The notes below the pieces were generated by a model. The model did not search any database, was not told where the DNA came from, and saw only the letters and a list, made by a program, of their open reading frames with translations. Below are positions 1-40,136 of a stretch of DNA of 40,136 nucleotides, piece by piece. Position 1 is the stretch's first letter. Each line of letters begins with the position of its first letter. This stretch comes from a virus. Taxonomy: Duplodnaviria; Caudoviricetes. The stretch spans positions 1 to 40,136 of the IMG/VR virus record IMGVR_UViG_3300020151_001402. The stretch is one strand, 5' to 3'. A program made the position numbers and the translations under genes.

Positions 1-120
1 CAAATCACCTTTAGCGTCAACGACACCTGCTGTGATAATGTTCTTTCCATTAACGGTCGCAGTTGATCCCTCAACTACAAGTCCCGCTTTTACTCTAAAG
101 TCTTTTGTTACTGTTGCCAT
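1..120 (-). CDS. 5' part of a probable virion/tail-associated protein (runs off the window)
   Basis: ATG at 120 preceded by AGGAGA. Reads MATVTKDFRVKAGLVVEGSTATVNGKNIITAGVVDAKGDL. The 'AKGDL' motif recurs in the tail-fibre-like ORF 15992-16861. Confidence 0.6.
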   Translation of the reverse strand, partial: MATVTKDFRVKAGLVVEGSTATVNGKNIITAGVVDAKGDL

Positions 121-135
121 TTTTTATCTCCTAGG

Positions 136-582
136 TTAGGCCTTTAATCCCATACGCATGTAGCGTAGAGTTATAGGTGTAATTCCCCCTACTGGAACTA
201 CAGTTAGTGAAACTGTGTCTCCAGCCCTTGAAACGGAGATGGTGCCAATATTCCCATCGTTTTCAATAGTTCCATATTCACTGATAGATACTCCTGTACC
301 ATCAATCAATATGTTTAGTTCTGTAGAGTAGTACTTATTTGCACCACCTGCTACATGCTTAATAGAAATCATATATTTCATTGATCTAAACTCTGATGCT
401 GAAAAGTTATCAAAAATAGTTGAGTTTTCAATACCATTAATTGTTAGTTCGTTATTACCATCTGAACCAAGATCTGTGGACCTAGCAGAAGCACTATCAA
501 TTAAATCTTCATAGTTTTCTTGGGTTGGTCGATCTCCAGTTTGGAACAAAGCCTTCACATTTGCAATAGATATTTTAGCCAT
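136..582 (-). CDS. probable virion structural protein
   Basis: 148 aa, beta-rich composition, among structural genes. Extended -10 (TGATATAAT) lies ~7 nt upstream, so probably leaderless. Confidence 0.55.
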   Translation of the reverse strand: MAKISIANVKALFQTGDRPTQENYEDLIDSASARSTDLGSDGNNELTINGIENSTIFDNFSASEFRSMKYMISIKHVAGGANKYYSTELNILIDGTGVSISEYGTIENDGNIGTISVSRAGDTVSLTVVPVGGITPITLRYMRMGLKA

Positions 583-601
583 ATGAGGATTATATCACAT
601 T

Positions 602-826
602 TTAAAGTATATAGTTACTGTAACCAATAATTTGTAAAGGAATTGGTGGAACAACTCCTGGTCCACCAGCGGGTATTCTAATTGCAGAAAACCTAACTCT
701 AAAAGGAAGGACTTCATTAATTGTTATACTACGAGTGCTTGTTCTGATTGATGTGTTGAGATAGTTTTCAAGTTCAATACGCTTAACAGTTCCTGGCTGT
801 TTTTTAGTTAAAGATACTGTAGCCAT
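602..826 (-). CDS. hypothetical protein (structural operon)
   Basis: 74 aa ORF whose start overlaps the upstream stop at 826 (translational coupling). Confidence 0.55.
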   Translation of the reverse strand: MATVSLTKKQPGTVKRIELENYLNTSIRTSTRSITINEVLPFRVRFSAIRIPAGGPGVVPPIPLQIIGYSNYIL

Positions 827-1242
827 TATGCTGTAACATCTTCAAGGACTGTCACCTTGCCTTGGGCAACTGTCCAAACAATAGAATCTGCAGGAAGAGA
901 AAGTTCAATATCAAAAATATCATTTGTTCGCAGTGCTGTTGTCTGTGTTGCTGTTAAGGAAACTGTAAACTCTCCGTCAGCATCATCAGCATCTGGGGCT
1001 GGAACAATTGTATACATTAGCGTTGCTGTATCTGTAATTTCTCCAGGGACAACTGGAGTTGTTGTAGGTCTTTTAATCTGCATAGATATTGTCCAGTCAG
1101 GGATGTTTAGTGGCTGTCTAGCGTCGTCTGTTACATATACCCGAAATGATGCTGTATCACCCTTAACAAATGTCCAATTAACAAATGGTGGTGCTTCGCC
1201 AATATCATATGTTCCAGTACTACTGCCTCTAAGTGTTGCCAT
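826..1242 (-). CDS. virion protein, BppU-N-like Ig-fold family
   Basis: Pattern 'WTFVKGDTASFRV...FDIEL...WTVAQGKVTVLEDVT' is shared with paralogues 17475-17831 and 18668-19069. Fold assignment is from memory of the family. Confidence 0.55.
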   Translation of the reverse strand: MATLRGSSTGTYDIGEAPPFVNWTFVKGDTASFRVYVTDDARQPLNIPDWTISMQIKRPTTTPVVPGEITDTATLMYTIVPAPDADDADGEFTVSLTATQTTALRTNDIFDIELSLPADSIVWTVAQGKVTVLEDVTA

Positions 1243-1763
1243 TATGCTAATCCCGCCTTTAGTGATCCCCAGGTACCGTTACCCTTTGGTTGCCCAACAA
1301 TTAATATTCCTGTTGAAGCATTTTTCTTTGCAACTATTGCCACTGCTCCTGAACCTGTAACAGGCTTTGTTGCAGTCAAACCTCCGCCAGTTCCAACATA
1401 CAAAATATTTCCTGCTTCATATGCATTTGTATTTATAGATTCTAATGTGCCAGAGGTAACTGCAAACCCTGATGCACCATTTGCAATTGCAGTTTGAGCC
1501 AAGCCAAGAACTGGAAATGTTGCTAGTGTTTCTGCTACAGACTTTGAAACAGTTGGTTTTGTTGTATATCCTGTTATGTATACTGGGTCACCCTTTGAAA
1601 TAGATGCTCCACTAGTATTGATAATTTCTACAGTTTGTGCAACAATTGATAATAAAACTAATTCTGTTCGTTCGGCTAATGCTTGAATATCCTCATGCAC
1701 ATTTACCTGATCAGCCATCAGGGGATAAGGAAGATTATAGGTAGAAGTTGAGCCAGTAGCCAT
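1242..1763 (-). CDS. virion decoration/fibre-like protein
   Basis: 'NTSGASISKGDPVYITG...LGLAQTAIANGASG...G.ILYV..GGGLTATKP' is typical of capsid decoration/fibre modules. Likely start MATGSTS at 1763. Confidence 0.55.
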   Translation of the reverse strand: MATGSTSTYNLPYPLMADQVNVHEDIQALAERTELVLLSIVAQTVEIINTSGASISKGDPVYITGYTTKPTVSKSVAETLATFPVLGLAQTAIANGASGFAVTSGTLESINTNAYEAGNILYVGTGGGLTATKPVTGSGAVAIVAKKNASTGILIVGQPKGNGTWGSLKAGLA

Positions 1764-1829
1764 AGTATTTACCATTATACCACTTCATAAAATTAATTTT
1801 TATAATATTTTATAAAAAATATCAAAAGT

Positions 1830-1859
1830 TTGACTTTGCAGGGAAAAACATGTTATACT
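1830..1859 (+). promoter_or_regulatory. sigma-A-type promoter for the lysozyme-like gene
   Basis: TTGACT-N18-TATACT, then a 5' hairpin TGCTACC-AACA-GGTAGCA (1867-1884) and an AGGAGG RBS. Confidence 0.6.
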
Positions 1860-1907
1860 TGGTTTATGCTACCAACAGGTAGCAATTGTACTCTAGGAGG
1901 TATTATT

Positions 1908-2453
1908 ATGAGAAGAGACAAAATGGCTTGGATTGGAATCCTGTCTTTAGTTGGAGTTATTACGCCAGTAAGCAACTCTGCTAATGCCGAAACTACTAAA
2001 AATAATTTACTAACGAAACAGGCTCAAAGCCTTGATGCCACCCCAAAGGTGGCTTTTGTTGTTTCTAAAGCAAAAATGTTAGAAAAGTATGAGAATAAAA
2101 CACATCTTACAGATAGAGAATTAAAAGAACTTCTTAGTCTAGTTGGCTTTAAGGGCAAGGACCTAGTTGTTGCTTGGGCAGTTGCTAAGAAGGAGTCTAA
2201 TGGGCGACCACTGGCTTTTAATGGCAATCACAAGACTGGTGACTCATCCTATGGAATGTTCCAAATTAATATGATTGATCAACTGGGTCCAGACCGTAGA
2301 AAGAAGTTTGATCTTGAGTCTAATGCTGAGTTGTTTAATCCCGTAAAAAATGCTGAGATTGCTCACTACATGTCCCAAGGTGGAGATGATTGGTCTTCTT
2401 GGAAGGGCATTACTCCAAGAACTAAGTTTTGGATGAGCAAGTTTCCAGACTAA
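1908..2453 (+). CDS. secreted lysozyme-like / lytic transglycosylase-domain protein
   Basis: N-terminal hydrophobic signal segment. Catalytic-type 'AVAKKESNG' and 'SYGMFQINM' motifs, 'NPVKNA', 'WSSW'. AGGAGG precedes ATG 1908. Confidence 0.8.
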   Translation: MRRDKMAWIGILSLVGVITPVSNSANAETTKNNLLTKQAQSLDATPKVAFVVSKAKMLEKYENKTHLTDRELKELLSLVGFKGKDLVVAWAVAKKESNGRPLAFNGNHKTGDSSYGMFQINMIDQLGPDRRKKFDLESNAELFNPVKNAEIAHYMSQGGDDWSSWKGITPRTKFWMSKFPD

Positions 2454-3166
2454 GTTTCTAGATTATAAAATATATCTTTAGTCTCATATATTTCAGAATC
2501 TATACTGCTTATTGAATAAATGTAATTTTTTTCTTTATCTGTTAATTCGTTATATATAAATTCAGATTCTAAACTTCTATAATGTTCACGATTATAAAGA
2601 TTTTGTTTTATATTATCATGATTAATGTTTAAATCAAATAAAATCTTTTTTTGTATTTTATCAATATTGTTTTCTGATAAATCTTCTGGTTTAAGTATTA
2701 AAGATATTTTATTTATTCTATTAAATACATCTTCTTTTGTAAATGAATTCATTTTTGAAAAAGTTAAATAAAAAGATTCTTCTTTTTTAATTGTTGTGCT
2801 TATAATATTTTTAGATTGATAATTTCTTAATGTTTTTTTATTTTTTTCAAACCATAAAAAAAAATCTTTTTTAGTTATTCCAGATATAGGAGAATTTATT
2901 TTTTGACCATTACTGTCTGTGGTAACTCCATGAACATATAAACTTATTACTTGCTTACAAGGATCTCTAAATAATGTTGTTATATATGTTAAATTATCTA
3001 AATCATCTCTCCATTGAGAATGATCGCCTGAATTAATTCTATTATCTAAATATTCAATATTTGAATCTTTTAATATTTTTTTTAATGGCAATAAAAAGTT
3101 ATAAACATATAAACGACCAGCAGTTTTTTGAATATGTAAAAAATAGAAACTATTAAAAGTATTCAT
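2450..3166 (-). CDS. sulfotransferase-family protein
   Basis: 'FLHIQKTAG' (5'-PSB-like) and 'LFRDP...IS.Y' (3'-PB-like) motifs. Confidence 0.7.
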   Translation of the reverse strand: MNTFNSFYFLHIQKTAGRLYVYNFLLPLKKILKDSNIEYLDNRINSGDHSQWRDDLDNLTYITTLFRDPCKQVISLYVHGVTTDSNGQKINSPISGITKKDFFLWFEKNKKTLRNYQSKNIISTTIKKEESFYLTFSKMNSFTKEDVFNRINKISLILKPEDLSENNIDKIQKKILFDLNINHDNIKQNLYNREHYRSLESEFIYNELTDKEKNYIYSISSIDSEIYETKDIFYNLET

Positions 3167-3183
3167 TTTATTTTTATATTATA

Positions 3184-3852
3184 TCATGCAAATTTACTGC
3201 TAAAAATATGATTAAGTTCTATATGGTTTATATTCATATGAAAAGGTAGCGAACCTATCCAAAAAATTGTGTTTGCCATATCTTCTGCAGTCAATGCATT
3301 ATCCTTTTTTTCTACTTGAGTATCTATTGTTCCTGGACAGATTTCACTCACTTTAATTCCATACTCTGGAAACTCCATTCTCATTGTATCTATTAAGGCC
3401 ATTTCTCCTCTTTTTGCATTGCTATAATTTCCACCACCTCTAAAAGGAATCTTGCCACAAAGTGATGTTATAAATATAATTGTAGGCGATTCAGATTTTT
3501 TTAGACATGGGACAAAAAGTTGTGACAGATACATTGGTCCAGAAACATTAATATCGTAAGCCCTTCTAAAGTTATCCATTGTTTCATTGATAATCTGTGT
3601 TGGACTAGATCCTCCGCCAGCATTATTAACAAGAAGGTCTAGGGTAATATCCTTATATACTTCATAAAATTTTTTAATTTCACTAGATTGCGTAATGTCC
3701 ATCTGGTAAACTTCTACATTTTTTGAAACTAGTTTAGAGACTTTAGATAAATTTCTTGATACAGCAATAACTTTATATCCATTTTCAGATAAAAGTTTTA
3801 CGGTTGCATAGCCAACACCTTTGCTTGCCCCTGTAACAATTGCTGTTTTCAT
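3184..3852 (-). CDS. short-chain dehydrogenase/reductase (YdfG-like, NADP-type)
   Basis: TGASKGVG glycine motif, NNAG and YSNAK catalytic motif. Confidence 0.9.
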   Translation of the reverse strand: MKTAIVTGASKGVGYATVKLLSENGYKVIAVSRNLSKVSKLVSKNVEVYQMDITQSSEIKKFYEVYKDITLDLLVNNAGGGSSPTQIINETMDNFRRAYDINVSGPMYLSQLFVPCLKKSESPTIIFITSLCGKIPFRGGGNYSNAKRGEMALIDTMRMEFPEYGIKVSEICPGTIDTQVEKKDNALTAEDMANTIFWIGSLPFHMNINHIELNHIFSSKFA

Positions 3853-4562
3853 TAATAGTTTTCTTTATTTTTATTAAATTCTAAATGATTATGTATCCAA
3901 TGTCCTGGAACCATGTATTTAAAACCAGTTTTTACTAGATGTGCAGTATGATGATATGGCGCAGAAGAAGGAAAGATAATGATGCTTCCTGCTTTGGGTT
4001 TAACAGCAAAGTCTATGCTATCGCCTTTTATTGCTTTTTCATAATCTGCATGAGGCGTAAGTCTCTTTTTATTTAAAATGCCATCATAATCTGACAAAGT
4101 AAATGATATTTCTCCACCATCAAAATCATCATTTAGATACATAACTAAAGAATATCTTAAAGTTTTGTCTCCATCTAGTTGATCAAAATGTGCTCCCATT
4201 GAAGAGCCAACTTTATATTTTTTAATATTAAAAGTTGGAAAAAGATTTGGTGTATCAGGATCACCTAAAGAAGAAGCATAGTCTTTACATACATCATAAA
4301 AAGAATCTTGGATGGTATTGTAAATAAAAGCCATTTTTGTTTTAAAAGGCTCTTCCATTTGTTTAATTTTTTCTATATCAAAACTTTTAGTAGAACCATA
4401 TATAAAACTTTTATCGTTGGAAGAGGTCCAGTTAGTCCAAGAAGAGTCTCCGCTAATTGCTTCTAGCATATCCAACTCATCAATGGTTTGCATTAACTTG
4501 TCAAAGTATTTTACCCCATCTTCATAGTAATAAACTTTTTCTTCTAGTATTTGCTTATTCAT
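3852..4562 (-). CDS. 2OG-Fe(II) oxygenase, prolyl-4-hydroxylase-like
   Basis: HFD...YLNDDFDGGE...H..HLV..GFKY. Confidence 0.85.
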   Translation of the reverse strand: MNKQILEEKVYYYEDGVKYFDKLMQTIDELDMLEAISGDSSWTNWTSSNDKSFIYGSTKSFDIEKIKQMEEPFKTKMAFIYNTIQDSFYDVCKDYASSLGDPDTPNLFPTFNIKKYKVGSSMGAHFDQLDGDKTLRYSLVMYLNDDFDGGEISFTLSDYDGILNKKRLTPHADYEKAIKGDSIDFAVKPKAGSIIIFPSSAPYHHTAHLVKTGFKYMVPGHWIHNHLEFNKNKENY

Positions 4563-4574
4563 TTTTATCCTTTT

Positions 4575-5234
4575 CTAGTAATTGTTATTTTTATAAAAAT
4601 CTTTTGTTTTTACAAAACCAACTATAACATACCTTATTGGTCCTGGGCCTACTGCCCTAACTCCATGCTCAAACTCAGCCGTCCCTGGGAAAACAACTAA
4701 GGATCCTGCCTCAGGCTTTAGTTCTAAGTCTTTATTTACAAAAAATAGTTCTCCATTAGAATACTCATCATTTAAATAAATGATTGTAGCAAATTCAATT
4801 GCTGGATCTGTATGCTGGTCAGTGTGAGCCTTTAGTTCTACGCCTTCTTGCATTCTTTGAAGAGTTTTTGCTGATGCAAATTGACTATCTGGTTTTGCAG
4901 TTAGTAGTATTTTTTGTAGTCTTTGATTGATTTTATCACTTATTGGATATTTTATTAAACTAAGATTTTTGTCTTGCCATCCTTTAGTAATTTCAAACTT
5001 ACCCTCTTTTACTAAATTTTCAACATCATCTCTTTTAAATTTTTCCATGCAAAATCGTTTTAGGTTTGTTGTATATTCTATTAGCCAATCCTCTTCTGGC
5101 GTTAAATTAATAATATCAAACAATTGTGATAATTCTTCTTTAGAGAGAAAATTATTTACTACTATAACATCATCAATAATTTCATTGACAATAAAGTTTT
5201 TATCTTCAAATATTTGCTTAAGTTGTTTTATCAT
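4575..5234 (-). CDS. 2OG-Fe(II) oxygenase, prolyl-4-hydroxylase-like
   Basis: HTD...YLNDEYSNGE...HGVRAV..GPIRY. Confidence 0.85.
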   Translation of the reverse strand: MIKQLKQIFEDKNFIVNEIIDDVIVVNNFLSKEELSQLFDIINLTPEEDWLIEYTTNLKRFCMEKFKRDDVENLVKEGKFEITKGWQDKNLSLIKYPISDKINQRLQKILLTAKPDSQFASAKTLQRMQEGVELKAHTDQHTDPAIEFATIIYLNDEYSNGELFFVNKDLELKPEAGSLVVFPGTAEFEHGVRAVGPGPIRYVIVGFVKTKDFYKNNNY

Positions 5235-5998
5235 TTTTTCTCTTCTTCTATTTTGTACTTAACACCCATTTTATTAATCTTATATCCTTGCTTTAATAAA
5301 TTCTGCCACTCTTCTTTTTCAATTTTTTGCTTATCTCTAATTGCTTGCATTTCTTCTTTCCACTGGTCTCTTAATTCTTGTGGGTAATCTGATTCTTCTC
5401 TATCATCCCAGAAAGATCCTATTGTGTATCTAACACCTTTAGTTATGAGAGTTACCTCATGCATGTTATTAAATCCCCCATCAAATACAGCAAGCATTCC
5501 TATTTGTGGTTTAATTTCTATATTTTGTTTTGGAAATTTAAGAAGTCCACCTTCAAAGTCATCGTTTAGATATAGAAATCCAGCATATCTGCTTCTTGTA
5601 AATGCTCCAGATTTTCCGTGTTCATCTGTGTTGTCAGAATGTAATCTTGCAAAGGCTCCTGGCTCCCACTTTTGTGTATGGTATCCAATTTTAGAAATTA
5701 TGTCTGGGTCAAGATCATGGACTGAGGCAATTGCTTCTGGCATTTTATTTTCAATATCTGAAAAAATAGTTGGAGGTAGTCCTGCATCAATAATTTCTTG
5801 ATCTTTGTCTTTTGGAAGTACAGAAGAATATGACTCATAAAAAGATATAGGCATCCAAGACATTTTTCCATTTTCTGCTTGTGCATCTAATGCCTGAATC
5901 ATTTTGGCACAGGTTTCATTATCAATAAAGTTTTCATAAACAACTATGTCTTTTGTTATTCTTTTTTTATTGTTTAAATTCATTTTATTTTTTCCCAT
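5231..5998 (-). CDS. 2OG-Fe(II) oxygenase, prolyl-4-hydroxylase-like
   Basis: HSD...YLNDDFEGG...HEVTLITKGVRY. Confidence 0.85.
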   Translation of the reverse strand: MGKNKMNLNNKKRITKDIVVYENFIDNETCAKMIQALDAQAENGKMSWMPISFYESYSSVLPKDKDQEIIDAGLPPTIFSDIENKMPEAIASVHDLDPDIISKIGYHTQKWEPGAFARLHSDNTDEHGKSGAFTRSRYAGFLYLNDDFEGGLLKFPKQNIEIKPQIGMLAVFDGGFNNMHEVTLITKGVRYTIGSFWDDREESDYPQELRDQWKEEMQAIRDKQKIEKEEWQNLLKQGYKINKMGVKYKIEEEKK

Positions 5999-6704
5999 CT
6001 AAAAGAATTCTATAGTATTTTTCATTAGAATCTGGTTGTCTAGTTCCTGTATGCTTTAAAATTTTCCAGAAAAATGGACAAGTATATCTAATGCCATTTT
6101 TAATTTCAGTTACTCCATGAACATAGTTCATATCTCCTGGGAAGAAATAGGCAGCACCTCTTTTGGGCTTAAACTGAATATCTTGTAATGGAAAATATAG
6201 TTCTCCACCCTCATAATCATCATTTAGATAAAACAAACTTGCAATGTCATAATATGGAAAATCGTTTGGAGTTCCCGCATCATTGCCTTCATGTAACTCT
6301 TTATCTGCATGCGGATTTTGAAATTGGCCTGGAAGCCATCTAACAATTGTCTCTCCTGTAGGAGAAATGCTAACATCAAAAAAGTTTTCAATAATAGGCT
6401 TTAGTCTTTCATATAATCCTCTAATCACTGAACTTATCTCAGAATTATTTTTATCTAAAGATCTGGTTGTTGCAACCCTATCTTTCCAGTATTCGGAATC
6501 ATATGTGACTGTTCCATTTTCATTCATATGGCTTTCTGTTACATCCCAAATTGTAATATTTTTAGCAGCATTTTCTAGGAAATTTATCTCATCCTCAGTC
6601 ATAAAATTTTCAATCTCAACAATATTTTCTTTTCCAAAACCAAAAAACCCCGATGGAGTTTCGGAAGATGTTCTTTGAACTACTTTTACATTCTCTATAG
6701 ACAT
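5985..6704 (-). CDS. 2OG-Fe(II) oxygenase, prolyl-4-hydroxylase-like
   Basis: HAD...YLNDDYEGGE...HGVTEIKNGIRY. Has its own leaderless extended -10 (TGATACAAT) 6 nt upstream. Confidence 0.85.
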   Translation of the reverse strand: MSIENVKVVQRTSSETPSGFFGFGKENIVEIENFMTEDEINFLENAAKNITIWDVTESHMNENGTVTYDSEYWKDRVATTRSLDKNNSEISSVIRGLYERLKPIIENFFDVSISPTGETIVRWLPGQFQNPHADKELHEGNDAGTPNDFPYYDIASLFYLNDDYEGGELYFPLQDIQFKPKRGAAYFFPGDMNYVHGVTEIKNGIRYTCPFFWKILKHTGTRQPDSNEKYYRILLDGKK

Positions 6705-6716
6705 ATTATTATTGTA

Positions 6717-7424
6717 TCACTCTCTTTGATCTTTTACTATAAAGTTTAAAACCTTTGCTTCGTGACTACCTATTTTTTCATTTTTTTCATTAACAGCATT
6801 TCTATAAAAATCTGCCCACTTACCAGATTTGCTTATCTCAGCAGAGGCTGCTCCATATGACTGTATCGCATTTCTTCTTTTGTGATCTGGGTCACTATAG
6901 TCTATAAGTTCTATAGTGGAGTTATTCATCATTGTTAATGATAAAGGAATTAATGTTGCAACTGGATCCCCCGCTTTAATAGTAATTTCTTTATTTGGAA
7001 CTTTTGCTCTAATAGCAAGTGGCAATGGAAAGTCAAAAAAAGAAGTGCTTATTACAGAAGATATAGTTTCAAAATCAGCATTAAAGTAGTTAACTGGATT
7101 AATTGCAAACATACTAATGTTTTCATCAGTACGAAATGTTAATTCAGTATAAAAACTAACACTGGCTTGACCTCTACCAGTATAACAAAAATCTTTTCCT
7201 TTTAATACCTCTACAGTTGTGTCTGTCGTATCTACGGTGCCATTCCAAATAAAACTTATGTCCTCAGTAAATGATATATTCCACCCAATAGTATTAGCCT
7301 GTGTAACTGGGAAACACCTATATGCATGTTTTTCTGCTGTTACATCAGCCCAATCTCTTTTAATGGATGTTGGAGAAAGAACTGCCTTTGATTGCTGCCC
7401 CTGCTCTACTTTAATGTTAATCAT
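6717..7424 (-). CDS. DUF6065-like protein
   Basis: 'RDWAD....HAYRCFPVTQANTIGW' N-terminal motif, recognised from memory of the family. Confidence 0.6.
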   Translation of the reverse strand: MINIKVEQGQQSKAVLSPTSIKRDWADVTAEKHAYRCFPVTQANTIGWNISFTEDISFIWNGTVDTTDTTVEVLKGKDFCYTGRGQASVSFYTELTFRTDENISMFAINPVNYFNADFETISSVISTSFFDFPLPLAIRAKVPNKEITIKAGDPVATLIPLSLTMMNNSTIELIDYSDPDHKRRNAIQSYGAASAEISKSGKWADFYRNAVNEKNEKIGSHEAKVLNFIVKDQRE

Positions 7425-7451
7425 ATTTTGAGTCCCTATATTTACAATAAC

Positions 7452-8141
7452 TTAATGATCTTCGTGACTACGGTCTGTGTAATCTGTCATAATAACTACG
7501 GCATACTTAGTTCCTGAAAAAATTTCAAGAGATGAATGTTCGTAGACAAAATTAGACGGGCATATAATAATATCTCCAGCATCTGGCTTAACAGTTAAAC
7601 CATGTCTTGTAAACTGAATTTCTCCACCCTCATAGTCATCATTAAGATAGGCTACTGCTGAAATTGTGCAATTGTAGTATGGTCCATGATCAGCATGAAC
7701 CTTAAAATATTCTCCTGGCATATATTTTACAAAGTTAAAGGCTTCTTTATAGTTCATTTTTAAATTCCATTTGCTTTCATAATGATTTAAGCAAATATCT
7801 AGACTTTTATCTACACTATCATGTATATCAGAAAGTCCCTGATTAAAAGGAATATGTACACCCAAATTCTTTTTCTTATACTTTAAGTCAAAACAATTTC
7901 TGACTTCTTGGACTTCTTCTTTTCCATTAACATGTGCTCCATGCCAAGAAATTTCTGGGATACCCAAAGAAATCTCATGCTCTAGGGTATTTATAATTTT
8001 TAGACATTCGTCTTTTTTGATAGCATTTTTATAAAGGTTAATGCCGTAATCCAAATTAATGACAGTAACACCGTCTTGAATTAATTCATCTTGCAATCTT
8101 TTTGTAGTTGTTTCTTCTCTTGGAAGTTGTGTCCAATTCAT
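7452..8141 (-). CDS. 2OG-Fe(II) oxygenase, prolyl-4-hydroxylase-like
   Basis: HAD...YLNDDYEGGE...HSSLEIFSGTKY. Confidence 0.85.
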   Translation of the reverse strand: MNWTQLPREETTTKRLQDELIQDGVTVINLDYGINLYKNAIKKDECLKIINTLEHEISLGIPEISWHGAHVNGKEEVQEVRNCFDLKYKKKNLGVHIPFNQGLSDIHDSVDKSLDICLNHYESKWNLKMNYKEAFNFVKYMPGEYFKVHADHGPYYNCTISAVAYLNDDYEGGEIQFTRHGLTVKPDAGDIIICPSNFVYEHSSLEIFSGTKYAVVIMTDYTDRSHEDH

Positions 8142-8869
8142 TATTCATATCTCCTTGGTTGCCATACTTTATTTTTATATATTCCGCCATCGGGAACACG
8201 ATATTTGGCAGAGTTTTCTATATTTTTTTTATGCATATTCATCCCATCCTCAATCCTTACTTCAGACTCCCAGTCTTCTCTTTTAAATGGTAGCATCTGT
8301 GCATAAGGTGTTCCTGCTGGAATAACCCCTTCAAAACCCTTGATTAAAAAGAATGGCATAGATCCTGGCAGTTTAACATTATCGTTATCAATTATACCAG
8401 AGGTAGTCAAAAATGGTAATTCAAAGCGATTAAAAGGTTGAGAATAAAGAACGCTATACCCCTTTGGAGTTTCTACTGCCCAATCTGGAAACCAAGCAAA
8501 GTGATTTGTATAATATCCCTGAGGATGTTCAAATTGAGGCATTCCTCCTCTTGGGGTACAAAAATCTTTATACTTTTCATCTTCTATTATTGCAGAAACA
8601 GTGTATTCATCTTGTTTAACAAATTTAATATCACAAGGTGTTTTTAGTGTGTAGCCTGTGCCCATAATATCAAATATTGCTGGACATGCTTTCCAAGTTG
8701 GAACTTTGCCCCCATCTGGACCTTTCCAAAATTCACCCTCTGGATTTTTAGCAAATCTATCTGCTTTTCTATACCATTCTGGAATTGTTTTAATGATTGG
8801 TAAAGGTCTAGAATTGCTTTCTTCTGTTAACCAAGGTCTATTAGAAACAAAAGATATTATATTTTTCAT
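8141..8869 (-). CDS. phage hypothetical protein, distantly DUF6065-like
   Basis: 'IPEWYRK...TWKACPAIFDIMGTGY...SGIIDND...IPAGTPYAQMLPFKRE'. Same C-P and G-x-P layout as 6717-7424. Confidence 0.55.
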   Translation of the reverse strand: MKNIISFVSNRPWLTEESNSRPLPIIKTIPEWYRKADRFAKNPEGEFWKGPDGGKVPTWKACPAIFDIMGTGYTLKTPCDIKFVKQDEYTVSAIIEDEKYKDFCTPRGGMPQFEHPQGYYTNHFAWFPDWAVETPKGYSVLYSQPFNRFELPFLTTSGIIDNDNVKLPGSMPFFLIKGFEGVIPAGTPYAQMLPFKREDWESEVRIEDGMNMHKKNIENSAKYRVPDGGIYKNKVWQPRRYE

Positions 8870-9525
8870 GACCCTGTTTCTGCGTAAAATTCTGGTTTAT
8901 GATACTTATCACTATAGTCAAGCATGGTAACCAAAGAGTATTTTGTTCCAGACTCTACTGGCATTGCTCTATGTGGATACATATAGTTTGACGGGAAGAT
9001 TACTACATCCCCAGCCTTTGGGGTATACATAATATCCTGCTGGCTAAAATGTAAGCCACCACCTTCGTAGTCGTCATTTAGATAGGCAACTAGAGATACG
9101 GTACAGTTATAAGAAAATCCATGATCATGATGATATTGGAAGTGTTGTCCTTTTTCATATCTGATAAAGTTAAATGCTTCCCAATATCTTAGTTCATAAA
9201 TATTAAAAACTCCACAATAATGTTCTACAGCAAGTTTTTGTTTTTCATAGCAATCATCCCAAACTTTTCCTAATTCAATAGATTCTTTTGAACCATCATT
9301 ATTAAGTTCATTTCTTTTATATTTAAAATCTACACAATCTCTATAATCAGGCATTAACTGCTGATATCCAACATATGCAGGTTGCCACTGATATGCAGGA
9401 TTATTTTTTAAAGAAGACTCCACTCTTTCTGGAATATTTAGTTCTCTTGGAAGAACATTGCTATAAACATATATTCCATTTCCCAAGTCTTTAAAAGTTA
9501 TACCGCTTTGTTCTAACATGTTCAT
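8866..9525 (-). CDS. 2OG-Fe(II) oxygenase, prolyl-4-hydroxylase-like
   Basis: HHD...YLNDDYEGG...HRAMPVESGTKY. Close paralogue of 7452-8141 (EAFNF..Y, YNCT.S.VAYLNDDYEGG). Confidence 0.85.
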   Translation of the reverse strand: MNMLEQSGITFKDLGNGIYVYSNVLPRELNIPERVESSLKNNPAYQWQPAYVGYQQLMPDYRDCVDFKYKRNELNNDGSKESIELGKVWDDCYEKQKLAVEHYCGVFNIYELRYWEAFNFIRYEKGQHFQYHHDHGFSYNCTVSLVAYLNDDYEGGGLHFSQQDIMYTPKAGDVVIFPSNYMYPHRAMPVESGTKYSLVTMLDYSDKYHKPEFYAETGS

Positions 9526-9534
9526 ATCTATCTC

Positions 9535-10593
9535 CTATATTCTACTTTTAGATTCTTTAATTGATTCTGAAGAAACTTTAATAAACCTACACTCTTTTTT
9601 AAAAATTTCTATATTTTCAGATCCACAGTATGATAAAGCACTTTTTAAACTATCTGATATTGCCAACAACTGCTTCCTAACTGGACCTTTATCTGCAATA
9701 TAAGCAGAAACCCCTTCAATGTGGTGAATATCTGTATCTTCTAGCGTGTGATCAATCTGACTTAATTTTATGCTTTCGGAGGCTAATCCACGAAATAGAA
9801 TCTGTCCATTTTTTTGTTTTTCACATTCTGAATACCCTGCAAACATATTTCCCATCATTACGGCGCTGGCACCAGCAGCAAGTGATTTTACAATATCTCC
9901 AGTTTCTCTAATTCCTCCGTCTAAGACTATTCCATTAATGTTGTCATTTTGTACATTGTTGTATATATCTATAACAGATCCTAAAACTGGAACTCCAAAA
10001 CCAGTTACTACTCTAGTAGTACATGCTGCTCCAGCACCTATTCCAACCCTAACAGAGTCTGCTCCTGCATCCATCAAATTTTTATATGCTTCATAAGAAG
10101 AAACATTTCCAGACATAATGTGAATATTGTTTGGTATTTGTGATCTTAAAATTTTTATAGAATCAACTACCTTTTGCAAATGTGCAAAAGCCGTATCAAC
10201 TAGCAAAACTTTTATTCCATACGAAAGTATTTTGTTTACAAATATGGAATCTTCTGTTTCTTTAAGATTTAAAACAAAGCCAACTCTGTCTGATTTTTTA
10301 ATATATTCGGGTAATGCTTTAAATTGATCAAGTCTTTTTTGCTCATTCTGTTGCCTATGAATAAAAGCCATTCCCCCATGACTAATAATTTTTTCGATCA
10401 TTAAATTGCTATTAATAAATTCCATTGGGGCTGTCATAATAGGCATATCTAGGGTTATCCATGCTTCTGGATTATTTGGATTACCAAATTTAGTGCGTAT
10501 AGAAATATCTTCTCTTGTTTCAACAGATGAGTGTCTTGGAACAAGTAGAATATCATCAAAACATAATGGGGTAATTGCTAAATCTTCTTTCAC
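9535..10593 (-). CDS. IMP dehydrogenase / GMP reductase family protein (no CBS insert)
   Basis: FDDILLVPR, PIMTAPM, GNV, GADSVRVGIGAGAACTTR, DGGIR..GDIVKSLAAGASAVMMG. Confidence 0.85.
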   Translation of the reverse strand: MKEDLAITPLCFDDILLVPRHSSVETREDISIRTKFGNPNNPEAWITLDMPIMTAPMEFINSNLMIEKIISHGGMAFIHRQQNEQKRLDQFKALPEYIKKSDRVGFVLNLKETEDSIFVNKILSYGIKVLLVDTAFAHLQKVVDSIKILRSQIPNNIHIMSGNVSSYEAYKNLMDAGADSVRVGIGAGAACTTRVVTGFGVPVLGSVIDIYNNVQNDNINGIVLDGGIRETGDIVKSLAAGASAVMMGNMFAGYSECEKQKNGQILFRGLASESIKLSQIDHTLEDTDIHHIEGVSAYIADKGPVRKQLLAISDSLKSALSYCGSENIEIFKKECRFIKVSSESIKESKSRI

Positions 10594-10599
10594 AGTATT

Positions 10600-11280
10600 C
10601 TACCCTTCTATTATTTCTAAGGCTACTGCATTTTCAGTATAACCAATATAATTATACCTCAACGAGTTTGATAAAGCAAACTCTTGAAAGGCTTTGTATT
10701 CGTGGTTTCTCCAGTTTGGATAACCAAAATATTCATCAAATATAATTATTGATCCAGGCTTTATCAAATTAGATATAGCGTTTAGCACATAAGATGTTGG
10801 ATCATAAAGATCTGAATCCATATGAATTAAATCTATGCCCTTTTCTATTTTAACATCTTTAATAAAATTTGGTACTGTATTTTCATATAAACCATTATAA
10901 ATAATAACATTTTTATTTACTTCTGGCTGTATTCCATTTAAATTAAAAGCACCTTTTCTTGCATTAAACCAATTTTCTTCAAGTCCTAAAAAAGAGTCAA
11001 ACCCATACAAAGATGCGTTAGGTAGTTCATTTGCAAAAAAATTAATTGACTCTCCTTGCCAAACTCCAAACTCTGCCACTATGATATTGTTTTTATTTTT
11101 TATTAAATTACAACAATATTTTCTTAGATCTTCTCTTTTTAAAAACATTGATGCATTATTCATTTTTTCAATAGCATAGTTAGCAGAGTCTAGAGCAGCA
11201 TGTTCTAAGACTTTATAAATTACTCCAGGGAAATTGCCTATTCCAAATTGCCCTGCAGCGGTTGTTTCGTCTATTGACAT
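10600..11280 (-). CDS. TylF/MycF-like SAM-dependent O-methyltransferase
   Basis: EFGVWQGES, GFDSF.GL.E, HMDSDLY, IIFDEY. Confidence 0.8.
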   Translation of the reverse strand: MSIDETTAAGQFGIGNFPGVIYKVLEHAALDSANYAIEKMNNASMFLKREDLRKYCCNLIKNKNNIIVAEFGVWQGESINFFANELPNASLYGFDSFLGLEENWFNARKGAFNLNGIQPEVNKNVIIYNGLYENTVPNFIKDVKIEKGIDLIHMDSDLYDPTSYVLNAISNLIKPGSIIIFDEYFGYPNWRNHEYKAFQEFALSNSLRYNYIGYTENAVALEIIEG

Positions 11281-11293
11281 TTAACTATTTTGT

Positions 11294-11764
11294 TTAGTCT
11301 TGAAGTGATTTCCAGGGATTAGGCGGAAGTTTTAGACTAGACTCAAGGAACCAAGTCCACTCTTGATGATTTGCCAAAATCTCTGATAGAGATTGAACCA
11401 AAGCAAACTCTTTTGCAAGGATTGCCTCATCAATAACTGACTTTAACTGTTCAATCATTTTATTATTAATAGGAAGTAAGTGTATTGCCATTTCAACACC
11501 GCAATAAGTGTCTGGCTTGACATTGCCAAGTGTTTGGTTTTTAGAAAACTCCTCTAGAGTATATGGAGCCTCTCCGCCTAAGCGTCTTAGCCATGTAGAC
11601 ACACTAAGAGTATCTTTGTCTGACTTTGTATAGATATCTTCATATACAATTCTAGACTGTCTCATAAGCACAGACTCTGTATTTAGAAAAAACCCTTTTA
11701 CTAGGTTTGAATAAACTACAAGATTTGCCTGTAGCCCTTGCAGTGACTTAATTATTTCTTTCAT
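11294..11764 (-). CDS. Dps/ferritin-like protein with degenerate ferroxidase site
   Basis: 156 aa helical protein. 'YEDIY', 'LRRLGGEAPYTLEEF' and 'HQEWTWFLESSL' align with Dps, but the HW/H/D/E ligands appear substituted. Confidence 0.6.
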   Translation of the reverse strand: MKEIIKSLQGLQANLVVYSNLVKGFFLNTESVLMRQSRIVYEDIYTKSDKDTLSVSTWLRRLGGEAPYTLEEFSKNQTLGNVKPDTYCGVEMAIHLLPINNKMIEQLKSVIDEAILAKEFALVQSLSEILANHQEWTWFLESSLKLPPNPWKSLQD

Positions 11765-11785
11765 ATTTCCCCCATTTATTTTATA

Positions 11786-12355
11786 TTATATTACAAAAAG
11801 ATCTTCAAAAACAACATCTTCTGTTATTTCTAAAAATGTTTTTAACTTTGAAGTAATCTCTGGATCTGCAACATCAATCTGTAAGAAATTTTCTTTTCCT
11901 TCAAAAAAGTTAGAAATAGCAGAATCGTGAGAATTATATATATTGACTAGTTCCTCTTCTGTCAAATCTTCCATTTTTGTTTTGCCAGTTGCTTCATAAA
12001 TGTTGCAAAACAACTCTTCAAAGATGAGTGGTGATTCATGATCAAAATGACTTTGTGCATTCTTCATAGACTCTAGCCAAGAGTCTAGATCCTTTTTAAT
12101 ATAAACAAATTTAGTAGTTAGATAATTGCTATAGACGTGCTCATAACCAAAGCAATGTGGCAAATCTACAAGTGCATTATAATTAATATATTGGTCATCA
12201 ATATATTGATTAACGCCTTCTAGAGATTCTGGGTATTCGCCAACAGACAAGTTGTCGTAATCATAAAAATATGATGTAGTTATGTCGGCACTCTGTAAAA
12301 AGGTTGCAAAGCCTTTTCCTCCGCTTAAATTTAGACCCAATGATAATATGTTCAT
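11786..12355 (-). CDS. P-loop sulfotransferase-like protein (degenerate)
   Basis: 'ILSLGLNLSGG', 'ALVDLP', 'KFVYIKKDLDSWLES', 'YNSHDSAISNFF' follow the Sulfotransfer_4 layout. Leaderless start (TGATATAAT + 6 nt). Confidence 0.55.
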   Translation of the reverse strand: MNILSLGLNLSGGKGFATFLQSADITTSYFYDYDNLSVGEYPESLEGVNQYIDDQYINYNALVDLPHCFGYEHVYSNYLTTKFVYIKKDLDSWLESMKNAQSHFDHESPLIFEELFCNIYEATGKTKMEDLTEEELVNIYNSHDSAISNFFEGKENFLQIDVADPEITSKLKTFLEITEDVVFEDLFVI

Positions 12356-12451
12356 GTCTTTATTATATCACGCTTTTCTGCTTGATCAGAATCTTCTTTT
12401 CTTTCATTTCCAGGGCCTACATGGTCAGCGCAACCGCACATCCAGCACATA

Positions 12452-13453
12452 CTAGTCACCCCATATGGCTGCAGAGCATTTTCTACACATTGTAGAGTAT
12501 GACTCTTCCACCATATCGCTTCTTTCTTTGCTGTTCCAAATATCTTTTAATGATTTATTGTTTATATTTCCATATATAGTCTTAAAATCAAAATCAGCAC
12601 AGCAGATAAAAAGATCTCCATTTGGGTTGATATGTATCCATTCGTTTGTTCTACTTCTTGTTCCTATCCCGCCATTACAGCCAATTACCTTGCTTCCTTT
12701 AGGCTTTAAATATTTTTCAATTGCTGGAGCCTGATCAATAATCTTAAAATCACTTAGGTGCCCTGCTCTGTCATATAAATGATATGACTCATAAATATTT
12801 AATCCTGGAAAAATATTATTAAAGTTTTGAATATCTTTTGCTAGTGTGCCATTTTGATTGTCTAAATCTATTGCTGGTGCATTTTCAAGAAGGTCTAGCC
12901 ATCCTCCATTTTTTAATAAAGACTTCTCGTTTACACCATTTACCATCAATACCATGTTTCCACTTTTTTTAAGTTCTGGTAGATTTTCCATAGCATATAA
13001 AACATTGTTAACTACTTTATCAAACAGTTTTTCGTTCATTTTTACATACTCTGACCATCTTTTTGATTCAGATGCTGGTATGTTTAGTAATATGCCATCT
13101 ACAACATCTAGATATTTTGATATTATGTCAACCTTTTCTTTTTTAAACGCTACTCCGTTTGTTAATATAAAGGTTTTAAAATTATACTTTCTATATAGTT
13201 TGAGCATTTCTTCAAAATTTTTATAAAGCAATATTTCATTATAATTTGCAGAGTATATAGTTTTAATATCAGGATCTACAAAATCTCCCATGCCTTGTCT
13301 AAGTTGACTAAATACATTTTCTAATTCAGATAGTTCCATATCTCTGATTGCAGATTTTGGATTTCCTTCATATGAAACGGGACAGAACCAGCATCCAGCA
13401 TTACATAAGCCATTCACATCTATCTGTATTGCTTTAATTGTGTACTTATTCAC
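12452..13453 (-). CDS. radical SAM enzyme with SPASM/twitch domain
   Basis: CNAGCWFC (CxxxCxxC). C-terminal C...GDLFICC...GN......IW....CRKC. Confidence 0.9.
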   Translation of the reverse strand: MNKYTIKAIQIDVNGLCNAGCWFCPVSYEGNPKSAIRDMELSELENVFSQLRQGMGDFVDPDIKTIYSANYNEILLYKNFEEMLKLYRKYNFKTFILTNGVAFKKEKVDIISKYLDVVDGILLNIPASESKRWSEYVKMNEKLFDKVVNNVLYAMENLPELKKSGNMVLMVNGVNEKSLLKNGGWLDLLENAPAIDLDNQNGTLAKDIQNFNNIFPGLNIYESYHLYDRAGHLSDFKIIDQAPAIEKYLKPKGSKVIGCNGGIGTRSRTNEWIHINPNGDLFICCADFDFKTIYGNINNKSLKDIWNSKERSDMVEESYSTMCRKCSAAIWGD

Positions 13454-13468
13454 TGCTCCCCCTAAAAA

Positions 13469-14113
13469 TTATTTATATACTATTGCTTGGCCTGTTGGTA
13501 ATTCTAAAATATTATCTTTTCCAAAAAAATCTATCATTGCTTTTCTTGCTCCTATAGTATTATATGATCCATAATCATCACATATTAATACTCCACCACT
13601 TATTAACTTAGGCCAAAAATATTCTATTGATTCTTTAGTTGGTTCATAAAGATCAACATCAATATTGACGTAAGAATATTCTAAATCCTCGATCTCTTTA
13701 AAAACATCTGGAATCCAGCCTTTATGTAAATTAATATTTGAATACTTTGTTAATGACTTTTGTGCATACTCAAAAGGAATGTCTAGTTTTTTTGTTTTAA
13801 AGAAATCAGTATCAAACTCTCCTGGCTCTGAAACACCTTCCCAGGAGTCGATGCCGATAAAGTTTTTATCACAGAATTCTGCAACAAAATACATAGACAT
13901 GCCAGCAAATACACCACATTCTGCAAAATTACTATTTTTATGTGATTGTTGTTTTGCCAACTGTCTAAGAATATAAAGTCTTGACATAAAAGCACCTTGG
14001 ACTAAAGGAGTATCGTAATTCCTACCTAAAGCATCAACATGAATTTTAGAAAACTCTTCGTTAATATTTAAAAAGGACTGATCCTCTTCTTGCCTATTTG
14101 TGTACGTATCCAT
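13469..14113 (-). CDS. TylF/MycF-like SAM-dependent O-methyltransferase
   Basis: ECGVFAGMS, DSWEG, KGWIP, IDVDLYEPT, GGVLICDDY. Probable ATG at 14113, just after the upstream stop. Confidence 0.8.
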   Translation of the reverse strand: MDTYTNRQEEDQSFLNINEEFSKIHVDALGRNYDTPLVQGAFMSRLYILRQLAKQQSHKNSNFAECGVFAGMSMYFVAEFCDKNFIGIDSWEGVSEPGEFDTDFFKTKKLDIPFEYAQKSLTKYSNINLHKGWIPDVFKEIEDLEYSYVNIDVDLYEPTKESIEYFWPKLISGGVLICDDYGSYNTIGARKAMIDFFGKDNILELPTGQAIVYK

Positions 14114-14115
14114 TA

Positions 14116-15045
14116 TTAGGCAATTGTCAGATAATTTCCGACTATATACCACTTAAACGGAGTTGTTCTAATATCATAGACATTTACAGAATCAAGCAAC
14201 TCAATAGTTTCTACTACTGTATAAGTAATTTGTCCATTTTCAGGATCAACATTAACTACATAGTCTCCAACAATAACGTCTCCTGAATATTTAACTACAA
14301 TGTTGTCATTGTCTTTAACAAAGACTGGGTGTGTAGGAGCAAACATAGTTTCTGAACCATTAAGTTTAACAAGAGAATTTTCTCTTATTGTGTTTGACAA
14401 CACTTCGGTTTCAACAAATGTAACATTATCTTTAATTGTTGCATCAACAAATGTTACATAGTTTGTTAGATCAAGGGGATTAACTGTAACTAGTTTATCT
14501 CCAATCTTAATATCTTTTGCTGATACATAACCATTTGAAGTCAAAACTTGTGCATTTTCTGCAATACAACCCTTGCCCTTAAATGCTGGTGGGAAGAACG
14601 GGAAGTATGGGAATGCTGGTGGGAAGAACGGGAAGAACGGTGGGAAGAATGGACCGAACCCTGGGAAGAATGGGAAGTAAGGTGGGAAGAATGGGAAAAA
14701 TGGAGGAAAGAACGGTGGGAAGAACGGAGGAGCAACTGGGGTAACAGAGTTGGAAGCAGCAGAGTTACCTGATGTTAAGACACCATTGCTAACTCGAACG
14801 GTAAATGTATATGCAGTTCCATTAGTTAAGCCTGTTACTGAAATTGGTGATGTTGCACCAGTTCCTGTAAGGTTTCCAGGAGATGATGTAACTGTATAGG
14901 TATTAGTTCCTGTGCCTTTTCCTAAAGAGGCTGGTGCAGAAAAAGTAACAGATGCTGACGCATTGCCAGCCGTTGCAGTGCCAATAGTTGGAGTATCTGG
15001 TAGACGACCATCGCCTGATGTAACAATACCTTTAATGCTGCTCAT
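14116..15045 (-). CDS. FN3 domain + Pro/Phe repeat + C-terminal Hint domain protein (copy B)
   Basis: FN3 'VTGLTNGTAYTFTV'; 50-aa PPFF repeat; Hint block A 'CIAENAQVLT..G....DIKIGD', block B 'PTHPVF', block F 'VYDI'. Ends YLTIA, with no His-Asn. Confidence 0.85.
   Translation of the reverse strand: MSSIKGIVTSGDGRLPDTPTIGTATAGNASASVTFSAPASLGKGTGTNTYTVTSSPGNLTGTGATSPISVTGLTNGTAYTFTVRVSNGVLTSGNSAASNSVTPVAPPFFPPFFPPFFPFFPPYFPFFPGFGPFFPPFFPFFPPAFPYFPFFPPAFKGKGCIAENAQVLTSNGYVSAKDIKIGDKLVTVNPLDLTNYVTFVDATIKDNVTFVETEVLSNTIRENSLVKLNGSETMFAPTHPVFVKDNDNIVVKYSGDVIVGDYVVNVDPENGQITYTVVETIELLDSVNVYDIRTTPFKWYIVGNYLTIA
14581..14730 (-). repeat. coding repeat (PPFF/PFF/PYF)n, 50 aa
   Basis: PPFFPPFFPPFFPFFPPYFPFFPGFGPFFPPFFPFFPPAFPYFPFFPPAF, with mixed synonymous codons. 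Confidence 0.95.
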
Positions 15046-15075
15046 ATTTCACCTCTTGATTATTATACCATTAAT

Positions 15076-15990
15076 TTAAGCAATAGTTAGATAATTTCCA
15101 ACTATATACCATTTAAATGGGGTAGTTCTAATGTCATAGATATTGCCAGTATCCATTAATTGTATAAATTCTACCATAGTATATCTAACATTTCCGCTGT
15201 CAGTGTCAATGTCTACTAGATAGTCTCCTAGCGCAATATCTCCTGAATTCTTAATAGCAATGCCTTCATTATTTTTAATAAACATTGGATGGTTTAAAGA
15301 AAATAGGCTCTCTGTTTTATTAAATCTAATTAGGCTTTCTTGGCCTGAAGCAATAGTTATAATTTCAGTTTCAACAAACGACACAGTTTCATTTATTGTG
15401 GCATCGACAAATGTTACATAATTAGTTAGATCAGATGGACTAACTGTTAAAAGTTTATCTCCAACCTTAAGATCTTTTGCCACAACATAGCCATTTGAAG
15501 TCAAAACCTTAGCATCTTCATGTAGACATTTTACTGCTGGCTTAAAGTAAGGTGGGAAGAACGGGAAGTATGGGAAATAAGGAGGGAAGAATGGGAAAAA
15601 TGGAGGAAAGAATGGAAAGTAAGGAAAGTATGGAGGAAAGAATGGTGGAAAGAATGGGGGAACAACTGGAGTAATAGAATTAGATGCACTAGAAGCATCA
15701 GATACTGCAATTACAGTATTGCTGGCTGTTCTTGTTGATGCTGTTACTGTAAAAGTATATGCTGTGCCATTTGTAAGTCCTGTAACTGTAATTGGACTTG
15801 TGGTGCTTGTTCCAGTTTTAGCACCAGGATTAGAAGTTGCTGTATATAAATTATTATTTCCTGGTTTTCCTAGATATGTTGGAACACTAAAAGGAACAGA
15901 TGCCTGCTGATTACCCGCAACGGCAGTTCCAATAATTGGTGCTGATGGCTTACGTCCATCACTTGATGAAGTGACCCCCACTATTGGCAT
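15076..15990 (-). CDS. FN3 domain + Pro/Phe repeat + C-terminal Hint domain protein (copy A)
   Basis: Tandem paralogue: FN3, 39-aa PF repeat, 'CLHEDAKVLT', 'LNHPMF', 'IYDIRTTPFKWYIVGNYLTIA'. Confidence 0.85.
   Translation of the reverse strand: MPIVGVTSSSDGRKPSAPIIGTAVAGNQQASVPFSVPTYLGKPGNNNLYTATSNPGAKTGTSTTSPITVTGLTNGTAYTFTVTASTRTASNTVIAVSDASSASNSITPVVPPFFPPFFPPYFPYFPFFPPFFPFFPPYFPYFPFFPPYFKPAVKCLHEDAKVLTSNGYVVAKDLKVGDKLLTVSPSDLTNYVTFVDATINETVSFVETEIITIASGQESLIRFNKTESLFSLNHPMFIKNNEGIAIKNSGDIALGDYLVDIDTDSGNVRYTMVEFIQLMDTGNIYDIRTTPFKWYIVGNYLTIA
15544..15660 (-). repeat. coding repeat (PPFF/PYF)n, 39 aa
   Basis: PPFFPPFFPPYFPYFPFFPPFFPFFPPYFPYFPFFPPYF. Confidence 0.95.
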
Positions 15991-15991
15991 G

Positions 15992-16861
15992 TTACACCAA
16001 GTCTCCAGAAAGAACCCAAGAGTTAGTTCCTATTTTTAATAAAGTGGCCATTGATCCTGCTGCACGCAAATTACTTCCTGGAGTTACATATGAAGTAATT
16101 CCTACAGTAAAGGCAACTGAAACTCCTGTAGTTAGCGCTACCAAATGTATTTGTGCTCCTATTGGATAAGCAACAGAAGAATTAAGAGGAACCGTAAAAG
16201 CAAAAGCACCATTCATTTGTATTAGAGTATTTTGGTCATCAAGAACAAGTGTGTATGCTGCTGTTTTTGCAGTTGCATTAACAGTAAATGATGGAACGCT
16301 GACAGTTGTTGATCCATTACCAGTTTGCAAAACCTTGTTTGTTGTATCCCAAGAAAGTCTTCCATTGGCTGTTGAAGAAGATGTAGACAATGTTAGCGCT
16401 GGAGTGTTTACTGTTGGAGATGTTAATGTCAAGCCTGCAATTGTTGTAACTGTAGCACCAGAAGCAATTGAAGTAGATCCAATAGTTGGAGCAGAGTAAG
16501 AGTTGTCTGTTCCCCACTCAAGACCTGAGGCTGTTGCTGAGTTAGCCTTTAGGACTGTTCCATTTGCTCCAACAGGTAAAACTGCTAAAGTATCATTTGC
16601 TGATGCGCTAAGAAGGTCTCCCTTAGCAGCAAAGTCTGTTTTTAGTATTGCTGCAGACAAATCGACATTTCCAATTTGCTCTTGCAATGCATTGATTGTA
16701 TAGGCTATTGATGGGTTGATTAGATTATCTGGATCAGTTTCTGATGTATCAAAAGTGTATGAGCCATAATGATATGCTCGTAGTGCAGCCTGAATATCCG
16801 CTGGATCTGAAAGACCTGGGATTTTTGTTGGAACTAACGTTCCTATTGATTCTACTGCCAT
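15992..16861 (-). CDS. tail fibre-like virion protein
   Basis: 'AKGDLL.A...T...LPVGANGTVLKANSATASGL.W' and C-terminal 'YTLVLDD...YPIGAQI...WVLSGDL' fibre-type motifs. Confidence 0.65.
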   Translation of the reverse strand: MAVESIGTLVPTKIPGLSDPADIQAALRAYHYGSYTFDTSETDPDNLINPSIAYTINALQEQIGNVDLSAAILKTDFAAKGDLLSASANDTLAVLPVGANGTVLKANSATASGLEWGTDNSYSAPTIGSTSIASGATVTTIAGLTLTSPTVNTPALTLSTSSSTANGRLSWDTTNKVLQTGNGSTTVSVPSFTVNATAKTAAYTLVLDDQNTLIQMNGAFAFTVPLNSSVAYPIGAQIHLVALTTGVSVAFTVGITSYVTPGSNLRAAGSMATLLKIGTNSWVLSGDLV

Positions 16862-16893
16862 AGTTTCACCTCATCAAAATTATACCATAGTTA

Positions 16894-17475
16894 TTAGACT
16901 ATTGATATAAATAGATGTACCGTTACTGTTTGGTTTAACAATGACCAGTCTTCATAAGGTCCTGAATCTACGTTTGATCTAAATTCTACTGCAGAAAGGT
17001 TAATTACTAAATTTGTTCCTCCCCCAGCAAGAGCGGGGATAGTCATAGCAGATGCTAGCGGCTTGCTATATGCAATACTATACTGAACATTAAAGTTAGC
17101 AGAAGTTAAAGGAGTTCCAGTGACAGAAACTATGTTTGTTATTGGAATTGTAATTGATGCTGCACCAGAACTAAAGTTAACTGTATGAAGTTTTGAGTAT
17201 AAAACTGGGCTTACCTTTAATACTTGAACCCAAAGGTTTGCACCAGGCTCTGCTACATATTGATAAAGGTATCCATAGTCTAAACCTTGAGCAGCATTTA
17301 TATATAAATCGTTTAACTTTATTTCTTGTCCTATTTCGATACTGTTAGGATCTCCAAGGCCTACAAAAACCTTGCTACCTCGTTCTCCTGTAGGACCAAT
17401 ATCAACCAAGACCTCAATAATTTCTGGAGGACCTAAAACGGTTATGTCATCATTGCTAACTAACACATCAGGCAT
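16894..17475 (-). CDS. probable virion structural protein
   Basis: 193 aa with 'GPTGERGS..FVG.GDP', in the structural operon. Confidence 0.55.
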   Translation of the reverse strand: MPDVLVSNDDITVLGPPEIIEVLVDIGPTGERGSKVFVGLGDPNSIEIGQEIKLNDLYINAAQGLDYGYLYQYVAEPGANLWVQVLKVSPVLYSKLHTVNFSSGAASITIPITNIVSVTGTPLTSANFNVQYSIAYSKPLASAMTIPALAGGGTNLVINLSAVEFRSNVDSGPYEDWSLLNQTVTVHLFISIV

Positions 17476-17831
17476 TAAACAGCACCTGTAATATCATCCG
17501 TTACTGTGATTGTTCCAGTAAGCAGTGTTTGAATTTGTGTACCGTTGTCAATTTGAACGTCATAAACATATGAGCCAGCAGAAAGATCTCTTCCGCCTGC
17601 TGGAGTAATAGTACATGTGACAATGTTAGTTACATCGTTAACCACTGCTGTTATTCCATCAGCATCAGAATACTGAACACCTGCAGAACCTCTTACGTTA
17701 GCAATTGTAAAAATTGCATCATATCCTGAAAGATCAAAAGCAGACCCATCCGATGAATTTTTGGGACGGACTACAAATTGCCCTGTATCGCCACGGTAGT
17801 AACTAAAATTATAAGTGCTTGGAAAAGCCAT
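17475..17831 (-). CDS. virion protein, BppU-N-like
   Basis: 'YRGDT..F...YVYDVQI...TLLTGTITVTDDIT'; paralogue of 826-1242. Confidence 0.6.
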   Translation of the reverse strand: MAFPSTYNFSYYRGDTGQFVVRPKNSSDGSAFDLSGYDAIFTIANVRGSAGVQYSDADGITAVVNDVTNIVTCTITPAGGRDLSAGSYVYDVQIDNGTQIQTLLTGTITVTDDITGAV

Positions 17832-17857
17832 AAAAATCCTCCTGCTTTATTATACCA

Positions 17858-18583
17858 CTAACAGACTGAAATATACATACCCTTTAAAATTATGGTAGTC
17901 TCATTATCTGTTCTAGCCTGAATAACTCCACCTTCTGATCTGATCTTGTATACATCAACATATAGGGTTTGGTTAACCGACATTTCATATGGGTATTTAT
18001 ACTTTAGCATTCCTATGTAGGCAGTTGGGGATTCTACCTTTGGAATAAATGTTCTAATCCAGGCTTCTGTGTTGTTCACGTCAGTAGCCAAGATAATGTC
18101 ATATCTTATATCTACCTTAGCACCAACTTTTAGTTGTTTAAAGTTAATTCTTTGGGTTACTGGATTCCACAAAGAAACAGAGTTAGGTGGAAGAAATTTT
18201 AAAATATTGTTTTCTTCATCATCTTTTATTATGATGTTGACCCATCCATCATCGCCTCTATTTGGTCCAAGAAAAATTGGTTCTTTATGTTTGTTTTCGT
18301 AATATGCCCAACCTGGATACTGTCCTGATGGAGAATCATAGCCTTCTGCCCCTTTACCAGGCTCACCACGCTGTCCCTGAGGTCCTACCCTACCTTGTTC
18401 TCCCTGTGGACCTTGTGGGCCTGTATCGCCCTTATCACCTTTATCGCCTTTGGGTCCTACCTCACCCTTTTCTCCTTGAATTCCAGGAACAGCGATATAC
18501 TCTGTATTAGATACATTATTTCCTTGATTTAATTTTATGGCCTCTGAGTACTTTGGCTTAGGAAAGTCCATACTCTTAGCCAT
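17858..18583 (-). CDS. collagen-like (Gly-X-Y) repeat protein
   Basis: About 15 GXY triplets from GIQGEKGEVGPKGDK to GQRGEPGKG. Confidence 0.85.
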   Translation of the reverse strand: MAKSMDFPKPKYSEAIKLNQGNNVSNTEYIAVPGIQGEKGEVGPKGDKGDKGDTGPQGPQGEQGRVGPQGQRGEPGKGAEGYDSPSGQYPGWAYYENKHKEPIFLGPNRGDDGWVNIIIKDDEENNILKFLPPNSVSLWNPVTQRINFKQLKVGAKVDIRYDIILATDVNNTEAWIRTFIPKVESPTAYIGMLKYKYPYEMSVNQTLYVDVYKIRSEGGVIQARTDNETTIILKGMYISVC

Positions 18584-18584
18584 G

Positions 18585-18668
18585 TTACTTTACCTTAAAT
18601 GTTTTTTTATTAATCTTAACAACAGGTGGAAGATTGATCTTAGGAGTTGAAACTTTTACTACTGGCAC
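18585..18668 (-). CDS. small basic peptide (27 aa)
   Basis: GTG overlaps the upstream TAG. VPVVKVSTPKINLPPVVKINKKTFKVK fills the gap to the collagen gene. Confidence 0.5.
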   Translation of the reverse strand: MPVVKVSTPKINLPPVVKINKKTFKVK

Positions 18669-19069
18669 TATAGGCTCGATCCAGAAACATCGCCAAGAAC
18701 ACAAATGGTTCCTATTACTGGAGTCCAAACAGTATCTGCGTTTATTCCAGATCCGCCCTCAATAGTTACTTCTAGATCAAAAGTTAATTCTGCTACAACT
18801 GAGCGATATGTTGTTCCCCAGTTTTCAGATATAGATGGAGGTACTTGAATCTCAACCCAGCCATTTTGGTCTACTGTTGGCAGGATATCTAAAACTGCTC
18901 CGTTTGGATCATAGGATGTTGCAACATATGTCCAGTCAGAGGTATCCCATTCGGTGGTCTCGTCATCTTCGTAAAATTCAATTTTAAGCGTAGCACTGTC
19001 CCCACGAACAACAGTCCATTGAATATTTGCTGGAGTTGCTCCATATTTTTCAGTTGTTGGGGTGCACAT
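18668..19069 (-). CDS. virion protein, BppU-N-like
   Basis: 'WTVVRGDSATLKIEF...FDLEV...WTPVIGTICVLGDV'. Leaderless ATG at 19069, 7 nt after TGGTATAAT. Confidence 0.6.
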   Translation of the reverse strand: MCTPTTEKYGATPANIQWTVVRGDSATLKIEFYEDDETTEWDTSDWTYVATSYDPNGAVLDILPTVDQNGWVEIQVPPSISENWGTTYRSVVAELTFDLEVTIEGGSGINADTVWTPVIGTICVLGDVSGSSL

Positions 19070-19093
19070 AATCTTTATTATACCATTAAATAA

Positions 19094-19146
19094 TGCTAGA
19101 CACTCAGGCGCAGTGGGTGGGGGGTAGCAACCTGAGTGCCAGCACT
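19094..19146 (-). ncRNA. candidate small hairpin RNA with C-rich loop
   Basis: Minus-strand TATAAT just upstream. Stem TGCTGGCACTCAGG / CCTGAGTGTCTAGCA closes loop TTGCTACCCCCCACCCACTGCG. Confidence 0.4.
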
Positions 19147-19358
19147 CTTTATTATATAGCATTTTTTTAAATAAATAGTATATTTAGAGATTCTTGTATT
19201 AATCCAGATTGTTATCAAATTGTTATAATACTAAATGTCCGATTTGTTATGTTATGTCTAAATAGTCCAGAGTATTGATAGTGTATACTTAAAATATATA
19301 AAGAAAAGAATATACTGTAAAAAGGTTTTTAGATATAAAGTATATTATATATAAGAGA

Positions 19359-19571
19359 TTATTTATTATGATCTTTAATGTGCTCGATCAATAGATCAAA
19401 CATCTTATCAGTTTTTTCTTCAAGTCGATTAACTGAATCTTTTAGCGATGAACCAGAATTCGGTTTAAGTTCGCTGAGGTAATGCTTAATTAAAAAATTA
19501 ATAACACCGAATATAACTCCGCCGATTGAGAGTACTGTAAGAATGAATGCAGCCCAGTCTTGTGGAGTCAT
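19359..19571 (-). CDS. small membrane protein, holin-like (actinophage type)
   Basis: One TM helix, then 'ELKPNSGSSLKDSVNRLE' and a coiled coil. Leaderless. Confidence 0.6.
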   Translation of the reverse strand: MTPQDWAAFILTVLSIGGVIFGVINFLIKHYLSELKPNSGSSLKDSVNRLEEKTDKMFDLLIEHIKDHNK

Positions 19572-19724
19572 AAGGTTTATTATATCATTATTTAAGATAC
19601 AAATCTTTAATTTCGGCGGGATACAACAAAGCCGAAAATAGAGATACCAAACCTCCCAATAGACAACCTATGGGACATACTCCCAAATATGTCTAAATAG
19701 GATGATATACGCTATAATGGGCAA

Positions 19725-19802
19725 ATGGATATAGTTTTGTTTATTGTTACGCCGATAGCAATTTCTTTATTGCTGGCTATTTGGATATGGCATAATGTCT
19801 GA
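19725..19802 (+). CDS. 25-aa membrane peptide
   Basis: TATAAT 19713-19718 + 6 nt + ATG; MDIVLFIVTPIAISLLLAIWIWHNV. Confidence 0.4.
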   Translation: MDIVLFIVTPIAISLLLAIWIWHNV

Positions 19803-19998
19803 TAACCAGGATGCTAAGGTTTGGGATTTAATTAATGGTTCGGCCAGATCACCAGAGGAAATTGCTTTATCCCGCCTCGAAATATGTAAAGGTTGTGAAT
19901 GGTTTCGTAAAAATACTCAAACCTGTCGCAAGTGTGGATGCTTTATGAAGTTAAAAACCTTAATAGATAAAGCACACTGTCCTATTGACAAATGGTAG
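19795..19998 (+). CDS. small Cys-rich protein (DUF6171-like)
   Basis: RLEICKGC...CRKCGCFM..KT......CPIDKW. Confidence 0.7.
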   Translation: MSDNQDAKVWDLINGSARSPEEIALSRLEICKGCEWFRKNTQTCRKCGCFMKLKTLIDKAHCPIDKW

Positions 19999-20224
19999 GT
20001 TTTACTTTAAATTTTCTTTGTGTGTTTCTGGTTGACCCATAGAGTTTGTTTCTACTATAGGGTTTGATTCAAAATGAAATTCTTCATCCCAGGCAGATTC
20101 TAGATTATCTAATATTTCCATACCGCCAATTATACCCCAAATCTGAAAAATTTTGTAAAACCTAAAATGGCAAAAATCTGAATATTTTTCTTAGATGTAT
20201 GATACATATAAAAGAATAAAATAA

Positions 20225-20265
20225 ATAAAAAAAATAGTGAGCACACTAGCAGGGTTTCCCCTACT
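20225..20265 (-). terminator. intrinsic terminator of the leftward early unit
   Basis: Minus strand: GTAGGG-GAAA-CCCTGC, then TAGTG-TGCT-CACTA, then a T8 run. Confidence 0.6.
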
Positions 20266-20437
20266 GTGCGACTCCTTGTAAATATCCGTCAATTCCTAGC
20301 AGATCACAAGTTACCTTAACTCTCTGGTTCTCTTTTAGAGTTGAGCGATAGAGGCTAATGAAATCATATACCTCTTGCTTAGTCATGAGGTTAATATCTT
20401 TTGTATTGCCTAGCATAGATGTTAAAGTAACTTTCAT
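20261..20437 (-). CDS. hypothetical protein (58 aa), paralogue of 22347-22532
   Basis: MKVTLTSMLGNTKDINLMTKQEVYDFISLYRSTLKENQRVKVTCDLLGIDGYLQGVAQ; below the ORF-track cutoff. Confidence 0.7.
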   Translation of the reverse strand: MKVTLTSMLGNTKDINLMTKQEVYDFISLYRSTLKENQRVKVTCDLLGIDGYLQGVAQ

Positions 20438-20551
20438 TTATTTGTTCTCATTTCTAATTGTATCAACCAAGTCAATAATGTTTAATGTTGTGCCAAAGGC
20501 TATAAGTGCAATGGTAGAAGCGAGAGCGATCTCAAGCGCAAGGATAATCAC
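20438..20551 (-). CDS. small membrane peptide (37 aa)
   Basis: GTG start after GGAGG; hydrophobic; abuts its neighbours. Confidence 0.5.
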   Translation of the reverse strand: MIILALEIALASTIALIAFGTTLNIIDLVDTIRNENK

Positions 20552-20725
20552 TTATTTAACCTCCGTTAGAGTAGTCTCTAGGACTACCCAACCTTCTAAG
20601 ACTTTTTGACTTAGGTAATCCCAAGCCTTAGTCTCGCTTTCGCATAGGGCTTGGATAGTACCTGTCCAACCCATGTTAGAACCAACCCATGTTAGTAGGT
20701 ATTGTGTTTTAGTTAATGTAGTCAT
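20552..20725 (-). CDS. hypothetical protein (57 aa)
   Basis: AGAAAGGTGG RBS, ATG 20725, MTTLTKTQYLLTWVG... Confidence 0.65.
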   Translation of the reverse strand: MTTLTKTQYLLTWVGSNMGWTGTIQALCESETKAWDYLSQKVLEGWVVLETTLTEVK

Positions 20726-20774
20726 ATTAGACCACCTTTCTTTAGAAGTTATATTTTAACTTTCTATACTTAGA

Positions 20775-20796
20775 AGTATAACACCTACCACTGACA
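20775..20796 (-). promoter_or_regulatory. RecA-NDp/PafBC-type promoter (leftward)
   Basis: TGTCAG-TGGTAGGTGT-TATACT on the minus strand. Confidence 0.7.
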
Positions 20797-20834
20797 AATT
20801 GACCCCTTTTCTCGGGCGTGTCGTAAACTATTTT

Positions 20835-20950
20835 TGTGGCGTTGATCACATATACCCTGGGAGTTTCCTGAGAATGCTCCGGCTCAGAGTTATCCACAGG
20901 GTGAGGATAGTTATGCACAGGGTGATCTTTTAAATGTGTTTAAGATCACA
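20835..20950. promoter_or_regulatory. two CRP-like boxes flanking CCGG and two DnaA boxes
   Basis: TGTGG-N6-TCACA 20835; CCGG 20879; TTATCCACA 20890; TTATGCACA 20911; TGTGT-N6-TCACA 20935. Confidence 0.6.
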
Positions 20951-20992
20951 TATCCCAAATGTCCGAATTACCCCTTAATGTCCGAGTCCATT

Positions 20993-21014
20993 TGTCAGAC
21001 CCCCCTGCTATACT
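20993..21014 (+). promoter_or_regulatory. RecA-NDp/PafBC-type promoter
   Basis: TGTCAG-N10-TATACT. Confidence 0.7.
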
Positions 21015-21062
21015 TACTAGTATAAAGAAAGTTAAAGTTTAACTTAAAGAAAGGGTCAACTA

Positions 21063-21776
21063 ATGACTAATAGAATATATGAACGAGAAATATCTCCGAC
21101 TATGGCTGAACTTATGGGCTATGGTATGTGCGAGATATGCGGTGGCGGATACATAGCCACTAAAATTTGCGTAATGTGTAAGGAGTCTAACTAATGAATA
21201 TGCTAACTCATAACTTAGGTTATATCCAGCAATATAATCGCCACCTAATGTGGAACAACCGCATAGGTTTAACTAATTGCCAATGTGCGCTATACTGCGC
21301 CTCTGATGCTAAGTATTCAGACAAAATTAGAAAGGTAACAAAATGAATTTAGAATTAAACGATGTAAAAGAATTAGCAACTAAGTACATGGGCAGCCCTG
21401 AAATGGGCAAGGCTTATTTGCTTGGATACATCTGGGCTTCGCTTAGCGATCAACAAAAGTTAGATGTATATAAATCACTTACTAAATATCTTGAGGAGAA
21501 AAACTAATGGACACACAAACAAAAGAAGCCTTTGACACTTTACTGGACGAATGCTATCCAGAAATAGAAATTGGATATTTAAAACTTAGACCGTCTCAGG
21601 TTCTTTTTAAATGTGATCCTATTGCATATAATGAAAGTTTCCTAGACTTTCAAGATGGACTAATGAAAATGGAGGACGAATAAATGAATAACTTTTTCGT
21701 AAGTGGTAACGCACTGTTTTGGTTTTGTTTTATTTCTTTATTTATTTCATTTTATTTATTCGTGAAAGGCGAATAA
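21063..21776 (+). other. operon of five coupled small ORFs (21063-21194 CxxC..CxxC; 21194-21346; 21343-21507; 21507-21683; 21684-21776 membrane peptide)
   Basis: Each ORF is 30-58 aa. They have TAATG/ATGA overlaps or abut, with AGAAAGG/GGAG RBSs. Confidence 0.7.
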
Positions 21777-21780
21777 AAAT

Positions 21781-21988
21781 CCGGCGCACTCGGGCGTGTC
21801 GCATGTGTTTAAGGTCACAATAAAACTTTCCTAGTTTACGGCGTGTCGCCTTGACTTTTTGGAATATGTCTGGTAGTATTCTCTTATACAATTAAATAAA
21901 TAGCAAATACCGTGTGACTAACCTCACATTGAATATGTCCCAAATGTCCGAATTTGGATTTGTATTTGTCAGCCCAGTAGTGTAAAAT
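21781..21988 (+). promoter_or_regulatory. intergenic regulatory module
   Basis: CCGG 21781; CTCGGGCGTGTCG 21789; TGTGT-N6-TCACA 21804; TTGACT-17-TAGTAT 21851; perfect TGTGA-N6-TCACA 21913; AAATGTCCGA 21942; TGTCAG-N10-TAAAAT 21967. Confidence 0.7.
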
Positions 21989-22017
21989 AGTAATATAAAG
22001 AAAAGGAAGTGCTAATA

Positions 22018-22239
22018 ATGGCAACTAAAATAAACATAGTGGAACTCTTAGACGGTAAGTACTACCGCTCAAACTCTCGTAATCTTGAGGGTCTTATAAC
22101 ATGGGCAGAGCCTCGCCCCTCTATCTGGTACGGTGAGAATTGTCAGGCATACCTAATCAAGGTGCGCCCTCAATATACCATAGGCTCACTACCTCAGAAA
22201 GACTTCTATGCTACCATAGCCGTTCAGGTGGGTGAGTAA
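22018..22239 (+). CDS. hypothetical protein
   Basis: AGAAAAGGAAG RBS, ATG 22018. Confidence 0.6.
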   Translation: MATKINIVELLDGKYYRSNSRNLEGLITWAEPRPSIWYGENCQAYLIKVRPQYTIGSLPQKDFYATIAVQVGE

Positions 22240-22281
22240 TGGAGATCTTCATCTGCGATAATTGCAATACCCTCGCCACCT

Positions 22282-22303
22282 TGTCGGTGGTAGGTGATAC
22301 GAT
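22282..22303 (+). promoter_or_regulatory. RecA-NDp/PafBC-type promoter
   Basis: tTGTCGG-TGGTAGGTGA-TACGAT. Confidence 0.7.
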
Positions 22304-22346
22304 AAGTATAACAAAATGTAAATGCCAAACACGAAAGGAAAACTAA

Positions 22347-22532
22347 ATGACCTATAAAGTAAATCTAGAAACCTTTAACGGAAGCGTTAAAGTTATCAGC
22401 CTGCCCTCTAAGGGTGCGGTTGCTCAATTCATCTCTACATATCCTAACACTCTACCTGTCGGGGTATCAGTAAAAGTCGCATGCGACGCTCTCTCAATTT
22501 CAGGAACACTTAAAGGAAAGGCTACACTATAA
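22347..22532 (+). CDS. hypothetical protein, paralogue of 20261-20437
   Basis: Shares the pattern KV.L....G..K.I.L..K..V..FIS.Y..TL.....VKV.CD.L.I.G.L.G. Confidence 0.7.
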   Translation: MTYKVNLETFNGSVKVISLPSKGAVAQFISTYPNTLPVGVSVKVACDALSISGTLKGKATL

Positions 22533-22738
22533 TGGTAAAAATCGAACACTATCTTAAATTCGTTACTGAGGTTGATGAAACCCACCCTGTTGCACAACGC
22601 TTGCTACAACTTTCAGAAATTGAGCAGGTACAACTTCTAGAGTCAATGCTAAAAGAATTAATTGCTCCACGCATTCAGCCTGCACTAGATGAAATAAATG
22701 AGCGAGGCACTTATGCAATTCTAAAGGTGGCCGACTAA
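22532..22738 (+). CDS. hypothetical protein
   Basis: 68 aa, coupled to neighbours by TAATG overlaps. Confidence 0.6.
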   Translation: MVKIEHYLKFVTEVDETHPVAQRLLQLSEIEQVQLLESMLKELIAPRIQPALDEINERGTYAILKVAD

Positions 22739-22908
22739 TGATGACTAGAAAAGACTATGTAGCCGTTGCAGAAATTATTTCATCTTATAAAGATTTGATA
22801 GGTGATGAATTCGTAGTAGAGGATTTGGTAGAGGATTTTTCTGCAATGTTTGAAGCAGATAATCCAAATTTCAAACACGAAGTCTTTAGAGAGGCGTGTT
22901 TAAAATGA
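22738..22908 (+). CDS. small phage protein (MTRKDY...DNPNF...F..AC)
   Basis: 56 aa; the motif is familiar from phage early genes. Confidence 0.6.
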   Translation: MMTRKDYVAVAEIISSYKDLIGDEFVVEDLVEDFSAMFEADNPNFKHEVFREACLK

Positions 22909-23054
22909 TACTAGATAATTCAACACTGATCGCAATTGTAATTGCACTTGGTAGTTCTCTTGTTACTATGATTTTATTTTGGAAACAAAATGTAGAACTA
23001 ACTAAAGAAAACTATCGCTTGCGAAATGAATTGCGTAAAGCACTAAAAGCATAA
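22905..23054 (+). CDS. small membrane/coiled-coil protein
   Basis: 49 aa; TM helix followed by a basic helix. Confidence 0.55.
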   Translation: MILDNSTLIAIVIALGSSLVTMILFWKQNVELTKENYRLRNELRKALKA

Positions 23055-23059
23055 ACAAA

Positions 23060-23087
23060 ATTCCTGAGCATGAATAAAAACTGCTTA
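23060..23087 (+). ncRNA. 3'-UTR mini-pseudoknot element, copy 1
   Basis: ATTC-CTGAGCAT-GAAT-AAAAAC-TGCTTA. Confidence 0.6.
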
Positions 23088-23104
23088 AAGTTTCAACTAA
23101 ATTT

Positions 23105-23223
23105 TGGGCCGGCCCACTTTTCCACAGGTTATCCACAGGCCATTAAGTGTGTTTAAGATCACACCCCCAAACCCCCAAAACCCCCTAAATGGATTAGTAA
23201 ATGTCTGCCTGATCTGATAGGAT
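23105..23223 (+). promoter_or_regulatory. intergenic regulatory module
   Basis: TGGGCCGGCCCA palindrome; DnaA boxes TTTTCCACA 23118 and TTATCCACA 23129; TGTGT-N6-TCACA 23148; TGTCTG-N10-TAGGAT 23202. Confidence 0.65.
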
Positions 23224-23510
23224 TAGATTATTCTAAGAAAGGGAAACTATGCGAGATTACTATGATGAATTCTATGACGATTACTATGCCACCCAAAAGG
23301 CACCTAGTGTTGATAGTTGCTATTGCACTAACTCAATGATATGCTCAATATGTATGAAAGGATATAACTAATGGGAAACTTTATTGAGGCTTTATGTATT
23401 GATTGCAGAGAAAACTTAGAAGTTGACGGCTTTCGTTGCTTTGATTGTTCACTTGACCACGACTACTCAGATGAGTTAGACTTGGCACTTACACTAGATT
23501 GGAATGAATA

Positions 23511-23720
23511 ATGGAATATAACTACTCAATAACCTTTTCGTATGACGGAGAACTTTTCTCTACTATGCGTACCGCAGACCTAATGGAAGCGGTAGATGTT
23601 TGGAATAAGTGTGTAGACTTTGGCGACGCTAAAGAATATGCAACCTATAACTTGTCAGACCCAACAGGTAAGATGTACACTAAGACTTTCTATCGTAGCG
23701 GAATGGTGAGTGTAAAATAA
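23511..23720 (+). CDS. hypothetical protein
   Basis: 69 aa; contains an internal TGTCAG-N10-TAAGAT at 23653-23674. Confidence 0.6.
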   Translation: MEYNYSITFSYDGELFSTMRTADLMEAVDVWNKCVDFGDAKEYATYNLSDPTGKMYTKTFYRSGMVSVK

Positions 23721-23864
23721 TGACAACAGGTACAGTAATCTTGTGGAAGTCTAATTGGCGTAATCCACTTATTGAAAAGATGACTCCAGATGAATTAGAT
23801 TTATTTCAGGCAGATATACAAGACGCTATTGACGGAGTAATTGAGGATTGGGAAGGTAAGTAAT

Positions 23865-24173
23865 ATGGGATCAGTAACAGCAATAGGATTAGCAGACTCA
23901 GTACTAGACTTAGAAACTCAGATACTATATCACCTTAAAGGTAATCACTATCCACCAGTACCTTCAGAGATGGTTGCACCTTGCATAGAGGCTATTGACG
24001 CTTACTATGACGAGGACTATGGGCGCTTGATAGATATGCCTATGGTTGGTAACTTTCAGATACTATACCGTGGAGAAACGCAAGCCCCTGCCCACGCTAT
24101 TGTAGATCAACACCACCTGGAATGGTTTATTCAGCCAGTAGAGGATATCCCTGATGAGTGGATCGAGGACTAA
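23865..24173 (+). CDS. hypothetical phage protein (HL..NHYPPVP family)
   Basis: GAAGG RBS, ATG 23865; 'HLKGNHYPPVP...C..AI...HHLE.F'. Confidence 0.65.
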   Translation: MGSVTAIGLADSVLDLETQILYHLKGNHYPPVPSEMVAPCIEAIDAYYDEDYGRLIDMPMVGNFQILYRGETQAPAHAIVDQHHLEWFIQPVEDIPDEWIED

Positions 24174-24383
24174 TGAGTGATTGGACAGTTTGGGTAGGTG
24201 GCGGGGAGTATACCTCCCACTACCTATCACTTAATCAAGCAAGCGACCTTGTTGAATACCTTAAGTGGGATTTAAACTATGATGATGTATTTATGGAATG
24301 TGTGAATGAATAAAGACTTTTACATTCCCCACTCAAAATACTGCGATTGTGATGAATGTCTATCTAATGAGGAGAACATATAA

Positions 24384-24623
24384 ATGACTGATACAATGTT
24401 ACACATGGAACTAGTTAAAGCGGATATCCTAACACCTGGACAGTTAATGATAGGTGATCTAATTGGTATTGATGAGGATATCGTAGAAGTCTTAGAAGTT
24501 GTCGATCATGAAAACGGAAGCGACTTTTATATTGACTATCAAAATGAATTTGGTGAAGTAGATAGAGTCGTTGCTGAATATGACGAACTAATTTCACTCT
24601 ATGTTTTTATACAAGCAGAATAG
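24384..24623 (+). CDS. hypothetical acidic protein
   Basis: 79 aa, GAGGAG RBS. Confidence 0.6.
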   Translation: MTDTMLHMELVKADILTPGQLMIGDLIGIDEDIVEVLEVVDHENGSDFYIDYQNEFGEVDRVVAEYDELISLYVFIQAE

Positions 24624-24624
24624 A

Positions 24625-24692
24625 GGCCGGAGCGCCTGTGATGAAGATCACAATTAAGTCAAGTTGATATTTTTCCCAATTTCTGCTAAGAT
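24625..24692 (+). promoter_or_regulatory. intergenic regulatory module
   Basis: GGCCGG; perfect TGTGA-TGAAGA-TCACA 24637; TTGATA-17-TAAGAT with a leaderless ATG at 24699. Confidence 0.65.
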
Positions 24693-24698
24693 TATTAT

Positions 24699-24839
24699 AT
24701 GAAAAAGACACAAGAGGAATTACGCAGGCTTATGGAATTACGCCGTAGCAATGCAGCCTCTGCTGTGCCTAATAAAAAGAAATATAACCGAAAGAAAAGT
24801 CAGACCCTCATGCTAAAATTAAATAAAGAAAGCGAGTAA
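24699..24839 (+). CDS. small basic protein (46 aa)
   Basis: MKKTQEELRRLMELRRSNAASAVPNKKKYNRKK... Confidence 0.6.
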   Translation: MKKTQEELRRLMELRRSNAASAVPNKKKYNRKKSQTLMLKLNKESE

Positions 24840-24845
24840 CCCACC

Positions 24846-25568
24846 ATGACTAAACTACTCAGAAGCAAAGATCGGAAAGTTGCCAATGCCGTCACACCTA
24901 ATGGAAAACAAGCCAGTATCGCTAACACCTTCGGACTACCTGCAGGAAAGAACTATTCATGTCCTGGCGCTACGAGTGTCTGCGAGAGTGTTTGCTACGC
25001 TGGCAGACTTGAAAAAGTATTCCCTGCAGTAAAGAAAAACTTATTGCATAACTGGGAACTACTACGTAATGCAGACGGCCTAACTATGGTTATGCTACTC
25101 ACTGATATGATTGATGAGTTTATTGCAGACTGCGAGAAGAAAGAGGCTCCTAAGTTATTCCGCATTCACTGGGACGGCGACTTCTTTAACGATGTTTATA
25201 CTAATGCCTGGAAATTTGTAATCGAACACAACCCTGATATTCAATTCTGGGTATACACACGAGTAAAGTCTGCAGCAGTAATCCTAAAAGACATTCCTAA
25301 TCTTTCACTATACTATTCGACAGACAGTGAGAACAAGACGACAGGTATTGAACTTAAGACTGATCATGGCATTAGGCTTGCATACCTTGCTAAGAATTTT
25401 GCAATGGGCCAGGCAGATATGAAAGCGTTAACCAATAAGCCTGGTGCTAAGTGTCCTGAAAATCTAAAATCAATTCCACTTATATCACAACAGGGCAGCG
25501 CTTGCGTTTCTTGCAGTTTGTGTGTATACTCTAAAGCAGACATAGTATTTTCTGCGACTAAGAAATAG
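24846..25568 (+). CDS. Gp88-like Cys-rich phage protein (radical-SAM-related)
   Basis: FGLPAG..SCPGATSVCESVCYA, FRIHWDGDF, FWVYTR, and C-terminal CP...C..C..C. Confidence 0.7.
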   Translation: MTKLLRSKDRKVANAVTPNGKQASIANTFGLPAGKNYSCPGATSVCESVCYAGRLEKVFPAVKKNLLHNWELLRNADGLTMVMLLTDMIDEFIADCEKKEAPKLFRIHWDGDFFNDVYTNAWKFVIEHNPDIQFWVYTRVKSAAVILKDIPNLSLYYSTDSENKTTGIELKTDHGIRLAYLAKNFAMGQADMKALTNKPGAKCPENLKSIPLISQQGSACVSCSLCVYSKADIVFSATKK

Positions 25569-25640
25569 GGTCCTATGAGTAGTTGGATCTGGTTGCTTCT
25601 TTGGTTATTGATTATCTTTATGTATCAATAACTCAAGAAA

Positions 25641-25753
25641 GGCCGGAGCAAAAGTTTTGATTTGTCAAGTTACGACACGCCTTTAAGATGTGAGTTTTAT
25701 CACACCAGAAATACCCCTTACGAGTTGTTATTTATGAGATTTTTTGCTAAAAT
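25641..25753 (+). promoter_or_regulatory. intergenic regulatory module
   Basis: GGCCGG; CGACACGCC 25673; perfect TGTGA-GTTTTA-TCACA 25689; extended -10 TGCTAAAAT. Confidence 0.6.
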
Positions 25754-25794
25754 TATATTATAAGGAAAACACCACAACAGAAAGGCAATACCTA

Positions 25795-25965
25795 ATGACT
25801 CTACACGGATACACTTACCAAATCGGTGATCTATTCACCACAAGCAAGACAGGCGTTACTGGACGCATAGCAGACTTTACACCAATGTCTAACAAGGTTA
25901 CTAGAGTTAGTCTAGTTCTAGCAAACGGCTCTCGTCGCTTGGCTATGGTAAAGACAAGCAAGTAA
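25795..25965 (+). CDS. small SH3/KOW-like beta protein
   Basis: AGAAAGG RBS; 'YQIGDLFTTSKTGVTGRI'; paralogue of the next gene. Confidence 0.65.
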   Translation: MTLHGYTYQIGDLFTTSKTGVTGRIADFTPMSNKVTRVSLVLANGSRRLAMVKTSK

Positions 25966-26058
25966 TCTCAAAATATGAGATTATTAGGAAATATATTTGT
26001 ATTTCCGACATTTTTTAGATATACTAGAAATATAACCAACAACAGAAAAGGAAACAAG

Positions 26059-26220
26059 ATGACAGTAGCAACAGCACTATACAAGGTCGGCGACACTTAC
26101 ACTTCACAGAAGTCAAAGGTTACAGGCACAATTCAGGAAATCAAGCCAAACGCTAACGGCACAGTTCGTGTTAAGTTAGATGTAGAAGGCGCAACACGCT
26201 GGACTACTTGGAAGGCGTAA
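26059..26220 (+). CDS. small SH3/KOW-like beta protein
   Basis: 'YKVGDTYTSQKSKVTGTI'; own promoter TTGTAT-17-TATACT (25997-26025). Confidence 0.65.
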   Translation: MTVATALYKVGDTYTSQKSKVTGTIQEIKPNANGTVRVKLDVEGATRWTTWKA

Positions 26221-26269
26221 GCCTTTCATAGTCGCCAATGTACAGCGACTCTAAATAAGTGGCAGGAAC

Positions 26270-26297
26270 TATCCTGAGCAAGATACCAAAAGGCTCA
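26270..26297 (+). ncRNA. 3'-UTR mini-pseudoknot element, copy 2
   Basis: TATC-CTGAGCAA-GATA-CCAAAAG-GCTCA. Confidence 0.6.
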
Positions 26298-26303
26298 CTA
26301 CAA

Positions 26304-26325
26304 TGTCAGACCCCACCGCTATACT
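26304..26325 (+). promoter_or_regulatory. RecA-NDp/PafBC-type promoter
   Basis: TGTCAG-N10-TATACT. Confidence 0.7.
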
Positions 26326-26356
26326 ATAAATATACCCACCAAAGAAAAGGAAACCT

Positions 26357-26782
26357 ATGTCAAGAGGAAAAGCAATCTCAGTTAAAATCCCTACTCAGCG
26401 AGTAATCGCAGGGCTAGAAACAGCACTTACTAAACTAGAAGCAGACTACAAATCACAAGAAGCAAACGAACTAAAGTACGAGAAGGCTATGGAAAAGTGG
26501 CGTACCGAACTCAGAAAGTTTGCTATCGCAAACATCAGCAAGGCAGAAAACTTCCGCACTAACTATCGTGCATACAATAATAAGTTAAACATTGACTACG
26601 ATATTATTGTAAATAAAGAAAGCGACCTGCCAGTAGAACCTGAGCGTGAGCATGAAGTAATACGCCAACACGACTATCGTGAACAAAAAGAGGAAATCAC
26701 AAACGCAATCCGTATTCTTAAAATGACAGATGAGGAAGTAGTATCTACTTCTACTTATCAAGCGGTTGCTCGTTATCTTTAA
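26357..26782 (+). CDS. hypothetical coiled-coil protein
   Basis: 141 aa, AGAAAAGGA RBS. Confidence 0.7.
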   Translation: MSRGKAISVKIPTQRVIAGLETALTKLEADYKSQEANELKYEKAMEKWRTELRKFAIANISKAENFRTNYRAYNNKLNIDYDIIVNKESDLPVEPEREHEVIRQHDYREQKEEITNAIRILKMTDEEVVSTSTYQAVARYL

Positions 26783-26791
26783 TTAGATAAA

Positions 26792-26819
26792 CGACCTGAG
26801 TATGTCGCTAAACTACTCA
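26792..26819 (+). ncRNA. 3'-UTR mini-pseudoknot element, copy 3
   Basis: CGAC-CTGAGTAT-GTCG-CTAAAC-TACTCA. Confidence 0.65.
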
Positions 26820-26873
26820 ATAAGTTTCACAAGAACCAAAAACTTGGATCTAATCCAAAATCTTGGTAGTGAA

Positions 26874-26902
26874 AGTTCCTGGGCACGAACTAAAACTGCT
26901 CA
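26874..26902 (+). ncRNA. mini-pseudoknot element, copy 4
   Basis: AGTTC-CTGGGCAC-GAACT-AAAAC-TGCTCA. Confidence 0.6.
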
Positions 26903-26911
26903 CACTAAGTT

Positions 26912-26997
26912 TGATTGGGCAGATGCGGATCCCGCTGCTGAAAAGAGTTGACAGGTGCACAATAAAAACTCGTTCCCAATCATTTTTTATTTTTTTG
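26912..26997 (+). ncRNA. candidate three-way-junction RNA followed by a U tract
   Basis: TGATTGGG/CCCAATCA encloses GCGG-ATC-CCGC and GAGTT/AACTC stems. Confidence 0.4.
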
Positions 26998-26998
26998 T

Positions 26999-27113
26999 GG
27001 CCCGGCCCGCCGTGATCAAGATCACAGTGTGATTAAGGACACTTTAAGAAATGTCCAATTTGCCCCATATTTGATTAGCCTGGTTTGCATATGTCTGCCC
27101 ACCCTGCTATACT
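26999..27113 (+). promoter_or_regulatory. intergenic regulatory module
   Basis: GGCCCGGCCC; CGTGA-N6-TCACA 27011; TGTGA-N6-ACACT 27028; AAATGTCCAA 27049; TGTCTG-N10-TATACT 27092. Confidence 0.65.
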
Positions 27114-27148
27114 TAAAATATCAACAAAACAAAAAAGGAGAATAACCT

Positions 27149-28165
27149 ATGGCACATGACCTAGAAACACAAAACGGCGTTGCATCTTTTGCATCATTCC
27201 GTGAACCTGCTTGGCATGGATTGGGTACCGTATTCACAGAAGAAAAGACAACCGCAGAAATGCTTAGCGCTGCAAATCTAAATGGTTGGAATGTTCGTCT
27301 TGAGGATTTGGAAACCCCATCACATCTCACAAGCGACAAGGCATACCAATATGTCTTGCGTACCAATCCTACCGACAACACCCAAACCGATATTCTTGGC
27401 GTAGTTGGTGAGCGCTACCATGTATTGCAGAATGAGGATCTATTTTCATTCGGTGATAATATCCTAGACGGTGGTGGTCGTTGGGAAACCGCTGGTTCAA
27501 TCAAGGGTGGGCGTGTAGTATTTGGCGCTCTTGCTCTTGAGCGTGAGACAATCCTAGACCCTAACGGTGTTGCAGATAAGGTTAAAACCTATTTACTTAT
27601 CAACACATCACACGATGGCTCTATTGCTATTCAAGCAAGCATAACACCCGTTCGTGTTGTGTGCGCTAATACTCTTAACCTTGCTCTTGGTTCAATCAAG
27701 AAAAAGAATGGCGTTAAGCAATCATTCAAAATTCGCCACACACAAACTGCTAACGGTAAAGTTCAAATTGCTCGTGAGACTCTTGGTCTTGCTAATAAGT
27801 ACATGGACGAATTTGATATCATGGCTAAGGCTATGATTGAGAAGGAAGTATCTGCTAAGCAATTCAACGATATCATTCTTGCTGCATACTCTAAGCCAGA
27901 AAAAGATGCTAAGGGTTCACTCAAGAAGTGGGAAAATAAAGTTGATGTTATCAACGACATTTACACTGGCGAATACAATGGCATGATCGCTGGTAATGCT
28001 TGGGGTGCATTTAATGCTCTTACTGAGCGCCTTGATTGGTATCGTTCTGCTCGTGGTGGTTCTAACGAGTCCATTCTGGCATCTGCATCTGGTTTTGATC
28101 CTGCTATCAACGCAGAGAAAAATCGTTTGCTCAAAGTCGTACAAAATGTTATGCAACTAGCATAA
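27149..28165 (+). CDS. DUF932 family phage/plasmid protein
   Basis: MAHDLE...REPAWHGLG, LGVVG.RY..LQN, ETAGS..GG..VF, SHDGS, TPVRVVCANTL, IRHT, AWGAFNALTE..D. Confidence 0.85.
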   Translation: MAHDLETQNGVASFASFREPAWHGLGTVFTEEKTTAEMLSAANLNGWNVRLEDLETPSHLTSDKAYQYVLRTNPTDNTQTDILGVVGERYHVLQNEDLFSFGDNILDGGGRWETAGSIKGGRVVFGALALERETILDPNGVADKVKTYLLINTSHDGSIAIQASITPVRVVCANTLNLALGSIKKKNGVKQSFKIRHTQTANGKVQIARETLGLANKYMDEFDIMAKAMIEKEVSAKQFNDIILAAYSKPEKDAKGSLKKWENKVDVINDIYTGEYNGMIAGNAWGAFNALTERLDWYRSARGGSNESILASASGFDPAINAEKNRLLKVVQNVMQLA

Positions 28166-28168
28166 TAA

Positions 28169-28198
28169 AAAATCCTGAGCATGATTTTAAACTGCTCA
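28169..28198 (+). ncRNA. 3'-UTR mini-pseudoknot element, copy 5
   Basis: AAAATC-CTGAGCAT-GATTTT-AAAC-TGCTCA. Confidence 0.65.
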
Positions 28199-28202
28199 AC
28201 AC

Positions 28203-28276
28203 GATCCGTTAGAATAGTTGGTTAGTTCGCTACCCTGTCACGGTAGAGGTCACGGGTTCAAGTCCCGTACGGATCG
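28203..28276 (+). tRNA. tRNA-Asp (GTC)
   Basis: Acceptor GATCCGT/ACGGATC, D arm GAAT/GTTC, anticodon arm CTACC-CTGTCAC-GGTAG, T arm ACGGG-TTCAAGT-CCCGT, discriminator G. CCA is not encoded. Confidence 0.95.
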
Positions 28277-28282
28277 CAAGTG

Positions 28283-28388
28283 GGCCGGCTTCATAACATT
28301 TTGTTACAAACCTTATTACGTCAGTGTGATATTTTTCACAGAAATCTATTACGTAAGACTTGCTTTTTTTCCTGAATCGGTGTAAAAT
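28283..28388 (+). promoter_or_regulatory. intergenic regulatory module
   Basis: GGCCGG; perfect TGTGA-TATTTT-TCACA 28325; TTGCTT-17-TAAAAT. Confidence 0.6.
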
Positions 28389-28419
28389 TAATATATACCT
28401 ACTAACCAAAGGAACACCA

Positions 28420-28845
28420 ATGAGAGAAAGATCAACAGGATATATCGGTCAAATCGTAGACGGTAAGAAACTAGCAGTAATCGCTAATGGCATATACTCA
28501 TTACAGTATAGCAATGACTTTAGCCCATGTACTGTAGATAATCTATTATTCATTACCCTGGAAGAAAAAAATGTATATGGCGACAATAAGTATGCCTTGG
28601 TTTGTTCAGAGGGTGTTGGCTGGGAGCAAGACACATTTGGCTGTCTAGAAGTACCAACAAACATCGGTGCCATGGGTCTATGGAATGGCAGAGTCTTTAT
28701 CTCTGTAGACACTGTTAAGGAATGTCTAACAGATCAAACAGAAGATATCGCAGACTACATCCGTGTCTTTGGTGACCGCCTAGATAATAACTGTTCCCTA
28801 TGGCAATCCAAAATGTCAGTGGTCAAAGATACAATAGAAGTATGA
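28420..28845 (+). CDS. hypothetical protein
   Basis: AAAGGA RBS, ATG 28420. Confidence 0.65.
   Translation: MRERSTGYIGQIVDGKKLAVIANGIYSLQYSNDFSPCTVDNLLFITLEEKNVYGDNKYALVCSEGVGWEQDTFGCLEVPTNIGAMGLWNGRVFISVDTVKECLTDQTEDIADYIRVFGDRLDNNCSLWQSKMSVVKDTIEV
28814..28835 (+). promoter_or_regulatory. RecA-NDp/PafBC-type promoter, leaderless to ATG 28842
   Basis: TGTCAG-TGGTCAAAGA-TACAAT + 6 nt + ATG. Confidence 0.7.
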
Positions 28846-29961
28846 CAACAAGACATAGACCATACACAATATCAGAACTCATAGAGGCTATCTATGAGGA
28901 TCACTACTCTCACTTTGATTTCATAGATGAAATGAATAGTGGAGAGTGCTACTGTCAAATACATACTACCATGAATACTATTGTCAAGTACTGGGGGGAA
29001 TAATGAAGTTCAGTATTGATTACTATGAGAGAGTAAATAACTATTGGCATAGAGAGATTGAGGCTGATACCTTGATTGAAGCCCAAGATTTTTTACTACA
29101 AGAAATACAAGGCACTGAGCCTGACCATGTTGATATTATTGGCTATGAGTTTGAGGAAGGTGAGTAATGCTAGGCTATGAACTATCAGATCAAGAAGATA
29201 TGGTTGTTGCTGTACAGAATGCATATAAATATGTAACTACACCTGAAGATAAAGAGGGTCTTAAAATGGCTGAGGCATTCTTACAAGGACTATGGGCTGA
29301 GGGCTACTTTGACTAAATCATCCCGTTTCATAGAGTATATAAAGATACATCTACTTAGTCTTGAACAGGATGAAGAAGAGACTAGGCATTTCTTTAATAC
29401 ATATGAGGGTGATTTTGATACAGATGAATACCGCCAAATGGAGATAAAGGACATTATTAATCTTGGGGAACTTAAGGCTACCCGACACATCTTGTCAGTG
29501 GCTCTCGATATAATGGAACAAAGCAACCAAGGAGAGTGGGCAATCAATGAGTGAGAAGTATCCTTTTATACCAGAATATTTAGAGAAGGCTTTAGAGGAT
29601 GTAACTATCCCATTAATCGATGTGCTGCACGGCTACCTCAAAGTTGAGATGTTAGATGTAGAGGAAGTAATGGACGGAGACAACGATGATCGATTTTTGC
29701 AGGGATACCTACAGGCCTTGACAAATGTATACACCATGACCTATAATTTATCTATAGACCGCAAACGAATTGAGGAAGCCAATGCCTAAATGTTTAGATT
29801 GTGGCCAGACAGAACGCTTTTGGTATACAGAGACAGGCCATAAACTTGGTATCTACAATGCTAGTGGTGAACTAGACGATGTAGAGACTGACGCATGGGA
29901 TGAAGTTACAGACGGTGAGTGCGAGCCTTGCGGTTCTAAGAATGTGGAGGGAACTCTCTAA
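28842..29961 (+). other. run of small hypothetical ORFs (28842-29003, 29003-29167, 29309-29554, 29547-29789, Zn-ribbon 29782-29961)
   Basis: Overlapping starts and stops, acidic small proteins. Internal TGTCAG-N10-TATAAT at 29493-29514. Confidence 0.6.
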
Positions 29962-30344
29962 TGTCAAACCCTCCTGCTCAATTTATCGAAATGGACTTTG
30001 ACGTATGGTCTACCATCTATAAGCCTATCCCTAATCATATAGATAAGGGTGCCTCCTTCAATGACGGAGAGCATGGCTATATGTTTGAGACCTATGGTAA
30101 AGAGTTAGAGTTTGTTGAGGCCGCTTCAGAGAGACATATCTGGACCTATGGAGACGGTGATGACGGTGGTACCTATATCTGGAATGGCTGGTCCTTTGTT
30201 AATAGGATTGGTTATTTCATTACTGAGGTACCTTTTTCGGAAGGGGTAGTCGTTCAGGTAAAGGTATCAGATCCTGACTTGACTTGCGAAGCCTGTGATG
30301 AGACAATAGATATAGACCAAAAACACCAATGCGAGGAGAAATAA
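29961..30344 (+). CDS. hypothetical phage protein (FETYG...IWT...VNRIGYFITE)
   Basis: 127 aa with a C-terminal CxxC...HxC. Confidence 0.65.
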   Translation: MSNPPAQFIEMDFDVWSTIYKPIPNHIDKGASFNDGEHGYMFETYGKELEFVEAASERHIWTYGDGDDGGTYIWNGWSFVNRIGYFITEVPFSEGVVVQVKVSDPDLTCEACDETIDIDQKHQCEEK

Positions 30345-30677
30345 ATGCAAGCAACAATATCAGATTTAGTTTTAGCAGGACATTTCGGAGTTGACTCAGG
30401 ACAAGCAATGGTAGGCGACCCATGCTACCTAGATCAATGGAACACCAACGAAGGCGATGAGTGGAACCTTGAAGGTAAGGTAGGCCACTACTCTTATCAT
30501 GGCGCTAGCGCTACTACCCTGGCCCAGGACTTTGGCTCCTTAGGAAATTCTGCAGTAGTATTCTCAACAGGCTATGGAGATGGTTTCTACCCTGTTTACG
30601 TACAGATGAATGAGGACGGCCGTGTAAGCAAGGTAGTTATTGACTTTGAGGGAGAAATCCAAGGAGAGGATGAATAA
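30345..30677 (+). CDS. DUF4241-like protein
   Basis: GVDSGQ and STGYGDG.YPVY motifs. Confidence 0.65.
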   Translation: MQATISDLVLAGHFGVDSGQAMVGDPCYLDQWNTNEGDEWNLEGKVGHYSYHGASATTLAQDFGSLGNSAVVFSTGYGDGFYPVYVQMNEDGRVSKVVIDFEGEIQGEDE

Positions 30678-31042
30678 TGGGAGCACGCATTAACTATATA
30701 TTCAAAGATAGTGAGAAGGGTCCTCTCGTGGTCCTATACAGCCATTGGGGAGCCACTGAATGGCAGAAGGACCTAGCAATGGCTCTTCAGCATGCTGAGC
30801 CTAGGTGGTTTGACTCTGCCTATGGTACCCGCATGATTATTAGTTATCTTATGCAAGATAGCATCCTTGAAGAAACAGGGTTTGGTATCTACGCAATTGA
30901 TCAGGATGGCTACGAACTAGGGGAGTTGACGGTCCTAGTCGACTTCACTACCAAGACTGTTACTGATAGAGTCTCCGTGCCATTTGACAAATTCGTAAAT
31001 GCATACGCACCAGAGGTTTTCGCTGAGCAGAGGATAGGGTAG
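30677..31042 (+). CDS. hypothetical phage protein (MG.R...LYSHWG)
   Basis: 121 aa, coupled start. Confidence 0.65.
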   Translation: MGARINYIFKDSEKGPLVVLYSHWGATEWQKDLAMALQHAEPRWFDSAYGTRMIISYLMQDSILEETGFGIYAIDQDGYELGELTVLVDFTTKTVTDRVSVPFDKFVNAYAPEVFAEQRIG

Positions 31043-31062
31043 GGTCACCCTGTCCACATAAT

Positions 31063-31109
31063 GAGATGGGGGCAGGTTTGTGGTGGGCTTGCCCTCATCT
31101 CTCCTTTTT
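31063..31109 (+). terminator. intrinsic terminator
   Basis: Stem GAGATGGGGGCAGG / CTTGCCCTCATCTC, followed by TCCTTTTT. Confidence 0.6.
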
Positions 31110-31134
31110 GCTATAATGAGTTAGGGAGATATAC

Positions 31135-31368
31135 ATGTATCGTATTAGTAGAGCAGTAGTTACCACTAAAGAGGAAAAGGTTGCCGTATCCATTGGCAAA
31201 CTACTATCTGACTTTCACCTTGACTTGGAGAAGGTTGGATACCACTTAGCCAAAGCAACTCCATATTTGATTTATCGCAGGGCATTGGAAGTGCTAGAGT
31301 CAGCACAATTCCAACTTGACACAGTAGAACAGAATAGGATAGAATATAACCATGACCGACTTTTCTAG
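31135..31368 (+). CDS. hypothetical protein
   Basis: TGCTATAAT and GGGAG upstream. Confidence 0.6.
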   Translation: MYRISRAVVTTKEEKVAVSIGKLLSDFHLDLEKVGYHLAKATPYLIYRRALEVLESAQFQLDTVEQNRIEYNHDRLF

Positions 31369-31618
31369 CGTTTGCGAAATACTATCAGACCTATACGCCA
31401 ACTATAAAGAAGAAGAAGACTTTGCGGACTTCATTGAGTTTAATGATATCGGATTGCCTCTTGCATACTTTCAGCATGAGGGTCTATCTAAAATAACACC
31501 AGACGGAGAACGATATACTGCTGAGACTTGGCAATTATTTTTGGCTTCTCTAAATCTTCAAGATGAAGGGTTTGAAAGTCTAGACGAAGTGTTTGCTGCG
31601 GCTGACGGAGTAAACTAA
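31352..31618 (+). CDS. hypothetical acidic protein
   Basis: 88 aa, followed by a GCCC-TTCG-GGGC hairpin. Confidence 0.6.
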   Translation: MTDFSSVCEILSDLYANYKEEEDFADFIEFNDIGLPLAYFQHEGLSKITPDGERYTAETWQLFLASLNLQDEGFESLDEVFAAADGVN

Positions 31619-31800
31619 TCTCTAGCCCTTCGGGGCCGGATCATTGGACAAATCGGACATATCGTACAAACCACATTTTCTAAAAAATAGATTACGATAG
31701 AGCAATATTTTTCCCCATTCATGGACAAACCTTATATCATGCAAACCTTGGTTTGTCAAAACTTATTTCCCAAACCTTATATAGGTGTATAATGGTTTGT

Positions 31801-31962
31801 ATGAGTCCAAGACATTTCTCCAGTAAGTATGGTCCTTATTTTGTTGGACAAACCTTTACTAGACACACTGAGTTAAACTCTTGTACTGATCCTAATTGTT
31901 CTACTACTATGGCTAAGATTAAAAAGTTCTTCCAATTCCCCCGTCCCAAGGCTGATAAATAG
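31801..31962 (+). CDS. small hypothetical protein
   Basis: TATAAT 31788-31793 + 7 nt + ATG (leaderless). Confidence 0.4.
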   Translation: MSPRHFSSKYGPYFVGQTFTRHTELNSCTDPNCSTTMAKIKKFFQFPRPKADK

Positions 31963-32160
31963 TCCTAAGAGACATTACGATCCCCTGCGTTTTTGGCGGG
32001 GGATTACGAAAGTATACCAAATCCCCCTAGTATAAAAGACATTACGATAACAAACCTTTTCTCCTGGTTTTTTAAATATTATCCAAACCTTTATATATTT
32101 TTTCCTGGTTTTTCTCACATTTTCTCACATTTTTCTATAGGTTTTTTAGGCTATAAAGGT

Positions 32161-32189
32161 TTGACAAATAGGAGGTTTGGGTGTATAAT
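32161..32189 (+). promoter_or_regulatory. perfect consensus sigma70/SigA promoter
   Basis: TTGACA-N17-TATAAT. Confidence 0.8.
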
Positions 32190-32353
32190 CCGCATGCAAG
32201 GTTTGGGGATAGGAAGGTTTGGAGGTTTGGACATTACGAACCCATCTGTCTAAATGCTCAATACTCCATTTCACTCCACTTTCCTCCACTAAAAGAAAAT
32301 CTAAAAAATATCAGTAAGATTAATATCAGTAAAATTTGTTGTATAATGGCTAT

Positions 32354-33115
32354 ATGTCTCACTCTTTTCCTAAAATTATCTGGCAAACCCACAACCACAT
32401 GGTTGATGAACTTCCAGACCATCTAAACAAAATATGCGGTACTTGGATAAACCTTAACCCTGGCTGGCAACATATCTATGTAGACCATATCCAGAGGGAA
32501 GCGATGGTAGCCCAGTTAGCCCCAAACCTCATTAACATCTATAAAAAACTTAAACCAATGTATCAAGCAGATATTTGGCGGTATCTAATAACCTATGAGC
32601 ATGGGGGTCTATATGCTGATATGGACTCAATATGTATCAAACCTTTAGACCAAATGCTCGAAGAGATATACACCTCTGGCAGCATAGATCCAGAGATGAT
32701 AGTTGTACCAAGACTTCCTAACAAATTAGGCTCTCAGGATAAAGAATATACAAACAATGCAAACTATATTATTAAGAAAAAATCTCACATTATGAAGCAG
32801 ATCCTAGATAGTATCATGCCTAACCAATTACCAGATAGTAGAGGTTTTGCTAAATGCTGGTGTGGCAGTGATCATTTCATCGCTACTAAAGGTTTGGAAA
32901 ACTTCAACCCCCATAGCACATTAATTAACTTTCAGGTAATAGCAGATCGACATGCCCCAGATACTGTCTTATTCGCCTTTGACGCAGCAAGCCATCAGAG
33001 TAGGTTTAAAACACAATTTTCCGAAGATTTTTTTATTTCTATAGATTACTATGGCCAGACTATGGAATATAATGAGTTTGTTATAAATAATAACCTTAAG
33101 TATATGTATTACTAG
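32354..33115 (+). CDS. glycosyltransferase family 32 (OCH1-like, DXD)
   Basis: FPKIIWQT, WINLNPGW, ADIWRY, GGLYADMD; leaderless ATG 32354. Confidence 0.85.
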   Translation: MSHSFPKIIWQTHNHMVDELPDHLNKICGTWINLNPGWQHIYVDHIQREAMVAQLAPNLINIYKKLKPMYQADIWRYLITYEHGGLYADMDSICIKPLDQMLEEIYTSGSIDPEMIVVPRLPNKLGSQDKEYTNNANYIIKKKSHIMKQILDSIMPNQLPDSRGFAKCWCGSDHFIATKGLENFNPHSTLINFQVIADRHAPDTVLFAFDAASHQSRFKTQFSEDFFISIDYYGQTMEYNEFVINNNLKYMYY

Positions 33116-33165
33116 GGATTACGATGGCTCTTGACATTCCCCCGAAATTTTGAGATAATTAGTTT

Positions 33166-33330
33166 ATGAATACAAAAACAAAGTCTCCTACTAAAATAGA
33201 GATAAATATCAAAACCAGTAAATGGAGATTTCTAGATACTCAACTTGGGGTCTATTCTTTAGAAGAATGGAATACCAAGAAAGAAGCACACAAACATGCT
33301 GCAAAGTATCGCAGAAAGCACGGATTGTAG
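33166..33330 (+). CDS. small basic protein (54 aa)
   Basis: TTGACA-17-GATAAT + 6 nt + ATG. Confidence 0.55.
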   Translation: MNTKTKSPTKIEINIKTSKWRFLDTQLGVYSLEEWNTKKEAHKHAAKYRRKHGL

Positions 33331-33476
33331 ATATGCTACAATGGATGTATGAACCAAGAAAAATGCTTCTATTGCTCTAACCTAGCAATCTATGACGATA
33401 TCGTAGTCTTGGATGCATCCTATAAGGTTGCTGCTGTATGTAGGGCACACCTTAAGATGGGTCTATCTTCTTAACT

Positions 33477-34058
33477 ATGAATCAGATAGTATTTAATTCC
33501 TTCCCCCGATCAGGAAATGTCTACTCTTCAAAAATATCAGGTGCTTTCTTTCACTCTATGCTTGCAACCGTACACATGCCTCAAATCTTTTCCGTAAAAG
33601 ACCTAGATAATGTTACACTCTTTAGAAAGCCTGAAGATGCCATATCTTCTGTAATCTATAAGAATAATCCAAACCAAACCCTAACTGATGAAGCGATTGT
33701 TAATCAGGCAAGAAACTCATTAGAGATGTATAAGGTTTATATGGAGTATGCAGCCGCCAATGCTGACCTTATATATATAGGCAAGTTTGATGATCTAATT
33801 AATGATCCTTTTAATCATTTTAAAAATATTGCAAAAAAGTTTAACAGAAGAATATCACCCGATTATGAAACAAAGTTTGCAGATATCCAATCAAGTTTAA
33901 CTGATCAACTGTGGACAGATGAGCATGATGGTCATATCCCTAGAGAAAAATCAGATCAGAGAAAGCACATAGAAGAACTAGTTAGATCTTTGCCATTTGT
34001 TCAAGAGTTAAATAAAGATTACGAAGAGTTTATTCTTAAGTATCAAACCAAGGTATAA
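33477..34058 (+). CDS. sulfotransferase-like P-loop protein
   Basis: FNSFPRSGN, FRKPEDAISS, FDDLINDP. Confidence 0.65.
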   Translation: MNQIVFNSFPRSGNVYSSKISGAFFHSMLATVHMPQIFSVKDLDNVTLFRKPEDAISSVIYKNNPNQTLTDEAIVNQARNSLEMYKVYMEYAAANADLIYIGKFDDLINDPFNHFKNIAKKFNRRISPDYETKFADIQSSLTDQLWTDEHDGHIPREKSDQRKHIEELVRSLPFVQELNKDYEEFILKYQTKV

Positions 34059-34170
34059 GGTTATATTAACCCATAGTGCCCGTTTGGGGCATAGGGGGGT
34101 TTGTTTCCTCTATTCCGCCGAACTTTAAACCTATTTAGCGCCGAACTTAAATGTGGTGTATAATACAAAT

Positions 34171-34968
34171 ATGACAAAAGTTACTGTTAAATCAATTTAT
34201 GATATCCCGCTGCTTTCTGCTGAAGGAACCCCTAATTTTTTAGATCAATTTAAAGGTAAGGTAACATTAGTAGCCAATACAACGGTTGGTTGTGGAAATG
34301 CAAACCAAATGGAAGTTCTTCAATGGCTTCAAGAGAAATATCAGGATCAAGGATTTCAAATAATTGCAGTCCCAACAAATGATTTTTGTGGTCCAGGGGT
34401 AACAAAGGGGAAGTGGGCGGAAGGCATTACTTGTGGTACAGATTCAAAGGCTTACGGAGAAGATGTTTATGGAACAACTTTTCAGTATTCAGAAATGGTT
34501 ACCTCTATGCCAAATCGTTTGGCTAATGAATATAGTGAACATAAAGGAAAGCCTGGAGTAAATGGATTAGGTCAACCAATTGGTGAAACTCATGATATGT
34601 ATAAAGAAATTTCATATCAAATGCTAGAACTCAGTAAAATTCAAAATACAATTAATAATGAAGTCCCAGAAGAGGGATTTCTGTCTCCTTGGCTAAACAA
34701 AGGTTTTTACAATGGTGAACTAATGGGTGGAAATTTTGAAAAATATTTAATTGATAAAGATGGATATGTAGTTAAGCATTTTTCTTGCACAATATTAAAC
34801 TATGATATAGAAAAAACCCTTAAAGAAGATTTATTAGAAAAGGGAGTGCTTGCTGAAATGGGAGAAGGAAGAACTCCAGAAGTATTTGATGAAGAGTACG
34901 CTTTTATTTGCAAAGAAATTGAAAAATTAATTGCTGGCAATAAGTCCCCTTTAAATCCAACAAAATAG
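34171..34968 (+). CDS. glutathione peroxidase-like protein (divergent)
   Basis: SIYDI, FKGKVTLVANTTVGCG..NQ..L..L.EKY...GF.IIAVPTNDF, NFEKYLIDKDG; leaderless. Confidence 0.75.
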   Translation: MTKVTVKSIYDIPLLSAEGTPNFLDQFKGKVTLVANTTVGCGNANQMEVLQWLQEKYQDQGFQIIAVPTNDFCGPGVTKGKWAEGITCGTDSKAYGEDVYGTTFQYSEMVTSMPNRLANEYSEHKGKPGVNGLGQPIGETHDMYKEISYQMLELSKIQNTINNEVPEEGFLSPWLNKGFYNGELMGGNFEKYLIDKDGYVVKHFSCTILNYDIEKTLKEDLLEKGVLAEMGEGRTPEVFDEEYAFICKEIEKLIAGNKSPLNPTK

Positions 34969-35008
34969 TATATTTGACATATTACTCTAGTAGATGTATA
35001 CTTAGTAT

Positions 35009-35110
35009 ATGGCTAGAATAATTATATGTCCCGTGTGTAAAAAAGAAATAGAGTCCAGATCACGCATGGCCTCTCAAACCCTGACAAACCATTTAAAGAT
35101 TCATAAATGA
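35009..35110 (+). CDS. C2H2 zinc-finger-like peptide (33 aa)
   Basis: TTGACA-17-TATACT + 6 nt + ATG; CPVC...L.NHLKIH. Confidence 0.6.
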   Translation: MARIIICPVCKKEIESRSRMASQTLTNHLKIHK

Positions 35111-35143
35111 TAGACTGTAAGCATACCTTTGATGTAGACTTAG

Positions 35144-35407
35144 ATGGCAGAGTTGTCTGTACAGCATGCAATATTCATATTGAAGAAACTCAGGTATCCT
35201 TTGAATAGTTATGACATTCCAGATCCTTTTGCTACCTTTGTAGCCAAGAAATATAAAAACTATAAAGGTTATCTATATGATTTCTTTACAGGTGAGTGGT
35301 CGTTTAAATGTTATACATGTGGTGACTCTTTAGATGCCCCGTCAAAAAAGATTATGACTAAGATACATTTGTATCATACAAGGAATGAGTGTTTAAATGG
35401 ATACTGA
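35144..35407 (+). CDS. hypothetical Zn-binding protein (start uncertain, possibly 35201)
   Basis: CYTC...H..H...C. Confidence 0.5.
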   Translation: MAELSVQHAIFILKKLRYPLNSYDIPDPFATFVAKKYKNYKGYLYDFFTGEWSFKCYTCGDSLDAPSKKIMTKIHLYHTRNECLNGY

Positions 35408-36046
35408 AAAACAGTTTGACCAGGAGTTTGATCTTGAAGAGATTACGAAAGCCATTGTTGATCAGGCTAAGTCTGATGTTAAGTCCCGCTTTGGAAACAA
35501 GAAACGGCATCGTCAATGAATATTATTAGAGACATAGAAGCCCATAAACTTGCCTATCTAGAATACAGGGGTAGCGGTTTTGATAAAGATGGTAATTTAC
35601 TTTGGGCTAAAGAAGATGCAGTATCATATGTAGAAGGCTTAGATGCAGCCATCCGTATTATCAAGGGAGAGACAATTGAAATCGAATGAATGTAAAAAAT
35701 GTGGTCTCCACCTAAAAGATCCATTATTTTGGGAGACTCATCAAACCATGCAAGACTCTAATATTTGGTGTGCAAAAAGATGACATTTGCAACTGGCATT
35801 ACCTGTGCTAATTGTTATGGCCCTAATGCTACACAAGTATTACGAATTGGCAATTACTGTGCAGAGTGCTATACTTATATAACAAAGGGGGTTAAAAATG
35901 ATTAATGCACTATTTCTTATTCCTGCTTTTTTTGCAGGGTATGTAGCATGTTATGTTGCAATGACTTATAAGGTTAAGCAAGATTAAAGAACCAAAGATT
36001 ATGCGTATGGACTGGAAGTCTTTAGGCTATGAAAGGGAGTACAAAA

Positions 36047-36295
36047 ATGAAAAACTACGATGGGTACCTAGAGAAGTTTACAACAAACCACAGGACGAAG
36101 ATACTTCCTCTTAGGTGGTTTGCTAACCTTTGTGAGAGTCCTGCTCACTATCATCTACTTAAGTATTTGCGTTATGATGATCGTAAGGATCATGGCTTTC
36201 TTTATCGATACCACGGATTTTTATCAAATCTTTTCTATAAACCCTATCTTAAATGGGGCACGGTATACGAACTTAAAAAGCCTCCGTACAACTAG
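36047..36295 (+). CDS. hypothetical protein
   Basis: GGGAG RBS, ATG 36047. Confidence 0.5.
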   Translation: MKNYDGYLEKFTTNHRTKILPLRWFANLCESPAHYHLLKYLRYDDRKDHGFLYRYHGFLSNLFYKPYLKWGTVYELKKPPYN

Positions 36296-36431
36296 AGCAA
36301 TAAAACTCTGGTCTATCTGATCCGAAAGTATCACCAATAACAACATGACCAGATCTAGCCATATCTAAAATATCAGGATTTACCTGTCCATACACTATGG
36401 GAACTAATCTTGAATTACATTTTTTACACAT
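36273..36431 (-). CDS. Zn-ribbon protein (CxxC..VPIVYG..CxxC)
   Basis: Leaderless, after TGGTATGAT. Confidence 0.6.
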   Translation of the reverse strand: MCKKCNSRLVPIVYGQVNPDILDMARSGHVVIGDTFGSDRPEFYCSSCTEAF

Positions 36432-36611
36432 AATATAATCATACCACACTTGCACAAAAGATCAAAGTTTGATATACTGAGTATATGAAAAATACTTATA
36501 AGTGTCCAGATTGCAAAACCTCTATAGTTATTACTACTAAAGTTCATGAATTGCCAGAATCAATTATATGCCCTTGCGAAACGGTAATGCCGTTAGAATC
36601 ATCTAAGTAAT

Positions 36612-36824
36612 ATGTGGTCGTGGGTGTTGGCTTTTATCGGCGTTTCTGGAATATTCCTTGTTGGTCGTAAGACTATCTGGGGATGGCTTGTTCTATGCCT
36701 AAATGAATGTCTTTGGATCATTTATGCGCTAACAACCAAGCAGTATGGCTTTATCTTTGCAGCAATAGCATACGGAATAGTATACGTTAAGTCATTTATA
36801 CATTGGAGAAAAGATGAGTCGTGA
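36612..36824 (+). CDS. small membrane protein, PnuC-like fragment
   Basis: Three hydrophobic segments; 'GRKTIWGW...NECLWIIYA....QYG'. Confidence 0.6.
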   Translation: MWSWVLAFIGVSGIFLVGRKTIWGWLVLCLNECLWIIYALTTKQYGFIFAAIAYGIVYVKSFIHWRKDES

Positions 36825-37269
36825 TTACTTTAAAAAGTTATGGTCAACTATCTTATCAAATGGTGTGCGCCAGGACTCTGAAGGTAATTGGAATGTTATA
36901 AATTCATCTACTAATAAACGTAGAATGGAAGGTAAAGGATCTAGTGTAGGTGGTGTATCTGGTCCTAATCAGCAACAATGGATCCCCGCTAAAATTTATG
37001 TGACACCAGAAGAATTGAAAGAAATTTGGGATAAGCAAGAAGGCAAGTGTTATTGGTTTGGAGTTGATTTAGACTTAGAACTACTCTACAGGTCTCATGC
37101 CGATTGGATGCCAAAGCACCCAATGTGTCCTAGTATAGATAAGATTGATGTTAATGGTGATTATACAAAAGATAATATTGTGATCACTACAAGGTTTGCA
37201 AACTTTGGTAGGAATGTTTGCGAGTTTGACAAGTTTCATGATATAGTAAAGGTATTAAAAAATGGATAA
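36814..37269 (+). CDS. His-Me finger (HNH-like) endonuclease-fold protein
   Basis: 'W.KQ.GKCYWFG...PSIDKID..GDYTKDNIVIT..FAN.GR'. Confidence 0.6.
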   Translation: MSRDYFKKLWSTILSNGVRQDSEGNWNVINSSTNKRRMEGKGSSVGGVSGPNQQQWIPAKIYVTPEELKEIWDKQEGKCYWFGVDLDLELLYRSHADWMPKHPMCPSIDKIDVNGDYTKDNIVITTRFANFGRNVCEFDKFHDIVKVLKNG

Positions 37270-37361
37270 CTTTTGTGCTTTGTGCGGATCAAGATTAGTT
37301 GGTAGAGATTGTGTTAATTGTTTTAAAAGCAGTAATGCTTTAGCAGAATTTGAGGCAGAAG

Positions 37362-38020
37362 ATGACTAAAGAAATAGAGTTTGAAACTTGGGCTTATGTA
37401 AATAAAATTGAACTTACCCCTGAACTTTATTTACAAAACCAAAGATTTTTAATACTCTCAGAGTTAGAGATGGTTGGATTTCACTGCGATCTTCCTGGAG
37501 AAATGCTTGAGTCGTTAAACTCTAGGCAGTTTGCTGAAGCAGTTGCTGGAATGATTAGAAGAAAAATAAATTTTAATAAGTTAAGTAAAGATAACTGGAA
37601 AAATTACTACTAAAAGGAGATAGACATGACTAAAGAAGATATTGTAGACTTAATGCTAAAGAGCATGAATTCAGATAATAGAACGATTTGTAAACAGGCT
37701 GGGATGGCTGAAGATGAAATGGAACAACAAATCACTGCATCTCAAACACCTTTGCTATATATGCTTTCTAATATGTATGATAGATTAAAGAGTGCTGGAG
37801 CATTGGCCTAACTAAATTGCCTAAATACTATTACAAACCAATTATTGATAAAGTTGAAGAAATTTATTTACAAAATGCAAAAAAATCCTTTTTTGAAAAT
37901 GGTAAATACGATCTCAACATTGTTGTTGTCGTTGAGGCAAACTCTGAAGAGGAGTCTTTAGAAATGCGTAAGGGAGTTACAGATATTCGTATGTGGGAAT
38001 TAGATCATACTGAAGAATAA
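37362..38020 (+). other. three small hypothetical ORFs (37362-37613, 37626-37811, 37817-38020)
   Basis: From the ORF track; AAGGAG RBS before 37626. Confidence 0.55.
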
Positions 38021-38021
38021 T

Positions 38022-38711
38022 TTATTTTTCATAAATAGTTTTATGAGGAAAAGATTTCTTTAAGGTTGTAGCCCAGACTTCTTTAAATGTAATATCATCT
38101 GTTGACGCATAAACAGAATCATTTGTAATCTTATAAGATATTGATTGGTTTGCATTGCTGTGATATATTTTTACATCGGTTGTTTCTATGCCACCAACAT
38201 TAAAAAGATTTCCGTATAAAGATCTCCAAAGACAGTTTTGATCTTTGTCAATAATTGTTTTAAGTTTATTTTTATTCATAATCATCGGAACATGCAGTTC
38301 ATAGTCTAATGGTGATGCCACATTATAATCTTTAAGTGTCTGCTCAGTTACCATTAATTTTTTAATATACGCAGAACCCCTAGATAGTTGCTTAAATCTG
38401 TTTATCTTATTAGATAAAGATCCCCCATGAAAATATTTTATTGTGTCTATTTGTTTTAATATAAAAAAGTCATCATTCATTAAAACAAAATCATCAGATA
38501 TTTCTTCAGAGTTACACAATGCATTAAGATTATTGATGGCATTATTGTATTTTAAACCTATTTGTCCTACATCAATGTAGTTGCCAACATACCAGTTGGG
38601 CTTTCCACCTACAACCCAAACCTTTGCCTCTGGAAAACTATTAATGACAGATCTTATAGAGTATCTTAACTCTTCATTGTCTCCATCACGGCAAATATAA
38701 ACAAAATCCAT
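38022..38711 (-). CDS. glycosyltransferase-like (Stealth/GT-A-related) protein
   Basis: DFVY...NEELRYSIRS, FVLMNDDFF, YELHVPM. Confidence 0.6.
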   Translation of the reverse strand: MDFVYICRDGDNEELRYSIRSVINSFPEAKVWVVGGKPNWYVGNYIDVGQIGLKYNNAINNLNALCNSEEISDDFVLMNDDFFILKQIDTIKYFHGGSLSNKINRFKQLSRGSAYIKKLMVTEQTLKDYNVASPLDYELHVPMIMNKNKLKTIIDKDQNCLWRSLYGNLFNVGGIETTDVKIYHSNANQSISYKITNDSVYASTDDITFKEVWATTLKKSFPHKTIYEK

Positions 38712-38773
38712 TAACACTCCACCTTTATTACAAGTATATCAGAGTCTGGTATACTTATATAAATACACGATAG

Positions 38774-39742
38774 GTGGGTCTTTTGGCTAATATAGTTTTT
38801 CTTGGTAACTTTGAGGTACCTTATAGCAGTGAGAATCATCACGCTAAATCTTTAGAAACGCTTGGCCATACCGTTCAAAAATTGCAAGAAAAGAAAATAA
38901 CAAGCGATGTTATTCTTGAGCAATCTTTAAAGTCAGATCTATTTGTCTGGGTTCATACACACAAGTGGGTTACCCCAGGAACAATGCCGATGGATGTAGT
39001 CCTTCAACGCTTAAAGGATGCCAACATCCCAACCATGACATACCATCTTGATCTTTGGTTTGGAATTGAAAGACAAAAAGATTTAGAGCAAGATAACTTT
39101 TATAAAACAATTGGACACTTCTTTACAGTAGATAAATTAATGGCTGATTGGTTTAACGAAAATACAAGCGTAAAAGGACACTTCTTAACTGCTGGAGTGT
39201 ATGACAAAGAATGCTATATCCACCAAGACTATGATAAATATAATTTTGAGTATGATGTTATTTTTGTTGGAAGCAAGGGATACCACCCAGAATATAAGTA
39301 TAGACCACAACTAATAGAATACTTAAGAAAAGTTTATGGTAAAAGATTTCTTCATGTAGGCGGAGATGGTGACACTGGAACAATTCGTGGAGATGCATTA
39401 AATAAGATCTATGCAAAAAGCAAGGTAGCCATTGGAGATAGTTTAAATATAAACTTTAACTATCCTTACTATACAAGTGATAGACTGTTTGAGAGTACTG
39501 GTCGTGGTGGCTTTACCATCTACCCTCGCATTAAAGGGCTAGAAGATTACTTCATTGATGAAGAAGAAATTGTTTTTTATGAACACGGAAATCTTGAAGA
39601 TCTAAAATCTAAAATTGATGAGTATATATTTAATGGAACATTACGAGAACACATTAGATTTGCTGGTCATGAAAGAACAAAGAAAGAGCACACCTACGTC
39701 CACAGATGGTCTACAATACTAGAAACTTTAAATATAAAATGA
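38774..39742 (+). CDS. GT-B glycosyltransferase (CgeB-like)
   Basis: YDVIFVGS, R..LI..L, LN.IY..SKV.IG, SDRLFE..G.GGF, I..AG.ER..KEHTY.HR. Confidence 0.8.
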   Translation: MGLLANIVFLGNFEVPYSSENHHAKSLETLGHTVQKLQEKKITSDVILEQSLKSDLFVWVHTHKWVTPGTMPMDVVLQRLKDANIPTMTYHLDLWFGIERQKDLEQDNFYKTIGHFFTVDKLMADWFNENTSVKGHFLTAGVYDKECYIHQDYDKYNFEYDVIFVGSKGYHPEYKYRPQLIEYLRKVYGKRFLHVGGDGDTGTIRGDALNKIYAKSKVAIGDSLNINFNYPYYTSDRLFESTGRGGFTIYPRIKGLEDYFIDEEEIVFYEHGNLEDLKSKIDEYIFNGTLREHIRFAGHERTKKEHTYVHRWSTILETLNIK

Positions 39743-40136
39743 AATATTTAGTTACTGGCGGTGCTGGTTTCATTGGATCAAACCTTGTTGATAAGTTAAT
39801 TAGTCTTGGCCACGATGTTATTTGTATTGATGATGAGTCTGCAGAATGTCACGAACAGTTCTATTGGAATGATAAAGCACAAAACTATAAGTATGACATT
39901 TGCGATTATGATTTAGTTGCCCCACTATTTAAAGATATTGATTGCGTATTTCATGTTGCATCTGATGCAAGAATACAGCCAGCAATACTAAACCCTAAAA
40001 AATCTATTCAATCAAACGCAGTAGGAACAGCCAATGTTCTTGAACTTTGTAGGGTTAATAATGTAGATAGATTAATCTATTCAAGCACATCTTCTTCTTA
40101 TGGGAAAAGGGCTTTGCTTCCAAACCAAGAAACCCA
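39739..40136 (+). CDS. NAD-dependent nucleotide-sugar epimerase/dehydratase (partial, runs off the window)
   Basis: MKYLVTGGAGFIGSNLVDKL...VFHVAS...N..GT.NVLE...YSSTSSSYG. Confidence 0.9.
   Translation, partial: MKYLVTGGAGFIGSNLVDKLISLGHDVICIDDESAECHEQFYWNDKAQNYKYDICDYDLVAPLFKDIDCVFHVASDARIQPAILNPKKSIQSNAVGTANVLELCRVNNVDRLIYSSTSSSYGKRALLPNQET

Follow-up and report, generated by a model that had tools for sequence, protein, structure and literature searches.

Oxygenases dependent on Fe(II) and 2-oxoglutarate (2OG) are very common in aquatic phages, where they are typically classed as auxiliary metabolic genes and given no substrate. A tandem array of such dioxygenases, together with a dUTPase-fold gene that carries a conserved cysteine, was described in 2010 in Synechococcus phage Syn9 (Iyer et al. 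2010, PMC2938197); in the accessible part of that publication, the array also includes a JmjC protein and tryptophan halogenases, and it is proposed to make small metabolites. The locus described here, found in a window of 40,136 nucleotides (the whole stretch of phage DNA that was analysed), resembles the published description of Syn9 in having several distinct tandem 2OG-Fe(II) oxygenases and a dUTPase-fold protein with a conserved cysteine. No JmjC (MINA-like) gene or tryptophan halogenase was matched by Pfam among the 30 genes of positions 136-19998, and, whereas the accessible text on Syn9 names no proline-rich substrate, in our locus the enzymes are tracked by a protein polymer that the phage itself encodes alongside them.

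Two other systems share part of this organization. The chlorovirus PBCV-1 encodes a prolyl 4-hydroxylase, vCPH (PDB 5c5t), that acts on -Pro-Ala-Pro-Lys- repeats, as stated in the available part of its description (PMC3634087); it likewise combines a viral enzyme of the prolyl 4-hydroxylase (P4H) fold with proline-rich viral repeats, and our oxygenase OX1 has 5c5t as one of its fold matches. That system, as far as the same text goes, is one enzyme of a eukaryotic virus, whereas ours is a phage battery of orthogroups with an aromatic-rich repeat, operon linkage and a coupling between enzyme and motif. The gp38 fibre-tip adhesins of the T2/T6/S16 type are encoded directly after the fibre gene (PMC12032242, available portion), and by gene position our Pro/Phe gene is alike, since it also lies directly after a fibre gene, in a slot that is elsewhere glycine-rich (PF21722); it differs in encoding FN3 domains and a Pro/Phe polymer, whose attachment to the fibre is presumed. 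No literature was found on DUF6065, on the combination of phage Hint, proline-rich, fibronectin and hydroxylase elements, or on phage PPFFPPFF, in a search that left subscription papers largely outside; the accessible parts of PMC10611076 and PMC10202952 do not mention proline repeats. We consider it probable that the Pro/Phe polymer of our phage belongs to the virion fibre tip and is hydroxylated, in a context-specific manner, by the phage's own Fe(II)/2OG oxygenases.

Gene content and extent of the conserved cassette

Every gene listed in the first-pass annotation was found, all of them on the minus strand and co-oriented (Table 1). The block from 16861 to 2450 is tightly packed, with intergenic gaps of -14 to 96 nt, and its Pfam search returned six PF13640 oxygenases, two TylF, Radical_SAM with SPASM, Sulfotransfer_4, SDR and DUF6065. 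The list itself was short of two genes, the IMPDH-like and the Dps-like one, and the first TylF gene, which is present as listed, more probably starts at ATG 14113. The fibre gene lies just outside the region that had been annotated. An assembly artefact was ruled out by an independent contig (L080) with identical gene order and genes 70-97% identical. WhiB is found in 4/4 complete relatives; the host is likely an actinobacterium.

Table 1. Genes of the locus and their positions in the window.
Feature	Position	Strand	Basis
Fibre/minor tail gene; C-terminal domain precedes the Pro/Phe gene	15992..16861	-	PHROG tail fibre matches
PF1: FN3 (aa 1-110), repeat, Hint; likely substrate	15076..15990	-	
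PF2: FN3, repeat, Hint; likely substrate	14116..15045	-	
TylF-like methyltransferase A; lineage-restricted insert	13469..14113	-	PF05711 E 5e-12
Radical SAM/SPASM protein; insert	12452..13453	-	Pfam
Sulfotransferase-like protein; insert	11786..12355	-	PF17784 E 2e-10
Ferritin/Dps-like protein; insert	11294..11764	-	PF00210
TylF-like methyltransferase B; insert	10600..11280	-	Pfam
IMPDH/GMP-reductase-like gene; insert	9535..10593	-	PF00478 E 7e-72
OX1, most conserved oxygenase	8866..9525	-	PF13640; predicted fold
DUFa, DUF6065-type, dUTPase/dCTP-deaminase fold	8141..8869	-	phrog_7084 common to DUFb; fold match
OX2, paralogue of OX1 (39% identical)	7452..8141	-	PF13640
DUFb, DUF6065	6717..7424	-	PF19541 E 7e-28
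OX3	5985..6704	-	PF13640
OX4	5231..5998	-	PF13640
OX5, optional orthogroup	4575..5234	-	PF13640
OX6, optional orthogroup	3852..4562	-	PF13640
SDR, last gene of the cassette in some lineages	3184..3852	-	Pfam

The conserved unit is smaller than first proposed: it consists of the fibre gene, the FN3-(Pro/Phe)n gene, OX1-OX6, two DUF6065-type proteins and often the SDR. The co-occurrence of repeat gene and oxygenase/DUF6065 block was borne out by synteny, the repeat gene being upstream of DUFa in 44/44 evaluable DUFa-anchored loci and upstream of OX4 in 34/34 evaluable OX4-anchored loci; it is also upstream in 72 of 72 OX1 loci, and 33 of 34 FN3 homologues lacking the repeat are without the cassette. 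The repeat motif was detected in about 1700 viral stretches and OX4 relatives in about 640. Sixteen of 62 repeat genes had no cassette inside 7 kb, eight of them with DUFb elsewhere on the contig and eight on records that are 6-53% complete. Two exceptions lack the repeat: L572, with OX1 and a DUF gene after the fibre gene and no repeat gene in 16.6 kb, and L058, with a DUF gene and an oxygenase. OX1 is present in 83/90 cassettes, OX5 in 25/93 complete cassettes, OX6 in 38/93 at the score threshold used, and the SDR in 20/34 OX4-anchored loci. The cassette was not found in any cultured phage, because in these DUFb had no match, the Hint part had one weak match and OX1 had only distant cyanophage matches of <40% identity; in prokaryotic genomes, DUFb gave a single spurious 19-residue match.

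The genes for TylF, radical SAM, sulfotransferase, Dps and IMPDH behave otherwise. They were found in 0/62 repeat-anchored loci, 0/34 OX4-anchored loci and 1/44 cassette loci. In at least two sub-lineages (L080; L180 and L182-185) they stand co-oriented, with the repeat genes on one side and the oxygenases on the other, and L070 and L179 have a partial insert. Methyltransferase B was seen in the window and its nearest relative, L080/L160, and nowhere else. Relatives of the radical SAM gene are mostly unlinked, with a Pro/Phe gene upstream in 3/53 evaluable loci; the gene is present in 2/4 complete genomes that carry the cassette, at a distant site, its product scores far below every NCBIfam maturase cut-off, and the Dps-like gene elsewhere usually adjoins a radical SAM gene. 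On the counts for repeat- and OX4-anchored loci, we reject the earlier inclusion of TylF, radical SAM and sulfotransferase as general members, and of any insert gene in the core; these five kinds of gene are a lineage-restricted passenger insert. Collagen, which had also been suggested as a substrate, was set aside as the main one because a homologue is present in only one of the four complete cassette-bearing genomes.

Repeat tail and Hint domain

The repeat of PF1 (15660-15529) has 44 residues, mostly Pro/Phe/Tyr, with 6 Pro-Pro, 5 lone-Pro and 6 Phe-Phe units, and that of PF2 (14730-14569) has 54 residues of the same composition, with 7, 5 and 9 units, respectively. They were first described as (PPFF)n, but the repeats are not pure, and Pro-Pro units are mixed with lone-Pro units. 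A wrong reading frame was ruled out. Both repeats are in frame between FN3 and Hint and mix synonymous codons; a Pro/Phe/Tyr run of such kind appeared in 1/2000 shuffled proteins. Across cassettes, Phe makes up 40-50% of most repeats.

The Hint parts of PF1 and PF2 are weak by Pfam (E about 0.005), and the profile of their family matches the bacterial intein-like domain 2lwy (E 3.8e-8). Cys1, which sits at the junction (15528 in PF1 and 14568 in PF2), is invariant in 69/69 relatives, and both window copies have the block-B His and the block-F Asp; the former is substituted, mostly by Gln, in 60/69 relatives. These three residues are what the copies share with the BIL/Hedgehog type (PDB 2lwy), from which the family differs in that its Hint is C-terminal, optional and, in 61/69, without a His-Asn end. 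That terminal pair is absent from PF1 and PF2 and present in 8/69 relatives; the window copies are accordingly not of the protein-splicing intein type (terminal His-Asn, C-extein), and by Cys1 and block-B His they are of the N-terminal-cleavage type, cleavage being a prediction. Only 7/70 repeat proteins carry a Hint and the window copies end without His-Asn, so the claim that this domain is the required activator was abandoned.

In RiPP clusters with radical SAM/SPASM maturases, a ribosomal peptide lies beside tailoring enzymes, and in our locus a ribosomal repeat also adjoins tailoring-type enzymes; here, however, the putative substrate is a folded structural protein and the SPASM gene is outside the conserved unit. 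The short leader-core precursor, conserved maturase, protease and exporter of such clusters do not describe our 300-aa FN3 proteins and their neighbours: no protease or transporter is among the Pfam/NCBIfam matches of the block, and the repeat stays FN3-fused in a fibre-coupled gene, which argues against the RiPP-like small product that had been envisaged. The wider scheme of the first-pass annotation, in which the repeat is released or activated by Hint and then matured by the entire block, TylF, radical SAM and sulfotransferase included, into a decorated RiPP-like product, with collagen as co-substrate, is in our opinion highly unlikely. The invariant Cys1, the co-oriented insert in at least two sub-lineages and the hydroxylate-then-sulfate/methylate schemes proposed for other operons (Iyer et al. 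2010, PMC2938197, accessible part) speak for it; the insert, however, is missing from nearly all the cassette loci counted above and includes IMPDH and Dps, and radical SAM linkage (3/53), Hint (7/70) and collagen (1/4 complete genomes) are all infrequent.

Oxygenases and their coupling to repeat units

HxD...H, a basic 2OG-binding residue and YLND(D/E)(Y/F)xxG are retained in each of the six oxygenases; the triad and the basic residue are conserved per orthogroup, and the metal triad is invariant. OX1, the one that was modelled (pLDDT 95.7), has the P4H/PHD fold, its top matches being protein prolyl 4-hydroxylases (E 1e-11 to 1e-9, TM about 0.6-0.67): Pseudomonas P4H with EF-Tu, algal P4H with (Ser-Pro)5, PHD2 and viral vCPH. 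No nucleic-acid oxygenase is among the matches listed for this model.

The strongest coupling concerns OX2. Across 277 distinct cassettes, 144 of which were examined after the OX2-motif rule had been stated, the 233 with OX2 all have an aromatic-Pro-aromatic unit and the 44 without it (29 of them a single lineage) have none, with 0 discordant cases. On the OX1 tree each trait changes about 8 times and the independent pairs all point in the same direction; on supported branches, the independent-pairs test is not significant (5 pairs, p 0.0625; 4 pairs, p 0.125). The contrast is seen in the sister pairs L151 vs L136-141 and L109 vs L155, and wherever OX2 was separately lost (L149, L136, L319, L102, L155), all lone-Pro units are gone as well. 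Over whole records, OX2-negative cases score at best 175-221 bits, against 375-385 in two positives, and three of the negative records are 100% complete. Nineteen distant cassettes with a single OX1/2-intermediate enzyme have Pro-Pro units only. With the repeat patterns scanned, independent OX2 losses may be under-represented. Because the tail gene adjoins the enzymes and OX2 tracks lone Pro exactly, the repeat tail is likely a substrate of the oxygenases; the original suggestion that the Pro/aromatic repeats are modified by the oxygenase/DUF6065 block is thus supported, on sequence evidence, by linkage and by motif coupling.

That the oxygenases are auxiliary metabolic genes for small molecules or host proteins, travelling by descent in a moron hotspot, seems very unlikely to us: descent alone leaves the parallel losses of OX2 and lone-Pro units unexplained, all 233 OX2-bearing cassettes keep the unit, and the cassette accompanies the repeat gene at different genome positions. 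This explanation would agree with the relatedness of all cassettes, with the uptake of IMPDH, Dps and peroxidase-like genes at the same site, with other oxygenases elsewhere in these phages without repeats, and with the small-metabolite synthesis proposed for cyanophage arrays (PMC2938197, accessible part).

OX3 is absent from the sole lineage whose repeats have no Phe-Phe, with exceptions in one direction only (Phe-Phe without OX3, 2/93 and 1/37), and OX3-OX6 and DUFb are lost where Phe-Phe gives way to Tyr-Phe; OX5, OX6 and the SDR have no clean motif partner among 18 repeat motifs. Six to thirteen oxygenases seem many for a two-residue polymer, which counts against repeat hydroxylation as the best reading. 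Improbable, though less so than a metabolic role, is that the enzymes oxidise or cross-link aromatics, or are folding partners that bind each repeat context, prolyl hydroxylation not being the main activity. The OX2 coupling indicates context dependence and not the reacting residue, and both the Phe content and the losses on the change to Tyr-Phe would fit; yet the best fold matches of OX1 are prolyl 4-hydroxylases, OX2 is its paralogue and their metal triad is invariant.

Probable fibre-tip position, DUF6065 proteins and proposed mechanism

The C-terminal 104 aa of the fibre gene matched 221 phage records, 198 of them from Gordonia phages and the top rows annotated as minor tail protein, with no clear relative of solved structure. 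The next gene encodes a Pro/Phe protein in 106/121 distinct cases, at an offset of -4 to +50 nt across the 121 and of 1 nt in the window. Related phages have, at the corresponding place, FN3 together with a glycine-rich adhesin domain, identified as PF21722 (polyglycine II sandwich) in L011, L016 and L058; Pfam does not find it in PF1 and PF2. Fibre-gene coupling and adhesin slot, both read from sequence, favour the virion-surface product of the first-pass annotation.

DUFa, which has no Pfam match, has an invariant Trp and Cys and a dUTPase fold (Z 8.8, rmsd 3.0, 126 aligned to 3t60), the first 19 rows of its fold search all being of this fold; DUFb matches a dUTPase profile weakly (E 0.34). 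dUTPase enzymes have five catalytic motifs, including a glycine-rich C-terminal one. Only a motif-3-like stretch aligns, in a comparison made by eye. The C-terminal motif was not seen in the DUF alignments; this absence, together with the OX1 matches, the fibre-region location and the protein-motif coupling, makes it extremely unlikely that DNA bases or nucleotides are what the oxygenases modify while the dUTPase-fold proteins handle the modified nucleotides, as the fold of DUFa, the IMPDH-like gene and some PHROG matches labelled DNA endonuclease could suggest. In 2/3 bacterial lineages looked at, DUF6065 immediately follows a gene for a Pro-rich or collagenous product, a poly-Pro autotransporter in one and a collagen-like protein in the other. 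No neighbouring oxygenase was annotated or detected for the halovirus DUFa relatives and three bacterial DUF6065 loci, and fused DUF6065 forms numbered 0 among 7994 longer candidates, which is weak evidence.

Under context-specific hydroxylation of the fibre tip, the FN3-(Pro/Phe)n protein would dock on the tail-fibre tip as an adhesin, OX1 would hydroxylate Pro within Pro-Pro units and OX2 lone Pro, and OX3, OX4 and DUFb might perhaps serve Phe-Phe units, as one lineage hints. The DUF6065 proteins may hold or present the Pro-rich chain, and the optional Hint would self-cleave at Cys1, leaving the same end as Hint-less versions. A fuller version, which we regard as doubtful, is a context code in which OX3/OX4 act on Phe-Phe to give hydroxylated aromatics beside the Pro-Pro and lone-Pro targets of OX1 and OX2, a densely hydroxylated adhesive rod replaces the folded receptor-binding domain, DUF6065 is a new dUTPase-fold polyproline handler that bacteria use for Pro-rich surface proteins, and TylF of our sub-lineage may cap the resulting hydroxyls.

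A large oxygenase family thereby gains a named candidate protein substrate and a specific enzyme-to-unit prediction. If true, the proposal would mean that a surface protein of a phage is heavily modified after translation, and it would offer prolyl hydroxylases with new context rules, and it would caution against reading phage oxygenase genes as host metabolism.

Gene order in the window and linkage of the cassette to repeat genes

The window record is a linear virus sequence, 37% complete, in which the genes of interest are tightly packed on the minus strand with gaps of -14 to 96 nt. The order is a fibre gene, PF1 and PF2 (two FN3-repeat-Hint genes), TylF-A, radical SAM/SPASM, sulfotransferase-like, Dps-like, TylF-B and IMPDH-like genes (TylF-A to IMPDH-like being the insert), followed by the cassette: OX1, DUFa, OX2, DUFb, OX3, OX4, OX5, OX6 and an SDR. 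The OX (PF13640 2OG-Fe(II) oxygenase) and DUF (DUF6065-type) labels are our own. The genes listed in the first-pass annotation were correct, but the IMPDH-like and Dps-like genes had been missed. The metal triad is intact in all six oxygenases, and the PF1 and PF2 repeats use mixed codons and form a run beyond chance (1/2000 shuffles). The SDR is followed by a 238-aa gene with no Pfam, PHROG or NCBIfam match, a relative of which follows a repeat gene with IMPDH in two loci (L001 and L002) where the oxygenases are missing; a lysozyme-like gene on the opposite strand is a fixed landmark after the cassette.

Coordinates of the gene block, neighbouring genes and features of comparison loci
Feature	Record	Position	Strand
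Packed block, fibre gene onwards	window	16861 to 2450	-
238-aa gene	window	2450-3166	-
Lysozyme-like SLT_3 gene, signal-like N-terminus	window	1830-2453	+
Glycosyltransferases, Stealth-like gene, sugar epimerase-like ORF (far end)	window	32336-33115, 38022-38717, 38774-39742, 39706-40134	
Glutathione-peroxidase-like gene, far from cassette	window	34153-34968	+
Glutathione-peroxidase-like genes within oxygenase cassette, distant phages	L383; L316	2779-3408; 2183-3648	
(Phe-Pro-Thr)n protein with Hint cap	L010	1272-4337	
Bacterial DUF6065 loci	L231; L233; L232	3406-6687; 5187-7735; 6977-14708	
DUFa relatives, Hafunaviridae	L156; L157	5857-6741; 4860-5696	

Comparison loci were fetched from four anchors (DUFa, OX4, the FN3-repeat protein and the repeat DNA motif), and an OX1-anchored set was added later. 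A repeat gene was present in all 44 DUFa-anchored loci having 4.5 kb upstream (44 evaluable of 80), in all 34 OX4-anchored loci having 7 kb upstream (34 evaluable of 80) and in 72/72 of the OX1-anchored set; an exception to this linkage is L572, which carries OX1 and a DUF gene with no repeat gene within 16.6 kb. For the FN3-repeat anchor, a downstream flank of 4 kb was available in 60 of 78 loci; of these, 23 held repeat and cassette, 3 the repeat only, 1 the cassette only and 33 neither. The motif returned 125 loci, of which 45 without flanks, 10 without a repeat ORF by our filter and 8 with less than 3 kb downstream were excluded; the remaining 62 had oxygenase and DUF genes within 7 kb in 44 cases, an oxygenase only in 2 and neither in 16. 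Eight of these 16 have DUFb elsewhere on the contig, the other eight lie on records 6-53% complete, and several of the 16 repeat genes encode long multi-domain fibre-type proteins; one cassette may therefore serve several tails. A motif match on a 455-kb contig (L380), which lacks both the cassette and an FN3 context, is probably unrelated. OX1-OX6 form six separate orthogroups, each with its own motifs and in a largely fixed order. The possibility that the oxygenases are hitch-hiking metabolic genes appears quite improbable to us. The co-occurrence check proposed in the first-pass annotation found the repeat and the oxygenase/DUF block linked, but the Hint domain proved rare.

Optional Hint domains and insert genes

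Of 70 repeat proteins from the motif-anchored loci, 7 carried Hint by our own profile, which divergent copies may escape; the domain is optional, and its suggested role as a required activator does not hold. Many repeat proteins stop just after the repeat or carry a Cys-rich tail, and short Cys-rich tails take the place of Hint in L017, L032, L042, L098, L109, L155 and L327. All 69 distinct Hint tails have Cys1, 9 of them have the block-B His (both window copies included) and 8 end in His-Asn, which neither window copy does. Taken with established Hint chemistry, these residues predict N-terminal cleavage only, and by the features tested the FN3-repeat-Hint proteins are not protein-splicing inteins. 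A second repeat type with a Hint cap, (Phe-Pro-Thr)n, closes a protein of 1000 residues that these phages also encode (L010, L012, L087, L088, L095).

Relatives of the insert genes were found in 0/62 motif-anchored, 0/34 OX4-anchored and 1/44 DUFa-anchored cassette loci, the single case being the nearest relative (L080), so that TylF, radical SAM and sulfotransferase cannot be kept as general cassette members. Radical SAM loci had a repeat gene upstream in 6/71 cases, or 3/53 counting those with enough flank; the relatives lie mostly in a separate Dps-radical SAM-oxygenase block, and of four complete genomes that carry the cassette, two also have the gene, at a distance of tens of kb. In L161-L189 this recurrent block, elsewhere in these phages, comprises Dps, radical SAM/SPASM, oxygenase, Asp/Asn beta-hydroxylase-like and sulfotransferase-like genes. 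The insert occurs again at the same site in another sub-lineage (L180, L182-185), there with a PLP enzyme, so its enzymes may decorate the repeat locally. Glutathione-peroxidase-like proteins, and Dps in the window, may shield the Fe(II) oxygenases from peroxide. The nearby collagen protein, put forward as a co-substrate, has a homologue in just one of four complete genomes (low-complexity sequence may lower sensitivity), which speaks against that role. By the features tested the cassette does not qualify as a RiPP cluster, and we regard the full tailoring or RiPP-like scheme of the first-pass annotation as very unlikely.

Coupling of OX2 to the lone-Pro unit

While tabulating cassettes, we noticed that those lacking OX2 had almost exclusively Pro-Pro units. 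Under strict scoring of the first set (133 distinct of 163 usable), a lone Pro, flanked on both sides by Phe or Tyr, was present in 119/119 cassettes with OX2 and in 0/14 without it. Three later sets, queried with the OX1 genes of OX2-less cassettes and scored with unchanged profiles and thresholds, were concordant in 36/36 (78 loci, 58 usable), 41/41 (80 loci, 58 usable) and 67/67 (137 loci, 117 usable) cases. A locus was discarded when either OX1 or the repeat could not be seen, or when OX2 was absent and less than 2.5 kb lay downstream. All sets together give 233 cassettes with both traits, 44 with neither and no discordant case. OX2 stays absent when whole records are checked: in 18 OX2 negatives, three of the negatives being complete genomes, the top score was 175-221 bits (their OX1), versus 375-385 in two positives. 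Nineteen distant cassettes with a single enzyme intermediate between OX1 and OX2 have pure Pro-Pro tails.

On OX1 trees, 7 to 8 changes are counted for OX2 and for the lone-Pro unit alike, and their positions coincide. Restricted to supported branches, the trees give 5, 5 and 4 independent pairs, which all point in the same direction (p 0.0625 to 0.125, not significant). In the closest pair, L151 has OX2 besides OX1 and DUFa, with Pro-Tyr-Phe units, whereas L136-141 have no OX2 and Pro-Pro-Tyr-Phe units, the enzyme set of L136 being OX1 and DUFa. Variant tails carry Pro-Pro-His-Phe (L328, L350, L353, L369, L377, L540, L547), often accompanied by extra unclassified oxygenases, or Phe-Cys-Pro units (L612, L623).

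The link between OX3 and Phe-Phe units is weaker than that between OX2 and lone Pro. Among 93 complete cassettes, 87 have both, 4 neither, 2 Phe-Phe without OX3 and none OX3 without Phe-Phe; later sets gave 34, 2 and 1 (both, neither, Phe-Phe without OX3) and 52/52. Tails lacking Phe-Phe belong to a single lineage of five records, each with no more than one or two PF13640 genes.

Folds, fibre position and a candidate hydroxylation mechanism

The first matches of the OX1 model (pLDDT 95.7) are protein prolyl 4-hydroxylases: the Pseudomonas P4H with EF-Tu, an algal P4H with (Ser-Pro)5, PHD2 and vCPH. Alongside these matches, action of the cassette enzymes on the repeat by some other chemistry is unlikely. 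The DUFa model (pLDDT 93.8) has a dUTPase/dCTP-deaminase fold, and a single Trp and a single Cys are conserved across its family; modification of DNA or nucleotides by the cassette nevertheless seems to us extremely improbable. On plasmid records, DUF6065 begins 9 nt after an autotransporter having about 31 prolines in Sinorhizobium, comes after a collagen-like protein in Ochrobactrum, and in Niveispirillum lies upstream of a large repeat protein whose visible part has no Pro tract. In the bacterial loci of the table surface proteins adjoin DUF6065 and no oxygenase is adjacent. In Hafunaviridae haloviruses a DUFa relative neighbours the tail fibre/adhesin genes and is read from the opposite strand, with its own promoter repeat; 49 of the 50 records matched are haloarchaeal viruses.

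In a set of loci enriched for repeats, the fibre C-terminal domain is followed by a repeat-protein gene in 106 of 121 distinct cases and by a gene for a glycine-rich protein in 9; three of the latter that were tested carry FN3 and PF21722. An extract of PMC12032242 describes T2/T6-type gp38 as an adhesin of the fibre tip that is monomeric and contains a polyglycine sandwich. The fibre domain shows matches to minor tail proteins from Gordonia phages, and all four complete relatives encode WhiB, a marker of actinophages according to passages of PMC10202952 and PMC10611076.

We consider it likely, on the whole, that the cassette oxygenases hydroxylate the tail: OX1 would modify the Pro-Pro units and OX2 the lone Pro, DUF6065 would be a chain-holding partner and Hint a removable cap, and the tail would sit at the fibre tip with a role in adhesion. 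The phage cassette appears to work like the viral prolyl-hydroxylase/repeat pair of PBCV-1, whose P4H has viral Pro-rich repeats as substrate, as stated in an excerpt of PMC3634087. Sections of Iyer et al. 2010 (PMC2938197) describe an array in Syn9 that includes a dUTPase-fold gene; for other operons, which are bacterial, they propose substrates of collagen-like or tail-collar type. Our literature search found no paper on DUF6065 or on the Pro/Phe repeat. The rule that relates OX2 to lone Pro makes the old question of the substrate testable with two peptides.
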